A DNA stretch of 64,000 nucleotides from an uncultured Pseudomonadota bacterium (GCA_963836235.1 CAWIIP010000002.1:960001-1024000), one strand, 5' to 3'. Numbered from the stretch's first letter, positions 1 through 64,000 are shown. Made by a program: numbers and translations. The notes: a model not told the origin generated them from the sequence alone.

Positions 1-31
1 ACCCATTCCTCATTTTGTTGGCGTTGAAAAG

Positions 32-505
32 TTATAATTCCACAACCAGCTTGGCGTTTTTCACCGTCGAAAAAGGAACCCATAAGATTCTCTCTTTTCC
101 GATTCTCACTTCCACCCGCTCACCTTCCGTCTCGCCCAATCGCCCCTCAAAGCTCACCTGGCCTTCCAAGGGCTCCCTTAAAATAAACTGGGCCAATCGG
201 CCTTTGAACCTCCCGCAATCCTCCAGGCTCCTCAAGGGACGGTCCAAACCGGGAGAGGACACTTCCAAAACATAAGCCGTTTCGATCAAGTCCAACTCAT
301 CAAGCCTTTTTTCCAACTCGCGGCTCACCGAGGCGCAATCCTCCAAAGTCACGGGCCCGCTTCTCTTGTCCAAGACCACCATCAAAACCAGCCTTTTGCC
401 TTGAGGCCTGACACGAAGGTCAAAAAGCTCCAAAAAGTTGTCTTTGACCACGGCCTCGGCCAAATCCCGAAGCTGGGCATTCCTCGGTTCCTCCGGAAGT
501 CCCAT
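32..505 (-). CDS. rimP: Ribosome maturation factor RimP
   Basis: 157 aa with VTLEDCASVSR and YVLEVSSPGLDRPL motifs; downstream of polC as in the conserved cluster. Confidence 0.95.
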   Translation of the reverse strand: MGLPEEPRNAQLRDLAEAVVKDNFLELFDLRVRPQGKRLVLMVVLDKRSGPVTLEDCASVSRELEKRLDELDLIETAYVLEVSSPGLDRPLRSLEDCGRFKGRLAQFILREPLEGQVSFEGRLGETEGERVEVRIGKERILWVPFSTVKNAKLVVEL

Positions 506-575
506 TCTTTCCTGCTCCCTACACTATTCTTCTTGGGCATCCCCGAAAATTAAGGTAAATAAGGGCACAAACGAC

Positions 576-595
576 AAACGGCCTTTCGGCCGTCT
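576..595 (-). promoter_or_regulatory. Candidate rimP leader hairpin (GNRA tetraloop)
   Basis: Minus-strand GACGGCC-GAAA-GGCCGTT hairpin about 70 nt upstream of the rimP start. Confidence 0.4.
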
Positions 596-768
596 GAAAT
601 CCGACATTCCTTGCCCAACCTACAGCCAAAAAATAAGAAAAAAAAAGCAGGCCGGAAAGGGCCCACTTTTGGGGAGAACCTTAAATTGCGAGCTTTTTAT
701 ACCAGAAAGAATCTAATTTGGCAAGAGTGGGCCTGGTAAAAGCCAATAAATAAAGGAATTTGTGTGGC

Positions 769-1194
769 TCAAGAACGAAAAGGCCCTTTTTTCATAGTGA
801 GACAATATTCTTTAAACCCCACCGATTTCCAAAAACGGATAGCCCGTTCATTGCGAATGAGAACTTCCAATACAACCCGGCTTTTCCTGGGCCAGCACCG
901 GGTAATAAGGAGTTTCATGGCCTTTTGGCCCCGGCCCTTGCGTCGATAGGGTTTGTCGATAAAGAACTGGCGCAGGTAAATATGATCTTTTTCTTTTCTG
1001 TAGAGGGCATATCCAATTGGAACTTGGTCCTCTTCAAAAAGAAGGGCCTTATATTCTTTTTTCAGCCATCCGGACATCCGCCGCTTGAGTTGGAGGATAT
1101 TCATTGGATTTCGATGCCGCTCGTCCCGAATGAGCTGATGGTTCCATCGAGACAACAAAACCAAATCAGACTTGTCCGCTTGGCGAAAATTCAT
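769..1194 (-). CDS. GNAT family N-acetyltransferase
   Basis: QFFIDKPYRRKGRG acetyl-CoA motif A and NERAIRFWKSVGF motif B. Confidence 0.85.
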   Translation of the reverse strand: MNFRQADKSDLVLLSRWNHQLIRDERHRNPMNILQLKRRMSGWLKKEYKALLFEEDQVPIGYALYRKEKDHIYLRQFFIDKPYRRKGRGQKAMKLLITRCWPRKSRVVLEVLIRNERAIRFWKSVGFKEYCLTMKKGPFRS

Positions 1195-1199
1195 CGAGA

Positions 1200-4100
1200 T
1201 TAAAAAAGAGTAGCCTGGTTGGAATCAGGAAGGGCTTTGAGGCAGCCGTGTTCTTTCAGGATTTCAATGACATTCTTGTTCACGCCGCAACGATCCACGA
1301 GGTCCTCAATGGTGACAAACTCACCCTTGGCACGTTCTTCCCGGATAAGATCGGCAGCCGTTTCACCCAAGCCCGCCAAACTGATGAGGGGCGGGCGTAA
1401 TTTTTTCTCACCGTCCTGTTCTTGGATGAGGAATTGGCGATTGTCGGATTGATAGAGATCCACCGGCAGGAATCTGAACCCTCGCGCATAGACTTCCTCG
1501 ACCACGTCCAGAACCGAAGCCTCGTCCTGTTCCTTATTCGTCGGCTTTTCTAGGGACCGGATCAGCTTGATGCGGTCCTTCACCCGGCCCAATCCGCCGC
1601 AGGCCACCGTGGCATCGAAGCCAAAAGCTTTGTTCGTGAAATAATCCGCGTAAAAAGCCAGTGGGTGGTGCACTTTAAAATAGGCGATGCGGAAACTCAT
1701 AATGCAATAGGCCACCGCGTGGGCTTTGGGAAAAATATATTTTATTTTTTTGCAGCTATCGATGTACCACGTCGGCGTTTTGGCCGCGATCATGGCTTGT
1801 TCGTACTCCGGCTTCAGTCCCTTGCCCTTGCGCACGTCCTCCATGATCTTGAAGGCCAGGGCTTCATCCATCCCCCGGGCCAACAAATCATTCAGCATGT
1901 CGTCACGGGTGGAGATGACGGTGGAAAGATTGGCGGTTCCCTTCTTGATCAAATCCTGCGCATTACCAAGCCAAACATCAGTGCCGTGGGCCAGACCCGA
2001 TAGCCTTCCCAAATGCTCGAATCTAGTGGGTTTGGTGTCCCGCAACATGTCCATCGCAAAATTGGTGCCGAATTCAGGAACACCCAATGTCCCCAGATCT
2101 TTATCTGTTTTTTCTTTTAACTTAAGTGCTTTCGTGGAGGAGAACAGACTCATCGTTTCCGGGTCATTCAAGGGAATGCCGATGGCCGAAACGCCGGTCA
2201 TTCCTTCCAATCTTTTCAGGCTGGTGGGATTGTCGTGCCCCAGGATGTCGAGTTTCACCAGGCAGTCATGCATGCTGTTGTAGTCGAAATGCGTGGTAAT
2301 GACGTCACCCTCTTTGTTGTCCGCCGGGTACTGAACCGGGCAGACGTCGGTGATTTCCATTTCCTTCGGCAGGATGACGATACCACCCGGATGCTGACCG
2401 GTGGTTTTGGAAACTCCTGAGCATCCCTTGACCAGGCGGTTAAGTTCGGCGTTCCTCGCCGTGCGCCCTGCTTCCTCCACGAATTTTTTCACAAATCCGA
2501 AGGCAATGCGGTCCTGAACCGCGGAAATAGTCCCCGCGCGGAAGCAATGGTCCTTGCCGAATAATTCTTCAACATACTTGTGAGCCACGTGCTGGTACTC
2601 ACCGGAAAAGTTGAGGTCGATATCCGGCATCTTGTCGCCCTTGAAACCCATAAAGACCTCGAAAGCGATGGAAAAACCGTCTCTCACCGCTTCTTTGCCG
2701 CATTTGGGACAGTTCTTTGACGAAAGGTCCACTCCCGCCATGGAAGCTGGATTGGGGGGAAACTCGAACCAGTGAGCTTCTTTACAGCGCCAATGGGGCA
2801 TCAGGGGATTGACCTCCGTGATACCGCAAAGGAAAGCCACGAAAGAACTGCCGACCGAACCCCTACTTCCCACGATATATCCGTCGGAAAGGGATTTTTG
2901 GACCAGCTTTTTGGCGATCACGTAAAGGGTGGAAAACTTATTGTTAATGATGGCGTTCAGTTCTTTTTGAAGCCGTTTTTCAATAAAATCCGGCAAGGGG
3001 GCTCCATAAAGCTCCAAAGCCTTTTGGGTGGCTGTTTCCCGAAGCTCCTCGTCAGCCCCTTCCCACATGGGCGACAGGGTTTGGGTGGGCAGGGGTTCCA
3101 CGTCCTCGACCATTTCCGCCACCATCCGAGGGCCTTTCACCACCAGTTCATGGGCGATTTCATCCCCAAAATAGGAAAAATCGCTTTTAAGCTCATCAGT
3201 AGTTTTGAAATAAAGGGGAGCTTGGCGCTCCAAACCGTAGCCCATGCCTGATTGGAGGATTCGGCGGTAAACCTCGTCTTGGGGTTCAATGAAGTGGGAA
3301 TCCCCCGTGGCCACTACAGGTTTTCCCAGCTTTTTGCCCGTATCGTAGATCACCCGGGTGAGTTTTTGGAGTTCTTCCATGTCCTTGACGATTCCGTCCC
3401 CGATCATGAACTCGTTGTTGGCGCAGGGCTGGATTTCGATGTAATCATAGAAGGCGGCCACTTCCTCCAGCGGACGACCTTTATGAAGGAGATTCTGCCA
3501 GACTTCCCCCTGTTCACAGGCCGAGCCCACAACGATTCCCTCGCGGAATTCTTCCAAAAGAGCCCGGGGGATGAGGGGCCTTTTATAGAAATATTTCATA
3601 TGGCTTTCGGAAACCATTTTGTAGAGGTTCTTCAGACCTTTCTTGTTTTTCACCAGAAGAATGATGTGATAAATATTCATTCCCTTTTCGCGCTTGAACT
3701 CGTCAACTAAGTAGCCTTCCATACCCAGGATCAGCTTGATACCGTGTTTTTTGGCGGCGACCCGGGCTTCCGGATAGGCCTGGACCACTCCGTGATCCGT
3801 GATGGCGATCGCCGAATGGCCCCACTTGGCGGCCTTTTCGATGAGCCGGTCGATCTTAGAAAGGCCGTCCATGCGGCTCATTTGGGTGTGGCAGTGCAGT
3901 TCCACCCGTTTCTCCGCTGCGGTATCCTGCCGGCTTTCGGGCGGGGGCATTTTCATGATGTCCTTGGCGGCTAGCGTCAGTTCGTCGTGGGAATATTTAT
4001 CCGGTCTCAGGTCGCCTCGAACCCTTACCCAATCCCTTTCCTTCAAGCCACCCTTGAACTTGCCGTCGTTCTCGTGGAAGAAACGCACGTCGAGGGAATT

Positions 4101-4868
4101 GTTGTAATCTGTGATGGTCATCTTCACGAGGAAACGCCCGCTGCGGGTTTGGATCTGCTCGTAGATGATGATCTCACCCTGGGCCACAAACCCGTTAACT
4201 TCTTCCTTCACATCCATGGACTGGGGCTCTTCCGCGATCTTGCGGCCAAGAAGAATCATAGGCTGGGGAGTCTTGGGAGCTAAGAACTCACCCGGTTTCT
4301 CTTCGGCCATCGGAGGCAGTTCCGGCAAGATAGCCGGGTTGATGGTCAATTCAACCTTGGCGTCCAAGCCGCAACGGCCTTTAAGAATATCCTGTAGATG
4401 CTTTGGAAAAAGCTTCCGGTCTAATTGCTGGCGGGCCAACTCATGGGGCACCTGGAAAGTAAGGACTTGGTCCTTCACTTGAATTTGATAATGGGATAGC
4501 CAACCCTCAGCAATTTCCGCTTCCTCCGTGACACAAAAAAGCAGGTCTTTCTCATGGGCAACCACGTAATCGGTAAGGCTAACGACGGTCGGTGCGTAGT
4601 GGACGTCTAAAACCACCCGGTTTACGTTGGGAAGGCTTTCTTTTAAATAGCGGGAAACATGGGCGTAGGTTTCGGGGGAAACGAGGCCGGCCATCCGGAT
4701 GCCCAATACCAAAACGCCTCGCTCGGGATAAACCTGGACTCCCAAAAGCTCGGATTGGAGGAATCTTTCCTGTTCGAAACACTGGAGGGGGATTTGCTGT
4801 AATAACTGGTAAAAGGGGGAAGAGGTTTGATCCGTATCGGCGTGAGCCGGGCTTTCTACGGGCGTCAT
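1200..4868 (-). CDS. polC: DNA polymerase III subunit alpha, PolC type, lacking the exonuclease insert
   Basis: N-terminal domain, OB fold, PHP (RVELHCHT, TDHG), GSRGSVGSS, KMPDIDLNFSGEYQ, TTGQHPGG, KLDILGHD, FPKAHA; C-terminal clamp motif QATLF. Confidence 0.95.
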   Translation of the reverse strand: MTPVESPAHADTDQTSSPFYQLLQQIPLQCFEQERFLQSELLGVQVYPERGVLVLGIRMAGLVSPETYAHVSRYLKESLPNVNRVVLDVHYAPTVVSLTDYVVAHEKDLLFCVTEEAEIAEGWLSHYQIQVKDQVLTFQVPHELARQQLDRKLFPKHLQDILKGRCGLDAKVELTINPAILPELPPMAEEKPGEFLAPKTPQPMILLGRKIAEEPQSMDVKEEVNGFVAQGEIIIYEQIQTRSGRFLVKMTITDYNNSLDVRFFHENDGKFKGGLKERDWVRVRGDLRPDKYSHDELTLAAKDIMKMPPPESRQDTAAEKRVELHCHTQMSRMDGLSKIDRLIEKAAKWGHSAIAITDHGVVQAYPEARVAAKKHGIKLILGMEGYLVDEFKREKGMNIYHIILLVKNKKGLKNLYKMVSESHMKYFYKRPLIPRALLEEFREGIVVGSACEQGEVWQNLLHKGRPLEEVAAFYDYIEIQPCANNEFMIGDGIVKDMEELQKLTRVIYDTGKKLGKPVVATGDSHFIEPQDEVYRRILQSGMGYGLERQAPLYFKTTDELKSDFSYFGDEIAHELVVKGPRMVAEMVEDVEPLPTQTLSPMWEGADEELRETATQKALELYGAPLPDFIEKRLQKELNAIINNKFSTLYVIAKKLVQKSLSDGYIVGSRGSVGSSFVAFLCGITEVNPLMPHWRCKEAHWFEFPPNPASMAGVDLSSKNCPKCGKEAVRDGFSIAFEVFMGFKGDKMPDIDLNFSGEYQHVAHKYVEELFGKDHCFRAGTISAVQDRIAFGFVKKFVEEAGRTARNAELNRLVKGCSGVSKTTGQHPGGIVILPKEMEITDVCPVQYPADNKEGDVITTHFDYNSMHDCLVKLDILGHDNPTSLKRLEGMTGVSAIGIPLNDPETMSLFSSTKALKLKEKTDKDLGTLGVPEFGTNFAMDMLRDTKPTRFEHLGRLSGLAHGTDVWLGNAQDLIKKGTANLSTVISTRDDMLNDLLARGMDEALAFKIMEDVRKGKGLKPEYEQAMIAAKTPTWYIDSCKKIKYIFPKAHAVAYCIMSFRIAYFKVHHPLAFYADYFTNKAFGFDATVACGGLGRVKDRIKLIRSLEKPTNKEQDEASVLDVVEEVYARGFRFLPVDLYQSDNRQFLIQEQDGEKKLRPPLISLAGLGETAADLIREERAKGEFVTIEDLVDRCGVNKNVIEILKEHGCLKALPDSNQATLF

Positions 4869-4995
4869 CCTGCCTCCATCGACGGTTTATCGGGGATTGT
4901 AAGTGCTTGGGGCCTGCTTCAACGGACTATACAACCTGTGGGATGGAACTTCAAGAATTTAAAAAAGTAAATTTCGAATTTTAAAAACAAAAATT

Positions 4996-5841
4996 TCACG
5001 GATCAAAATAAATTCCGATCCCCCAATGATTGTCGTTGGTTTGATAGAACTGTCCGTACTCGTTGTTGCCATTGTAGTAAGAAAGCGCCGTTCGAAGGGC
5101 TTGAGACGTCTCCCTTTTCCATTTCCACTGAAAACCCCATTGAAAATTCTGGTTCACCACCCCGCCCGCTTCTTGCTTGATTTTGATATCGTAAGTGAAA
5201 TATCCACGACCAACCGTACCCAGCAGGAAATCCAAATAATTTGTGAAAAGCTCTATTCCGCCGTGAAGAAAGATGGGTTTTTCCTCTGGGGCAATGTGGG
5301 GGGAATAACCCGCTCCGGCATAAATCCGGAAACTTTCCAAAGGTTGAAAAGATGTGATCCAGCGAAAACTTTCACGCGTATAAATAATCCTTGGAATCTC
5401 GTCAAAAAGCTCGTCGCCTAAATGGGAACTGACATGGGTGTAATCCAGCCGGTGGGAGAAGAACCCGGAGGACTCGCTGAAATACATTCCCAGGTACCAG
5501 TCGCTTACCCTTTCGGGATAAACGAATTGGCCGAGCGAATCCAATTCAATAAAGCTCGCCCCTTGGATACCCCATCCCCAACGGCTTCCATCCTCCGGGC
5601 GCCATTGCAGGAACTCCAGAACGGGGCCAACCGCCCCCTCAAAGCGGGGATAAGTGAGGTCCGCAATCAAGGCATTCTGGGGTTCGCGGGGATCACCGAT
5701 CAAGCGGTCAAAAACCGGTTCCGGAGGCAGAAAACGCAGTTCATCCCCCGCCCTAAGGATCAAAGGCGCCAACCACAAAGACACGGAGACACAGCTAAAA
5801 AAAATAAATGGAAGAGTTTTTGTTTTCAAATGTCTTTCCAA
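4996..5841 (-). CDS. DUF1207-like putative outer-membrane beta-barrel protein
   Basis: Signal peptide; LIGDPREP, HVSSHLGDE and YYNG..YGQFY motifs; amphipathic strands ending GIGIYFDP. Confidence 0.65.
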   Translation of the reverse strand: MERHLKTKTLPFIFFSCVSVSLWLAPLILRAGDELRFLPPEPVFDRLIGDPREPQNALIADLTYPRFEGAVGPVLEFLQWRPEDGSRWGWGIQGASFIELDSLGQFVYPERVSDWYLGMYFSESSGFFSHRLDYTHVSSHLGDELFDEIPRIIYTRESFRWITSFQPLESFRIYAGAGYSPHIAPEEKPIFLHGGIELFTNYLDFLLGTVGRGYFTYDIKIKQEAGGVVNQNFQWGFQWKWKRETSQALRTALSYYNGNNEYGQFYQTNDNHWGIGIYFDP

Positions 5842-5890
5842 AGCTATCCCTCTGTGCGGCGTAAAACGCCGCTGTGGTGAAATGTTTTAA

Positions 5891-6757
5891 TCAAGGATCG
5901 AAATAAAGTCCGAAGCCCCAATGCTCGTCATGGTCGCGGTAAAACTGGCCGAATTCCGAATTGCCGTTGTAATAAAGAAGGGCCAGCCGGATGTCCCGGC
6001 TTTCCTCCTTCTTGAATTTCCATTGAATGCCTAACTGGTAAGCTTGGTCGGCGATTTCTGTTTCCTGGAGCCACTTCAAATCACCTGCGGCATAACCGCG
6101 CAAAAAGGTCCCTCCCACATCGGCAGCGGGTGAATAAAGTTCCAGTCCCCACGAAGCGAACAGGGCTTTACCTCTTGGATACATGTTTTCCCAGGCGCCC
6201 AAATCGGCATAAAGGCCATAGACATCCAGAACACGGTAAGAAAAAGTGTAATTAAAATTTTCCCGGCTGAAAAAGAAGGGTGACTGCAGGTATTGCAAGG
6301 AATCGCCCATGTGGGCGCTCTGGTGCTCAAACTCAAGCCGATGGGAAAAGTCGCCTTTGGTTTCGCTGACATACATTCCCGCGTACCAATCGGCCGCCCT
6401 CATGGGAAAAGTGGCGCCATTTTCATCCAACAAAATGAATCCTTGCCCGAAAACTCCCCATCCCCATTGGGTCTTGTCCGGGGGCAGATAACGAAGAAAC
6501 TCGAAGGTTTGGCCTACCGCACCCTCAAAACGGCTCTGGTTGCCATAGGCGGTAATACCCGTATAGGCTTCCCTTGGATCGCCGATAAAACCTTGGAAAA
6601 GGGGGGTCGACGGCAGGAATATCCACTGTTCTTGGTCCGCTAGAGCGAAGGAAGGAAAAAACACAGTTCCTCCACCAAGACACGAACATACCCAAAAAGC
6701 CAAAACAACCAAAAATAATTTTTTCTTCTCTGGAGACTTTGTGCCTGGATGGTTCAT
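5891..6757 (-). CDS. DUF1207-like putative outer-membrane beta-barrel protein (paralog)
   Basis: Signal peptide; FIGDPREA, HQSAHMGD and YYNGNSEFGQFY motifs; ends GFGLYFDP; clearly aligns with its neighbour. Confidence 0.65.
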   Translation of the reverse strand: MNHPGTKSPEKKKLFLVVLAFWVCSCLGGGTVFFPSFALADQEQWIFLPSTPLFQGFIGDPREAYTGITAYGNQSRFEGAVGQTFEFLRYLPPDKTQWGWGVFGQGFILLDENGATFPMRAADWYAGMYVSETKGDFSHRLEFEHQSAHMGDSLQYLQSPFFFSRENFNYTFSYRVLDVYGLYADLGAWENMYPRGKALFASWGLELYSPAADVGGTFLRGYAAGDLKWLQETEIADQAYQLGIQWKFKKEESRDIRLALLYYNGNSEFGQFYRDHDEHWGFGLYFDP

Positions 6758-6758
6758 C

Positions 6759-7913
6759 TTAGTTTTTAAGTATCTTCTCGTAGGCTTCGAGCATTCGCTT
6801 GGCCATGGAAGTGGATGACCACTTGTCCGCTTCCTCTAAGGTTTCGGATTTCTTCTGTTGATAAAGGGCTTTATCGGTCAGCATCCGATAAACCGCATCG
6901 GCAAATTCATCCTCATTTAACTTTGTTACCAGACCTCCCTTGCCGGAAGCCATCACGTCCTTTATGCCCATCTCTCCAACGGCGACCACGGGGGTTTCGG
7001 CGGCCATAGCCTCAGTCACCACTAATCCTTGGGTTTCCGTAATGGAAGCAAAAACGAAAAGGTCGGACCCCGCATAGCAATCTCGCCAATCTTCTTTGCT
7101 TAAGTAACCGGCAAAATGGACGTAATCGACCATGCCTAGGTCCACAGTCATTTTTTCCAGGTTTTTCTTGGCCGCCCCTTCACCGGCGATCAAGAACTGG
7201 AGATTGGGAACCCGGGGTTTCAATCGATGGACAACCCGCATGAGAAAATCGATATTCTTCTCTTCCGCCACTCGCCCCATGAAAAGGACAACTTGGTCCT
7301 CTGGTTTATACCCCTTCATCTTGCGGAAACGATTCCCATCCTTTTCCTGGAAACGCCCCAACCTGATCCCGGTTGGGATGACTTCAACGGGTTTGGTGAC
7401 GTTGTAACTAAGAAGGACGTTTTGCATTTCAGTGGAAGGGGTTATAAGAAGGTCGCAAGAGTTGCAATAGCGGCGGCTGGCGCTCTTGGCGTACCAGATG
7501 CCAAAGGCCTTCGGAAGAAACCAAAGGTAATGCTCGGTATAGGCCGCGAATAAGGTGTGATAGGTATGTACGACTTTGGCGCCGCTCTGTCGCGCCCACT
7601 TTACCGCTGGCCCGCCGATAGTAAAGGGTGTTTGGGTATGCACAATGTCATATTTGGCGTCGATAAACTGTTGGACCAATTTCTTATCGGCCCAGGGCTT
7701 GCCCAGGCGGTCTTCCGGATCAAAGAAAAGATACCAGGAGGGAAAGCGGAAAATCTTGAGGTGGTCGCTCTCGTCGATGCTGTTGGGATAGGCCGGGGCG
7801 TAAATATGAACCTCGTGCCCCAGTTTTACGAACTCCTCGGCGAATATCTGGGTGGAAGTGGACACCCCGTTGATGCGGGGAAAGTAAGTGTCGGTGACGA
7901 GGGCGATTTTCAC
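6759..7913 (-). CDS. Glycosyltransferase family 4, diacylglycerol glucosyltransferase-like
   Basis: TDTYFPRINGVSTS, VHTYHT, GRVAEEKNI, FASITETQGLVVTEAMAA. Confidence 0.85.
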   Translation of the reverse strand: MKIALVTDTYFPRINGVSTSTQIFAEEFVKLGHEVHIYAPAYPNSIDESDHLKIFRFPSWYLFFDPEDRLGKPWADKKLVQQFIDAKYDIVHTQTPFTIGGPAVKWARQSGAKVVHTYHTLFAAYTEHYLWFLPKAFGIWYAKSASRRYCNSCDLLITPSTEMQNVLLSYNVTKPVEVIPTGIRLGRFQEKDGNRFRKMKGYKPEDQVVLFMGRVAEEKNIDFLMRVVHRLKPRVPNLQFLIAGEGAAKKNLEKMTVDLGMVDYVHFAGYLSKEDWRDCYAGSDLFVFASITETQGLVVTEAMAAETPVVAVGEMGIKDVMASGKGGLVTKLNEDEFADAVYRMLTDKALYQQKKSETLEEADKWSSTSMAKRMLEAYEKILKN

Positions 7914-7947
7914 TTAAAACCTTTCAAACAAAAATTCTACGCAGGAA

Positions 7948-8316
7948 TTAATCGCGGCCAGTGACGAGGCACCAACCGATATAAACCAAGGTGGCCAACA
8001 AAACGAACAACAAAGCTGAAACGTAAAAAATTAAAATACTTTTTTCTAACCTGTTCTTTTTATACCTCCACGCCATAAAAACAAAAACAGAAGCTATAAA
8101 CCAAGCTAAAGCCCACACAATATTTAAGTCAGAATGGACAATAAACAATATTGGAAAAACAAATAAATTACCAAAAAAAATAAACCCGATCACTAATGCA
8201 ATTGAGGTAATAACAAATGGTGAAACGAAAAGACTTGCCAATATAAAACTACTTTTTTTAAAAATAACAGTGCCTCTCGGGATATTTTTTTCAATTACGG
8301 CGTGCAAAGTTTCCAT
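7948..8316 (-). CDS. Hypothetical AT-rich small membrane protein
   Basis: 122 aa ORF with 3-4 hydrophobic segments; start uncertain, overlaps the proS end. Confidence 0.4.
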   Translation of the reverse strand: METLHAVIEKNIPRGTVIFKKSSFILASLFVSPFVITSIALVIGFIFFGNLFVFPILFIVHSDLNIVWALAWFIASVFVFMAWRYKKNRLEKSILIFYVSALLFVLLATLVYIGWCLVTGRD

Positions 8317-10025
8317 TCCTCAGCGGCCATTTCCTTAACCTTTTCCAATACCTGAGCCACCGGAACCTTTGCCGGTTCCTTCTCTCGCCGGCGTTTTACT
8401 TCAATCAAGCCCTCTTTCAATCCCCTGGAACCAACCCGGACGGACAAGGGCATTCCCAAAAGATCGGCGTCCTTAAACTTAAATCCGGCCGAAGCGTCAG
8501 CGCGGTCATCATAGAGAACCTCATAACCAGCCTTCTTTAATTCCTCGTAAAATTGATCAGCAGCTTTGGCCACTTCAGGTTCGGCGGGATTGAGCAACAA
8601 TAGGTGCACCTGGTAGGGAGCGAGGGAGATGGGCCAAAGGATGCCCTCGGCGTCGTTGTGCTGCTCAATTGCCGCTCCCACGGTGCGGGTAACTCCGATG
8701 CCATAACACCCCATCACCGCCTCATGGTCCTTCCCATCCTCGCCTAAATAGACGCACTTCATGGCTTTGGAGTATTTCGTCCCTAGTTTGAAGGTTTGTC
8801 CAACCTCAATTCCCCGTACGATCTTCAGGGGTTTCCCGCATTTAGGACAACCGTCGCCGCTAACCACGCTACGAAAGTCGTTGTACCAAGGGGCGGCGCT
8901 GTCCCGGCTGATTTCCACATGGATTAAATGTTTGTCTTTAGCAAGAGCTCCAGTCACGTAATCATGTCCGTCTTTGAGCGCGTTGTCCGCGAGTATCTTG
9001 ACGCCTTTCAATCCTACCGGACCTGCAAAACCCACGGGAGCACCTGTCACTTCCAGCACCTTCTCGGCGGGAGCCAAAACCAATTCCGTGGCGCCCAAGG
9101 CGTTTTGGACCTTGACCTCGTTGACCTCGTGGTCCCCCCGTACCAGTACCGCCACGGGCTTTCCATCGGCCAGGAAGATCAGGGTCTTAATGAATTGGGA
9201 AGGAGGAAGTTTTAACAAAGCGCCGACATCTTCGACCGTATATTTGCCGGGCGTGTCCACGGTGGAATAGGCTTCCAGAGTGGCTTGGGAAACAGCTGAA
9301 GGCGAGGGAACTCCCACCGCCTTCTCCATATTGGCCGAATAGGAGCAGGCCTGGCACCAAGCGATGGCGGCTTCCCCGCTTTCGGCTAGCACCATGAATT
9401 CGTGGGTAAAGCTGCCGCCGATGAGGCCCGAATCGGCCTCTACGGGCGAAAAGTCCAGTCCACAGCGCTTGAAAATACGCTTATAGGCCTCGTACATCTT
9501 CCAATAAGTCTTGTCGCAGCTTTGTTCGTCCCGGTCGAATGAATAGCCGTCCTTCATGAGGAATTCCCGGCTGCGCATGACACCAAAACGGGGTCGTACC
9601 TCATCGCGAAACTTGGTGGCGATCTGGAAAAGGTTCATGGGCAGCTGTTTGTAGCTTTTGAGCTCCCGGCGCACCATATCGGTGATGACTTCCTCATGGG
9701 TGGGTCCCAGGGCGTAATCGCGGTCGTGACGGTCCTTTACCCGCATCAGCTCCTTGCCGTACTTCTGCCAGCGGCCTGTCTCCTGCCAAAGCTCAGCGGG
9801 CGTCATAATGGGCATCAAGACTTCCTGCGCTCCGCTTCGTTCCATTTCCTCACGGATGATTTGCATGACTTTGAGGATCACCCGCTGTCCCAAGGGCAGG
9901 TATTCGTAAAAACCCGAAGCTACTTTGCGCATGAGCCCGGCTCGGAGCATCAGCTTATGGGAGGGGATTTCCGCCTCGCCGGGGGTTTCCTTGACGGTTG
10001 GAATGAAGGCTTTAGACACTCGCAT
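8295..10025 (-). CDS. proS: Proline--tRNA ligase (bacterial type with editing insertion)
   Basis: SHKLMLRAG, LGPTHEE, KFRDEVRPRFGVMRSREF, GIEVG, MGCYGIG. Confidence 0.97.
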   Translation of the reverse strand: MRVSKAFIPTVKETPGEAEIPSHKLMLRAGLMRKVASGFYEYLPLGQRVILKVMQIIREEMERSGAQEVLMPIMTPAELWQETGRWQKYGKELMRVKDRHDRDYALGPTHEEVITDMVRRELKSYKQLPMNLFQIATKFRDEVRPRFGVMRSREFLMKDGYSFDRDEQSCDKTYWKMYEAYKRIFKRCGLDFSPVEADSGLIGGSFTHEFMVLAESGEAAIAWCQACSYSANMEKAVGVPSPSAVSQATLEAYSTVDTPGKYTVEDVGALLKLPPSQFIKTLIFLADGKPVAVLVRGDHEVNEVKVQNALGATELVLAPAEKVLEVTGAPVGFAGPVGLKGVKILADNALKDGHDYVTGALAKDKHLIHVEISRDSAAPWYNDFRSVVSGDGCPKCGKPLKIVRGIEVGQTFKLGTKYSKAMKCVYLGEDGKDHEAVMGCYGIGVTRTVGAAIEQHNDAEGILWPISLAPYQVHLLLLNPAEPEVAKAADQFYEELKKAGYEVLYDDRADASAGFKFKDADLLGMPLSVRVGSRGLKEGLIEVKRRREKEPAKVPVAQVLEKVKEMAAEEWKLCTP

Positions 10026-10061
10026 TGTTGACCTTGTTCAAATGTTAGTGACGGATAAATT

Positions 10062-10089
10062 AAAAGGGCGGGTCAAATGACCCGCCCTT
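10062..10089 (-). terminator. Intrinsic terminator after ispG
   Basis: AAGGGCGGGTCA/TGACCCGCCCTT inverted repeat with a short U tract on the minus strand. Confidence 0.65.
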
Positions 10090-10121
10090 CAAGTGATGCA
10101 ATATACAATCAGAAAGACTTT

Positions 10122-11222
10122 TTAGGAAGTCTTGGCTTTATCGATCTCTGCGGCCCGTTTCTTAATCTCCCCGATCAAGTTAGGCACCAGTTCCTCTTCC
10201 TTCAGGCGGGTCTTAACCTCGCCCTTCTCGAAGATGACCCCGTGGCCTTTTTCAGCGCAAAGACCGACATCCGCCTCGGCGCCCTCTCCCAGTCCATTGA
10301 CCACACAGCCCATGATGGCAACCCGCATCGAAGTCTTCATGGTGAGAGTTGCCGTTTCCACGGCGTCCACCATGGATTCCAGGTCCACATGACAACGTCC
10401 ACAGGTCGGGCAAGCCACAATCTCCACGCCTTCCTTCCGGAAACCCATGGAACGAAGCAAATGGGTGGCAACCTTCACTTCCTCGACCGGATCGGCGGTG
10501 AGAGAAACCCGGATGGTATCGCCCAGACCGTCCGCTAAAACCGCGCCCATGCCAGCCGCGCTCTTCGTGATTCCCTGCATTTTGGTGCCGGCCTCGGTCA
10601 CCCCCACGTGAAAAGGATAGTCGCACTGCTCGGCCAAGAGCCGGTAGGATCGAATCATCGTCGGAACATGGGAGCTCTTCACCGAAATGATCATGCCGTA
10701 ATAGCCCAGGGACTCGATGAACTTAATGTGCCGCATGGCCGATTCCACGATGGCTTCGGGGGTTGGGTGACCATATTTTTCGAGCAAGTCTTTTTCAAGG
10801 GATCCCGAGTTGACGCCTACCCTCATAGCCACATTATGTTTTTTACACTTTTCAACCACTTGGGCCAGCCGATCCATTCCGCCGATATTGCCTGGATTAA
10901 TGCGAATCTTATCCGCCCCCTCGTCGATAGCGCCAAGCGCGATCTGGTAGGCAAAATGGATATCCGCCACCAGGGGAACCCGCATCTTGGCCTTGATCTT
11001 GGAAAGAGCCTTGAGGGATTTCTGGTTCTCGACCGTTACGCGAATAATCTCACAGCCCGCGTCTTCGAGGCGCTTGATCTGTTCCAGCGTCTCATCAACC
11101 TCATAGGTAAGAGTATTGGTCATGGACTGGATGGAAATAGGGGCATCCCCGCCCACTTTCACCTTCCCCACCATCACGGGGCGGGTCTTGCGGCGCTGGA
11201 TTTCGTAGAATTGTTCGGCCAT
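10122..11222 (-). CDS. ispG: HMBPP synthase IspG (short form)
   Basis: IQSMTNT, ADIHF, RINPGNIG, GVNSGSL, GDTIRVSL, CPTCGR, MGCVVNG; start taken at MAEQF. Confidence 0.96.
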   Translation of the reverse strand: MAEQFYEIQRRKTRPVMVGKVKVGGDAPISIQSMTNTLTYEVDETLEQIKRLEDAGCEIIRVTVENQKSLKALSKIKAKMRVPLVADIHFAYQIALGAIDEGADKIRINPGNIGGMDRLAQVVEKCKKHNVAMRVGVNSGSLEKDLLEKYGHPTPEAIVESAMRHIKFIESLGYYGMIISVKSSHVPTMIRSYRLLAEQCDYPFHVGVTEAGTKMQGITKSAAGMGAVLADGLGDTIRVSLTADPVEEVKVATHLLRSMGFRKEGVEIVACPTCGRCHVDLESMVDAVETATLTMKTSMRVAIMGCVVNGLGEGAEADVGLCAEKGHGVIFEKGEVKTRLKEEELVPNLIGEIKKRAAEIDKAKTS

Positions 11223-11328
11223 TTTGTCCTCTAAAAAAATATTAGCCTCAGGAAAATCAAAGGTTCCTAGATTATCCGGCACCTAGTCCCTTGTTTCAAG
11301 AACACAAAATCTCATTAAAATTGAGGCA

Positions 11329-13788
11329 TTACCGTTGTATCAGCAATTTCATGATTTGGTGGTTTTCCGATCCACCGGTCTTGATGTAAAGCGCCACGTA
11401 ATAAAGCCCATTCGCCAGGTTGAGGCTCGCCTTGCCCCAATCCAAGCTGTATTTCCATTGCCCGGCACCGATGGGTAATATGTCGTCCTCGTACACCTTT
11501 CGGCAGGCCAGGGTAAAGATCTTTACCTTCACCTGGTCAGCGGGGCTCGTCAGGTTGTAGTAAAAACTTAGGAGCGTGCCGTCCTTCAGCGGATTGGGAA
11601 AAAGGAGGCCAACATGTTCGGGCGTGGGAGTTGGCGTCGGTGAAAGGGTGGGCGTCGGCGTGACCGTGGGGGTGCAGGTATGACCCGCACCGTCGGTGCA
11701 GGGGGTGGAAGTCATGGTGGGAGTCGGGGTGGTCTGGCGGACGAACTGCAATACCGAGATGGAATAGGGCTGGAAGGTAACGGGGAAGGAACTGGAAGCG
11801 CCTGTGAAGGTGACAGTCGTCGGGGCGGTATCGGGGGCGGCGTGATAAGGCGTAGACCCAGTATTCACCCATTGATAATTCGTCGAATTAAAAGTCCACC
11901 CCTTGGCGTTGCCATTGGGCGTAAAGGGCAGTCCGGTGATCAAGCTATTGTAGATATTCGTGGGGTCCTCGTTGATGACCAGCATGGAAAAAATCCCGTC
12001 GGGCCGATAGTCCGAATAGGCGATAAGAAGGGATGCCGGAGCCCCCGGCCCGCTGATGGCGGTGGAAATAAGCTGATGGGCGTTGGTATCGCCCGGAATC
12101 GCCCAGTCGTTGGTCATCATCTGCATGGCCCAGTAAGTGGCGTGGGGCTGGTACTGATAACCATCGTTGTTGACGTTCAAGTAACCCAGATCGCCCCCGC
12201 CGGAATTGGTTTCATCGCTTCCCCCGTTCAGAGTGTCCCACAGGTTGCTATAACCCCGGCTTCCGAAATCGGCGATGAAATGCCCTAGTGCGTCGGCCAC
12301 CCAAAGCCCGTTGCCCAGTTGCACCTGGAAATTCTCGTCGCTGGGGTCCACGTTATATTCGCTCATCAGAACCGGCACGGTGGTGGGGCTGGCGACACCC
12401 GCGCCGGTAAGCCAGCCGTTTAACTCGCCTGGGTAGGCATCGAGAGTAGAGGTGCTGGCCAAGGCGCTGGCGGCGGAATAACTACCGTAATTGGGATACC
12501 AGTGGTAATCAACGGCATCCAGATCCCCAATAGCCCCTTTCGCGGCCAGGATGCTGATGAAATCCTGCACAACCGAATTCCCGTCGTACATATTGGAAGT
12601 GTCGTCAAAGCCGCCCGCTACTGGGCCGGTAATGATGATGGACACCCCATCGCTGGCGGCTTCCGCCTTCATGGCGTTGTAATATTCAATGTAACGCCGC
12701 ACATAATCCTGAGTGGGAATGGGCCCACCTGTTTCCCAGCTACCCTCGGTTTCATTTCCGATCTGCCAATATTTGATTCTGTATCCTTTGACCGCGTTGG
12801 CGTAATGCACCCAGGCCGCGGCTTCCTGGGGCGTGCCCGTTCCGAAATTGACGGTGATGAGCGGAACAGCACGCGTCGGGGTGAAGGCATTGATATAGGT
12901 CATGTAGGCCGCGAAATCCGTCATCCATGAAAGATTGGTTGTGGACTGGGTGGAGGCGGGGTCCATGCTGGAAACCTCGACTTGGGTCTGGTTCGATCCC
13001 GATGAATTGTTGACCGAAACCTGGGTGCCGGCGCCATAGAGCGTCGCCTCCGCGATGGCATAAGCCCCGCCGGCCCCGGCCGAACTAGCGGTCATCAGCA
13101 CCCGGAAGAATTGGGCCGTCACCCCGGTAAAATTCACCCCCTGGGTTCCCCCTGTGCCCGTCACAGTTGAAATGGTGATCCATTGGTTTGAGGAATTATC
13201 GTCCAAGGGATAGTCCCCGTTGATGGGCCAATATTGGATTTGAAAGGCGGAGGCATAGGGCGTTCCCCAGGTAATGGTAACGGCGCTCACGAAAGCCGGT
13301 CCCGAAAGGTCCAACTCGGCCCATTGCTGGTTGGGAAAATCGGTATCGACATTGGATAACCAAGTAGTGGCGGTATTGCCATCGGTGATCTGGGAAGGTG
13401 AACCGTTACCGGCGGTGGTACCCTCATAGGTCGCGTTATCCGGGAACCCGGTGGTGTAATTGGTATTGTCCGGCACCCAATAACCGCTGGCATTGTAGGT
13501 TCCCGTGCCGTTCCAGTGGTAACCATCCGAGGCGGAGCCGCCTGGGTAGCGTAAAAAATAGTTCCCGGCGGCCTGCACCTTGGGCCGGACATTCAGGTTG
13601 TCCGTATTGCCGATCCAATAGGCCGTATTGTTGCCGAAAATGCTGATGGGATAAAAAGCGGTGAGAGTCGTCGCGGCGTTCACTGTGATAGTGGCGGGCA
13701 TGGTTTGGGCGCTGGAGAAACCGGGCAGGCCCAACACGAAGGCGAGCGTCATTCCCATCGCGAGCGGAGTGGGCCTTTTAAATTTCAT
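11329..13788 (-). CDS. Secreted clan GH-A glycoside hydrolase (GH44/GH51-like) with inserted F5/8 type C (CBM32) domain, PT linker and C-terminal sorting-like domain
   Basis: Signal peptide; LRYPGGS, YWQIGNE (acid/base), MSEYN (nucleophile); discoidin motifs DGNTATTW and WAELDL; tail FPNP...KIFTLACRKV...LANGLYY...KLLIQR. Confidence 0.75.
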   Translation of the reverse strand: MKFKRPTPLAMGMTLAFVLGLPGFSSAQTMPATITVNAATTLTAFYPISIFGNNTAYWIGNTDNLNVRPKVQAAGNYFLRYPGGSASDGYHWNGTGTYNASGYWVPDNTNYTTGFPDNATYEGTTAGNGSPSQITDGNTATTWLSNVDTDFPNQQWAELDLSGPAFVSAVTITWGTPYASAFQIQYWPINGDYPLDDNSSNQWITISTVTGTGGTQGVNFTGVTAQFFRVLMTASSAGAGGAYAIAEATLYGAGTQVSVNNSSGSNQTQVEVSSMDPASTQSTTNLSWMTDFAAYMTYINAFTPTRAVPLITVNFGTGTPQEAAAWVHYANAVKGYRIKYWQIGNETEGSWETGGPIPTQDYVRRYIEYYNAMKAEAASDGVSIIITGPVAGGFDDTSNMYDGNSVVQDFISILAAKGAIGDLDAVDYHWYPNYGSYSAASALASTSTLDAYPGELNGWLTGAGVASPTTVPVLMSEYNVDPSDENFQVQLGNGLWVADALGHFIADFGSRGYSNLWDTLNGGSDETNSGGGDLGYLNVNNDGYQYQPHATYWAMQMMTNDWAIPGDTNAHQLISTAISGPGAPASLLIAYSDYRPDGIFSMLVINEDPTNIYNSLITGLPFTPNGNAKGWTFNSTNYQWVNTGSTPYHAAPDTAPTTVTFTGASSSFPVTFQPYSISVLQFVRQTTPTPTMTSTPCTDGAGHTCTPTVTPTPTLSPTPTPTPEHVGLLFPNPLKDGTLLSFYYNLTSPADQVKVKIFTLACRKVYEDDILPIGAGQWKYSLDWGKASLNLANGLYYVALYIKTGGSENHQIMKLLIQR

Positions 13789-13808
13789 CTTGATTGAAAC
13801 TCCCGGTG

Positions 13809-13843
13809 AAAAAAGAAAAGCCGAATCTTATGGATTCGGCTTT
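13809..13843 (-). terminator. Intrinsic terminator or attenuator between the two GH paralogs
   Basis: AAAGCCGAATC-N5-GATTCGGCTTT followed by a U tract on the minus strand. Confidence 0.7.
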
Positions 13844-13880
13844 CGGGATTATAACCGCTATTGATTAAAGAAAACTCTCC

Positions 13881-16800
13881 CTATCGAATGACAAGCAGTT
13901 TCATCACTTGTTGGGTACGGGAATCGCCCGTTTTGATGTCGAGTACTACGTAATAAAGCCCGTTGGCAGCGTCCAGGCTATTTAATCCCCAATAGAAAGT
14001 GTAAAGATGCCCGCCGGGAGAGGTCTCCAGGTTATCGTCCTCAAAAATCTTGCGGAAGGCCAGGGTGAAAACCTTCACTTTCACCTCGTCCGTGGTTTCC
14101 GGAACTTGATAGGAAAGTTTCAAAAGCCCTCCGCCCGTGAAGGGATTGGGGAAAACCCCGGTAATGGCCGGAGTAGAAGTGGGGGTCGACGAAGAAGTCG
14201 GAGTGTCGGTGACGGTCGGGCTGCTTGTAGGCGTGTTTGAGGGAGTCGCGGTCATCATCGCGATGGCAATCGTGGCTCCAGCCACGGGCATATTCGCGAA
14301 GAGGACAGCCTGGCCATTCGTTCCAGCTCCGCCTGTTATGCTGAAGGAATAGCTTCCTATCGGCGCGCTATTCGAGAAGTTTGCCACTACTTGATAAGTC
14401 ACCGCCCCGTTACTGGGGGGAATGGTATCCGTGAAATTGAAGGTGGCGGCCGATCCGCTGAAACTGGCGGTGGAAATAACCGTTCCATTGCTTACCAGCG
14501 ATACGGAAGTGATTCCCGTCGGGGAAGTGCCCGACTCGGTCAGGGTCAAACTGCTTAAAGTGACGCTGTTGCCGCCCGGGTTAGTCAGTTGGATTTGCTG
14601 TACCGGGACGCCAACAGCCCCCTGGCCCTGGGTGGAGCCGTTCGGTGGACTGGATCCTTGTGAAGCTTGGACCGTCACAGGCGTTGGAGTAAAGGTAACC
14701 GTGACCGTCGCGGTCGGTGAATTTGTAGGTGTATTCGTGGGGGTAACGGTCGCCAGGGGCGTGGGGGTATAGGTGCAGGTGTTTCCAAAGCCATCCATGC
14801 AGACGGTATTGGTGACAGTGAGAGTAGGAGTGGCACTGGGTGTCGGGCTTGAAGTGGCGGTTGGTGAATCCGTCGGAGTTCCGGTTAAGGTTGGCGTCGG
14901 AGAATTAGTTTGAGAATTGGTAGGGGTTCCGGAGGAAGTGGCAGTAGATGAATTTGTCGGGGTGCCGGTAAGGGTAGCAGTCGGGCTATTCGTGGGTGAA
15001 GAGGTGGGCGTCCCCGTGAGGGTGGCACTCGGAGTATTGGTGGGAGTCTTGGTAGCGGTCGCAGAGGGCGTTCCAGTCGGAGTGCTGGTGGGGATACCCG
15101 AATTGGTGAATTGGATAACGTTGATGGAAGAAGGGCTGAAGGTTACCGGGAAGGAAGTGGAAACTCCCGTCAACAAAGCCGTCGTGGGCGCGGTATCCGG
15201 ATTGGCGTTATAGGGAGTCGTGGTAGTCTGCCAGACGTAATTAGTGGTGTTGAAGGTCCAGGAATTGGCGGTGGTGTTGGGGACAAAGGGGCCGATATTG
15301 AGGGTCGTAGCGTAGGAATTCGTGGAATCTTCATTGACCACCATCAAGGAAAGCACACCGTCCGGGCGATAGTCGGCATAGGAAACCAATGTTGCCGCGC
15401 TACTGGTGGTGTTGACTAATTCGTGGGTGCTGGAATCCCCTTGGATAGCCCAGTCCGTCGCCATCATCTGCATAGCCCAATAGGTGGCGTGTTGCTGGTA
15501 GGGGGAAGAATTGTCCAGGTAACCCAGGTCCCCATCGGTAGCAACGGTATGATCGCTGCCGCCGTTAATCACGTCCCAAAGGTTGGAAAAACCCGTACTG
15601 CCGAAACCTTTAATGAAAGCGCCCAGCCAATCCGCTAGCCAAAGGCCGTTGGCCTCCTGAACAGTGGCATTGGAAGCGACGGCGTTCGCGTTGGAGTTGT
15701 ACTCGCTCATGAGCACCGGAATACTGGAAAGGCTCAAGCCCACCGCGCTAAGCCAGTTACCAAGGGTCACGGGAAAATTGGCCAATTGGCCCGGCGTGGA
15801 AAAACCAGCTGGAAAGGCGGTCAACCCCGGATACCAGTGGAAATCCATCCCACCCAGGTCGGCAATGGCGTTTCCCCCGGGATTGTTGTAAAGCCTCAAA
15901 AGGAAATCCTGAATGTAGCTATTGCTGTCGTAGGCGTTGGACGCGGCGTTGGGGGAACCACTGACCGGTCCTACGATGGTGATAGGCACCCCGTCACTGG
16001 AAGCCTCGGCCTGCATGGCGTTGTAATATTCGATGAACCTTCGGCCATAGTCGTTAGCGTTCATGGGCCCGCCCGTTTCCCAGTTGCCGTTAGTCTCGTT
16101 CCCGATCTGCCAGTAATGGATGCCATAGCTCTTCACCGCGTTGGCGTAATGGACCCAGGAAGCCGCTTCCGAGGGCGTGCCCGTGCCCACGTTGACGGTG
16201 ATCAGCGGAATGCCCTTGGGGGAAAAGGAACTCACTTCGGTCATATAGGTATTGAAGTCAAAAGAAGGCGTGGAGTAGCTGGGGGCAAGAGGTTGTTCGG
16301 GATTGGTAGAGGCGCAGGTTTGGCTGGAAGCCGGATCCATGCTGGAGGCCGTCACGTTGTATTGGTTGGCTTGAGTATTGGGAGGACTGGCATTCTTAAC
16401 GTACTGGGTCGCACCGTTGAAAAGGGAAAGTTCGGCGATGGCGTAGGGGGCTCCCGCCCCGCCCGAACTGGCGGTCATGAGAATACGAATATAACGGGTG
16501 GAAACGGAAGTAAAACTGACGACCTGGGTACCACCGGTGCCCGCCACCGTTCCGGCGGAGGTATTGGTCCAGATGGTTTCGGTGGCGCTGGTATAGGGAG
16601 CGGCATTGGCATTGTCATATTGGACTTCAAAGGAGGTTGCGTAGGGATTTCCCCAGACAATGGAAACGGAACTGACCGCCGTGCCGGTGGCTCCCAGGTC
16701 TATGTAAACCCATTGGTGATCTGGCAAGTCGGTGTCGATATTAGACATCCAGGTGGTGGCGGTATTTCCGTCGTCAATATTGGAAGGATAGGCGTAGCTG

Positions 16801-17183
16801 GTGGAAGTGGTGCCCCGGTAAACAGCGCAGCCCTGCCAGCCAATGGCATAGCTGGTACCGCTTGGCACCCAATAATGGTTGGCGTCGAAGCTGCCGGAAC
16901 CGTTCCAGTGGTAGTCGTCGGAAGAGGAACCTCCCGGATAGCGCAGGAAGTAGTTCCCCGCCGCTTGGACCTTTGCCGCGACCGCGGAGTTGGTGGCGGA
17001 GGAAACCCAATAAGCCATATTGTTTCCGAAAATATGGATGGGCACGAAGGAAGTGATGGTAGAAGCGCCGTTCACGGTGATGGAAGCGGGAGTTTGCGCG
17101 CCGGTGGGGAGAGTCATTCCCAGCAAAAGACAACCCAGGCCGGCAACCAAGAAAATGTTTTTGATTTGGAATTTCGAATTCAT
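13881..17183 (-). CDS. Secreted clan GH-A glycoside hydrolase paralog with CBM32 insert, long PT linker, Ig-like module and C-terminal sorting-like domain
   Basis: Same motifs as 11329..13788 (LRYPGGS, YWQIGNE, MSEYN); TPT repeats; tail VFPNP...KVFTLAFRKI...ANGLYY...KLLVIR. Confidence 0.75.
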   Translation of the reverse strand: MNSKFQIKNIFLVAGLGCLLLGMTLPTGAQTPASITVNGASTITSFVPIHIFGNNMAYWVSSATNSAVAAKVQAAGNYFLRYPGGSSSDDYHWNGSGSFDANHYWVPSGTSYAIGWQGCAVYRGTTSTSYAYPSNIDDGNTATTWMSNIDTDLPDHQWVYIDLGATGTAVSSVSIVWGNPYATSFEVQYDNANAAPYTSATETIWTNTSAGTVAGTGGTQVVSFTSVSTRYIRILMTASSGGAGAPYAIAELSLFNGATQYVKNASPPNTQANQYNVTASSMDPASSQTCASTNPEQPLAPSYSTPSFDFNTYMTEVSSFSPKGIPLITVNVGTGTPSEAASWVHYANAVKSYGIHYWQIGNETNGNWETGGPMNANDYGRRFIEYYNAMQAEASSDGVPITIVGPVSGSPNAASNAYDSNSYIQDFLLRLYNNPGGNAIADLGGMDFHWYPGLTAFPAGFSTPGQLANFPVTLGNWLSAVGLSLSSIPVLMSEYNSNANAVASNATVQEANGLWLADWLGAFIKGFGSTGFSNLWDVINGGSDHTVATDGDLGYLDNSSPYQQHATYWAMQMMATDWAIQGDSSTHELVNTTSSAATLVSYADYRPDGVLSLMVVNEDSTNSYATTLNIGPFVPNTTANSWTFNTTNYVWQTTTTPYNANPDTAPTTALLTGVSTSFPVTFSPSSINVIQFTNSGIPTSTPTGTPSATATKTPTNTPSATLTGTPTSSPTNSPTATLTGTPTNSSTATSSGTPTNSQTNSPTPTLTGTPTDSPTATSSPTPSATPTLTVTNTVCMDGFGNTCTYTPTPLATVTPTNTPTNSPTATVTVTFTPTPVTVQASQGSSPPNGSTQGQGAVGVPVQQIQLTNPGGNSVTLSSLTLTESGTSPTGITSVSLVSNGTVISTASFSGSAATFNFTDTIPPSNGAVTYQVVANFSNSAPIGSYSFSITGGAGTNGQAVLFANMPVAGATIAIAMMTATPSNTPTSSPTVTDTPTSSSTPTSTPAITGVFPNPFTGGGLLKLSYQVPETTDEVKVKVFTLAFRKIFEDDNLETSPGGHLYTFYWGLNSLDAANGLYYVVLDIKTGDSRTQQVMKLLVIR

Positions 17184-17200
17184 CAAAACCTTGTTTTTAC

Positions 17201-17326
17201 AAAAAATAAAAGCCGAAAATCAAATTTCCTTTTCGGCTCGGCTGCACAGTTTAACTAAAAAATATGCAGAAAACATGCCATTTAAAGACAGGCACTTTTT
17301 CAAGCCGAACCTTGAAATTATTCGGC
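17201..17326 (-). promoter_or_regulatory. Candidate attenuator leader (terminator/antiterminator)
   Basis: Terminator stem 17211-17238 with a U tract ending 18 nt before the ATG; alternative pairing of 17301-17309 with 17232-17240. Confidence 0.5.
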
Positions 17327-17341
17327 AAGTTCTTTAGCACG

Positions 17342-17351
17342 AAAGCGCTTT
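17342..17351. promoter_or_regulatory. Candidate LacI-family operator
   Basis: Perfect palindrome AAAGCGCTTT upstream of the GH gene. Confidence 0.4.
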
Positions 17352-17489
17352 TTTAATATTTTTTGACGAATTCGTTGGAAATTATTTTCGGACCACAAAG
17401 CGCGTTATTCAAACCGCGCATGAAGGAGAGTATCTAGGAATAAAAATAATAAATCCGTGGATAGAATCGCTTTGAAACAACCGAAACCG

Positions 17490-18725
17490 TTATCGTCGGA
17501 TCAGGACTTTCATCACCTTTTGATTCTGTTGGCCACCGCTTTTCGAAACAAACACAAAATAATAAAGCCCGTTGGCTAAATTCAGACTGGCCACATTTAC
17601 GACCTTGGTTTGAGGACCTTGACTGGCACCCAAGCTGTCATCCTCATAAATCTTTCGGAAGGACAGCGTGAATATTTTTAATTGAACCGCATCTTCCGCT
17701 TGGCTGTTTTGGTAATTAAAAGTAATGTCGTCCCCCGGGTTTGAGGCGTTCGGCCAAGGATTAGGATAGGCTACCAAAAGACTGGAAGGCGTAGCGGTCG
17801 GCGTGGGAGTGAAGGTAGGGGTGCACGTATTTCCGGGGTAACCACAAGGTGTCTCAGTTGGGGTCGGGGTGGATGTGGAAGTCGGAGTGAAGGTTGGAGT
17901 CCAACATGAATTGCTAACATAGGCACTGAATCCGCTGCTGGAGAAGGGAACTCCGCCGGTTCTGATTTCGATACCAGCCTCAATCGCCGAGAGATACCAG
18001 GATGGCTGGATATATCCGCGGTTCACGCAATCGTTGATGAAAGCCAGAAGATTCACATTATTGAAAGAGGTAATATTGGAATCCGCCATATAGGCAATGT
18101 AGTTCCAACCGACATTTCCCTCGTTAAGTCTCCATGTTGTGGTTGTATTACCAATAGTTAAACCGTCGGTTACATATGCTCCACCAGGCCCAGTCCCCGG
18201 CGTGAAATTTAGCCAGATCATCAATTCGGCGCTTTGAGTATTGAGTCCTGTGCCAGTGGATGTGGTAAACCAAATGTCATAGGCCGCGTCCCAAAGATCG
18301 CTACCCGTTTCGTTGGTAACGGCAATATTCCAACTGCTGGTTACACATTGAAGACTACTGACCAACATTGGAAGATTAGTACCGGAACTGCAAGACCCCG
18401 CGGGCTGGCATCCATAAACAATCGAAGGATAAGTCGCCACGTTATCCCCGCATGTAAAGTTCCCGCCTGTCACCGTGAAATCGCCGGTAGCATTGTTAAT
18501 TGTCATGCATTGCTGCGTGATGGGGCAAGGTCCTGAGTTCCAATAATTGGTCTGTACATAGTAGGAAGGGCTGCCAGTCGTGTTAACCGTAAGAAACTTG
18601 GCACATGTATTGGTGGTTTGGGCTTGGACCGAAAGGTTTAAACTTAAGAAATTCAAAGCGGCTAGCGCTAACGGCAAACCGGTTGTTGCTAAAATGGATT
18701 TAAGTTTTCTCAAATTTTCCTTCAA
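17490..18725 (-). CDS. Secreted GH12 endoglucanase with PT linker and C-terminal sorting-like domain
   Basis: VQTNYW, YPSIVYGC, DAAYDIW, AELMIWL and IEAGIEI (both catalytic Glu present); tail AYPNP...KIFTLSFRKI...LANGLYY...KVLIRR. Confidence 0.88.
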   Translation of the reverse strand: MKENLRKLKSILATTGLPLALAALNFLSLNLSVQAQTTNTCAKFLTVNTTGSPSYYVQTNYWNSGPCPITQQCMTINNATGDFTVTGGNFTCGDNVATYPSIVYGCQPAGSCSSGTNLPMLVSSLQCVTSSWNIAVTNETGSDLWDAAYDIWFTTSTGTGLNTQSAELMIWLNFTPGTGPGGAYVTDGLTIGNTTTTWRLNEGNVGWNYIAYMADSNITSFNNVNLLAFINDCVNRGYIQPSWYLSAIEAGIEIRTGGVPFSSSGFSAYVSNSCWTPTFTPTSTSTPTPTETPCGYPGNTCTPTFTPTPTATPSSLLVAYPNPWPNASNPGDDITFNYQNSQAEDAVQLKIFTLSFRKIYEDDSLGASQGPQTKVVNVASLNLANGLYYFVFVSKSGGQQNQKVMKVLIRR

Positions 18726-18816
18726 TTCATTAATGGATATCGGTAGATTAAAACGTTCAGAAAATATGCCACTAAAAGTCGAAAAAGGAAATGAAAAGGT
18801 CCAATTTTAGGAACTT

Positions 18817-18828
18817 AAAAGCGCTTTT
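18817..18828. promoter_or_regulatory. Candidate LacI-family operator
   Basis: Perfect palindrome AAAAGCGCTTTT upstream of the GH12 gene. Confidence 0.45.
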
Positions 18829-18914
18829 TCGGCATTAGACCGGTTTCAAACCTTTGGTTTACCCGATATGTTCCTTAAAAAATCTTTTCCTGGATTTCGT
18901 TTATAATCCAACCC

Positions 18915-19811
18915 ATGGATAAACCCCTTTCCTTGGTTTTAGCCGCCGGCAGCCTGGGTGATTCGATCCTGACCCTACCCGCGCTCCAGGCCCTTCAATC
19001 CAGATCCAAGGTCACCATCGCCGGAACTTCCCCCTACCTTGCCTTGGGCGCCCCGCTCCTGGGAGTGGAAGAGGTGGGCCCTTTGGATTCGCTACTCCAA
19101 GCCCTCCTTTATGACGGATCGCTGGACGAAAAGGACCGCCAATTTTTGGCGGGTTTCCATGAGGCCTTTATTTTTTTCAAATCAAAAGATACGAGGCTTC
19201 TGGAAAAACTCGCCGCCATCGGAAACCTTCGGGTACACCAACCCGCCAAACCTTTCGGGCAATTCCTGGCCGAAGGCCGATGGGCGGCTGAATATTGGCT
19301 AGAGACGGTTCTGCCGGGGCCCCTGCCAGACGATTCCCCCTGGCGCCAAGCCCGGCTTCAGGTGGACGAAGCTTTGAGGGAAAAGGGCCGTTGGATATTG
19401 CGTTGCTTGGGGCTTTTCACTCCCCTAGTCATGCACCCGGGAAGCGGGAGTCCCTCCAAGAACGCGCCCCTTTCCTTCTTCCGTGAGGCCGCCGAGCGGG
19501 CTGGTACTGAATCCCAAAAACAGGTGCTGGTGGTTTGGGGCGAGGCAGAGGCGAAAAACATGGGGGCCATCCGGGAGGCATTCGCCGGTTTGGAACATGT
19601 TCGGGTTCTGCCCGAACCCCTGACGCTGCGGGAACTAGCGGGGGTTTTTTCCGAATCGGCGGCCTATTTGGGAAACGACAGCGGTGTCACCCATTTGGCC
19701 TCGGCCTGCGGCTTGAAGACCTTCGCCCTTTTCAACGCGACCGACGCCAATATTTGGGGTCCCCGGGTCAATTCGATCGTTCTTTCCATGCTCAAGGGCA
19801 ACCTGCACTAA
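18915..19811 (+). CDS. Glycosyltransferase family 9 (ADP-heptose:LPS heptosyltransferase-like)
   Basis: SLGDSILTLP, HPGSGSPSK, YLGNDSGVTHLA, WGP. Confidence 0.88.
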   Translation: MDKPLSLVLAAGSLGDSILTLPALQALQSRSKVTIAGTSPYLALGAPLLGVEEVGPLDSLLQALLYDGSLDEKDRQFLAGFHEAFIFFKSKDTRLLEKLAAIGNLRVHQPAKPFGQFLAEGRWAAEYWLETVLPGPLPDDSPWRQARLQVDEALREKGRWILRCLGLFTPLVMHPGSGSPSKNAPLSFFREAAERAGTESQKQVLVVWGEAEAKNMGAIREAFAGLEHVRVLPEPLTLRELAGVFSESAAYLGNDSGVTHLASACGLKTFALFNATDANIWGPRVNSIVLSMLKGNLH

Positions 19812-19843
19812 CGCTGCCTTTTCGTGCAAAAACCGGAGCGTTT

Positions 19844-20746
19844 TTACTTTTTCTTCGCTTTTTTGCCCTTCTTCCCCTTTAAGGCTTCCACCAAAGCGGC
19901 GCCGATCTCTCCGGGACTGGGGGCTACTGTGATTCCCGCCGCACTGAGCGCCTCAATTTTTTCTTTGGCTGTTCCTTTACCCCCGGAAACGATGGCGCCG
20001 GCATGGCCCATGCGCTTGCCCGGAGGAGCCGTGGCGCCCGCGATAAAAGCCGCCACCGGTTTCTTCATATACTTCTTCACATATTGGGCCGCTTCTTCCT
20101 CGGCGCTTCCGCCAATCTCGCCGATCATGATGACGGCCTGGGTATTTTTATCGGCGTTGTAGGCTTCCAGTGTGTCCAGATGGGTGGTTCCAATGATAGG
20201 GTCCCCACCGATACCAATACAGGTGGACTGGCCGAGCCCCAACTGGGTGACCTGCCAAACCGCCTCATAAGTGAGCGTTCCCGAACGGGAAACAATGCCG
20301 ATTTTGCCCGGTTTATGGATATAACCCGGCATGATCCCCACCTTCGCCACTCCCGGGGTGATGATGCCGGGACAATTGGGACCGATCAGGCGCACATCCT
20401 GGTGGCTTTTTAAAACCGCGCGGACCTTGGCCATATCATTGGCCGGAATTCCCTCGGTGATACAAACAATCAACTTGATTCCACCGGCGGCGGCTTCCAA
20501 AATGGCGTCAGCCGCGAAAAGAGCGGGAACGAAAATGAGGCTGGTGTTGGCGCCTGTTTTCCCCACCACTTCCTCGACCGTATCGTAAACTTTGAAGCCT
20601 TCGATCTCAGTGCCGCCCTTCCCCGGCGTCACCCCACCGACCATCTTGGTCCCGTAATCTCGGCAGGCTTTGGAATGGAAAAGCCCCGCGGTTCCCGTGA
20701 TGCCTTGGCAAATAACCTTGGCGTTTTTATCCAGATAGATACTCAT
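19844..20746 (-). CDS. sucD: Succinyl-CoA synthetase alpha subunit
   Basis: [36 protein letters not shown]; ATGA overlap with the sucC stop. Confidence 0.97.
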
Positions 20747-21915
20747 GCTTGCACCCCCTTGGCGGCCGCGACCACCGTTTTGGCGGCCGAATCCATGCTG
20801 GAGGCGAATTGGTATTTGAGAACCGATTGGGATAGCAATTTCTTTCCTTGCTCTACGTTGGTGCCTTCCAATCGTATGACGAGGGGCAGGGATAAACCCA
20901 CTTCCTTGGCCGCGTCCATGATGCCCTGGGCGATCACGTCGCATTTCATGATACCGCCGAAGATATTGACCAAAATTGCTTTCACTCGGCTGTCGGAAAG
21001 GATGATCTTGAAGGCCTGGGTGACGGCCTTGGTCGTGGCACTTCCACCCACATCCAAGAAATTAGCGGGGGACCCCCCGAAATGCTGGATGGCGTCGGCG
21101 GTAGCCATAGCAAGACCCGCGCCGTTCACCAGGCATCCAATATTTCCGTCCAACGAGATATATGAAAGTCCGTGGCCAGCGGCTTCCAGCTCCCTTGGGT
21201 CTTCCTCATCCGGATCGCGCCAGGATTCGTATTCTTTATGCCGGGCCAAGCCGTTATCCTCAAAGGCCAGCTTAGCGTCCAGACAATGGATGTTGCCGTC
21301 TTTTAAAACCACCAAGGGATTGACCTCGATCAGGGAAAGGTCCAACTCGAGGAATATTTTCACCAGGTCTTGGAATAGCTTGGCGCCCTGGTTGATCTTG
21401 TCGCGGGAAAGTCCCAGGCTTAAGTGCAGTTGCCGGGCTTGATAGGCCTGGAGCCCGGTCAAGGGGTCCACATAGACTTTTTGGATAGCTTGGGGCTTAT
21501 GGACGGCCAATTCCTCAATCTCGGTGCCGCCTTCGGCGGAGGCTAAAATCACCGGGCATTGACGGGAACGGTCCAATACCACGCTAACGTAAAGTTCCTT
21601 GGTGTAATCGGCGGCTGGAGTGATAAATATTTTTTTAACTAATTTGCCTTCCGGACCGGTTTGCGGGGAAATAAGCCTCATCCCCAGAATGTCGCTGGCC
21701 TTTTGCCGGACTTCGATCTCGTCCTTGGCCAGCTTTACTCCGCCGGCCTTGCCCCTGCCACCAGCGTGGATTTGAGCCTTGACCACCCAAGGGCCCGTTG
21801 GGAATTTTTTTAACGCTTCGTCGACTTCCGAAAGATGTTTCACCAGCACACCGGGCGTAACCGGCAGCCCATACTTAGCGAATATTTCCTTGGCTTGGTA
21901 TTCGTGAAGTTTCAC
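20743..21915 (-). CDS. sucC: Succinyl-CoA synthetase beta subunit
   Basis: [37 protein letters not shown]; GTG start after AAGGAG. Confidence 0.97.
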
Positions 21916-21989
21916 AATCACTCCTTTGAAAGGGATGAAACGCCCTACGGCAAAACCCGGCTGATGTCAGTATCAAAAGAATACCGGCT

Positions 21990-23402
21990 TTAATGAATGT
22001 GGTTGTGGTATTCCAGAAAAAGGCCCCTGAAGTCGTTGAAAATAACGAAAGCGAACAACCCGGCAATCAAGACAATCCCAACCTGTTGAAATGCCATTTG
22101 AACCTTGATCGACACAGGGCTTCTCTTAATGCCTTCAATGAGAAAAATAACGATCTGGCCGCCATCCACCAAAGGAATGGGCAACAGGTTCATCAAGAAA
22201 AGGATGAGGGAAATAACGGCCACCACGTTGAAAAGCTCCGCCAATCCATGGGAAGCCCGGTCATACATTAAACGCAGGATCACAACAGGCCCGCCCACGG
22301 CCGATTTTAAGGCAACCTTACCGGTGACCAGTTTGTATATGCCCCCCAGGTAGGTCTCGCTAAAATTGAAACAAAACCCGGCGGAGTCGGCCATGGCCTT
22401 GAACGCCGATATTTTGACGACTTCCTCTTTTTGGAGGTCCTCCACGGGTTGGACTCCGATTACTTTATATTCACCGTTATCAATGCGGTTAACGGCCACA
22501 TGATGTGTTTTTTGATCACGCATGAATTCAACTTGGATGGGATCTTGCTTCGCGCTGCGAACAAAATAGGCCAACTGGTTCCAATCCGAGACATTTTGGC
22601 CATCCACGCTTAATATTTTATCGCCGTCCTGAATACCCGCGTTGCGGGCCGGCTGGCCTATGGCGGCGAGAACCACCGGCGGGATAATCGAATTGATTCC
22701 TAAAATCGGCTCTTGCGCCGGAGGTGGGCCAAAATCCAGGGCGGCAAGAAAGTGCAAAATGACGTTGTCAGAGGAGGCCCATGAGCTGATAGGCTTGGCG
22801 GGACGCGTTAATGTGGCGTTAAAGTCTTTCCCCTTGCGATCCACTTCCACCACCACCGAATGGCAATAATCCGGCATCGAATCGGTAAGGGCGGTGAAAA
22901 GATTTTTAACTTCGACATTATTGACTTTCAACAAATGATCGCCGCTTTGGAGGCCCGCTTTATCGGCTAAGCTTCCAGGCGGAACGAAACCAATGATTGG
23001 GCTTTCCAAGGGTGTGATTTCACCTTGCGCCAATAATAGGCAGGTCATCACCACCAGCGCGGTCGCCAAATTCATCAAGGGCCCACCAAGCGCGATAATG
23101 ACCCTTTTCCACCAGGAAACAAAAAGAAAATCCCCCGGTTCGGGGGGCTTGGCGTTCATTTCTTCAACCGATTTACCACTCGCGTCTCCGCCCTTTGGGA
23201 GGCAAAACCCCCCGAGAGGCAAAGCCCTTATGGCAAAAACCGTTCTTCCCCATTTCCGGGAAATCAAAGTCGGCCCGAACCCGATGGCGAATTCGTCCAC
23301 TTCCACCCCGCAAAAACGCATGGCGACGTAATGTCCACCCTCATGAATAGTGATCATGAAACTAAAAGCTAGGATTGTCTCGATAAGATGCACTAGGTTC
23401 AT
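21990..23402 (-). CDS. rseP: RIP metalloprotease RseP (two PDZ domains)
   Basis: HEGGH, FAIGFGP, GPLMN, NLLPIPLVDGG; follows dxr. Confidence 0.93.
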   Translation of the reverse strand: MNLVHLIETILAFSFMITIHEGGHYVAMRFCGVEVDEFAIGFGPTLISRKWGRTVFAIRALPLGGFCLPKGGDASGKSVEEMNAKPPEPGDFLFVSWWKRVIIALGGPLMNLATALVVMTCLLLAQGEITPLESPIIGFVPPGSLADKAGLQSGDHLLKVNNVEVKNLFTALTDSMPDYCHSVVVEVDRKGKDFNATLTRPAKPISSWASSDNVILHFLAALDFGPPPAQEPILGINSIIPPVVLAAIGQPARNAGIQDGDKILSVDGQNVSDWNQLAYFVRSAKQDPIQVEFMRDQKTHHVAVNRIDNGEYKVIGVQPVEDLQKEEVVKISAFKAMADSAGFCFNFSETYLGGIYKLVTGKVALKSAVGGPVVILRLMYDRASHGLAELFNVVAVISLILFLMNLLPIPLVDGGQIVIFLIEGIKRSPVSIKVQMAFQQVGIVLIAGLFAFVIFNDFRGLFLEYHNHIH

Positions 23403-23544
23403 TCAAAATCCTTGGATCAAACTTTATTCATGGTGGAGCGGGAAAAAGCTTCCATCAATTTAGGTTGAGGCCTTTATTTTTGGAAGAGCTCTTCTTCAAT
23501 TTGGATGTTTTCGAGCCCTTTTCTCTGATCCTTGGTTAAAAAGC

Positions 23545-24693
23545 TCATATTTTCGAAGCTTCTTCGCGGGCCCAACGGTCGGCACTCAATATACCATCCA
23601 GGGTTCCGTTTGTCAGGGGCCGGTATTTTCGCAATGTTTTTTCAATAATTTGAGGGATTTGGACAAAAGTTATTTCTTCTTTTAAAAACCTCCCCACCGC
23701 TACCTCATTGGCGGCGTTCAATACCGCCGGATAGGTCCCTCCTTTTTCACCCGCCTCGTAAGCCAAGTCCACACAGCGGAATTTTTTGCGATCCGGCTTT
23801 TCAAAATGAAGCCGCCCGATTCGAGCCAGGTCCAACCTGCTAACCGGCGAATTGGCCCGCGCCGGGTAGGTTAGGGCATATTGGATGGGAATTTGCATGT
23901 CCGTGGTGCCCAATTGGGCCAGCACCGAACCGTCGATATATTCCACCATGGAATGGATAATGGACTCGGGATGGATCACGATGTCGATTTTTTCAAAAGG
24001 GACGTTGAACAAGTAATGCGCTTCGATCACTTCCAAGCCCTTATTCATGAGTGTCGCCGAATCGATCGTGATCTTGGGCCCCATTCGCCAAGTCGGATGG
24101 TTGAGGGCTTGCTTCAAGGTAATCTTTGAAAAATGTTTCTGGGCCAAATTGCGGAAAGGCCCGCCGGAGGCCGTGAGAAGAATCTTGTGGATTTCATTCG
24201 AATGGCGAGAGCCCACCAGACATTGGAAAACCGCGCAGTGTTCGCTGTCCACCGGCAGGATCTTGGAGCCGGATTTTTGGGCGGCTTTCGTCACGACTTC
24301 CCCCGCCATGACCATAGTCTCTTTATTCGCCAGGGCGATATCCTTGCCCTTTTGAATGGCGGTTAAGGTAGGTTTCAACCCCGCCGCTCCCACAATGGCG
24401 GAAAGAACCAAGCTCGCTCCCGATTCCCCGGCCACCGCCGCCACTCCCTCCGGCCCCGCTGAAAGTCGGGTAGACGATCCTTTTGTCAACGCCTTTAACT
24501 GCGGAAAAAAGCTTTCATCCATGATAGCGGCCATCTTGGGCTTGAAAGCCTTGATTTGCTTCGCCAGCTCTTTCGCGTTCCGGAAAGCGGTTAAACCCAC
24601 CACTCGAAATGCGGGTTTTAGTTTTCCGACCACTTTAAGGGTTGAAATGCCGATGGAACCGGTCGAACCCAAAATGGCTATTTTTTTTGGCAT
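23545..24693 (-). CDS. dxr: 1-deoxy-D-xylulose-5-phosphate reductoisomerase
   Basis: LGSTGSIG, LANKE, LPVDSEH, HPTWRMGPKITIDSAT, NAANE. Confidence 0.97.
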   Translation of the reverse strand: MPKKIAILGSTGSIGISTLKVVGKLKPAFRVVGLTAFRNAKELAKQIKAFKPKMAAIMDESFFPQLKALTKGSSTRLSAGPEGVAAVAGESGASLVLSAIVGAAGLKPTLTAIQKGKDIALANKETMVMAGEVVTKAAQKSGSKILPVDSEHCAVFQCLVGSRHSNEIHKILLTASGGPFRNLAQKHFSKITLKQALNHPTWRMGPKITIDSATLMNKGLEVIEAHYLFNVPFEKIDIVIHPESIIHSMVEYIDGSVLAQLGTTDMQIPIQYALTYPARANSPVSRLDLARIGRLHFEKPDRKKFRCVDLAYEAGEKGGTYPAVLNAANEVAVGRFLKEEITFVQIPQIIEKTLRKYRPLTNGTLDGILSADRWAREEASKI

Positions 24694-24911
24694 GAAATGA
24701 AGGTCCTGAAATAGAGGGGGTAACCAAAAGCGGGAGATTATAACACCCGGCCTAAAATAAAAAAACGAGAGGATGAATCCCACCCACTCGTTTAAAAACC
24801 TCGAAATCGCTCACTTTAATTCTATCTACTGGCTTTTAGTTGGTTTCAACCCATTCAAAGAAGACTGGGAGTGGAGACTTAAATTTCATGCTTATTTAAC
24901 CCATCAAGGGA

Positions 24912-27900
24912 TTAACGCAGGAGGAGGAGTTTGACTACGGAGTGGTAACCGTTATGGTTTGAGATCACCACATAGTAAAGGCCACTAGCCAGAGGTGCCC
25001 CTGACTTGTCGTTCAGGGCCAAAGGAATATGCCAGGTCTTCGCTGTTGTACTCCCGCTCACCGAAGCCGTCACGCCCGGTGACGAGGTCGACACCGTGTT
25101 GTCCTGCACATCCCGGAAGGCCACCGTGAATATCTGCACACTCAATGTATCCGACGCTTGACTCAATGTCGCCGACACCGTAACGGGTCCTCCCGTGGAG
25201 GGGTTCGGGTAAACCACTGGTATCGAACTCGGTTGAAGGGTGGAAGTCGGCGTCAACGAAGCCGTGGAATTGGGCGTCGAGGACGGTGTAGAGGTCGCCG
25301 AGCTAATCGTGACGACAGCCCCGGGGACCGGCAATCCGCCGAAGCCAACAGCTTGGCCATTGTTCCCTGCTCCGCCTGTCACACTGAATGTGTAGGTACC
25401 CGTCGGCGCGCTAGTCGAGAAGGTCGCCACCACTTCATAAGTCACCGCCCCATTACTGGCCGGAATGACATTATTGGAAGTTAAACTACTCAAATTAAAG
25501 GTCGCCGTCGTTCCAGTGAAACTGGCCGTGGAAATAACCGTTCCATTGTCCACCAGCGATACGGAAGTGATTCCCGTAGGGGATGCACCTGACTCGGTAA
25601 GGGTCAAACTGCTCAAAGTGACGGCATTTGCTCCGGGATTGGTCAATTGGACTTGTTGTACGGCCACGTTGGAAGCTCCCGCCGGTTGAGTTGAATCGAC
25701 AGGCGGGCTGGACCCTTGCGAAGCCTGCACCGTTACTTGGGTGGGAGTCGGGGTCGGGGTGATCGTAGGCGTATTGGTCAGCGTGACCGTTGCCGTAAAG
25801 GTTGGGCTGTTGGTTAAAGTTTCGGTGGCCGTATTGGCCAGAGTATTGGTAGGTGTGGAAGTCGTTGTTTTAGTTTCCGTATTCGAAGCGGTAAGCGTCG
25901 GAGTGGTGGTGGCGCTATTCGCCAAAGTATTAGTGGGCGTGAAAGTCGTTGTTTTAGTTTCCGTATTCGAAGTCGTAAGCGTTGGGGTGTTGGTAGCGCT
26001 ATTCGCCAAGGTATTAGTGGCTGTCGCCGTGGCCGTACTGGTGGCGCTATTCGCTAAAGTATTCGTGGGCGTGAAAGTCGTTGTTTTAGTTTCCGTATTC
26101 GAAGTCGTAAGCGTTGGGGTGTTGGTAGCGCTATTCGCCAAGGTATTAGTGGCTGTTGCCGTGGCGGTATTCGTGGCACTATTCGCCAAAGTATTCGTAG
26201 GCGTCGACGTGGCCGTATTTATGGCCGTATTTGTCGTCGTACTGGTAGTCGTCGAGGTCGGGGTTTTGGTCGCCGTCATTGTCGTCGTATTCGTGGCTGT
26301 ATTGGTTCCCGTGTTCGTGGCCGTGAATGTAGCCGTACTCGTTCCTGTCTTGGTGGGAGTAGAGGAAGGTGTCGACGTCACGATTGTTCCCGTGGGACTC
26401 AGGGTCGGTGTATCGCTGATGGTGGGGGTGGCGGTGTCAGTCGTCGTGGAAGTGGCGGTTTTAGTCGCCGTGTTCGTCGCCGTTTGTGTAATGGTGGAAG
26501 TAGTCGTACCGGTAGTTGTGGAAGTCACCGTTCGGGTGGCAGTGGAAGTAGATGTATTCGTGGCTGTATTCGTCAGGGTGTTGGTGGAAGTGGCCGTCGG
26601 GCTGTTGGTCGGAGTTTGAGTAGCCGTGCGAGTGGCGGTATTAGTCGTTGTGCCGGTTGCCGTGTTGGTCGTCGTGTTCGTCGCCGTGCTGGCTAAAGTA
26701 CTAGTAGAAGTCGCGGTCACGGTTGAAGTAACCGTCTTCGTAGGGCTATTCGTCATCGTATAAGTTGGACTATTCGTAGCCGTAAAGGTCGGAGTTGCGG
26801 TAGATGTATTACCCACGGTATTCGTCGAGCTCGCGGTCGCTGTAAAGGTCGGGGTTCGCGTTGGACTGTTTGTAGCCGTAGCCATAGTTGTCCCAGTCGA
26901 CGTAAAAGTGGTGGTACTTGTCACAGTGTTCGTAAGGGTTGCTGTCGAACTGTTGGTAGGCGAGGCCGTGGTTGTGCGGGTGGCGGTACTGGTGGTCGTA
27001 GCCGTCGGACTGCTGGTTGGGGTATTGGTCGATGTGTTACCAACGGTATTGGTTGGAGTGAGAGTCGCTGTTCGGGTTGACGTAAAAGAAGACGTACTCG
27101 TCAAAGTGTTCGTGGGGGTGCCAGTGGAGGTGCGGGTAGGCGTAAAAGTAGGAGAGGGAGTCGGAGTGAAAGTATTGGTGGCGGCGACGACCGAAGGTGT
27201 GGCAGTGGGTGGGGCCGTTCCCGCTAGACAAACATTATCAATCCAAAACCCGAAAGTGGAGGGGGCCCCTTCGGTTTCCCATTGAAGGGAACTCACCCAA
27301 GTAATGGCTTGGGCCAAACTATAGGTCACCCCGCCAATGACCGGAGGACAGCTACCGCCACCCCAATCCTGGCACTCACAAGCGGTAACGGGAACGGAAA
27401 CATATTGCCAGGTATTGGCGGTAGTGACGTTGAAATCGAACCCATACTGGTTGTCAGTACCTCCACCGCCTACTAACGAACCCATCCAGCTTAAGGGCGC
27501 GACCGCAACGTGAGGGTTATTGAGGTTGAATCTCAAGGTAACCCCAGCAACGGTGGATTGGACATAAAAAGAGATGTTCGTCACCCAGCTTAAGTTGGAA
27601 TATCCAGTATTCATTTGGGTCGCCAAGGCGAAACCGGCGTAAGTGGTTACGCCCCCGTCCGTGACACAGCCATTGCAGGCCCAACCGCCGGTCACATGGG
27701 CCGAATAACTGCTGGGGGCAACAGCGGCGATACTATTGTCCATAATGACCGAACAAGGCACTCCGCCGGGACAACTGACGGTCGACATAGCTGGGGTAAC
27801 GGGTGTGTTCGAGGCGGTGGTCCAGTCATAGGTAAACCAGTCACCGTTTGTATTGTTGTAAAAGGTATCTTCAGTGAAGTTAGACACTTGCCAACAGGAA

Positions 27901-29102
27901 GCTGGGACCGGCGTGGCGGTCGGCGTATAAGTAGGTCCTCCGGGCGTTGGCGCACAGCCATATCCATTCGCGGCGGCCAGCCAACTGATGACCGAAACGC
28001 CATGGAAGGAAGTGCCCGTAAATGGTAAGGAAGTCAAACTCGTATTTATGACAGGGATTGAAGTGGATTCTCCTATAGACCAAGCAGTAGCGCTTAAGGT
28101 AATTCCGGCTTGATTTCCGCCATTCAACCAGGGAATAAAGCTTGTATCAAAAGCGATGCCGCCATCAGGCGCGGTATCGCTACCACCGGGGCCGGGACCG
28201 AATTCCCCAACCATGATGGCATAGGTACTGGCGAAGGAACCGACATTGGTATTCCAGGAGCTAGTGCTGATGCCATAATTGTCGTCATAAAGGTGGGCGT
28301 CATAAAGAATTCCATTGCCGCTTCCGGTATCCGTTAAGACATCACCGGGAAGTAAATTAGTGAAGGTTTGGCAATAATTAAGACCTCCGACGATGACAAC
28401 GTTGTTGGCGGTAGCAGTGGAATTGTTGGAGAGGGGTGTACCAAGCCCAGCCGCTGCTCTGACTGTAGCTAAAAGAGATTTGAACCCCGGGGTGGTAAAC
28501 CCCTCGTTCGCCGTTCCGCCATTCAGCCAAGTGCCGCCGGAACTAGGAAAGGGTTCATTGAAGAGATCAAAAAGCACGGCAGGATTATTGGCGTAGCGGG
28601 CCGCCACGCTGGTCCAAAAAGCTGTGCTGTTGCTGTCGGGCATGGAATATTGCTTGGTAGCTTGACCCGGGGATCCCTCACCAGACCAATGCAGGTCCAA
28701 AATGACATAAGCACCGTTTTCAGAACAGAGGTTGACGATGGAATCTACCAAATCCCGGTAGCTCCAAGTAAAGGTATTCCAACGGTCCTGGCTAAGGGGA
28801 AGACGGATGACATTGGCTTTCCAGGTGTTAATGGCATAGTTGATGGAGGCGGTGATTCCGCCACTCGAGGGACCATCATTATTACTAAACTCCAACCCGT
28901 CCACATCCACGCCCTTCAGGATGACGGTACAGCCGCCACTGGCTTCAACGATTCGGTTTCCAGAGATTTTAAGTTGGGGCGGTGCGGCCCATACTAAAGC
29001 GGGGAGTAAAATTCCAGAAAGGATGCCCAATTGAATGAAAAAAAACTTCGCCCGAAAAAAGCGGGGTTTGGTTTGAATCGATTTTTGGAACTTACTTTTC
29101 AT
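24912..29102 (-). CDS. Secreted GH5 endoglucanase-like protein with CBM11-like domain, long Thr-rich stalk, Ig-like module and C-terminal sorting-like domain
   Basis: [26 protein letters not shown]; CBM-like FWIDNV; about 490 aa T/S/N/P repeat; tail VYPNP...[10 protein letters not shown]...LASGLYY...KLLLLR. Confidence 0.85.
25911..26174. repeat. 132-bp near-perfect tandem duplication within the Thr-rich stalk
   Basis: GGCGCTATTCGC starts copies at 25911 and 26043; the block GTCGTTGTTTTAGTTTCCGTATTCGAAG occurs three times. Confidence 0.85.
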
Positions 29103-29296
29103 TTCTAACCTTTAAAAAAATAACGGCTTCAACCATATGAACCAAAAGATTCGTGAATACAAAGAAGTTTACCACTATCTTTAAAACCATGTAAAAAACT
29201 ATTAAAGTTTTTTCTCATTCCAATCAAAACCACTTTCACCTTAAAGCATAGACTCTCAACCAATTAAAATACAAACAGTCATCCGCCAGCTTTAAT

Positions 29297-29323
29297 AAAA
29301 AAAGGCGGCCTTTCGGCCGCCTT
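29297..29323 (-). terminator. Intrinsic terminator after dnaK
   Basis: AAGGCGGCC-GAAA-GGCCGCCTT with a U tract on the minus strand. Confidence 0.85.
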
Positions 29324-29353
29324 CCACAACTCAAATTTAGAACTATTTGTTAA

Positions 29354-31288
29354 TTATTTTTTATCTTTATCGACAGGTTCGTACTCAGCGTCAACCGGGC
29401 CTTCCTTCGGCTTTTCACCCTCAGCCTGTCCACCATTTTCGGCTTCCGGGCCGGAAGCCGCGCCTTGCTTCTCCGCTGAAGCTTTATACATAGCCTCGCC
29501 TAATTTCATGGAAGCTTGGCTCAGTTCCTCTGACGCCTTTTTAATGGCTTCCACGTCATCCCCGGCCAGGATCTTTTTCAGTTCCTCGAGTTTTTCCTCA
29601 ATCTTCTTCTTAGTCTCCGCGTCCACCTTGTCGCCATATTCCTTCAAGGCTTTTTCGGTGGAATAGGCCAGAGTATCAGCGTGGTTCTTGGCTTCGATCT
29701 TTTCTTTCTTTTTCTTATCCTCTTCGGCATGCAGTTCAGCGTCTTTCTGCATCTTCTTTATTTCTTCCTCCGACAAACCGGAAGAGGACTGAATGCGAAT
29801 GGACTGCTCCTTGCCCGTGCCCAAATCCTTGGCTCCAACATGAAGAATACCGTTGGCGTCGATGTTGAAAGTCACCTCAATCTGCGGAACCCCGCGTGGG
29901 GCTGGCGGTATTCCTACCAGGTCGAACCGGCCTAGGGTGCGGTTGTCCGCGGACATTTCCCTTTCGCCCTGTAACACATGGACGGACACCGTGCTTTGGC
30001 TGTCAGCGGCGGTCGAGAAGGTTTGGCTTTTCTTGACCGGGATCGTGGTATTGCGATCGATGATCTTGGTCATGACTCCCCCTAAGGTTTCCAAGCCCAG
30101 GGACAGGGGGGTCACATCCAATAGAATAACATCCTTCACTTCCCCCTTTAAGACACCGCCCTGGATGGCAGCGCCCACGGCCACCACTTCATCCGGGTTC
30201 ACGCCCTTGTGGGGCTCCTTTTTGAAGAAATCCTTCACGGCCTTGACTACCAAAGGCATTCGGGTCATGCCACCGACCAGCACCACTTCATGAATGTCGT
30301 CCACCGTTAACCCCGCGTCTTTCATGGCCTTCTTGCAGGGTTCCAAGGTTTTATCCACCATATCCGACACCAATTGTTCCAGTTTGGCCCGCGTCAACTT
30401 AACGTTTAAGTGTTTGGGACCGGAGGCGTCCGCCGTGATGAAGGGCAGGTTGATGTCGGTTTCTTGCGTCGTCGACAAGTCGATCTTGGCCTTCTCCGCC
30501 GTTTCTTTCAGGCGTTGCAGGGCCATGCGGTCGTTTTTTAAATCCACCCCGGTGTCTTTCTTGAATTCGTCGATGAGCCATTGGATGATGCGCTGGTCGA
30601 AATCGTCACCACCCAGGTGGGTGTCCCCATTGGTCGATTTAACTTCGAACACGCCATCACCTAATTCCAGCACGGAGATATCAAAGGTTCCCCCGCCCAA
30701 GTCATAGACGACGATCTTTTCGTTCTTTTGTTGCTTGTCCAAACCATAGGCTAGGGCGGCCGCGGTTGGCTCGTTGATGATGCGAAGCACGTTGAGTCCC
30801 GCGATTTTGCCCGCGTCTTTCGTGGCTTGCCGCTGGGCGTCATTGAAATAGGCCGGAACCGTGATGACGGCCTCGGTGATTTCGCTGCCCAAATAGGCTT
30901 CCGCGTCGGCCTTGAGCTTTTGTAGAATCATGGCGGATATCTCGGGAGGCGAATATTCCTTATCGTCCACCTTTACTCGCAAGTCACCGTTGGAAGCTTC
31001 CTTTAAGGTATAGGGAACCAACTTTTTATCCATTTCCACTTCCCCGTCATGCAGCTTGCGCCCCATGAAACGTTTGATGGAAAAAATCGTGTTCGTCGGA
31101 TTGGTGATGGCCTGATTTTTCGCGACCCGGCCCACTAATCTTTCCCCGGTTTTGGAGAACCCCACTACCGAAGGCGTAGTGCGGGCGCCCTCCGCGTTGG
31201 CGATCACCTTGGGCTCTCCGCCCTCCATGATGGCCATGCAGGAATTGGTCGTTCCTAAATCGATGCCTAATACTTTGTTCGTTGCCAT
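29354..31288 (-). CDS. dnaK: Chaperone DnaK
   Basis: [32 protein letters not shown]; start taken at MATNK. Confidence 0.98.
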
Positions 31289-31364
31289 AACTTTAACTCC
31301 TTTTGGTTTAAACCTTTTCGTCACCTACTATAGATTTTAAGACGGCAGCTTTTTATGACGCCTG

Positions 31365-31967
31365 TCAGCTCCCAGCCTTTTGATGATTCTTCGCCACTTT
31401 CACCAAGGCCGGCCTCAAGACCCGCTCATGGAGAACATAGCCGCTTTGCAATTCCTCCAGCACGGTCTCATCGGGAGCCTTGTCCGTTTCTTCCTGGAAC
31501 ATCACCTCGTGAAACCGGGGGTCAAATTTTTCTCCCAAGACCTTGATCTTGGTCACTCCGTGCTTTTCGAGCAAGGATTGAAACTGTTTCAAGGTCAACT
31601 CCACGCCTTGTTTCAAAACCAAAAGCCCTTTATCCGTATCGTCCGGCGGCAGGGCGCTGAGCGCCCTTTCCAAATTGTCCACAACCACCAGAAATTCCTT
31701 GAGAAGTCCGGCCTGTGAGAATTTAAGGAACTCTTCCTTTTCCTTCAAGGTCCGCTTCTTGTAGTTGTCAAAGTCCGAGGCCATCCAAACGAGCTGTTCT
31801 TTTATATCGTCGTGCTTTTTTTTCCATTCCTCCAGTTCGGCCTGAGCTTCCTTGGAAAGAACCGGCTCGTTCGGAATCACTGAGGCGTTTCCCGCGTCGT
31901 CGTATGTTTCCGCCTGGCTGGAAAGAATCTCAATTTCGGGTTCGGATTTGGCGTTCTTGTCCTGCAT
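31365..31967 (-). CDS. grpE: Nucleotide exchange factor GrpE
   Basis: DFDNYKKR, DNLERAL, FDPRFHE, GYVLHERVLRPALVKV. Confidence 0.96.
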   Translation of the reverse strand: MQDKNAKSEPEIEILSSQAETYDDAGNASVIPNEPVLSKEAQAELEEWKKKHDDIKEQLVWMASDFDNYKKRTLKEKEEFLKFSQAGLLKEFLVVVDNLERALSALPPDDTDKGLLVLKQGVELTLKQFQSLLEKHGVTKIKVLGEKFDPRFHEVMFQEETDKAPDETVLEELQSGYVLHERVLRPALVKVAKNHQKAGS

Positions 31968-31970
31968 AAG

Positions 31971-33005
31971 CTATTCTCCTCGCATCATCAAGGCTGATTC
32001 CAATTGGCGGGCCATATGGCTCACCAATCCCGCCACACGGTCATAAGCCATCCGGGTGGGCCCCAAAACTCCCAAAGCACCCACCACCTGGCCCTGGTAG
32101 TAATAAGGTATATGAACAAAAGAAAAACTTCGCAAGGAGGCCTGCGATAATTCCCGGCCGATTTCGACGGCCAATCCCGGCTTGGTCCATTGACGGCCTA
32201 GAATTTGGGCTAGGGATTGTTTTTCCTCCACCAATCGGACAACCTGTTCCATCATTTGATAATTATGGAACTCCGGTTGTTCCGTCAAGTAGGAAGCTCC
32301 CTCGAGATGGACTTCCTCGCTATCAAATTGGAGAGCGCTCTCGATCAATTTGAGGGCCGTTTCGATTATGCCAAGTTTCGTCTTTTTCACCGACTCCACT
32401 TCCCTCAAAAGGCTTTCCCGAATCTGGGACAGGGTCTTTCCGCCAAAACGGGAGTTCAAGAGTTGGGTGATTTTGACAATCTCCTTTAACCCGACTGGCC
32501 CCTCTAACCAAACTATTTCTTCTTTTACCAGTCCCTGCCCGAGAACCAGGATGACCATGACCTTCTTTGAATCGATGGCAACGATCTTAAAATGGTCTAG
32601 TGAAATTTCTTGGGGCACGTGGAAAACCGCAAGCCCCGCCAGATGGGTCATAGCCGAGAGAATCTTAGCCGTGTGACGCATAAGGGTCTCCACGGCCGCT
32701 TTGGACTTTTGGTATTCCTGCTCGATTTGGTTTTTTTCCTTCAGATTCAAAGCCCGCGCCTGCATGAGCCGGTCGACATAGAAACGATAACCCGAATCAA
32801 CGGGAATGCGTCCCGCCGAAGTATGGGGGTGGGTGAGATAGCCCCTCTTTTCCAAGTCCACCATGACGTTTCGGATGGTGGCCGAGGAGACATCCATTTT
32901 TTCGGCGATCAACTGGGACCCCACCGGCTTGGCGGTGGCCACATATTGGTGGATGACTGAGGAAAGCACGCTTTCTTCCCGTTCATATAATGGTTCAAAA
33001 ACCAT
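31971..33005 (-). CDS. hrcA: Heat-inducible transcription repressor HrcA
   Basis: PVGS, SSATIRN, PHTSAGRIP, GYRFYVD, GVLGPTRMAY. Confidence 0.96.
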   Translation of the reverse strand: MVFEPLYEREESVLSSVIHQYVATAKPVGSQLIAEKMDVSSATIRNVMVDLEKRGYLTHPHTSAGRIPVDSGYRFYVDRLMQARALNLKEKNQIEQEYQKSKAAVETLMRHTAKILSAMTHLAGLAVFHVPQEISLDHFKIVAIDSKKVMVILVLGQGLVKEEIVWLEGPVGLKEIVKITQLLNSRFGGKTLSQIRESLLREVESVKKTKLGIIETALKLIESALQFDSEEVHLEGASYLTEQPEFHNYQMMEQVVRLVEEKQSLAQILGRQWTKPGLAVEIGRELSQASLRSFSFVHIPYYYQGQVVGALGVLGPTRMAYDRVAGLVSHMARQLESALMMRGE

Positions 33006-33037
33006 AAAACTCAGCTCCTTAAGGTTTCAAGCCCTTC

Positions 33038-33065
33038 ATAATATGTAGGTAAAAAGGAAAGTCAA
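33038..33065 (-). promoter_or_regulatory. Putative sigma70-type promoter of hrcA
   Basis: TTGACT-N16-TATTAT upstream of an AAGGAG RBS. Confidence 0.5.
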
Positions 33066-33090
33066 CGCTGGATCGGGTGGTTAGAACGAG

Positions 33091-34200
33091 TTATGCGGCA
33101 AAAGTTTCCAAAATTCCATTTAAAACAAAATAGCCTTTGGAAGTTAACCTGTAGCGGCCTCCAGTTAAGGTTAGAAAGCCCTCTTTTAATAGTCGGTTGA
33201 GCTTGGCGTTCTTAGCAAAAGCATCGGAATGAATGTACCGATCGGCCTTGGCCTTCTCCACGCCTTCCCGGGTCCGCAATCCCAACATCAAGCTCTCCCA
33301 CTCACGAATGCTGTCGGAAAGATGTTCCAGTTGAAGAACTTCCCTTCCCTTCTGAATCCGGTCGATATATTCCATCAGGTCATCCCCGTGGCTATGTCTC
33401 AATCCGCCCACGGTTCCGACCGCCGAAAGCCCGAAACCCCAATAATCTTCCCCCCGCCAGATGTTCCAGTTGTGGCGGCAGGCCCTGTCAGGCTTGGCGA
33501 AATTGGAAACCTCATACTGTTCAAACCCCCGTTGGGCGAGATAGTCCTGGGCCCAGGCATATTCATCGGCCACCTCATCCTCGCTGGGAAGCGGCAACCC
33601 TTCGGTAACCTGTTTTGCCAAAGGAGTCCCTTCTTCCACCTGGAGGGCGTAAAGGGATAGATGCTCAGGGTTCAAGGCTACGACCTTCCGGAGAGATTCC
33701 TGAAACATAGCTAAAGTCTGTCCAGATAAGCCGAACATGAGATCAAGATTGATATTATCAAACCCCGCTTGCCGAGCATCGACGAAGGCCTTCTCCACCC
33801 GGTCCCACTCATGACCCCGGCCCAATTTTTTTAAGATCTCTTTTTGGAACGCCTGTGCCCCGAAGCTAAGGCGGTTGACTCCGAGCCAGCGGTAGCTTTG
33901 AAGCCTTTCACGGTCTACGGTTTCGGGATTGGCTTCCATAGAAATTTCAACCGAATCTTCAAAACCCGCTTTTCCCCGAAGAGCCCCAAGTACTTGTCCC
34001 AGCTTCTGCGGCAATAGCAAAGAAGGGGTTCCCCCGCCAAAATAAATGGTTTCTAGCGAATCCCTTAAGGACGAGGAAGCAATCTCTTTACAAACGGCAT
34101 CTACATAGTTCGACATCTTTCCTTCCAGACCGGCAAAAGAAGTAAAGTCGCAGTAGCTACAAATGGAACTACAAAAAGGAATGTGGACGTATGCGTTCAA
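33091..34200 (-). CDS. hemW: Radical SAM heme chaperone HemW
   Basis: YVHIPFCSSICSYCDF, GGGTPS, EANP, YEVSNF, HN..W; located between lepA and hrcA. Confidence 0.92.
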   Translation of the reverse strand: MNAYVHIPFCSSICSYCDFTSFAGLEGKMSNYVDAVCKEIASSSLRDSLETIYFGGGTPSLLLPQKLGQVLGALRGKAGFEDSVEISMEANPETVDRERLQSYRWLGVNRLSFGAQAFQKEILKKLGRGHEWDRVEKAFVDARQAGFDNINLDLMFGLSGQTLAMFQESLRKVVALNPEHLSLYALQVEEGTPLAKQVTEGLPLPSEDEVADEYAWAQDYLAQRGFEQYEVSNFAKPDRACRHNWNIWRGEDYWGFGLSAVGTVGGLRHSHGDDLMEYIDRIQKGREVLQLEHLSDSIREWESLMLGLRTREGVEKAKADRYIHSDAFAKNAKLNRLLKEGFLTLTGGRYRLTSKGYFVLNGILETFAA

Positions 34201-34224
34201 CTTAACACCTCATTAAATGACGGC

Positions 34225-34941
34225 TCAATGAACGAAATGGAACATCCGGCGGAAATCGGGAATAAAATCATTACTGTGCCAGTAAACAAACCAAGCCTTT
34301 CCCTTTATCATTTTCTCATCCAACTGTCCCCAATAACGGGAGTCGTAACTGTTGTCCCGATTGTCCCCCATCATGAAGTAATGGCCGGGTTGGATCGTAA
34401 CAGGGCCGAAGTTAACTTTGACCGAATCCGGTCCATCCTGAGCCACTGCCATCATCGGTGTCATGATGTGTTTGACGTAAGGCTCGACCTGTTTTTCCCC
34501 GTTGATAAAAAGCTCAGCGTTTCTTAATTCCAGCACGTCCCCCGGCGTTCCCATGCAACGCTTGATGAAGTCCTTGGAAGGGTCTTCCGGAAATACGAAA
34601 ACCACGATGTCTTTTCTTTTGGGCTTTTCGAATTCCAGGAACCGGGCGGTTTTGTTCAGGAAGGAATAGCCATATTCAAACTTATTGACCAAGATGTAAT
34701 CCCCCACCAAAAGTGTGTCTTCCATGGAACCGGAAGGGATGGTAAAAGGTTGGATAAGTACGGCCTTTAGGGACAGGGCTACAGCCATGGCGATCCAGAA
34801 AGAATCGATGGTTTCAACCGCATTCGCGTAAGCCGGATTTTTGCGGAAAGAGGGAATTAACCATCGGATCACAATTTGGACAAGGGTAAAAACCCCAAAG
34901 AGGATCCAAAGGATAGAGTTCAAATTCTCCATAATGTTCAT
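34225..34941 (-). CDS. lepB: Signal peptidase I
   Basis: IPSGSMEDTL, FIKR, MGDNRDNSYDSRYWG. Confidence 0.95.
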   Translation of the reverse strand: MNIMENLNSILWILFGVFTLVQIVIRWLIPSFRKNPAYANAVETIDSFWIAMAVALSLKAVLIQPFTIPSGSMEDTLLVGDYILVNKFEYGYSFLNKTARFLEFEKPKRKDIVVFVFPEDPSKDFIKRCMGTPGDVLELRNAELFINGEKQVEPYVKHIMTPMMAVAQDGPDSVKVNFGPVTIQPGHYFMMGDNRDNSYDSRYWGQLDEKMIKGKAWFVYWHSNDFIPDFRRMFHFVH

Positions 34942-34964
34942 TTCCAAATTCCTTTCAAATTTGC

Positions 34965-35037
34965 TGTCATTTCGAGCCCTTCGACTTTGCTCACTGTAGG
35001 GGATGAAGACTTCAACCTACGGAAGTTTGTCGAACCC
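34965..35037. repeat. REP-like palindromic element
   Basis: Nested inverted repeats TTCGAC/GTCGAA and GTAGG/CCTAC; single copy in the window. Confidence 0.35.
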
Positions 35038-35070
35038 GTTTAAATAAGTCTTTTATCAACCCTTGAAGTT

Positions 35071-36870
35071 TTACTCCTCGACTTTCAACACTGCCATAAA
35101 AGCTTCCTGTGGTATTTCGACGCTCCCGATGGACTTCATGCGCTTCTTTCCCTCTTTTTGTTTGTCCAAAAGCTTGCGTTTGCGTGAAATATCGCCCCCA
35201 TAACACTTGGCCAAAACGTCTTTCCGGCGGGCCCGGACCGTTTCCCGGGCGATGATCTTACCGCCGATGGCCGCCTGGATGGGCACCTCGAAAAGTTGTT
35301 GAGGGATAATTTCTTTCAGCTTTTCGGCGATCCCCCGGCCTCGGATTTCAGCCTTGTCCCGGTGAACCATGAAAGAAAGGGCGTCTACCGGTTCATTGTT
35401 CAGAAGGATATCCACTTTCACCACTTCCCCGACCTTGTATCCAATGGGTTCGTAATCCAACGACGCGTAACCCTTAGTGCAACTCTTGAGTTTGTCAAAG
35501 AAATCCATCACTACCTCAGCCAAGGGAAGCTCATAGGTAATAACCGCCCGGCTGGTATCCAGGAAATTCGTGTTTTTATGCAGGCCCCGCCGTTCCTGGC
35601 AAAGTGTCATGACCGAGCCGATATAGTCGGCGGGTACAATAATCTTGGCGTCAATGTAGGGCTCCTCAATTTCTTCGATTTCCGTGGGTCCGGGTAATTT
35701 GGAAGGATTGTCGATCGTAAAAGTTTCCCCGTTTGTCTTCTTGACCCGATAAACCACGCTGGGAGCGGTTGCGATAAGGTTGAGGTTATATTCCCTTTCC
35801 AGCCTTTCTTGCACAATTTCCATATGCAAAAGACCCAAAAATCCGCAACGAAACCCAAAAGACAAGGCCAAGGAAGTTTCGGGTTCATAAGAGAGCGCGG
35901 CATCAGAGAGTTTTAGTTTGGACAGGGCTTCCTTTAAGTCGTCATATTCATCCGAATTCACGGGGTAAAGCCCGCAAAAAACCATGGGGAGCACATCCTT
36001 AAAATCGGGAAGCGCCGCCGCCGTGGGGCGGATTTCATCGGTGATGGTATCCCCCACCTTGGCGTCTCGCACTTCCTTGACATTTGCGGCCACGTAACCG
36101 ACTTCGCCTGCCGCGAGCCTCTCGGTTTTTTCCATCTTGGGCTTGAAGACGCCCACTTCCTCCACCTCGAAGACTTTTCCGGTGGACATGAGTTTCATTT
36201 TACTTCCCTTGGCGATAGAACCATTCAAGAGCCGCACGAAGATGATGACCCCTCGGTAGATGTCGTACATAGAATCAAAAATGAGGCCCTTGAGCGGTTC
36301 GGCGGGTTCTCCCGTGGGAGGCGGCACCCGCTTCACGACCGCTTCCAGTATTTCCTCGATACCCAAACCCTCTTTAGCCGAGGCCGATATGGCTTCCTCC
36401 CCGGGTATGGCAAGCGATTCTTCCATTTGCTTCTTACAGCGCTCCACATCGGCGGCCGGCAGGTCGATTTTGTTGATGACGGGGACGATGGTTAGCTTTT
36501 GATCAAAGGCCAGAAAAGCATTCGCCAAGGTTTGAGCCTCGACCCCTTGGGAAGCATCAATGAGGAGTAACGCTCCCTCGCAGGCCTTAAGGCTCCGGGA
36601 AACCTCATAATTGAAGTCCACATGGCCCGGGGTATCAATCAAATTCATCTCATATTTTTGGCCATCCTTAGCCTTGTAGAAAAAACGCACCGCTTTGGCC
36701 TTGATGGTGATGCCCCGTTCCCGTTCCAAATCCATCTGATCCATCAATTGGGCTCGCATTTCCCGGGGCGGGATGGCCCCGGTAAACTCCAAAAGGCGGT
36801 CGGCAAGCGTGCTTTTACCGTGGTCGATATGGGCGATAATGCAGAAATTTCGGATATGCGAAAGCAACAA
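35071..36870 (-). CDS. lepA: Elongation factor 4
   Basis: [49 protein letters not shown]. Confidence 0.98.
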
Positions 36871-36992
36871 AACGGGTTTCCTTTTTTAATAGGTTTTAAA
36901 GGGGGCTTAGTATAGCAGGATGTTTTAAAAGTCCAATGCGGGCTGTTTTTGGAACAGGACGGGAGTAATAATTCAAAACCGTTCGTTTAAAT

Positions 36993-37022
36993 AAAAAAGC
37001 AGCTTGCCTTACGGAAAGCCGC
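36993..37022 (-). terminator. Intrinsic terminator closing the barrel/lipoprotein operon
   Basis: Minus strand GCGGCTTTCC-GTAA-GGCAAGCTGC followed by TTTTTT. Confidence 0.65.
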
Positions 37023-37038
37023 CTTTACTTTTTATCCA

Positions 37039-37881
37039 TCAATAAAACTGAACGTTATCAAACCAGAAATCGGTGTAAGTCGTCGAGCCCGCTCCATTAT
37101 CCCCGAACTTCCACAAAAGAAAAAGAACCTGTTTCTCAAACATGGGATTGGAGAGAAAAGCCGTGTTTTGATAATTTCCATAACCCGCATCCGTTTTGAA
37201 GCTGCTAAAAAGAAAGCTCACGGGTTTCCAACCGTCATTGACCGCGGGGTTCGTGGCCGGAAGATTAGCGGAAGTCCAAAAATAGTTGTAACAATTATTG
37301 CTAAAGTTTGGCGGACAAGTCCCTCCCTGATCGGTCGTGGGTGGAACCATGGGAGCGGATGCGATAGCAAACCGCTTTTGGGGATTATTGTCTCCTACCG
37401 TCACTCCCCCGGCCGTGCTATAGGGAAGTATTTTGACATCGAAGCGGATTCCGGTAAAAGAGGTTTGGGTCAGATCATAGTAGGGATTCGCGGCGTCATT
37501 TTTCATGAATCCGAAAACTTCCATAGCTGGATAGGTTGTTGGCAGGGGGTCGGTCTGCGGCCCGTAAATATGGACCGCATAAGCGCTTCCATCGCCTGGA
37601 TTAGGTATCAGGATATCGGGATTTTGGCTTCCATCGATCAAGTTGGCATGGCCTGCGGCACCACCATAGGTTTCCGAAAGGAAGTAGCCGCCATCGCCAT
37701 TTAAAAGAGTGGGGTTCATATTGAGCGTACCATTACTAAAATCGCTGATCACGCCTGAAGGCAAGGGAGTTGGGACGACCGCTGGTATGGCCGGCAGGGT
37801 TCCTTTACATCCCCCGGATAATAAGGCCATGGACAAAACAAGCAGGGTCAAAACCCCAAACCCAATCCATTTTTTTTTCAT
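37039..37881 (-). CDS. Lipoprotein with CBM11/CIA30-like beta-sandwich domain
   Basis: Lipobox LSGG-C; FTGIRF, GGTC...CYNYF, FWFDNVQFY. Confidence 0.65.
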   Translation of the reverse strand: MKKKWIGFGVLTLLVLSMALLSGGCKGTLPAIPAVVPTPLPSGVISDFSNGTLNMNPTLLNGDGGYFLSETYGGAAGHANLIDGSQNPDILIPNPGDGSAYAVHIYGPQTDPLPTTYPAMEVFGFMKNDAANPYYDLTQTSFTGIRFDVKILPYSTAGGVTVGDNNPQKRFAIASAPMVPPTTDQGGTCPPNFSNNCYNYFWTSANLPATNPAVNDGWKPVSFLFSSFKTDAGYGNYQNTAFLSNPMFEKQVLFLLWKFGDNGAGSTTYTDFWFDNVQFY

Positions 37882-37921
37882 GAAAAACCCCCTCACGCCA
37901 TTAACTTAAGTCTACCACGAA

Positions 37922-38827
37922 TCAATAAAACTCTACCTGATCTATCCAAAGGTCAAGGGTACAGGTTCCCGGAGAATTATTGCGCCCTTCTTCCCATTGA
38001 AGCCAAAGTACCTGTTGAAGATTTACTCCGCTCAAAGTGGGTGGATTGGGTATAGCGCCCGCCACCAATTGGTGAAGGTCGCTGAATAGGTAGTTAAACT
38101 GTTTCCACTCCCCCCCAGTACCAGCGCTGTAATCAGCCGCAAAATGGTCGTAGCAAAGCTTTGGTCCCGCTGTACAGCCGCCGCCGCCCGCCACGGCCTG
38201 GGTCTGATAGACCGGAATGGAAAAAGTCCGGTGCAACGCGGTATCCCCAGGGCCAACCTTCATCATAAACTTGACCCCCGTCCAAGCACTCGCGTCATAA
38301 AAATTTCCTCCCTCGAATTGGGCTTGAAGGTCGACGGAGGGATATTCAAAATCTCCCAGGTCAGTAACGGCCCCATTCTCATGAAAGGCGTACCCGTCCC
38401 CGTTTGCTCCGAGGAAATCCGCGTCACTGCCGATAGTGACAAACGCGGAAATCGAACTATTCCATAGTATCGCTTGAAGTCCTGGCCCCTGGACGTTGCC
38501 TGTAGTAACGGCTTTCGCTAAGGTTGGAAAATTATTTATCACCATAAAAGCTGCCTTATTTGTGGAAGTAACAAGGGGAGGTTCATCTTTTAAGGTATAA
38601 GTAGGTGGGTTATTCAACTCGAACAGATTGCTATTAATATATTGCCATTCGTTGGAATTAAACTGATCTATCCGGCTCTGGTTATTGACCGCAGCGGGCA
38701 TGTTATAAGCTCCTACCGGAGCGGCACTGCTGTTGCATCCCAGAATGAGTGTAATACTGGCGGACGCAAGAACCCCAGCCAAGGCGAGAACCCAGGTTTT
38801 CGACAATAAATTAAAATTGGATGGCAT
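37922..38827 (-). CDS. Lipoprotein with CBM11/CIA30-like domain
   Basis: Lipobox LILG-C; YDASAWTGVKF, GGGC...CYDHF, FSDL, LWIDQVEFY. Confidence 0.65.
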   Translation of the reverse strand: MPSNFNLLSKTWVLALAGVLASASITLILGCNSSAAPVGAYNMPAAVNNQSRIDQFNSNEWQYINSNLFELNNPPTYTLKDEPPLVTSTNKAAFMVINNFPTLAKAVTTGNVQGPGLQAILWNSSISAFVTIGSDADFLGANGDGYAFHENGAVTDLGDFEYPSVDLQAQFEGGNFYDASAWTGVKFMMKVGPGDTALHRTFSIPVYQTQAVAGGGGCTAGPKLCYDHFAADYSAGTGGEWKQFNYLFSDLHQLVAGAIPNPPTLSGVNLQQVLWLQWEEGRNNSPGTCTLDLWIDQVEFY

Positions 38828-41252
38828 AGGTCACCTCCATGAATTGGTTATATAAAGTCCCCGGCAGGGCCTGCCCCACGTAAGGGAGTGCGTTGCCCCA
38901 AGTTAACCCGTAGTCGAAATAAAGCGTGGAGTTCCGGTCCATTCGGAAATCTTCCGAAAGCTTCCAGCTTTGGCGGCTGCCGTTGATATTGAAAGCCGTA
39001 TAGCCCACGCTTAAATCCGTATTATCGAATTGATAAGCGTAACGGGCCAAAGTCGTCCCTCCATAACCAGCCTCGGTACCGTTGATCTGTTCGACTCCGA
39101 AGGAAGCCGCCGTTTCCCACCAGGAGAATATTTCCGCCTGAATCCCGCCCAAAATCCAGTCGCTGGTCAGGGACCCGATGGCGCTGCTGGTTTGTTCATA
39201 CCGCACGTTGAACCCGATTTCTAGGTCGCCCGGAAGCCCGGTTGAGGGCGCCAAGTTGAACGAAGGCCCAATATTTACGTATTTAAAAGTACGCATCGGG
39301 TTAGGCACTCCCGCCACCGCGTCCACCGACACATAGCCCGTAGCTGGCAGGTTCACTACAAGGTTATCATTGATTTCCTGGACAAAGTAGACCGAGCCTG
39401 GAATTTTCAAGGCGTCCTTGTCCGTGGCTTTCACGTCAAAATCAAACCCGATCCCCTCTCGGTTGGGAGTCGCCAACCCGTAAGGGAAGGTATTGTCCTG
39501 GGTCCGGTCGTAAAAACCGAAAATACCACCGGCCCGGGGAACGTTGGAAAGAAAGAACTGGCTGCGAAGAGGAACGGATAAAAGATCCGGCGTGGCGGCG
39601 CCGTTGTAGAGGGACGCCGATCCCGGTTGGATGTCATCCTGGCGGGTCTGGGCCAAAGGAGAAAAATAGTTGGGGCCAACGTTCAAGTAATTAAAGGTGA
39701 TTTTGGAATGCCCAAAACGGAAATAAGGGCCGGCGAGGATGGCGTAATCGCTGACATCAGTTGAAGGATTCATCTTGTCGTCTTTGTAAGTGGAGAAAGC
39801 CCCTTCCCAAGTACCGCCAAACCCAGCGTCACCTTGTAATCCCACATCGAACGAAGGTTTGAAGCTGGAAATGACATATTGGTGGGCCCAGGTGGTTGGA
39901 TTAAAAGGCGAGTAGGGCGATCCCGGCTGCTCGCTGTAAATCGGCTCATCCAGCATAATCCCGTAGGCGTCGAGGGCCAATTGGAGCGAGAACCCGCCCA
40001 GGTACCAGCGCTTCAATTTAACTTCAGTATTGGCGGCGAAGATCCAATCGGTAAAATCCCCCGGGCCAAAGTAACTGCCCCCGCTGGCGTTATCGTTGAA
40101 CCCGCTGCGGATCATATTAGCCATGCCACCGACCTTGAAACGGTCGATAAAGGAGGAATCGGGCCAAAGAATATCCGTGCCGATCCTGAGACCCCTAAAG
40201 GGCCAATTGGGCTCGTCGTTCAGGAAGCTTTCGTATTTCGTGAAGTCATCTTCCCTCGCGATCATTTCGGGTTTGTAGCGCAAGTCCAGGTTATCCCTGT
40301 TCCACATCGTGAGCGGGGTATAGGACTCGTTGAAGTCTCCGACCGTGGCCGAAAGCCAGGGTGGGTTGAACTCCATATTAATTCGCCGGGCGACAAGCGA
40401 ATCGATTCCGACATTTGCGTCGGACTCAAAGGCCGATTCATAACGGATGATGGCATCCCACCGGATCTGTTTATCCACGATACCCACCGGTTCAAAATCA
40501 AGAAAGCCGAGGGCTGAGCGGGAGGAAGGGGTTAGGAACGAAAGTGCCTGGCTGTCACCATAATATTGCTGGGAGATCCCATAGGCCCTTCCCAACCCGT
40601 GCCAGCTGATAGTGGGATATTCGGTGATACCCATAATCCGCTTCCAAAGGTCATATTGCTTATTTTCCAGGTCGGCCTGGCGGTCCTGAAGGGACTTCAT
40701 ATCGCCCTGCACTCTTTTTAATTCATATTGATAGGCCTCTTCCAAACTGGACAAAGTGGCTTCGGCCTTGATCAGATCGTCCTGGCTTTCACTTTTGATT
40801 GGAGAAACGTAGGAAGGTGTGGCTGTAGGAACGGCAACGGCCGGAACCTCGGTCGGGGAAGCCGCCACAACAGGCGCTGGAAGTGGAGCCGATGGAGGAA
40901 CTGCTACTTCAGGAACCGCGGGAGGCGCCGGAGCGGCCGCGGGGCTTGAGGCGGAGGGAGCCGAGTTATCCGATGCCGGAGGCGGGGGGATGTCATCCGC
41001 CTGTGCCAATACAATTTCCTTCAGGTTCTCCCGAGCTTGAAAAACCAATCCAGCTACCTCCATTCGGGTCAAGGGAGCGGGAGAATTTTCGGTGGGCAGC
41101 AGGCCCGCCTGTTCCAACTGTTCAAGCTGGGCATAAGTGGGATCCCCTGTCGGGACTACCGGTGACGATCCGACGCCGGGAACCGTGGACGCCAAGGCGC
41201 CGGTCCCGAGGGCCATCAGGAGGAAAAGGTAAAGTTTAGAAATGCGCTTCAT
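38811..41252 (-). CDS. OmpM-like outer-membrane protein (SLH-like, Pro-rich, coiled coil, beta-barrel)
   Basis: Signal peptide; YAQLEQLEQAGLL...LTRMEVA SLH-like segment; LEEAYQYEL coiled coil; ends VTYAIQF. Confidence 0.65.
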   Translation of the reverse strand: MKRISKLYLFLLMALGTGALASTVPGVGSSPVVPTGDPTYAQLEQLEQAGLLPTENSPAPLTRMEVAGLVFQARENLKEIVLAQADDIPPPPASDNSAPSASSPAAAPAPPAVPEVAVPPSAPLPAPVVAASPTEVPAVAVPTATPSYVSPIKSESQDDLIKAEATLSSLEEAYQYELKRVQGDMKSLQDRQADLENKQYDLWKRIMGITEYPTISWHGLGRAYGISQQYYGDSQALSFLTPSSRSALGFLDFEPVGIVDKQIRWDAIIRYESAFESDANVGIDSLVARRINMEFNPPWLSATVGDFNESYTPLTMWNRDNLDLRYKPEMIAREDDFTKYESFLNDEPNWPFRGLRIGTDILWPDSSFIDRFKVGGMANMIRSGFNDNASGGSYFGPGDFTDWIFAANTEVKLKRWYLGGFSLQLALDAYGIMLDEPIYSEQPGSPYSPFNPTTWAHQYVISSFKPSFDVGLQGDAGFGGTWEGAFSTYKDDKMNPSTDVSDYAILAGPYFRFGHSKITFNYLNVGPNYFSPLAQTRQDDIQPGSASLYNGAATPDLLSVPLRSQFFLSNVPRAGGIFGFYDRTQDNTFPYGLATPNREGIGFDFDVKATDKDALKIPGSVYFVQEINDNLVVNLPATGYVSVDAVAGVPNPMRTFKYVNIGPSFNLAPSTGLPGDLEIGFNVRYEQTSSAIGSLTSDWILGGIQAEIFSWWETAASFGVEQINGTEAGYGGTTLARYAYQFDNTDLSVGYTAFNINGSRQSWKLSEDFRMDRNSTLYFDYGLTWGNALPYVGQALPGTLYNQFMEVTYAIQF

Positions 41253-43491
41253 AAGTGAATCTCCAGATATTATCGTATTGCTGATAGCTTGGGTTTTCGG
41301 GCCAGGCGTAGGTGGTAAAAAAGTAATCCCCCCGGAAATTAATGCTGTCGCTTAGTGGATATTTAAACCCAAAAGCCAGGGTGGTCCGGGTAATGTCAAG
41401 GGATTGGGGTAGGAGACTATAGTTAACATCAATGTTGTTGTAAGCAGCGTTATCCTCAAAAAACGGATACTCACCCAAAGAAGTGGGGTTTCCATATCCA
41501 GTTAATATGTACTCCGACCCAGCCGAGGTCGTCCGTTCTAAGGCCGCAGACCAAATCACTGGGGTGATGATCGGAATGGGAATGTTGAAATCGGTTGCGA
41601 GGATAAGGGTATTGACGGTGAGGGAATTAACCCCGTCGCCCAAATCGGTGGTCTGGTGCTTGTAATCGAATTGGAAGTCATAGGTCCTGGATTTCATGGA
41701 GAAGGCCTTATCCAAGGATACTGTCAGGGCCGCCTCATAACCACCAAAGGTTCGGATCGTCGGGTCACCAAGAGCCAACACACCTGTACCAAGCTGGTTG
41801 AGAATGTAATCCGGCTGTATTTCATGAAAACCGCTCAACACATAAGAAGCTTGGGGTTTCAACCAGCCATCCTGTCCGATATCGGCAGAGAATCCGAGGA
41901 CTGTTCCTTCCCGGTTGGGGGTGGCGTCCCCATAAGGAAGCCTGTTTTCCGACAAGACATCAAAAGGCGCGAAAGAGGGTCGGTTGACATCCTGAAAGAC
42001 GAAGTTATTGAGGTACCCCGGCAAGGCATCGTCGATACCGAACATATTCGTGCTCAGGTAGTTTTGGAAACCTGCCAGAGGAGTGAAGGCGTTGGTTTGG
42101 GCACCGGGCGAGTAAAAATAAGGACCGATGCTCAGGTATTTGGCCGTGAAATGTGCGCCCAGGATGTTCAAGGACCCTTCCGCCACCATACCCCAATCCT
42201 CGAAAACCCGATTGTTCGCCAGGGGATCATTGGTTGTGTCGTCATATTGGGTAAAGGCCTTCTCCACCGTACCTGTTAGGTTTACCTTGTCGGCAAAAGG
42301 CAAGGTGACCCGCGCGTCCAAGCTTCCGATCTGGTATTGCTTGGCAAAGGTCGATGGAAAATCGGGGAGATAAGGTACGTTGGCGCTACCAGGATCCTGC
42401 CAGAGGAGTAACCCAACCCCTTTTAATTCCACGTTATCGCCCAGGAAGCTCAGGGAGTCTTGGCTCCCCGCGTAATAACTGGCGAAAGTAGAAGTCGTGG
42501 CGTCCTGCAGAGTCCCCGCCATGGCCTGCAACCCGAAACCGCTGAGAACGTCTTTCGACCAATCCCTCCCAGAAGCAAGTTGGAAGCCTCGCATATGCCA
42601 ATCAGGAGCATGATCCATATAGACCAGTTCCTCCGTGTCGATGCGGTTTCGATAGAAGGAAGTGGGTTCAATGAGGGTGTAAACCGGAGAGCCAGAGTTC
42701 CAAAGGGTGAGCGGGGTGTAGCTCTTAAAAAAGTCGCCGGCGGTCAGGTTGACGACCTCGTTGGTGTTAGAAAGGGAAAGCCACCTCAACTGGTACTCGG
42801 GCTGGATGGGATCCTGGTAATACATACCGATGGACCGCCAAAACCTTAAACGGGCTTCGAACAAAACATCAGGGACCGGAACGCTCTTCAAATCCATTTC
42901 CATAAAGATATCAGCGTTGTAATCCATGGGCGGATAGGCTGCGTCAGCTCCGAAGCCTCTGTAATTGTACATGTAGCCCCTGGAAAAGCCGTTCACGTCC
43001 GTTCCGGTGCGTTTCAAATATTCTTTTTGTAGCGCCGCGAAAACCTCGTTCCGGGCCCTGTCATCTAAAAGCTTGTTTTCCAACTGATCGACCTCGATCC
43101 CGAGGGTTGTCAATTCGGTCCGAAATTCTTCCACCAGCTCTTCCAAACTTTTGGCCGCTTGATCGGCTCCGGCGGCGGGAAGGGGGGCCATGCCCGGCAA
43201 ATCCATGCCGCCCGGCAGAGCCGGAGGCGCCGTGTCCAGAGGAGGAAGCCCGTTGGCTTGGGCCATCATCTCGGAAGCTTGGGCCGTCAAACCTACCACT
43301 TGGAAATTGGTCAGTTGGTCAACGGACTTTCCCGGATCTGAAACCAGCCCCGCGGCTACGAGGTCGGAAAGGCTCGTGTTGATCCAAGGATCCCGTTGCG
43401 TGGAGGACAAGGGACCGTGGGCTGCAAAAGCCGGGCAAGTGGCTACCGTTAAAAACACGGTCATTAAATTTTTTAATAGTCTTCGGTTCAT
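41236..43491 (-). CDS. OmpM-like outer-membrane protein
   Basis: Signal peptide; degenerate SLH; LEELVEEFRTELTTLGIEVDQLE resembles the OmpM stalk signature; ends FTYEAHF. Confidence 0.65.
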   Translation of the reverse strand: MNRRLLKNLMTVFLTVATCPAFAAHGPLSSTQRDPWINTSLSDLVAAGLVSDPGKSVDQLTNFQVVGLTAQASEMMAQANGLPPLDTAPPALPGGMDLPGMAPLPAAGADQAAKSLEELVEEFRTELTTLGIEVDQLENKLLDDRARNEVFAALQKEYLKRTGTDVNGFSRGYMYNYRGFGADAAYPPMDYNADIFMEMDLKSVPVPDVLFEARLRFWRSIGMYYQDPIQPEYQLRWLSLSNTNEVVNLTAGDFFKSYTPLTLWNSGSPVYTLIEPTSFYRNRIDTEELVYMDHAPDWHMRGFQLASGRDWSKDVLSGFGLQAMAGTLQDATTSTFASYYAGSQDSLSFLGDNVELKGVGLLLWQDPGSANVPYLPDFPSTFAKQYQIGSLDARVTLPFADKVNLTGTVEKAFTQYDDTTNDPLANNRVFEDWGMVAEGSLNILGAHFTAKYLSIGPYFYSPGAQTNAFTPLAGFQNYLSTNMFGIDDALPGYLNNFVFQDVNRPSFAPFDVLSENRLPYGDATPNREGTVLGFSADIGQDGWLKPQASYVLSGFHEIQPDYILNQLGTGVLALGDPTIRTFGGYEAALTVSLDKAFSMKSRTYDFQFDYKHQTTDLGDGVNSLTVNTLILATDFNIPIPIITPVIWSAALERTTSAGSEYILTGYGNPTSLGEYPFFEDNAAYNNIDVNYSLLPQSLDITRTTLAFGFKYPLSDSINFRGDYFFTTYAWPENPSYQQYDNIWRFTYEAHF

Positions 43492-43555
43492 CCCGATCCC
43501 AATGATTCTTTTTTATTACAACTCTCTACTAACCGTGAACAACGGCTAACCACCC

Positions 43556-46225
43556 TTAAAACAGGAACTTAAGCCTACTGAAATATTGGTCTCCTTGATA
43601 ATTATTGGCCGAAACGTAATTGTCCTGAAAATCGATGTGCTTGTAACGGAATTCGAATTTTCCGCTGCACCAGGGGATGTCATAAGCAAAACCCAAACCG
43701 AAGGCATGGGTGAGGTAATCCACTTGTGGATAGGTGTAAGCGGACTTCCAGGTTTCCACTCCCAGGTCCGCCATCAGGTCGATGTCGTGCAATACATTGA
43801 TCATCACGTCTGCGTCCCAAACCTTTTGATCGAACAAGTTAGGAATATTGGCGGAAAGGGCGGAGGGGTTAACGGAAGTCGAATAACTGCCGGTCAGGTT
43901 GGTGACCGCGTTCGAAGCGGCCCCAGAAACCTGGTTGTCGGTCATATAAAAAGTGCCATCAATGGGGGACTGGATTCCCATCCACTTGTTCAATTGAATC
44001 TTGGTTGTAAAAGTAAAATAGTTATACGTTTTGAGGTCTGTAATATTGGCATATTGGTTGACGGTGAGTTTGGAACCGCTTGCTTGCGTTATCGTCGTGG
44101 TGGCAATGGCCTGTCCGGCGGTTTGGGGAGTCAGGCTCAGGGTTCCACCGTTGTTGTAGATAGGAAGAATCAGCGGCAGGCGCTCCGAACTGAGGCGGAA
44201 CTGGTAGCGCACGTCGTCGTTGGAAATGTCATTGTCATTACGAAGGGTCTCGATATTATTGATATAGTCCTGCCGGAGCGGGTTCACGTTGGGCGCATAG
44301 TTCCCCCACAAGTCCAAGCCCCAAAGCCCTTCGTCGTCGGGGTAATAAAACCTCAACATAGTGAAAGGCTCAATCACGTTGTAACCCAGGGGATCGAGTT
44401 CGGCCACGCTTTCCTTCTTTTGGGTGAGGTCAAGGTTGACGACGATGGCGTCCAGGAAACTCGGCCAGTCCTTCATCCAAGTCTGCTTTCGGCCATTCCA
44501 CCCAAAATTAAACCGCCATCCGTAGCGGTCGCTTTGGAGGGTATCCGCCTCGGCTACGGCGCCATAAACGTCGTTGAAATCGCTGGGATTCCAGGCCATT
44601 CCATAATGAAAAAAGTTAATGCCGCTCATCATGACCCGGCTTTGGAAGTCCGCGTAATTCGCCCCCATGGAGAAGGCATAAAGGGTAAATGGATAAAAAA
44701 GCAGGGAGGCTTGGCCAGCCCCGTCTTCGATATATTGATGGCTTGCTTTGAAGGCATAGGAAGTTCCGTCCAACGCGTTTGTCGAGCTTGAATAGGCCGG
44801 CCCCACATAGACGCCTCCGTCGGAGAAATCGGATAATCCACCGTTGAGTTCAAGAAAGAAGGGGTCCAAGTTCACCTTCACGTCGGCGGCATAGTCCCTC
44901 AAATCCAACTGGGGCGATTGGTTGACGCCGAAATTATCGTTGATCCATTCGGTGGAAACCGATGTGCGGACAAGGTTGTTGGACCAAGGCTCGTCGATCT
45001 TGACAGCCTCTTCCCACCTCTGGGTCTGGGTAGGGCTGGTTCCCATGCGCCCTGCCAAGACGGTCATGCGGGCGTCCTGGCCCAACCAGGGAACTTGCTG
45101 GCCCACGGCATAAACGCCGTCGAACACCCGGTCCGTAGCGGACTGGACATTTCCGGCGCTAGGGGAATAGGCGGGGATATAGCTGACAGCTGTCATGTAA
45201 TCATCCCAATTCTTGGCGTTCTTGTCGTCATTGAAGTTTTTGATGTCGAAGGGGTCCTCGAAGCGTTTGATGGCATAGGTGGCAAAGCCCCGGCTGAAAT
45301 TATCCAGGGTGGTGCTGGGGTTGTAGGTCTCCACTGCGAAGGTGGTGTCCCACTTGCCCAAATCCCCATAAAGGAAGAAGGTGGTGCTGGGATTGGCGAT
45401 ATAGATGGATGCGGGCGCCGTCCCCACCCCGGTAGCGACGACCCCGGAGGCGTTCGAATATGGCACAATGGCTCCGAAACCGGTGGAAAGAGTCCCCTTT
45501 CCTCCCAGATCGGAGTACATCCCCATATCGATTTGCTGAACCTCCCGCATGGCGTTGTTCAAGGCGGGCGCTCCGTTGCTCAAGGGTCCGGTGACATTGA
45601 TATTTTCGAACCGCATACTTGTGTTCTCGTAAAAATGAGGCATCCCCACCGATTTATTGGCCTTCTTCCAGACGGCGTCCACCTCATCCTGCGCGGCTTT
45701 CAACTTATCCAGCTCGTCCTCCTGCTGTTGAACGCGGGTATCGTTCAAAGCCATTTGGGTACGGAGATAGGCCGCGGAGTCGCGAAGCTGTTTCAAGAGA
45801 TCATCGATTTCTTTTTTAAGCGTGTCGGAAATAACAGGTGTTGGCAGGGCGGGAACAACGGGAGGGTTTGAAGGAAGAAGAGTCGGGACCGTCATCGCCG
45901 GAGTGGCGAAAACGGGCAAGGGGGCCGGAGCTGAAACCTGGGGTGTAGGTGTCGGCAATGTGAATTCAGGGGCGGATATGCGGGCTTTGGCTTTCTCCGT
46001 ATAAAAAGCCAGTTCGAGCCTCGTGACATACTTGCCTTGATCCAACACTTCCTTATCTTGTGCGTCCAGCAGGCCATAATCCCCTAGTTTTTTCACCCGC
46101 TGATAAAGGGTTTGATCCGGTCCCAGTTCCTCCCAAGGATTGGCCCAGGCATAAGGAGTGTTTAGGGCCATTGTGAACGCAAAAAAGGAAAGGGCGGCCC
46201 ATAAAATTTTGACCTTTAATTTCAA
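43556..46225 (-). CDS. OmpM-like outer-membrane protein
   Basis: ANPWEEL...LYQRVKKLGDYGLLD...VTRLELA SLH-like segment; Pro-rich spacer; coiled coil; ends SRLKFLF. Confidence 0.65.
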   Translation of the reverse strand: MKLKVKILWAALSFFAFTMALNTPYAWANPWEELGPDQTLYQRVKKLGDYGLLDAQDKEVLDQGKYVTRLELAFYTEKAKARISAPEFTLPTPTPQVSAPAPLPVFATPAMTVPTLLPSNPPVVPALPTPVISDTLKKEIDDLLKQLRDSAAYLRTQMALNDTRVQQQEDELDKLKAAQDEVDAVWKKANKSVGMPHFYENTSMRFENINVTGPLSNGAPALNNAMREVQQIDMGMYSDLGGKGTLSTGFGAIVPYSNASGVVATGVGTAPASIYIANPSTTFFLYGDLGKWDTTFAVETYNPSTTLDNFSRGFATYAIKRFEDPFDIKNFNDDKNAKNWDDYMTAVSYIPAYSPSAGNVQSATDRVFDGVYAVGQQVPWLGQDARMTVLAGRMGTSPTQTQRWEEAVKIDEPWSNNLVRTSVSTEWINDNFGVNQSPQLDLRDYAADVKVNLDPFFLELNGGLSDFSDGGVYVGPAYSSSTNALDGTSYAFKASHQYIEDGAGQASLLFYPFTLYAFSMGANYADFQSRVMMSGINFFHYGMAWNPSDFNDVYGAVAEADTLQSDRYGWRFNFGWNGRKQTWMKDWPSFLDAIVVNLDLTQKKESVAELDPLGYNVIEPFTMLRFYYPDDEGLWGLDLWGNYAPNVNPLRQDYINNIETLRNDNDISNDDVRYQFRLSSERLPLILPIYNNGGTLSLTPQTAGQAIATTTITQASGSKLTVNQYANITDLKTYNYFTFTTKIQLNKWMGIQSPIDGTFYMTDNQVSGAASNAVTNLTGSYSTSVNPSALSANIPNLFDQKVWDADVMINVLHDIDLMADLGVETWKSAYTYPQVDYLTHAFGLGFAYDIPWCSGKFEFRYKHIDFQDNYVSANNYQGDQYFSRLKFLF

Positions 46226-46274
46226 AAAAACCCCTGTTATTGGTTATCCATCAAAAACCCTCTGCAATATTTCG

Positions 46275-47051
46275 TCAAAAGAATTCGATTTCATCAACCC
46301 AATAATCAATTTTATAAGTTCCGGCGTGGTTATCGCCGCTATGATCCCACTTAATATAGATGAACTCTTTCAAATGATCGGTCAAATCCGGGGGAGTCAC
46401 AGGTGATCCCCAGCCCGATTCTCTTTTCAAATCGGAGAAGACGTAACTTTTAGAGATCCAATCATTGGAAGGATCCATCATGGCCCCAAAGTGGTTATAG
46501 CAATCGCTTTGGCAGGTTCCCCCGTCGGAACCCGGAAGGGTCGCGGCGGTTCCGATTCCAAAACGCCGTTTCATCGATTGGTCGTCCGCTGGGCATTTAT
46601 AATAAAATTTTATTCCGGTAAAGGCGCTGGCGTCGTAATAACCGCTGTCCTTAAACTTACCTTGGAGGGTGAAAGCTGGATAAACCGCGTTCCCCTGGTC
46701 CACCAAGCTTCCAAAAACATGGGCCGCCATCTTGGTTCCGTTGGCCCCACCCGCGACTATGAAATCGCTATTGATGGTGTTACCGCCGAAAGTAATCGTG
46801 GTCCAAGCGCCCGAGGCACCCCCATAAAGTTTAGAATTGATATTTTTGGAACCATCATCAAAGTTGGAGATAAGGCAGGCTTCCGAGGGAATATTCACTT
46901 TAGGTTTGTTGGCATCGGCGTTCTGCAAGCCCTGACCTAGGGAAGCGTATTTAGAACCCTCATTTACAAACACCGCTCCACAACCCGCAACGAGAGAAAT
47001 GATGGTGAAGCCGATTAACACGGAAGAAAAGCGGCCCGAACCCATATTCAC
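46275..47051 (-). CDS. Lipoprotein with CBM11/CIA30-like domain
   Basis: Lipobox LVAG-C; ISNFDDG, YDASAFTGIKF, GGTCQSDCYNHF, FSDL...GWG, YWVDEIEFF. Confidence 0.7.
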   Translation of the reverse strand: MNMGSGRFSSVLIGFTIISLVAGCGAVFVNEGSKYASLGQGLQNADANKPKVNIPSEACLISNFDDGSKNINSKLYGGASGAWTTITFGGNTINSDFIVAGGANGTKMAAHVFGSLVDQGNAVYPAFTLQGKFKDSGYYDASAFTGIKFYYKCPADDQSMKRRFGIGTAATLPGSDGGTCQSDCYNHFGAMMDPSNDWISKSYVFSDLKRESGWGSPVTPPDLTDHLKEFIYIKWDHSGDNHAGTYKIDYWVDEIEFF

Positions 47052-47376
47052 CCCTTCAAGGAAAAATGGCCGGCCAAAGATGCCGGACCGGTTTAAAAAA
47101 GGATTAGTTCTAAGTTACTTATGCCAATATCCGAAAGGGATTTCGGCGTTTTAAGTATTGTGTCTTTTATTAACTTGGATGAATGGCCTTCGCAACATTT
47201 TTGAAACCTGCAAAGGTGTCAAAGCCCCGGTATTCTACTAAAAGGATTTATAACCTGGTACCTATTTTTTACTAGGCGAAAACGGAACCGGTTTTTATGC
47301 CCCAACTAAAATCATCCGTCGTTTCCCTTGAAAAAACCGTTTTTATGAAACGTTCAACAACCAGGATTGTTCTTAA

Positions 47377-50300
47377 TCAATGATGATCATCGTCAAGAAT
47401 TCCCTTGGACTCGGCGGTTCCATCATCTTCGTTGGATAGTTTCCTGTCCGTTGGTTTCACGCTTGAAGAGGATGAAATTTTTTTCATATAAGAAAAATCG
47501 AAAACCCTCAAAGATTGACCAGGTTTTTCCACCATAACGGCCGCCATATAGCGGTTGTCCCTGTCCGGCTGATCCTCCTTGGGTATATTCACAAACAAGC
47601 TTTTCACGAGCACCCTATTGCCCGAAGGAACATCAAAAGGACCAACCGTAGCCAAATCGACGTAATAATTTTTCAAGGTGTCGATTTGGTGTAACACCAA
47701 TCCCTTCAGGTTTTCGGGAGAGTTATTGCGAATTTCCACGCTAATGGGTACCGGAACACCCGCTGGAATTCTTTTGGGAGCGGTCAAAGATACTTCGATA
47801 GGCGAAAGTCCCTCGACTTGTTGCAAGGTCGAAAAAGCTTTTCCACCTGATATGGCCCATTCCATGGAACTATAAGGCCCCCGGACGCCATAAATAATCC
47901 GGTAAAGGTCGTGCCAAAACATTCCCAATCCTGAGTTTACCCCAAACCAATTGTGGAAGGTGTCAACTTCCCGGTCGTAAAGTTCTTCCGGTCCCGGTGG
48001 ATCGATGGATTTTTGAACCCAGTTAAAATCTACCATTTCCCCCATGGCGTACATTCCGTTCGATCGGGAGAGGTAACCCGGCCACTGTTTCTTCATGGAA
48101 GCCATGGTGCCACGGTCACCCTCGTAAAGCATAATGTGGTTATAATTGACCCCAGCATCAATGAACATGGCAGGATCCTGCCCATGTTGGTGTCCCATTT
48201 GCCATCCCAAAGTAAAGGTAAAAACCGGCTTGGACATCTTGGCCTCATCGAGAATGCTTTTTAAAGTCATGGCCACTTTATGGGCCCGCCACCATTGAAA
48301 GAGTTCCACTACTTGAGGATCTTCTTTTTGTTCAACTGTTTTAGCCAACCAGTGGATGCGCTCCTGTTTAGAAAGGGATAAGAAATTATCGGGTTCCGGC
48401 ACATTCAAATCTTTCACGAATTCATCCACCATTTCATACCCTGCCGTACCCGTGCGTACATAGTCCATGCCCACCATATCGATGTCGGGGTCCTTATCCA
48501 ACTCTTTGAGGAAATTGACAATGTCTTGGTGGCGCTTGGAATCCTCCAGAGAAATAAAACGGTTTTGTACGACAGAATCGGTATCCGGATCATAACCCAA
48601 CGAGAATTCGTAAGGCGCTTGGTTCCAAGCGTCCCCGACGACCTTAAATGTTGTCATATAACCCCCGAATTTAAGTCCCGCGACATGGGCGGCTTTGGCA
48701 TATTTGCGCCCCACTTCCATATCGCCGCGGCTAAAGGGAAAATCCTTGGCATTCAAGTGATCCCAAATGGAGGTTTGCCCCATGAGGTAACAATAAGCGT
48801 TCGCGCCCATGAATTGGGCCCACTCAATCGCATTGGAAGCCGTAAGGGAATCACTCCCATCCAACGCTGGAACCGCTCCTCTGATTAACTGCTTACCTCC
48901 TTCCATCGTCAAAGCCGCGTATCCCGGGTAAAGGCCGTTGGGTTTCAATGGAGATAAGGTAAAAGCGGACTCAAAAACCTTTGGTGATCCCCATCGGGGG
49001 GATGTTACCGTGACCTCGGCAATATAAGTTCCTGGAACCGGGTTATAGGGGATGGGCCAATTGCCCGCGAACTTTTTCGAATCCATGTCTCTTTTTAAAT
49101 TTAATTTAGACTGCCCATCCACCATGTTCACCGGTATACCGTTGTGGAAAACCTCGACCACCGCTTGCATTTCAGGAAAAGATGAAATTTCATCCTGGTT
49201 TAATCGTACCTCGAAAGGAACCATCTCAAATCTTAAGTAATTCCTTGTCGGCATAACCGCAATGACGTCGGGGATCATTTGTGAAACCATGGGAACCAAA
49301 AGGCCCATTCTTTTGGACTGGGGAAGAAGGGTTGCCTTGGCCCAAAAAAGCCCACCTCCAATAAATAAAGCTGCGGTTAAGGCCCACCGAAACGAATTCC
49401 GGCCTCGAAACCAACGCGGAATCTCAGCTATAGGAATCTGGGGCGCCGGAAATCTCCATTCCGACTGAGGTTGGGAGTTTGGAACTTCAACAAAAGGCAT
49501 GGGTGAGGTCGACGTTAGGGGCGTCGATTCGGTGAAAGTGGGCTTCAAAAAGGATTGAATTAATTCCCCTTCAGAAAGGGGCGCTGAAGGCGAAACGGCA
49601 TCTTCAACAACCCCACTTAGTTCTTGGACGCTGGTAACTTCTTCTCCACGTTCCACAACAGTTGTTTCTATCCTGGCAATGAAGGTTTCGGCGGGAATGG
49701 ATCTGTTCTGGACCGGAGGCGGATTGGGGGATTTACGTTGAAAAGCAGAACGAATTTTCATGGTGAAAATTTTGAACTTTTCATGAACAAAAAGAAAAGT
49801 TCTATCTCCTATAGAAGTTCTCTTTTGAGTAAATGGCCCCGGACCTTTGGACGTTTTTTGAGTCGATCCGGTTATCTTTTCGACGGCTTCCGCAGAAACC
49901 TTACCCCCGGACCGAAAAACAGAACCCGTTCCCCTTCCTAAAATCCGGACTCCGACGAACAAAACCGCCAGGATGGAAAGGATAAGTCCGAATGCCGCTC
50001 CAAGCTGCTGGCCGACAGCGTGAAAAAGATTGGAAGTCTTTTCCTTGAATGCGTTGAAGTTAGCGGAAATATTCAAGGAAACTGGTTCAACGGGTTTCGA
50101 TAAGCGGAATGGTTCTAACTCGGGTTGGTTGACCGGCGCCGCGACTTCCTGCGGCAATGGGTTTTCGCGAGTGAGACGGACAACCGCCTCCACATGATAG
50201 GTTTGGGGAAACATATCCAAAGGTTGGGCCCAATCCACAACGTAACCATGCTTTACCAACAACGCGAGATCCCGCGCCAAAGTGGAGGGATCACAAGAAA

Positions 50301-51600
50301 CATAAACCAGGCGCTCGGGATGGAACGCCGTCACTCTGGCCAGCACTTCCGGCAAGACTCCCTTTCGGGGGGGGTCCAAGATGGCTGCGTCAATCTGCGT
50401 CAGCCCTTTTTCTTTCAATCCCAGCAGGATGGGAGCCACGTCCCCTTCCAGAAAATCAATGTTGGACCGGTGGTTGAGTTCCGCGTTGATCTTAGCGTCT
50501 TCTACTGCCGGTCCGATTTCCTCCACCCCCACCACATAGTCGGATTTTTCCGAAACCGCCATGGCCAAGGTGCCGATGCCACTATAGAGATCCAGAATCG
50601 TTCCCCATTTTTTCTTGTGGATCGGGTCACCGAGAGCTTCCCTGACAATTGTATGAAGCATATCGGCTTGAAGCGTATTGACTTGAAGGAAGGACTTCAG
50701 CGAAACCTTTAGTTTTAGGTCATCAATGATTTCAAAATAATGATCGCGCCCCGCCAGGGTTCGGGTAGCCTGCCCAAAAACAATATTCGTTCTGGAGGCA
50801 TTGATATTTTGCAAAACTCCCACCAAGCCGGGCGTTTCTTCCACCAACTCTCGAGCGATTCGGGGAAGGATCCCCTCCAGTTCCTCGGGCATCAACGAGG
50901 CCTTTTGAACCCTTTCCTCTGGGACTTCAGTCCGGGTGACAAAAGCCAAAAGAAGTTCCCCGGTTTTGACCCCCTGCCGAACAGCCAAATGTCGAAGAAA
51001 TCCTGCGTGTTTTTTTTCTTGGTAGGGTGTCAGCCCCGATCGGTCGATCTTTTTGAGGACTTTTTGGATGAAGTCATTGATGGCGTCCCCCTGGATGGGA
51101 CATGTGTGGTAGGGGACCAAATGATGGGAACGGGGTTCGTAAATCCCAGAAACAAAATGCCCCTCCCGCATGGAAAGAACCGGCATGGCCTTGTTGCGAT
51201 AGGCAAAAGGCGAAGGTGAGGGCAGGCAAGGCTGGACGGTAACATTCTCAAGGCGGCCGATGCGCTTGAGAGCGTCCACAACGAATTGCCGCTTGGTTTG
51301 AAGTTGTCGGGGATAATTAAAATGTTGCCACTGGCACCCGCCGCATTCCTCAAAAATATCGCAGGGCGGTTCCACCCGGTCCGGCGAACGCCTTAACACG
51401 GAAAGAATTTCCGCCGTGGCGTAATGGTCCTTGACTTGCGTAATACGGGCCTTCACCCTCTCGCCCGGTAAACCACCTGGAACAAAAATAGCGAAATCCT
51501 GATAACGCCCAACTGAATCGCCCCCAAAAGCAAGGGAGGAAATTTCAATCTCAATTTGATCCCCGTGCCGAACGGGTTTAACGACACCGGTATTGTTCAT
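47377..51600 (-). CDS. rlmD: 23S rRNA m5U methyltransferase RlmD fused to a membrane-anchored glycosyl-hydrolase-like domain
   Basis: TRAM domain, C...CGGCQWQH, SFLQVN, LDPPRKG, YVSCDP.TLARD and DMFPQTYHVE in the first ~480 aa; then a linker, a TM helix and a TIM-barrel-like region with DYVR. Confidence 0.8.
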   Translation of the reverse strand: MNNTGVVKPVRHGDQIEIEISSLAFGGDSVGRYQDFAIFVPGGLPGERVKARITQVKDHYATAEILSVLRRSPDRVEPPCDIFEECGGCQWQHFNYPRQLQTKRQFVVDALKRIGRLENVTVQPCLPSPSPFAYRNKAMPVLSMREGHFVSGIYEPRSHHLVPYHTCPIQGDAINDFIQKVLKKIDRSGLTPYQEKKHAGFLRHLAVRQGVKTGELLLAFVTRTEVPEERVQKASLMPEELEGILPRIARELVEETPGLVGVLQNINASRTNIVFGQATRTLAGRDHYFEIIDDLKLKVSLKSFLQVNTLQADMLHTIVREALGDPIHKKKWGTILDLYSGIGTLAMAVSEKSDYVVGVEEIGPAVEDAKINAELNHRSNIDFLEGDVAPILLGLKEKGLTQIDAAILDPPRKGVLPEVLARVTAFHPERLVYVSCDPSTLARDLALLVKHGYVVDWAQPLDMFPQTYHVEAVVRLTRENPLPQEVAAPVNQPELEPFRLSKPVEPVSLNISANFNAFKEKTSNLFHAVGQQLGAAFGLILSILAVLFVGVRILGRGTGSVFRSGGKVSAEAVEKITGSTQKTSKGPGPFTQKRTSIGDRTFLFVHEKFKIFTMKIRSAFQRKSPNPPPVQNRSIPAETFIARIETTVVERGEEVTSVQELSGVVEDAVSPSAPLSEGELIQSFLKPTFTESTPLTSTSPMPFVEVPNSQPQSEWRFPAPQIPIAEIPRWFRGRNSFRWALTAALFIGGGLFWAKATLLPQSKRMGLLVPMVSQMIPDVIAVMPTRNYLRFEMVPFEVRLNQDEISSFPEMQAVVEVFHNGIPVNMVDGQSKLNLKRDMDSKKFAGNWPIPYNPVPGTYIAEVTVTSPRWGSPKVFESAFTLSPLKPNGLYPGYAALTMEGGKQLIRGAVPALDGSDSLTASNAIEWAQFMGANAYCYLMGQTSIWDHLNAKDFPFSRGDMEVGRKYAKAAHVAGLKFGGYMTTFKVVGDAWNQAPYEFSLGYDPDTDSVVQNRFISLEDSKRHQDIVNFLKELDKDPDIDMVGMDYVRTGTAGYEMVDEFVKDLNVPEPDNFLSLSKQERIHWLAKTVEQKEDPQVVELFQWWRAHKVAMTLKSILDEAKMSKPVFTFTLGWQMGHQHGQDPAMFIDAGVNYNHIMLYEGDRGTMASMKKQWPGYLSRSNGMYAMGEMVDFNWVQKSIDPPGPEELYDREVDTFHNWFGVNSGLGMFWHDLYRIIYGVRGPYSSMEWAISGGKAFSTLQQVEGLSPIEVSLTAPKRIPAGVPVPISVEIRNNSPENLKGLVLHQIDTLKNYYVDLATVGPFDVPSGNRVLVKSLFVNIPKEDQPDRDNRYMAAVMVEKPGQSLRVFDFSYMKKISSSSSVKPTDRKLSNEDDGTAESKGILDDDHH

Positions 51601-52213
51601 TCAAGTCCCTATAACCTCGCAGTCATGGTCACAGGCTCAATAAGTGACTCATCACTACGGTTGAAAAAATGGAATTTCTTTGGACCGCTCGCGCAGCTAA
51701 GAAAAACATTCTCATAGGCGATTAAGAAAAAATTTGAGCTGGTCTCTAACAAAACGTCAAAAATTATTTTTAAACACCTTGTTCAATATTATTTTAGCCG
51801 TTTTTCAACCGGGGGCAACCCGCTTCCCTTATTTTACTTGCGCTCTGTTGATGACTTTCAATCCATCTCAATGGCTTATAAAGACTTTTATCCAAACCCT
51901 ATTGAATCTACTACTCTTGGTGGGTTTAGCATTTTCCCCTACCATCCGTCCAGTTTCCGGGAGCCGAATAGGCTTCACACAGGCTTTACCATTCTTACTC
52001 ATTGCCTTTACGGAGAAAAATGGTTTCACCTGAATTTCAGGATGAGATTGGACTAGTACCGAAAGAGGAACTTATGGAGAAATTTGATGGAATTTTCGGA
52101 CTGCGATTAAGACCAGCATGAGATCGAAACAGGCATTAGGCCTAATAGCAGCCCAAGTCGGAACAACATTACTGCTTTAAGTTATACCTTTAAAACACGC
52201 AGCAAAGAATTTT

Positions 52214-52906
52214 TTACTTTTTTGGCGTCGGCGTCGGATTGGGCTTAGGTAAAGAGGAATCTCCTTCCAACCGAATATAATCCAGATACACAACCACAGG
52301 TTGGGTGAATCCATGGGTGTCTACCCAAAAACGCAAGGACCGTATGTTCGTCAAGTCGAGCCTTGCCTGAATCAAGTTATCTAAAGAGATCGAAATAGGA
52401 CTCGCTTTTTTAGACAACAAAAGTCCCGATGTTTCATAGAGGTTGGCGTGTGAATCGGCAACTTGAATGTGGTAGGTCACCGGTTGATCCTGCGCGTCAA
52501 AGGCATCCATCTTTAAATCCGTGTATTCCTGCCATTCATAGACTTTTAACTGGGTAACTGAGGTGGTATCCAAAGCGATTTCAGGCTGCCAAGTAGCCGT
52601 CGGAGTTGGAGCTTGCGCAGGAGAAATCGGGGTTGGAATGGGGAAAAATTGATTTTCGAGGAGAAAAGTAAGTTTGGCGCTGTACTTCCCGTGGGTTTTG
52701 TTTTCGGTGGATGTCTCCATATTAACGTAACCGCCCGTGGTCCATTGAAGATCGTCATCGGGGTATTCAAAATCGGTGATGACTTGGGTTTTAACAGTAT
52801 TTTTGTGTTGCTTAAAACTACGGGTCAAACCGAAGCCCATGGCCAAAACATATAACAAAACGGCGGCCAACAAAACAAAGCCAAGGATGGTCATGGTTCG
52901 ACGCAT
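52214..52906 (-). CDS. Membrane-anchored or secreted CBM-like (galactose-binding-fold) protein
   Basis: N-terminal hydrophobic helix; ITDFE, HGKYSAKLTF, W.EY..L, VYLDYIRL pattern. Confidence 0.55.
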   Translation of the reverse strand: MRRTMTILGFVLLAAVLLYVLAMGFGLTRSFKQHKNTVKTQVITDFEYPDDDLQWTTGGYVNMETSTENKTHGKYSAKLTFLLENQFFPIPTPISPAQAPTPTATWQPEIALDTTSVTQLKVYEWQEYTDLKMDAFDAQDQPVTYHIQVADSHANLYETSGLLLSKKASPISISLDNLIQARLDLTNIRSLRFWVDTHGFTQPVVVYLDYIRLEGDSSLPKPNPTPTPKK

Positions 52907-53089
52907 ATTGATTCCCAGAACATGATTTTAGAAGCGAAGCGGAGGGCATTGTATCAGCCGGGGTTGAGCCCTGCAACTTAGAACCTCGGATAAAACGAGA
53001 GGAAGAGACTCAAAGAAAGGCAAAATCCATCGTTTATCATCAGACTTCCGTTTCCGGACTTATATCTTTAGAGTCGCCTGGTCTTTTCG

Positions 53090-54127
53090 TTAAAACCACT
53101 TCTTCTTCGCGCCGCAGGATTGGCGCACAATCAACTGGGTCGGAACTAAAACTTGGCGGGGTTTTTCGTGATCTGGTTTTCTTATTTTTTCGAGGAGCAT
53201 CCGGGTGGCTTCCACGCTGATGGCCCGATAATCCTGCCGAATGGTCGTCAAGGAATAAGGAGGAGTAAAGGCTTCGGTAATGTCGTCAAACCCCACAATG
53301 GCGATGTCGGCACCTACCGTCAGGCCAGCCTCTTCCGCCTCATCCCAGGCTCCCAAAGCCATCAGGTCATTGGAGGCGAAAACGGCGGTGGGACGTTGTG
53401 GCAAGGCGAGAAGTTTTTTCATCCCTTCCGCGCCCGACTCACGAAGAAAATTACCGTTCACAATATAACCTTCGGGAATAGCCAGCCGATTCTTCTCCAT
53501 GGCCTGTTGAAACCCTTTCAACCGGTCCAAGGCGTTACGCGAAGTGCTCGTCTGACCTGAAATGAAAGCGATTTTTTGATGCCCTAATTTCATCAAGTGC
53601 TCCACCACTTGATTGGCCGCTTCCACATTATCACTGTCCACGTATTCCATGCGCGGGTCATCGGTACGATACCCGATTAAGACCACGGGTATGCGCTGAT
53701 CCATCATTTCAAGAACATCTTTTTCTTCGAGATAAGGCGAAACCATTAAGACCCCATCCACGGCATTGTGATAAACCTTGCGATAAACTTCTTGGGGATC
53801 AAAAACTCCCGCGATCGTGTTGATCAAAAGTCCATATTGGTTCTCCTGAACAACTTCATTGATTCCGTTTAAGAGACCCACATACCAGGCGCTTTGAAGA
53901 TTGAATTGATAGCCGGACCAAGAAAAGAACACCTCAATGAGGTTGGTTTGTTTAACGACCAAACCACGAGCGATGGGATTGGGTTTGAATTTAAGTTCCG
54001 CGATGGACTTTAAGACTTTCTGGCGCGTGTCCTCTTGGACATTAGGATTGTTGTTTAAAACGCGTGAAACCGTTGAAATGGAAACTCCGGATTTTTCAGC
54101 AACATCATAAATGGTTATAGCCACCAT
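53090..54127 (-). CDS. LacI family transcriptional regulator
   Basis: TIYDVAEKSGVSISTVSRVLN HTH, PNPIARGL hinge, VFASNDLMALG, VGFDD, LTTIRQ. Confidence 0.95.
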   Translation of the reverse strand: MVAITIYDVAEKSGVSISTVSRVLNNNPNVQEDTRQKVLKSIAELKFKPNPIARGLVVKQTNLIEVFFSWSGYQFNLQSAWYVGLLNGINEVVQENQYGLLINTIAGVFDPQEVYRKVYHNAVDGVLMVSPYLEEKDVLEMMDQRIPVVLIGYRTDDPRMEYVDSDNVEAANQVVEHLMKLGHQKIAFISGQTSTSRNALDRLKGFQQAMEKNRLAIPEGYIVNGNFLRESGAEGMKKLLALPQRPTAVFASNDLMALGAWDEAEEAGLTVGADIAIVGFDDITEAFTPPYSLTTIRQDYRAISVEATRMLLEKIRKPDHEKPRQVLVPTQLIVRQSCGAKKKWF

Positions 54128-54146
54128 GGCTCCTATCGATAATTGC

Positions 54147-54154
54147 AAGCGCTT
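54147..54154. promoter_or_regulatory. Candidate LacI autoregulatory operator
   Basis: AAGCGCTT palindrome 20 nt upstream of the lacI-like start. Confidence 0.4.
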
Positions 54155-54504
54155 ATCTTTTAGACTTTACGTTTTCAACCTGCTTTCATGACAACCCAAA
54201 GCTATACGAAAAAACAAAATCGAGATGAACTCTTCCTCGCTTCATCAAAAAAGGACTTTCAATGGGCGGCCCGGAATATCGGGCAAAAAGCGAAAAACAA
54301 TTATAAGAAAATTCGGTCTTCACATAAGGCGAAAAACTAAAAGCCTTAAGCAAATTCAACCTTTAAATTATACCGTCCCAGTAAGGAAAAACACATCTTC
54401 CCTAATAGGTAAGATTCTTATTTCACGCTTATGCCATCTATTTTTCATGCCTGCTCTTTCTTTTTGGCTGTAAAATCCCTTGATTCAATTCTTATTTAAG
54501 GAAA

Positions 54505-55329
54505 TTGATGCCTCCATTCCTAAAAATCGCCGTTCAAGCCGCCAAAACCGCCGGACAAATCCACCGAAAACATTATGGAAAAGTCCGATACATCCGATTC
54601 AAGTCCAAAAATAAACTTAATCTTGTCACGGAAGTCGACGACGCTTGCGAAAAGAAAGTCCTGGCCATCCTTAAAAAGAAATTCCCTTTCCACAATTATT
54701 GGGGTGAAGAAAGCGGCCAACAAAGGAACCATTCAGCCTTTACCTGGCTGGTGGATCCTTTGGACGGTACTACGAATTATGCCCATTCCTATCCTTTCTT
54801 TTGCTGTTCAATTGCCTTGGTGCAAAACGAACGGCCGGTTGCCGGGGTTATTTATGACGCGCTTCGTGACGAGTGTTTTACCGCTGAAAAAGGACTTGGA
54901 GCTTTTCTGAACGGCAACCGATTATCGGTTTCCAATATCCCAACCCTGGCTGAAAGTTTAGTAAGCACGGGTTTCGCCTATGCCGTTCGGGAAACTCATT
55001 ACAACCTGGATAATTTCAAGAAATTTGTTTTGACAACCCAAGGAGTCCGAAGGGATGGTTCGGCCGCCATGAACCTGGCCTACGTGGCCGCCGGTCGTTT
55101 TGATGGCTTCTGGGAAAGAGGTATCCAAGCATGGGACATGGCGGCGGGTGTCCTCATGGTGACGGAAGCGGGGGGCAAAGTAACCGATATTACCGGCAAG
55201 CCCTTTGACCTGATGGCCGAAAATGCCCTGGCTACCAATGGCAAAATTCACCGCCAGATATTTGACATTTTAAAAAATGGAAAAGACGAAAAAGTTTGGC
55301 AGGCTAAGTTAGCAAAAAAATCAAAGTAA
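54505..55329 (+). CDS. suhB: Inositol monophosphatase family protein
   Basis: LVTEVD, GEE, WLVDPLDGTTNY, GSAA, WDMAAG. Confidence 0.9.
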   Translation: MMPPFLKIAVQAAKTAGQIHRKHYGKVRYIRFKSKNKLNLVTEVDDACEKKVLAILKKKFPFHNYWGEESGQQRNHSAFTWLVDPLDGTTNYAHSYPFFCCSIALVQNERPVAGVIYDALRDECFTAEKGLGAFLNGNRLSVSNIPTLAESLVSTGFAYAVRETHYNLDNFKKFVLTTQGVRRDGSAAMNLAYVAAGRFDGFWERGIQAWDMAAGVLMVTEAGGKVTDITGKPFDLMAENALATNGKIHRQIFDILKNGKDEKVWQAKLAKKSK

Positions 55330-55358
55330 CCAATTCTCGAAAATGGACATTCATCTTC

Positions 55359-56231
55359 TTAGTTTGTCCATCCCATCAAAAAATCCTCGATCAAATAGGG
55401 CAAGTCATCGTGATAACCACCTTCTAAAAGGGTGAAAGTCGGTACGTTAAAATCCTTGAGCCACTTCCCCATTTTCCGATAATCCTTTTGAACCAAGCCA
55501 AACTGAGTTAAGGGATCTTTCTCGTAAGTATCAAATCCCATTGAAACACCTAACAGATCCGGCTTGAATTGACGGATTTTTTTCATGGCGCTTTCCATGG
55601 CAGAAAAGTAATCTTCTTCACGAGTTCCAGGCGGTAAGGGATAATTTACGCAATTGGCCCGGGACTGTCGGCCGGTACCGGGATAGGCAGGAAATTGATG
55701 GAGAGAAACATACATGAATTCCTCCTTTCCCAGACAAAAATCTTCCGTTCCGTTTCCATGATGGCAATCCAAATCCAAAACCGCGGTCTTTCCAACCAGT
55801 TTACGTTGGTTTACATCCTGGATGGCGATCGCCATGGAATTAAAGTAGCAAAAACCCATAGCGCTATGCGGGGTAGCGTGATGGCCTGGCGGGCGCATGA
55901 GCGAAAAAACCTTTTCTCCTTTCAAGGCTTTCGAAGCGGATTGAAGAGCGGCGCCCACTGCCAATAAACTGCATTCCCAAATTCCGGGAGCCCCGGGGGT
56001 ATCCGGATCAAAGTAACCTTCTTTTTCAACTTGATGAACAATTTGTTCGTCGTGAACGGCTTTAATTTTTTCCAAAGCTGCCGCTTGCGGCTCTTCAAAA
56101 ATATTTACCGGTAATAAGGTTTTTAAATGTTCGAGGGAACGCAAAACTCTTGAGGAGTGTTCGGGATGTCCTGGAATGTCGTACATCCCAGCCTTGATGG
56201 TGGAAAGAATCTTCAGGTTACTTTGGGCCAT
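55359..56231 (-). CDS. Histone deacetylase family (Zn-dependent) protein
   Basis: HPE, RPPGHHA, GFCYFN, DLDCHHGNGT, GFDTYEKDP, LEGGY. Confidence 0.92.
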   Translation of the reverse strand: MAQSNLKILSTIKAGMYDIPGHPEHSSRVLRSLEHLKTLLPVNIFEEPQAAALEKIKAVHDEQIVHQVEKEGYFDPDTPGAPGIWECSLLAVGAALQSASKALKGEKVFSLMRPPGHHATPHSAMGFCYFNSMAIAIQDVNQRKLVGKTAVLDLDCHHGNGTEDFCLGKEEFMYVSLHQFPAYPGTGRQSRANCVNYPLPPGTREEDYFSAMESAMKKIRQFKPDLLGVSMGFDTYEKDPLTQFGLVQKDYRKMGKWLKDFNVPTFTLLEGGYHDDLPYLIEDFLMGWTN

Positions 56232-56676
56232 TACGTTGGCGAATCTTTTCAGCCAGAAGATACTTGTCCAGGCGCATGACATCTTGGCGGTTAATCGCCA
56301 AAATTTTGATCCCGGCCCGGAAAGTACTGCCGTTGCTGCCTGAACTCTCGGACAAAACCCTGACCACTTCAGCCATGAGGGTGATGGGGGTTGGATAACC
56401 CGGCAAATAGAGGTGTATTTCTAAAGCCGAGTCCGCGGGAAAAGCTTCCTGACCCACCAGCGACATGCCCCCCATCGAAAGATCCCGGGTGACGGCATGA
56501 AAAGTAACAGATTTTTTGGACAATTCCGGCAAGTGATCCACGGAAGATTCCCGGTAAGCCGGGTCGGATAATATTTTCACCAGTTCGGCCTTCGGAAGCA
56601 GGAAATAGGTCACTTTGATTGAGGCGTCAATGCGCTCAAATTGCCTTTTTTCCATCCAACCCGTGCGAATCTCCAT
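56218..56676 (-). CDS. PilZ domain protein
   Basis: RxxxR (EKRQFER) and DxSxxG (DLSMGG) c-di-GMP motifs; RBS GAGGTG. Confidence 0.85.
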   Translation of the reverse strand: MEIRTGWMEKRQFERIDASIKVTYFLLPKAELVKILSDPAYRESSVDHLPELSKKSVTFHAVTRDLSMGGMSLVGQEAFPADSALEIHLYLPGYPTPITLMAEVVRVLSESSGSNGSTFRAGIKILAINRQDVMRLDKYLLAEKIRQRNGPK

Positions 56677-56777
56677 CTTCGACACCTCTAAAATTAGCTG
56701 ACAGTTCACGTTCAACAGTCGAAAAGGCAACGCTCAAGAAAATTTCTAGAAATTCAACCTACTGATCGTGAACTTTT

Positions 56778-56990
56778 TTACTTCTTCCAATGAATACAGG
56801 AAACCGGGCAACAATCCATGGCCGATTGGATTTTGACTTCCGTATCCCCCTGGGGATTATAAACTTCCGAAAGGCCATCAGAAGTCATGCGAAAAACCTT
56901 CGGTGTTTCCACGACGCAGGCTTCACAGCCCGTGCATTCATTTTGGTCCACATAAGAAATACGGTTTAATTTTTTGGTTTCGTTGGTCAC
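56778..56990 (-). CDS. Single-cluster ferredoxin
   Basis: CTGCEAC plus distal CPVSCI. Confidence 0.88.
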   Translation of the reverse strand: MTNETKKLNRISYVDQNECTGCEACVVETPKVFRMTSDGLSEVYNPQGDTEVKIQSAMDCCPVSCIHWKK

Positions 56991-56998
56991 CGGACCAC

Positions 56999-57985
56999 CT
57001 AAAATTGGACTCGAAGGCTAGTACTGCCCGCGATATCGGTTCCATTGGATTCTCCCACGATTGCCCAGTGAAGTCCCGCCCCAAAGTCGAAACCCAAAAC
57101 AAACTTGGGTTCAAAAAAGATCGGCGGAGCGCTACTGGCAACGTTCAGATTTACCGGAGTAGGCGTATTTGTCCCTCCAGGCACATTGACATTGCCGCTG
57201 CCGGTCATGGTTGAGGAAATGTTACCCGAACTTCTTTGAAATCCAACCGCGGCGAAAGGATAAACAACGCCAAGGTCCTTCCCGACTTGTATTTGAGCGC
57301 CAAAGCTTTTGGTTTCCCAATTCAAGTTATAGTTGTTATTGCCTGTAAAAGAAGTATTGGGATATAAAGTTCCTCCATCATTGTACGTGCCGCTTTGGTT
57401 GATTGCGGTGGCCAAGCTAAGGCTTCCTTTCATCTGATCCCAACTTACCCCCACTGTCACGGTGGGCGCGTAAATACTGTCCACTATTTTGTACCGCAAG
57501 TCCAAACCCCAACCATAGTAATTCGCGGCGATCCCAACATCGGGCAAACTCACCATCGGAAGATAATTGAATTTCACACCCATGTCCAAACCGTTCATTA
57601 AACCAATCCTTCCCGTAATGACGGGAAAAGGTGCCGGTATGAAAGACGGAATACTCAGGTTTGAACCAAGATTAATCGCTTCCAAAGACAAACTGTCGAG
57701 ATTAGGAATGTGAATTAAATCCGCACCGACGCCGATTCCTAATTCGATTCGTGGGCCCGACAGTATATCGAACACGCTCGCCGGAGTATTCCATCCAAGA
57801 GTGGTGAAAAAACCCATGCTTTTAGCGAAAGTTCCGTTCACATAATCGCTTATATTTTGGTAATCCGTCGTGGCTTGGTTTTGAAAATCGTTTTCGGCGG
57901 TCGCAATGGCTTTCACGGGACAAATACTCATGATTCCCACGATCCCAGCCGCGAGAAATACTCGGGGAATCTTTCGAAAAAACAT
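56999..57985 (-). CDS. Putative outer-membrane beta-barrel protein
   Basis: Signal peptide, amphipathic beta strands, terminal LRVQF. Confidence 0.55.
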   Translation of the reverse strand: MFFRKIPRVFLAAGIVGIMSICPVKAIATAENDFQNQATTDYQNISDYVNGTFAKSMGFFTTLGWNTPASVFDILSGPRIELGIGVGADLIHIPNLDSLSLEAINLGSNLSIPSFIPAPFPVITGRIGLMNGLDMGVKFNYLPMVSLPDVGIAANYYGWGLDLRYKIVDSIYAPTVTVGVSWDQMKGSLSLATAINQSGTYNDGGTLYPNTSFTGNNNYNLNWETKSFGAQIQVGKDLGVVYPFAAVGFQRSSGNISSTMTGSGNVNVPGGTNTPTPVNLNVASSAPPIFFEPKFVLGFDFGAGLHWAIVGESNGTDIAGSTSLRVQF

Positions 57986-58047
57986 TCCAGGCCTTCCAGT
58001 GTTGGCGTAATAAAAAGCTTCGTTACCTTAAACTAGGATACCTTAAA

Positions 58048-58815
58048 ATGCTTCTGGATTTAAGCGGGAGGTTGACTTTGTTTTGGCCTGATAGCCCTTT
58101 GGTTTTGGGTACCTTCATGGAACGGCTTCACCGTTTTGGCGCCATCGTTAAGGTTCACGGACGGAGGGAATACTGTCACGTAACTAATTCGGGCCGTCTG
58201 AGGGAATTACTTTATCCAGGGGCCAAAGTGGCTCTGGTTGACCATCTCTCCCAACTTACAACTAAGAATTCAAAACCTAAAACTATTCGTAAGACCCGCT
58301 ATGCCGTCCGTTTGGCCTATTACCAAAAGAGATGGGTTTGCATCGAAGCCAATATCGCCCCCCTATTGTTGAAAGAAGCCTGGCAAAAAGGGTTGGTGAA
58401 AGAGTTGAAACCTTACGATCATCTCCAATCCGAGGTTCCCTTAAACGCCCATACCCGTTTTGATTTTCAAGCCCGCAATTTAAAAACAGGTGAAAAGGCT
58501 TGGGTCGAAGTAAAGTGTGTCACCTTGGTGGATGAAAAAAAGGTGGCCCGTTTCCCCGATGCTCCTTCTGAGCGTGCCTCAAAACATTTGAGAGAGCTGA
58601 TGTTGCAGTCCCGCAAACCCAATACCAAATGTTTTGTTTTCTTCATCCTTCAAAACCCTTTTGGAATCGCTGTAGGGCCTAAGAATGACACGGACCCGGT
58701 GTTTGGAGAAACCTTGAGAAAAGCTTCCAAGTCCAAGGTGTTCCTTAAAGCTTATCGCGCGAGGGTGAGTTTAAGTAAAGCTTGCCTAACCCGTCAAATT
58801 CCAGTTTTAGTTTAA
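58048..58815 (+). CDS. sfsA: DNA/RNA nuclease SfsA
   Basis: RLHRF, HVTNSGRLRELL, RFDF, VEVKCVTL, FPDAPSERASKHLREL. Confidence 0.92.
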   Translation: MLLDLSGRLTLFWPDSPLVLGTFMERLHRFGAIVKVHGRREYCHVTNSGRLRELLYPGAKVALVDHLSQLTTKNSKPKTIRKTRYAVRLAYYQKRWVCIEANIAPLLLKEAWQKGLVKELKPYDHLQSEVPLNAHTRFDFQARNLKTGEKAWVEVKCVTLVDEKKVARFPDAPSERASKHLRELMLQSRKPNTKCFVFFILQNPFGIAVGPKNDTDPVFGETLRKASKSKVFLKAYRARVSLSKACLTRQIPVLV

Positions 58816-58831
58816 GATGTTTTTGAGGTTT

Positions 58832-59293
58832 TTAATCCTGGGGAACAGTTGAAATAATAAAGGCCGTCTGGTCAGCCTTCACGCCTAATAGGTTAAAGAA
58901 TTCGTCCCGTTCCTCATTCTTCAAACTCTTCAAATAAGCGCCATCATTATTTCGGATCAAAAAATTGGAAGACTTCATCAAATAGAGTTGGAATAAAAGC
59001 TTGTCCGATTCATAAAAATTGGCGATGACAATCGCGGCCGGAGGGCTATAAAGGAGGGGTTCCCACCCTTTTTTTCGCTTGTCAATAAAATCGTAAATTT
59101 GGCGGATTCTCGGCGGTTCCTCAATATAGCTGATCTGCTGGGCACGCTGTTTGAAGTCATTCTGGCAAACTTCAATTTTCGTGATGTGATTCATTCCAGG
59201 GAGGAAAACATTCCGGTCAAAACCTAAATACCAGACTCCGCCCAAAACCAATAAAAACAAGAAAACAACGAGGAAAATTCGACCAAATTTCAT
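58832..59293 (-). CDS. Hypothetical membrane-anchored protein
   Basis: 153 aa with an N-terminal TM helix; no recognised motif. Confidence 0.55.
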   Translation of the reverse strand: MKFGRIFLVVFLFLLVLGGVWYLGFDRNVFLPGMNHITKIEVCQNDFKQRAQQISYIEEPPRIRQIYDFIDKRKKGWEPLLYSPPAAIVIANFYESDKLLFQLYLMKSSNFLIRNNDGAYLKSLKNEERDEFFNLLGVKADQTAFIISTVPQD

Positions 59294-59472
59294 GGCGAGT
59301 CCAAAAGTTCTTTTTCAATTCACTGGCACTGAGCCGTGATCGTTCCATCGATGTTATTTTATATTGTTTTTGAAATCTACCCTAGAGCTTTTACAGAACG
59401 AAAAAGTTAGCGGTCAGAAAACGGCACCCCTCCCAGCAGCCCGAATGGTCGGCCGTGGGGAAAGCCTTAACT

Positions 59473-59757
59473 CTATTTCTTTTCAACCAAATCCATGCCG
59501 CAGTTGGGGCATTTGCCGGGTTTGTCACTGGTATAGTCACCCATTGGACAGACCCAAACCGCTTTTTTAGTCTCGGCCTTAGCCGTCTTTTTTGTTTTTT
59601 TCCCTTTTTTGGCTTTAACCATCGGGGCGGCCGCCACTATAGGTTGAGTCGACACGACCGAAGATCCATTCCCGATAGCTTCATCGGCTTGGGCGAAAGA
59701 AATTCCTAGCACCAGAATCCCCGTCAGAACCACTCCGACTGCGAATAATTTCCTCAT
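59473..59757 (-). CDS. Small secreted heavy-metal-binding-domain protein
   Basis: Signal peptide, Lys-rich linker, WVCPM...PGKCPNCGMDL. Confidence 0.75.
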   Translation of the reverse strand: MRKLFAVGVVLTGILVLGISFAQADEAIGNGSSVVSTQPIVAAAPMVKAKKGKKTKKTAKAETKKAVWVCPMGDYTSDKPGKCPNCGMDLVEKK

Positions 59758-59905
59758 TTTCGACTCCTTTTTTTTGAAATCACTTCCAGGCTTTCAAGCC
59801 TTATTGTTCGGTAAGACTTATGCTACAGGGCAAGCCGAAAGGAACGGACTCAATTTACTCTAACCAGGCTATCCATTTCCAGAACCCCTTTGGTTTCGCC
59901 ATCTT

Positions 59906-60505
59906 TCAATTCTTCCCACGCCTTTGGGCGATGAGGGCTCCGATTGCCGTTCCTAAAAGGATAAAACCCAGCCAAAACAGGAACCAATGGGCGCTGTCGG
60001 TCCGGACCGATGGGAATTTGTTGCTGATGAACCAACCCGTTTCATAGCCAATAAACCCGCCTAAAGCGGAATAAAAGAGGATCCAAAAAAGCTCACCCAA
60101 TGTGGAATATTTCTTAGCAATTCCCCAAAGGGGCTGAACGAGGGGAAAATAAACAAAAATAAACAAAATTCCCAAGGCAATCTCATGGTTTTTGAGGGCG
60201 TTGAAATAAGGGCTGTTGGTTAAAAGAAGGCCGTAGGCGATCCAAAGATAGGCTGAAACTCCTAAGAGCCAGCTTAAAACAAAACTCACTGGCCACATCA
60301 CCGTGCCCAGGCACCCATCGGTCAGTTTCCAGCGGTACACATAAAGAAGCGGATAGGCTACCAGGAAGAAGAGGGCGTTATAGAAAAAGTTGAGATTCCA
60401 AAGATGATCCGCATAGGGATGGAGATGGATTTGAACCAGACCCGCCAGGGCCAGTCCTTCCCATAAGAACAGCCGCAATAGTGACCGGGAGGATTCCTTG
60501 CCCAT
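59906..60505 (-). CDS. Hypothetical polytopic membrane protein
   Basis: About 6 hydrophobic helices; paralog of the next gene. Confidence 0.65.
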   Translation of the reverse strand: MGKESSRSLLRLFLWEGLALAGLVQIHLHPYADHLWNLNFFYNALFFLVAYPLLYVYRWKLTDGCLGTVMWPVSFVLSWLLGVSAYLWIAYGLLLTNSPYFNALKNHEIALGILFIFVYFPLVQPLWGIAKKYSTLGELFWILFYSALGGFIGYETGWFISNKFPSVRTDSAHWFLFWLGFILLGTAIGALIAQRRGKN

Positions 60506-60514
60506 GAAATTCCT

Positions 60515-61153
60515 TTAGCCTTTTCTGGTTTTATTCCCGAACCAAACCACGGCCGCTACGCCGGCTAAGATGAAGATGCTCCAAATAAGCCCTTGAATTT
60601 CCACATCTCCCAAGAAACTTCCCCACTTGGTGATAAGGGTCCGGCCCAGGTAAAGCCCACCCACTACCCCGGAAACTGAGTCCGAGATCATCCCCACCGA
60701 TGACCAAAAAGTAAAATTGATCCGGCTCAAACCCCAAAGATGCTCGAAGAAAAAGAAGTAGTCGATCACGTAAAAAGGCGCCAAGATCATCCAATAATCT
60801 TTGACCACCATGAAGCAGGAAGACTGCCCCAAAATGAAATGTGTTGTGTAAAGGATGTAAGTAATCCAAAGAAAACTAGACCCCATTAACAGAATCCGCA
60901 AAGCGAAACTTAAGGGGGAGATGAGAAATTTGAGGACCGAGGGAATCTTCATCTGGCTGTAAAAATAAATAATAGGATAGACCGTTATGAAAACCACCGA
61001 ATTACCGAGGAAAAAGAGGGGAGTCGGGTCAGGGGCGGGGGGAGCGTAAAGAAGGATATGGAGAAACCCTACGATGCCGAGGATTTCCCAAAGGATAAAA
61101 CGGGCGAAAGAAGGCGTTTGAGTCATGTTGGCTGGAACGGCTTCTTTGTTCAT
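60515..61153 (-). CDS. Hypothetical polytopic membrane protein (paralog)
   Basis: Shares the R..LWE and N..F...YP.LY patterns with 59906..60505. Confidence 0.65.
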   Translation of the reverse strand: MNKEAVPANMTQTPSFARFILWEILGIVGFLHILLYAPPAPDPTPLFFLGNSVVFITVYPIIYFYSQMKIPSVLKFLISPLSFALRILLMGSSFLWITYILYTTHFILGQSSCFMVVKDYWMILAPFYVIDYFFFFEHLWGLSRINFTFWSSVGMISDSVSGVVGGLYLGRTLITKWGSFLGDVEIQGLIWSIFILAGVAAVVWFGNKTRKG

Positions 61154-61491
61154 CCCTTATTACCTTTCTCGGCCTTGAACTTTTCCGTCACATGCCCGCA
61201 CTTCGGGCAGTCGTAAAGCATGACCCATCCCTTGCGGCCCAAGTCATATTTTTTAACCTTCGCCTGGACCCTTGCGGCGCACCAGGAACAATAGGTGTTT
61301 TCCCAACGGGGCCGGGTGGTTCCCCATAAAAGCCCCAATCCCGAAGCCAAGGCGAGGAAGGCCACGGGCACTAATATCCCCGCCGTAAATCCATAGTGCA
61401 ACCACAAAAGACTGGTTCCCATCAGAAGGGCCAAAAACCACAAGAGGAAAAACTTTTCCCAGGGTACTCGCTTGAGAAAGGCGGAAAGCAT
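61150..61491 (-). CDS. Membrane protein with C-terminal zinc ribbon
   Basis: Two TM helices, then CSWC...CPKC. Confidence 0.6.
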   Translation of the reverse strand: MLSAFLKRVPWEKFFLLWFLALLMGTSLLWLHYGFTAGILVPVAFLALASGLGLLWGTTRPRWENTYCSWCAARVQAKVKKYDLGRKGWVMLYDCPKCGHVTEKFKAEKGNKG

Positions 61492-61856
61492 CAGGCTTTA
61501 ACTTTCCACTTACAGAATTCCACCAGATTTCCGCCCGGGTCACGAAAATTGGCTACATCTCCCCAATCGCTGAAAAAAATATGTGTTTTGATCCCTTTTG
61601 ATTTTACTTTTTCATTAGCAGCCACCAAATCCACAACGTTGATCCGAAGAATAAAAGGTGGATTATCCCTTTCGCGGATTTCCGTGGGAGAGGGTTCCCA
61701 TGCCTTTTCCAACAGCAAATAGGAACCCCCGAATTGGAAATTGGTCATTCCTGGTTTTTGGTACCGGACCGGAAGCTCAAGGATTTTGGAGTAAAATTCA
61801 ACGCAGGCTTCATAATTCTCGACCCGTAACAAGAAACCTGTTTTCTCAAATTTCAT
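61491..61856 (-). CDS. VOC/glyoxalase family protein
   Basis: FYSKILEL and WG..ANFRDPGGNLVEF. Confidence 0.85.
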   Translation of the reverse strand: MKFEKTGFLLRVENYEACVEFYSKILELPVRYQKPGMTNFQFGGSYLLLEKAWEPSPTEIRERDNPPFILRINVVDLVAANEKVKSKGIKTHIFFSDWGDVANFRDPGGNLVEFCKWKVKA

Positions 61857-61928
61857 TGGACGGCCTTTTCCCGCGTTAGTTAGAGTTGGCCCACATGGTA
61901 TATCAATTGTCGTTGGATAAACAAACCA

Positions 61929-63191
61929 CTATTGAATCTTGGGCTTCTGGAAAGAGGACATCTCGCTCTTCTGGTCATGGGATTTTTCCCGGGGATCGAG
62001 GGAAGCGGCCTTCTCTAGCTTGTGGAATCCGTATTTACGCTTGATGGCATCCACGCTTTTAAAAAGTGCTTCTTTTTTCTTGGAACTCATTTCCGGAAAC
62101 AACCACTGGGCCTCTTCATCCCCCTTCTCAAACTTGGAAAGGGACACTCCCAGGAGCCTTATCTTGCGTTTGCGGACATGTGATTCCCGGAACAGTTCGT
62201 AAGCGGTTGTCATGACCACCGCGTCGTCGCTTGTCTCGGGAATGGTCTTGGCCCGGGTGATGGTTTGGAAATCGTCATATCGTAGTTTCAATGTAATGGT
62301 TCGGGCCTTCTTTCCGATCCGCCTCAAGCGGTAACAACCCTTTTCTGAAAGCCAAGCCAGGGTCTGGTGGATTTGTTGGAGGTCCTCCGTGTCTTTCTCA
62401 AAAGTTGTTTCATGCCCCACGCTTTTGGCATTGTGGAAAGGATAGACCTCGGTGTCGCCCATTCCCCGGGCCGCTTCATGAAGCCATTGGCCCGCCGAAG
62501 GCCCGAAAGACTTTTGAAGCTTCGCCAGGGGTATGGACAAAATGTCCCCAATGCGATGAATACGCATCTCTTTCAGGCGAGGCTGAGTCTTCTCCCCCGC
62601 CCCATGTAGCCGTTCAATGGGTAAAGGAGCCAGGAATTTCTGTTCCTCCCCTTCCGGAACCACGACCACACCCGTGTTTTCAACCACCTTTTTACCCAAC
62701 ATGGCGGGATCGGGCTTGACGGTTTTCCCCGCGATCTTCGCCACATATTTGTTGGAAGCGATAGCAACCGTGCAGGAAAGTTGGGTTCGCTCAAAGACCG
62801 AATCCCTCACCCTTCTGGCCAGGGCCCAAAAGTCATTGCCATAAAGGGCCTCGCAACCGGTGAAATCCAAATAGAATTCGTCGATGGAGGCATATTCCAC
62901 CACGGGCGCGATACGCCGCAGAAGCACATAGACTTTGCGGGAGTATTTGGAATAAAGCTTGTGGTGCCCCGGAACGAAGAGGGCTTTGGAACAAAGCTTC
63001 TCGGCGGTCATGATCGGCATCCCGGACTTGATGCCGTACTTGCGGGCTTCGTAGGAGGCGGAAGCCACCACACCCCTTTCCCCCTTCCGTCCACCGACAA
63101 CAACCGGCTTGCCGTTCAAGGATGGGTCTACCAACCTCTCACAAGAGACAAAAAAAGAATTCATGTCGATATGGGCGATAATTCGGTTCAT
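61929..63191 (-). CDS. dinB: DNA polymerase IV (Y family)
   Basis: HIDMNSFF, ASYEARKYG, SIDEFYLD, RLLGV; clamp-like QWLF. Confidence 0.95.
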   Translation of the reverse strand: MNRIIAHIDMNSFFVSCERLVDPSLNGKPVVVGGRKGERGVVASASYEARKYGIKSGMPIMTAEKLCSKALFVPGHHKLYSKYSRKVYVLLRRIAPVVEYASIDEFYLDFTGCEALYGNDFWALARRVRDSVFERTQLSCTVAIASNKYVAKIAGKTVKPDPAMLGKKVVENTGVVVVPEGEEQKFLAPLPIERLHGAGEKTQPRLKEMRIHRIGDILSIPLAKLQKSFGPSAGQWLHEAARGMGDTEVYPFHNAKSVGHETTFEKDTEDLQQIHQTLAWLSEKGCYRLRRIGKKARTITLKLRYDDFQTITRAKTIPETSDDAVVMTTAYELFRESHVRKRKIRLLGVSLSKFEKGDEEAQWLFPEMSSKKKEALFKSVDAIKRKYGFHKLEKAASLDPREKSHDQKSEMSSFQKPKIQ

Positions 63192-63259
63192 GGTATACGC
63201 TAGTATACTTATTGAAGCCGGTAATGCAATTGGGGGTTTTCTTTAAAAACCCCAATTCC

Positions 63260-64000
63260 TTAAGACCGCGTCAAAATAAACTTATCCCTCTTTACCACGT
63301 TCCCATTGCGTTGGACCACGTAGAAATAAATGCCCGAGGCCACAGGCGACCCCTTGGTATTGAGTCCGTTCCAATCGTATTCCCCACCGGAGACCGTGAC
63401 TTTTTGAACCAGTTCTCCCGATAGCGTGAAAAAAGAAACCATGTCATTGGGTTGCAGGCAATCCATTTTGAAGAAGCCTCCGAAGGCAGTCTTGGGATTG
63501 TAAGGAACGGGCCAAACGTGGATGACGCAAACAGGTGTTGGGGTCGACGTAATCGTGGGGCTGGGCGTCGGGGTAAGCGTTGGAAGGCTGGAAAAGATCA
63601 TGCCCGCGGGATAGCTGTAGGCATCGCGTACGTCAAACCCATAGGATTCCACTCCAAAGGGCTGAGGCCCCGAAAGTTGGTGAAACCCGGTGCCGATCGT
63701 CACCTGGGCGCTGGAGTAACCGCTAGCCCCCACGGCCGTGAAACTGCCGGGAGGAAGGGCCGTGCCATCCAGCAAAATTAATCCCACCGCCGAATTGAGG
63801 GCCGCCACATTCAGGAAATTATAGGTGAAGCCAGTGGAGGGGGCGACCGTCTGATAGGTAGTCCCATAATCCGAAATCGGCGGCACGGTGATTTCACTCG
63901 GGTCGGCCATGGCGACCCCACCATAGGTGGCACCCTCATAGGCATGGCTGTTGGAATATTGCACCACCAGAATGGGGGCTGTCGCCGTGACGTAAGAAGC
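63260..64000 (-). CDS. Secreted protein (5' truncated by the window edge) with IgGFc-binding-like domain, PT linker and FlgD-Ig/T9SS-like tail
   Basis: Frame open to the window end; PILVVQY, DPS..VPP, PFGVESYG; tail VWPVPYNP...FFTLSGELV...WNG...VASGIYFY. Confidence 0.7.
   Translation of the reverse strand, partial: ASYVTATAPILVVQYSNSHAYEGATYGGVAMADPSEITVPPISDYGTTYQTVAPSTGFTYNFLNVAALNSAVGLILLDGTALPPGSFTAVGASGYSSAQVTIGTGFHQLSGPQPFGVESYGFDVRDAYSYPAGMIFSSLPTLTPTPSPTITSTPTPVCVIHVWPVPYNPKTAFGGFFKMDCLQPNDMVSFFTLSGELVQKVTVSGGEYDWNGLNTKGSPVASGIYFYVVQRNGNVVKRDKFILTRS

Follow-up and report, generated by a model that had tools for sequence, protein, structure and literature searches.

The window analysed here (the whole stretch of DNA, 64,000 nt) belongs to a candidate division FCPU426 MAG, from an uncultured soil and peat bacterium. 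A cassette of six genes in the order LpA-B1-B2-B3-LpB-LpC, all on the minus strand, spans positions 37039-47051 and encodes three large proteins (B1-B3) and three small lipoproteins. The genes were delimited from open reading frames (ORFs) and their translations, and the closing hairpin by folding; the features are as follows:

36985..37032, minus strand: hairpin and T run, operon end
37039..37896, minus strand: LpC, 285 aa, lipobox Cys30, third lipoprotein of the same family
37922..38827, minus strand: LpB, 301 aa, lipobox Cys31, same CBM11-like family
38811..41252, minus strand: B3, 813 aa
38814..40613, minus strand: predicted beta-barrel domain of B3, residues 214-813, ~22 long strands, without a plug domain
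40635..40784, minus strand: long helix of B3, presumed coiled-coil stalk, residues 157-206
41001..41162, minus strand: SLH-like domain of B3, residues 31-84, TRME motif, pLDDT 76-82
41236..43491, minus strand: B2, 751 aa
43556..46225, minus strand: B1, 889 aa
46275..47051, minus strand: LpA, 258 aa, lipobox Cys24, upstream of B1
47377..51600, minus strand: upstream fusion neighbour, possibly associated, 1407 aa

A preliminary description of this DNA had reported six co-oriented genes with short gaps and two 17-nt overlaps, and all of this was recovered from the ORF coordinates. Specifically, gaps of 49 nt, 64 nt and 25 nt separate LpA from B1, B1 from B2 and LpB from LpC, and overlaps of 17 nt join the B3 start to the B2 stop and the LpB start to the B3 stop. 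The single terminator said to close the run corresponds to a hairpin of -16.9 kcal/mol (z -3.56, 0/200 shuffles as good) followed by a T run, which was absent from the output of a simple terminator scan.

The translations of B1-B3 contain the signal peptides and terminal Phe ascribed to them earlier. B1 is composed of a signal peptide, an SLH-like domain with a TRLE motif, a Pro-rich linker, a coiled coil and a ~690-aa C-terminal domain ending in Phe. The architecture of B2 is the same, except that its SLH-like motif, TNFQ, has no Arg; the motif in B2 relatives is always T/S/N-N-x-E/Q, and among the 38-44 sequences tallied per family the Arg was always present in B3 and never in B2. B2 and B3 are homologous along their full length (hhalign E 8e-69), and B1 has only the N-terminal region in common with B3 (prob 98%, E 1.8e-13). 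In the AF2 model of B3 (pLDDT 74, pTM 0.67, 559/813 residues at pLDDT >= 70), a disordered Pro-rich linker (residues 85-155) lies N-terminal to the helix, which DSSP assigned to residues 157-166 and 170-206 (pLDDT 61-70), directly before the first strand at residue 214. Heptad-like segments of a length similar to the B3 helix are present in B1 and B2. The B3 barrel carries the conserved motifs GDF..SYTPLT.WN, NVGP.Y.SP.AQT and FPYG.ATPNREG, and its fold compared with many outer-membrane barrels at Z values of 12-14.7 (VIA).

The proposal that the large proteins are beta-barrels without a TonB plug was borne out for B3, which is modelled as a barrel; Pfam searches gave no match at E<=1 to Plug, TonB_dep_Rec or SusD-like families in any of the six proteins. 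As the models cover only B3 and LpA, we infer a barrel for the C-terminal domain of B1. The nearest ESM Atlas clusters to this domain are unnamed or DUF6029 at 0.94, a lead only. The SLH-like segment of the earlier description was upheld in part. Profiles of B1 and B3 matched the OmpM1 stalk (B1: 8bys_A, E 6e-5, and 8bz2, E 2.2e-4; B3: 8bz2, E 0.0031, with the TRxE motif aligned), but Pfam SLH (PF00395) gave no match at E<=1 in B1-B3 and 0 matches genome-wide, so that the label "SLH-like" derives from the stalk profiles. Single-protein sequence searches against PDB, Pfam and NCBIfam returned nothing usable, and Pfam searches with 38 B1 members yielded, apart from noise below threshold, only the TPR inserts of two long orthologues.

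Each small protein has the lipobox noted earlier, at Cys24 in LpA, Cys31 in LpB and Cys30 in LpC, and this Cys is invariant in 80/80 aligned family members. The AF2 model of LpA (pLDDT 90.4) gave 6r3m and 1v0a as top Foldseek matches, with Z 16.5 and an rmsd of 2.9 over 161 residues for CtCBM11 (1v0a) and Z 15.4 for CIA30 (7zkq). The CBM11/CIA30-like fold claimed for the lipoproteins is supported for LpA at the level of a model, and LpA, LpB and LpC are mutually paralogous at 31% identity. All three are lipoproteins with a predicted CBM11-like beta-sandwich, as modelled for LpA and, for LpB and LpC, as its sequence paralogues. Across the lipoprotein family Pfam matched CBM_11 in 3/80 members (best E 1.2e-5), CBM30 in 3/80 and CIA30 in 3/80, and some members weakly matched SGBP-B folds or Pfam SGBP_B_XBD; the window's LpA, LpB and LpC had no Pfam CBM_11 match at E<=1. 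Of the three lipoproteins LpA is the best conserved, with 57% identity to its counterpart in a second cassette of the same genome. LpB is very divergent from cassette to cassette, and the LpC position is optional across related cassettes. A complex prediction for B3 residues 207-813 with mature LpB gave an ipSAE of 0.00 in two runs, made without controls, and speaks neither for nor against such a pair.

The co-occurrence of these genes in related genomes was confirmed. B1, B2 and B3 were found in this order in 40/40 related loci of sufficient sequence length, so the arrangement is not due to chance, and LpA lay upstream of B1 in 37/40. The 17-nt B3/LpB overlap was kept in 33/40 loci and a B2/B3 overlap in 23/42. 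The cassette family was present in all 30 genomes of the own family (30/30) and in the one genome of the sister family (1/1), each genome carrying 1 to ~5 divergent cassettes. Every position has a separate orthologue in the second cassette of the window's genome, and the similarity matrices of B1, B2 and B3 correlate with r values of 0.79-0.90. Among 38 cassettes, the coil and linker lengths of B1, B2 and B3 showed no covariation that would point to a joint stalk, since coil lengths hardly differ between cassettes; the proline-based measure used was crude. A look-up of RNA runs that contain the operon listed none.

Nearby secreted GH5, GH12 and GH-A enzymes and a LacI regulator had been put forward as an argument for glycan uptake. 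This argument loses its force at the window copy, which has no adjacent GH: housekeeping genes stand between the cassette and the GH5, GH12 and LacI genes of the window, 23/47 related loci show the same conserved neighbourhood, and the local context is therefore a poor argument for a glycan role. This window-type neighbourhood comprises a large fusion protein upstream of the cassette and lepA, lepB, hemN, hrcA, grpE and dnaK downstream. In the 1407-aa fusion protein a TRAM/m5U-methyltransferase domain and two hydrophobic segments are joined to a C-terminal domain of ~640 aa, which has no Pfam match and shows weak glycoside-hydrolase-like (GHL10/DUF4434) features (atlas score 0.88, a lead only). 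The conserved lepA-side neighbourhood of the window cassette, without GH genes, fits a housekeeping role as well.

Cassettes of the other, non-window type present a different context. In 11/17 of them a GH or CE gene lies within 5.5 kb, the contexts being GH44, GH31 with GH29, GH2, GH5 with CBM11, GH67 with an esterase, and GH42-like, and many are also near LacI or AraC regulators and sugar-binding proteins. The remaining 6/17 have no CAZyme nearby, and one paralogous cassette (L033) adjoins rhamnose-nucleotide synthesis genes. A glycan-uptake role is supported by the CAZyme neighbours of paralogous cassettes elsewhere than at the window copy. Above the Pfam cut-off the genome also has 6 TonB-dependent receptors and 4 proteins with an OmpA domain, so neither tethering nor uptake depends on the cassette.

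Remote relatives of the barrels were sought in a metagenome scan with a six-sequence alignment. The stand-alone relatives of B2 and B3 so recovered are ~570-600-aa barrels encoded in barrel-barrel-lipoprotein-lipoprotein operons, and GH9, GH3, GH97, GH18, GH2 or sulfatase genes occur near 7/9 of the operons scanned. One stand-alone barrel family (A8) aligned with B2 over 480 columns (hhalign prob 99.9%, E 1.3e-35). The relationship was also seen in HMM searches, with the A8 HMM matching B3 at E 3.9e-31 and B2 at 1.4e-23, and the B2 HMM matching the barrels of four loci (L062, L063, L064 and L068) at E 3.5e-18 to 3.8e-22. The family of the partner barrel X, encoded upstream (A10), aligned weakly with B1 over 392 columns (hhalign prob 92.9%, E 3.7e-7), and its HMM matched only B1 among the 12 cassette proteins, at an E of 1e-7 in that small set. 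Pfam searches of 33 remote barrel relatives gave no family over the cut-off, and comparison of the cassette lipoproteins with CHU_1279-type bimodular lipoproteins gave a weak hhalign match (prob 43%) that does not establish sequence similarity.

The four stand-alone loci matched by the B2 HMM encode a 374-376-aa lipoprotein with W89, F92, F180, Y253, F256 and F343, the same six residues as are named for the 375-aa CHU_1279 of Cytophaga hutchinsonii (PMC12016534). The metagenomic loci were equated, indirectly, with chu_1276-1280 by gene order, protein sizes and these six residue positions, and the four operons appear to be of the chu_1276-chu_1280 type. Given T9SS C-terminal sorting domains nearby and the CHU_1279 residue match, the stand-alone operons presumably come from Bacteroidota. 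According to PMC12016534, chu_1276-chu_1280 is an "atypical PUL" that is also found in C. aurantiaca and Sporocytophaga myxococcoides, cellulose utilisation requires chu_1276, chu_1277, chu_1279 and chu_1280, and CHU_1279 binds cellulose, its C-terminal module being closest to CBM11 6R3M; CHU_1277 has been called a porin with a role in the assimilation of cello-oligosaccharides (PMC5553014). Judged by the profile alignments, B2 and B3 belong, as a duplicated pair, to the family at the CHU_1277 position (second barrel), and B1 may belong, distantly, to the family at the CHU_1276 position (upstream barrel), to which its match is weak.

These relationships alter the view of a PUL-like uptake machine built on an OmpM-type scaffold. 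The plug-less barrel, the CBM11-like LpA, the CAZyme context of paralogues and the homology of the barrels to those of the Cytophaga cellulose-utilisation cluster speak for such a machine. Its independent origin, and the statement that no system of this composition had been described, both have to be given up, because the barrels are of the same families as those of the experimentally studied atypical PUL (PMC12016534). The suggested 3:3 pairing of barrels and lipoproteins is also weak, LpC being optional and one barrel type simply duplicated.

The explanation that we favour, as somewhat better than an even bet, is that the six genes form an outer-membrane glycan capture and uptake module of the chu_1276-chu_1280 kind, rebuilt on an OmpM-like wall tether, with B1, B2 and B3 probably present as a heterotrimer. 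The three stalks would come together 1:1:1 as a single trimeric coiled coil, with the three SLH-like domains attaching the complex to a polymer of the cell wall. At the membrane, beta-glucan-type chains or oligosaccharides could be held by the lipoproteins and handed to the plug-less barrels, through which sugars would pass without TonB energy, leaving periplasmic enzymes and ABC importers to finish the process. The window copy might then be the ancestral, universally kept cassette of the lineage, with extra cassettes serving particular polysaccharides.

The same function could be served by another assembly, in which B1, B2 and B3 each form a homotrimer, as has been supposed for OmpM paralogues, and give three separate tethered channels. 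OmpM1 is a homotrimer, Veillonella has four paralogues (PMC10628300), and the two barrels of Cytophaga-type clusters have no coiled coil. Against this stand, all as indirect evidence, the strict single copy of B1, B2 and B3 in fixed order at 40/40 loci, their inheritance en bloc, the conserved overlaps, which suggest translational coupling, and the loss of the SLH-motif Arg specifically and invariably in B2; we regard three homotrimers as rather unlikely. Still less probable in our estimation is a housekeeping envelope module without glycan specificity, made of OmpM-like wall connectors and general diffusion porins with structural lipoproteins that would, for example, assist barrel assembly or stabilisation. 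OmpM1 itself, with which the SLH-like domain, helix and barrel architecture agrees, is both a tether and a general porin (PMC10628300); the window-type cassette is in every genome of the family in its conserved lepA/dnaK neighbourhood; and the assembly factor CIA30 scores nearly as well as CBM11 against LpA (Z 15.4 vs 16.5). Moreover, CHU_1279 variants that bind cellulose weakly still complement (PMC12016534), and presence therefore matters more than binding. However, such a module fits less well with the OmpA/Pal-type domains of the genome, with 1 to ~5 diverged cassettes per genome, with GH/CE genes and sugar regulators adjoining 11/17 paralogous cassettes, and with barrel families that are those of the cellulose-utilisation cluster.

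A role in export or surface display, in which the barrels would secrete or anchor polysaccharide or surface enzymes and the CBM-like lipoproteins would hold the product, appears very improbable. The fold matches of B3 do include the usher FimD (Z 14.7) and the alginate exporter AlgE (Z 12-12.7), but porins score equally well, and Z values of this size are typical of large barrels in general. The rhamnose-nucleotide synthesis genes beside L033 would also fit export, although genes for a synthase, a Wza-type protein or an usher partner are not conserved next to the cassettes, and the studied relatives act in uptake (PMC12016534; PMC5553014).

Beyond the glycan-uptake module favoured for this lineage, we put forward, tentatively and with some doubt, that two-barrel-plus-lipoprotein modules of the chu_1276-1280 type may constitute, next to SusCD/TonB systems and simple porins, a third general class of glycan importers in the outer membrane, present in at least two phyla and acting on many substrates. 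The FCPU426 form would have been fused to an OmpM-type tether with one barrel duplicated, giving three unlike chains with one trimeric coiled-coil and SLH stalk. The substrate contexts for this reading are GH9, GH3, GH18, GH97, GH44, GH31, GH67 and sulfatase. Cellulose specialists such as Cytophaga take up glycans without SusCD, free cellulases or cellulosomes; the leading candidate for this uptake is chu_1276-1280, a cluster that PMC12016534 reports only in three close relatives. The present data suggest that many uncultured bacteria of soil, peat and marine habitats possess the two barrel families, next to a wide range of GH families, and that in FCPU426 both are universal, in one order and joined to the OmpM-like tether. 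Plug-less import of plant glycans may thus be much more widespread than reported; the cassette proteins are all "hypothetical" with no Pfam family, and PUL predictors relying on SusC/SusD pairs would therefore miss these loci. If the broader reading is true, this would be the first heterotrimeric wall-anchored barrel complex, and polysaccharide chains might be threaded through it to the periplasm with no need for TonB energy, the mechanical load falling on the wall anchor. For work on the mechanism, concrete and orthogonal material is provided by the conserved motifs, by the naturally occurring fusion, which gives a hint of the stoichiometry, and by paralogous cassettes whose predicted substrates differ.

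In comparison with known systems, the cassette shares with Bacteroidota SusC/SusD PULs and their SusE/F-type SGBPs the logic of an outer-membrane barrel combined with surface glycan-binding-type lipoproteins, and likewise occurs in multiple diverged copies, whose neighbours are a LacI or AraC regulator and GH genes of families that differ from copy to copy. In contrast to those PULs, it has no TonB-dependent receptor barrel, plug or SusD-like TPR lipoprotein, and the N-terminus of each barrel protein is an SLH-like domain, linker and helix instead. With neither plug nor SusD, a SusCD-like reading was rejected, and transport is presumably not energised by TonB.

With the OmpM/SlpA proteins (Veillonella parvula OmpM1, 8bys, 8bym and 8bz2; Deinococcus SlpA, 8ae1) the large proteins appear to share the order of SLH-like domain, coiled-coil stalk and C-terminal barrel, OmpM being a trimer with a coiled-coil stalk (PMC10628300). 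The B3 barrel, however, has ~22 strands rather than the 16 of the OmpM porin, shows no sequence match to the OmpM barrel, and gives a Z of 13.0 to 8bym that is no better than to OprD, FimD or AlgE; true OmpM membership was rejected on these grounds. Further differences are the long disordered linker between the SLH-like domain and the helix in B3, the three different chains in fixed order instead of one, and the additional OmpA/Pal-type domains of the FCPU426 genome. OmpM homotrimers bind polyaminated peptidoglycan or a pyruvylated wall polymer, and the FCPU426 genome contains a PS_pyruv_trans gene, which says little since the family was matched in 10/14 control genomes.

CBM11 of Clostridium thermocellum Lic26A-Cel5E (1v0a / 6r3m) is the best fold match for LpA, covering 161-163/170 residues at 2.9-3.0 A and 17-18% identity, and the window lipoproteins differ from it in being lipid-anchored and stand-alone rather than enzyme appendages.

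Relative to chu_1276-chu_1280, every FCPU426 barrel is extended by an SLH-like domain, a Pro-rich linker and a coiled coil, where Cytophaga-type clusters have two barrels without any coiled coil, and duplication of the second barrel has given B2 and B3. The FCPU426 lipoproteins have one module instead of two, with an extra LpA preceding the barrels, and the window copy, in a lineage of a different phylum, has no adjacent GH9. Both systems nevertheless appear to consist of tandem genes for two plug-less barrel families followed by lipoproteins with predicted CBM-like beta-sandwiches, CBM11 (6R3M) is the closest fold for both the modelled LpA and the cellulose-binding module of CHU_1279 (PMC12016534), and the paralogous FCPU426 cassettes adjoin cellulase or hemicellulase genes.

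The cassette comprises six open reading frames (ORFs) on the minus strand, encoding three lipoproteins (LpA, LpB and LpC) and three large predicted barrel-type proteins with an SLH-like N-terminus (B1, B2 and B3):

46275–47051, minus strand: LpA, 258 aa
43556–46225, minus strand: B1, 889 aa
41236–43491, minus strand: B2, 751 aa
38811–41252, minus strand: B3, 813 aa
37922–38827, minus strand: LpB, 301 aa
37039–37896, minus strand: LpC, 285 aa

From LpA to LpC, the successive junctions are gaps of 49 and 64 nt, two overlaps of 17 nt each and a gap of 25 nt. Just 3' of LpC lies a hairpin (−16.9 kcal/mol, z −3.56, equalled by 0 of 200 shuffles) with a T run behind it; a simple terminator scan did not flag this hairpin. 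A further GC-rich hairpin with a T run, in the interval separating LpA from the fusion gene upstream of it (47070–47086, minus strand), may be a terminator of that gene or an attenuator of the operon. The translations gave a signal peptide and a terminal Phe for each of B1–B3 and a lipobox for LpA (Cys24), LpB (Cys31) and LpC (Cys30), and no Pfam or NCBIfam family was reached by any of the six proteins. The lipoproteins are paralogues sharing 31% identity; B2 and B3 share homology along their entire length (hhalign E 8e-69), and B1, which has a C-terminal part of ~690 residues, has only the N-terminal region in common with them (prob 98%, E 1.8e-13).

A structural model of B3, built from a 36-sequence alignment (mean pLDDT 74, pTM 0.67), had no plug domain and was organized as follows:

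residues 31–84: small helical domain
residues 85–155: disordered Pro-rich stretch
residues 157–206: long helix
residues 214–812: about 22 long beta-strands

Fold comparison of the barrel returned FimD (Z 14.7), OprD/Occ (Z 13–14), OmpM1, the Veillonella parvula outer membrane–cell wall tether (8bym, Z 13.0), AlgE (Z 12–12.7) and SlpA (8ae1, Z 12.1); as it resembles many outer-membrane barrels equally, it was classed as a large barrel that belongs to none of the known families in particular. In profile comparisons, B3 matched the OmpM1 stalk 8bz2 (E 0.0031) with the TRxE motif in register, and B1 matched OmpM1 entries 8bys_A (E 6e-5) and 8bz2 (E 2.2e-4). The Pfam SLH model had no match across the whole genome, and the N-terminal domain is thus SLH-like at profile level only. 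The LpA model (80-sequence alignment, pLDDT 90.4) was closest in fold to CBM11 of C. thermocellum (1v0a; Z 16.5, rmsd 2.9 Å over 161 of 170 residues), followed by CIA30/NDUFAF1 (Z 15–15.4) and other CBMs (Z 11–13.5), while Pfam matches across the lipoprotein family were CBM_11, CBM30 and CIA30 at 3 of 80 each.

Relatives of B3 numbered 81 in a set of 5.8 billion proteins, all unnamed or annotated as “hypothetical” and none with a Pfam domain. The cassette was located in 47 genomic loci, mostly from metagenome-assembled genomes of candidate division FCPU426, and the order B1–B2–B3 was found in all 40 loci with enough sequence, the remaining seven being cut by a contig or locus end. LpA lies upstream of B1 in 37/40 loci and a lipoprotein gene follows B3 in 40/40 loci with sequence there, the position of LpC being optional among related cassettes. 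The B3 stop overlaps the lipoprotein start by 17 nt in 33/40 loci and B2 overlaps B3 by 17 nt in 23/42 loci under naive ORF calling. When 99 species genomes from the phylum were scanned, the protein family was detected in all 30 genomes of the host's own taxonomic family and in the single genome of the sister family, the other 21 families giving one weak match in 67 genomes.

One to about five cassettes occur per genome. The genome studied here carries a second cassette on another contig with the identical six positions, each closest to its own counterpart (42% identity for B1, 48% for B2, 50–55% for B3, 57% for LpA, 37% for LpB and 34% for LpC). When 35 cassettes were compared, B1, B2 and B3 had similarity matrices that correlated with r 0.79–0.90, a descriptive value since the genomes are related and non-independent, and in 17 of the 35 one and the same locus was nearest neighbor for B1, B2 and B3 alike. 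These sequence comparisons point to a cassette inherited and duplicated en bloc. Two B1 orthologues (L011:4616–7714 and L032:4595–7708; 1033 and 1038 aa) contain TPR repeats (Pfam E down to 1e-7) as an apparent insertion in the linker that joins the SLH-like domain to the coil, a linker of ~250 residues in these two proteins. In L044:4821–12194 and L045:8809–13399 the barrel genes are broken into two or three ORFs each, reflecting either pseudogenes or assembly frameshift errors.

The window copy is flanked upstream by a gene for a 1407-aa fusion protein and downstream by lepA, lepB, hemN, hrcA, grpE and dnaK. This neighborhood is common to 23 of the 47 loci, including the most distant ones, indicating that the window copy is the ancestral, universally kept cassette. 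The GH5, GH12 and LacI genes of the window, previously cited as lying nearby, are not immediate neighbors, the conserved lepA/dnaK setting adjoining the cassette instead. A reading of the window's own copy as a housekeeping tether combined with a general porin is accordingly to be weighed, and is considered rather unlikely. Among paralogous cassettes, 11/17 scanned had a glycoside hydrolase (GH) or carbohydrate esterase within 5.5 kb and 6/17 had none at that distance; the genome also encodes four OmpA-domain proteins and six TonB-dependent receptors over the Pfam cut-off, with a seventh below it, so that the cassette is neither the sole tether nor the sole large importer. The genes beside paralogous cassettes included:

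L015, L022, L025, L042, L044: GH44, with LacI in four of five and galactokinase in three of five
L014, L035: GH31 and PA14, joined in one locus by a sugar-binding protein and a fucosidase of GH29
L039: GH2 and AraC
L041: CBM11 protein and GH5
L045: acetylesterase with CBM11, plus GH67 and AraC
L026, orthologue of the genome's own second cassette: sugar-binding protein and GH42-like gene

Upstream of that second cassette (L007:1118–4475) are two lipoproteins of 569 and 467 aa in which the Thr/Pro-rich linkers are long and the repeated modules end in ...NMELY or ...NIQVY, recalling the C-terminal strand of the cassette lipoproteins; the downstream side has a gene for an ABC sugar-binding protein and a large ORF that is GH-like. 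Other features seen in the window were:

1200–4868, minus strand: DNA polymerase III alpha subunit that weakly matches a PolC-type N-terminal domain II, in a host that also has LPS heptosyltransferase and OmpA/TonB systems
4996–6757, minus strand: tandem DUF1207 pair (281 and 288 aa) adjoining a GT4 glycosyltransferase
11329–18725 and 24912–29102, minus strand: two very large secreted F5/8 type C (NedA-like) proteins of 819 and 1101 aa, along with a 411-aa GH12 and a GH5 protein of 1396 aa, all set apart from the cassette by housekeeping genes
47377–51600, minus strand: the 1407-aa fusion ORF, a TRAM/m5U RNA methyltransferase (residues 1–480) joined to a pair of hydrophobic segments and a domain of ~640 aa
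63260–63967, minus strand, at the window's end: protein bearing a type IX secretion sorting domain (CHU_C)

In window-type loci, the gene immediately upstream of the cassette, in the same orientation, encodes a homologue of the fusion protein. The ~640-aa C-terminal domain of the fusion protein had no Pfam match, and its protein-language-model neighbors (GHL10/DUF4434/DUF4015, glycoside-hydrolase-like, score 0.88) serve as a lead only.

Searching 1.84 billion representative proteins with the B3 profile gave 286 relatives at E ≤ 1e-3, of which 118 had E ≤ 1e-10. Many remote relatives were ~570 aa long, matching over the barrel only, without the SLH-like and coil parts, and shared the three signature motifs of the B3 barrel; none of 33 remote barrel relatives exceeded the Pfam cut-off. 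Stand-alone second barrels were found in 57 metagenomic loci (L055–L111, e.g. L062:3666–11949), and the barrel reading frame was called in 17 of 18 loci compared, in a fixed operon: an OMP-like protein (X; about 600–770 aa, C-terminal ...ELKIFF), the barrel that resembles B2/B3 (Y), a lipoprotein of 320–400 aa and, in most, a second lipoprotein containing two repeated modules. Within 3.5 kb, 7/9 scanned loci contained GH9, GH3, GH97, GH18 with GlcN-6-P isomerases (NagB), GH2-like or sulfatase genes, and 2/9 contained type IX secretion sorting-domain proteins.

This layout recalls the “atypical PUL” chu_1276–chu_1280 of Cytophaga hutchinsonii, reported to be a cellulose-induced cluster that encodes a GH9 endoglucanase together with a pair each of outer-membrane and SGBP-B-like proteins, with chu_1276, chu_1277, chu_1279 and chu_1280 required for cellulose use (PMC12016534). 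The same study presents CHU_1279 as a cellulose-binding protein of 375 aa, its C-terminal module nearest in fold to CBM11 6R3M, and names residues W89, F92, F180, Y253, F256 and F343 (PMC12016534); CHU_1277 is described, with reference to Ji et al. 2014, as a porin in cello-oligosaccharide assimilation (PMC5553014). In L062, L063, L064 and L068 the second lipoprotein (374–376 aa) has all six residues at the same positions, and a GH9 gene with CelD_N adjoins the L062 operon. From operon layout, protein sizes and these residue positions, the four loci were taken as probable chu_1276–1280-type clusters. Y corresponds to B2 (prob 99.9%, E 1.3e-35, 480 columns): the Y-family HMM matched B3 (E 3.9e-31) and B2 (E 1.4e-23), leaving B1 unmatched, and the B2 HMM matched the Y barrel of each of these four loci (E 3.5e-18 to 3.8e-22). 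X is more weakly related to B1 (prob 92.9%, E 3.7e-7, 392 columns across the C-terminal two thirds), the X-family HMM matching B1 alone among 12 cassette proteins.

In the mechanism proposed here, Y would have duplicated into B2 and B3, supplying a third chain, and B1, B2 and B3 would join 1:1:1 through a three-stranded coiled coil, their SLH-like domains making up a wall-binding head. Glycan chains or oligosaccharides caught by LpA, LpB and LpC would be handed to the plug-less barrels and pass without TonB energy. Indirect support for a heterotrimer comes from the presence of one gene each in fixed order (40/40 loci), the conserved overlaps and the position-specific SLH motif, which in 38–44 sequences per family is mostly TR[LM]E in B1 and always retains Arg in B3, with Asn always replacing it in B2. 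A comparable divergence is said to exist among the tandem SLH repeats in S-layer proteins. Assembly of B1, B2 and B3 as separate homotrimers is a possible, less favored arrangement that would change the architecture while leaving the function as proposed. That the cassette serves export or display is very unlikely.

In the searched literature on FCPU426, OmpM/SLH coiled-coil proteins, CHU_1276/CHU_1277 and atypical PULs, the matches listed included no description of the cassette, of SLH- or coil-bearing CHU_1276/1277 relatives or of a wide spread of the two-barrel module. Goldbacteria, outer membrane and cellulose in combination gave no literature match; a link between 16S sequences of FCPU426 and the cellulose-binding Goldbacteria has been reported (PMC7031533). 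The preliminary description had known of no described system of this composition; the cassette is not categorically new, its barrels being homologous by sequence, clearly for B2 and B3 and weakly for B1, to families of probable chu_1276–chu_1280 type. The proposed heterotrimer is modelled on OmpM, a homotrimer with a coiled-coil stalk, and differs from it in composition, the word “heterotrimer” being absent from that OmpM text (PMC10628300). For the lipoproteins, the likeness to CHU_1279-type proteins is one of fold, the profile comparison showing no demonstrable sequence relationship (prob 43%). The operon of two barrels and two lipoproteins extends beyond three Cytophagaceae, and the 57 metagenomic loci with the second barrel, with different CAZymes or sulfatases beside 7/9 scanned, suggest that the chu-type arrangement is a general non-SusCD uptake module.
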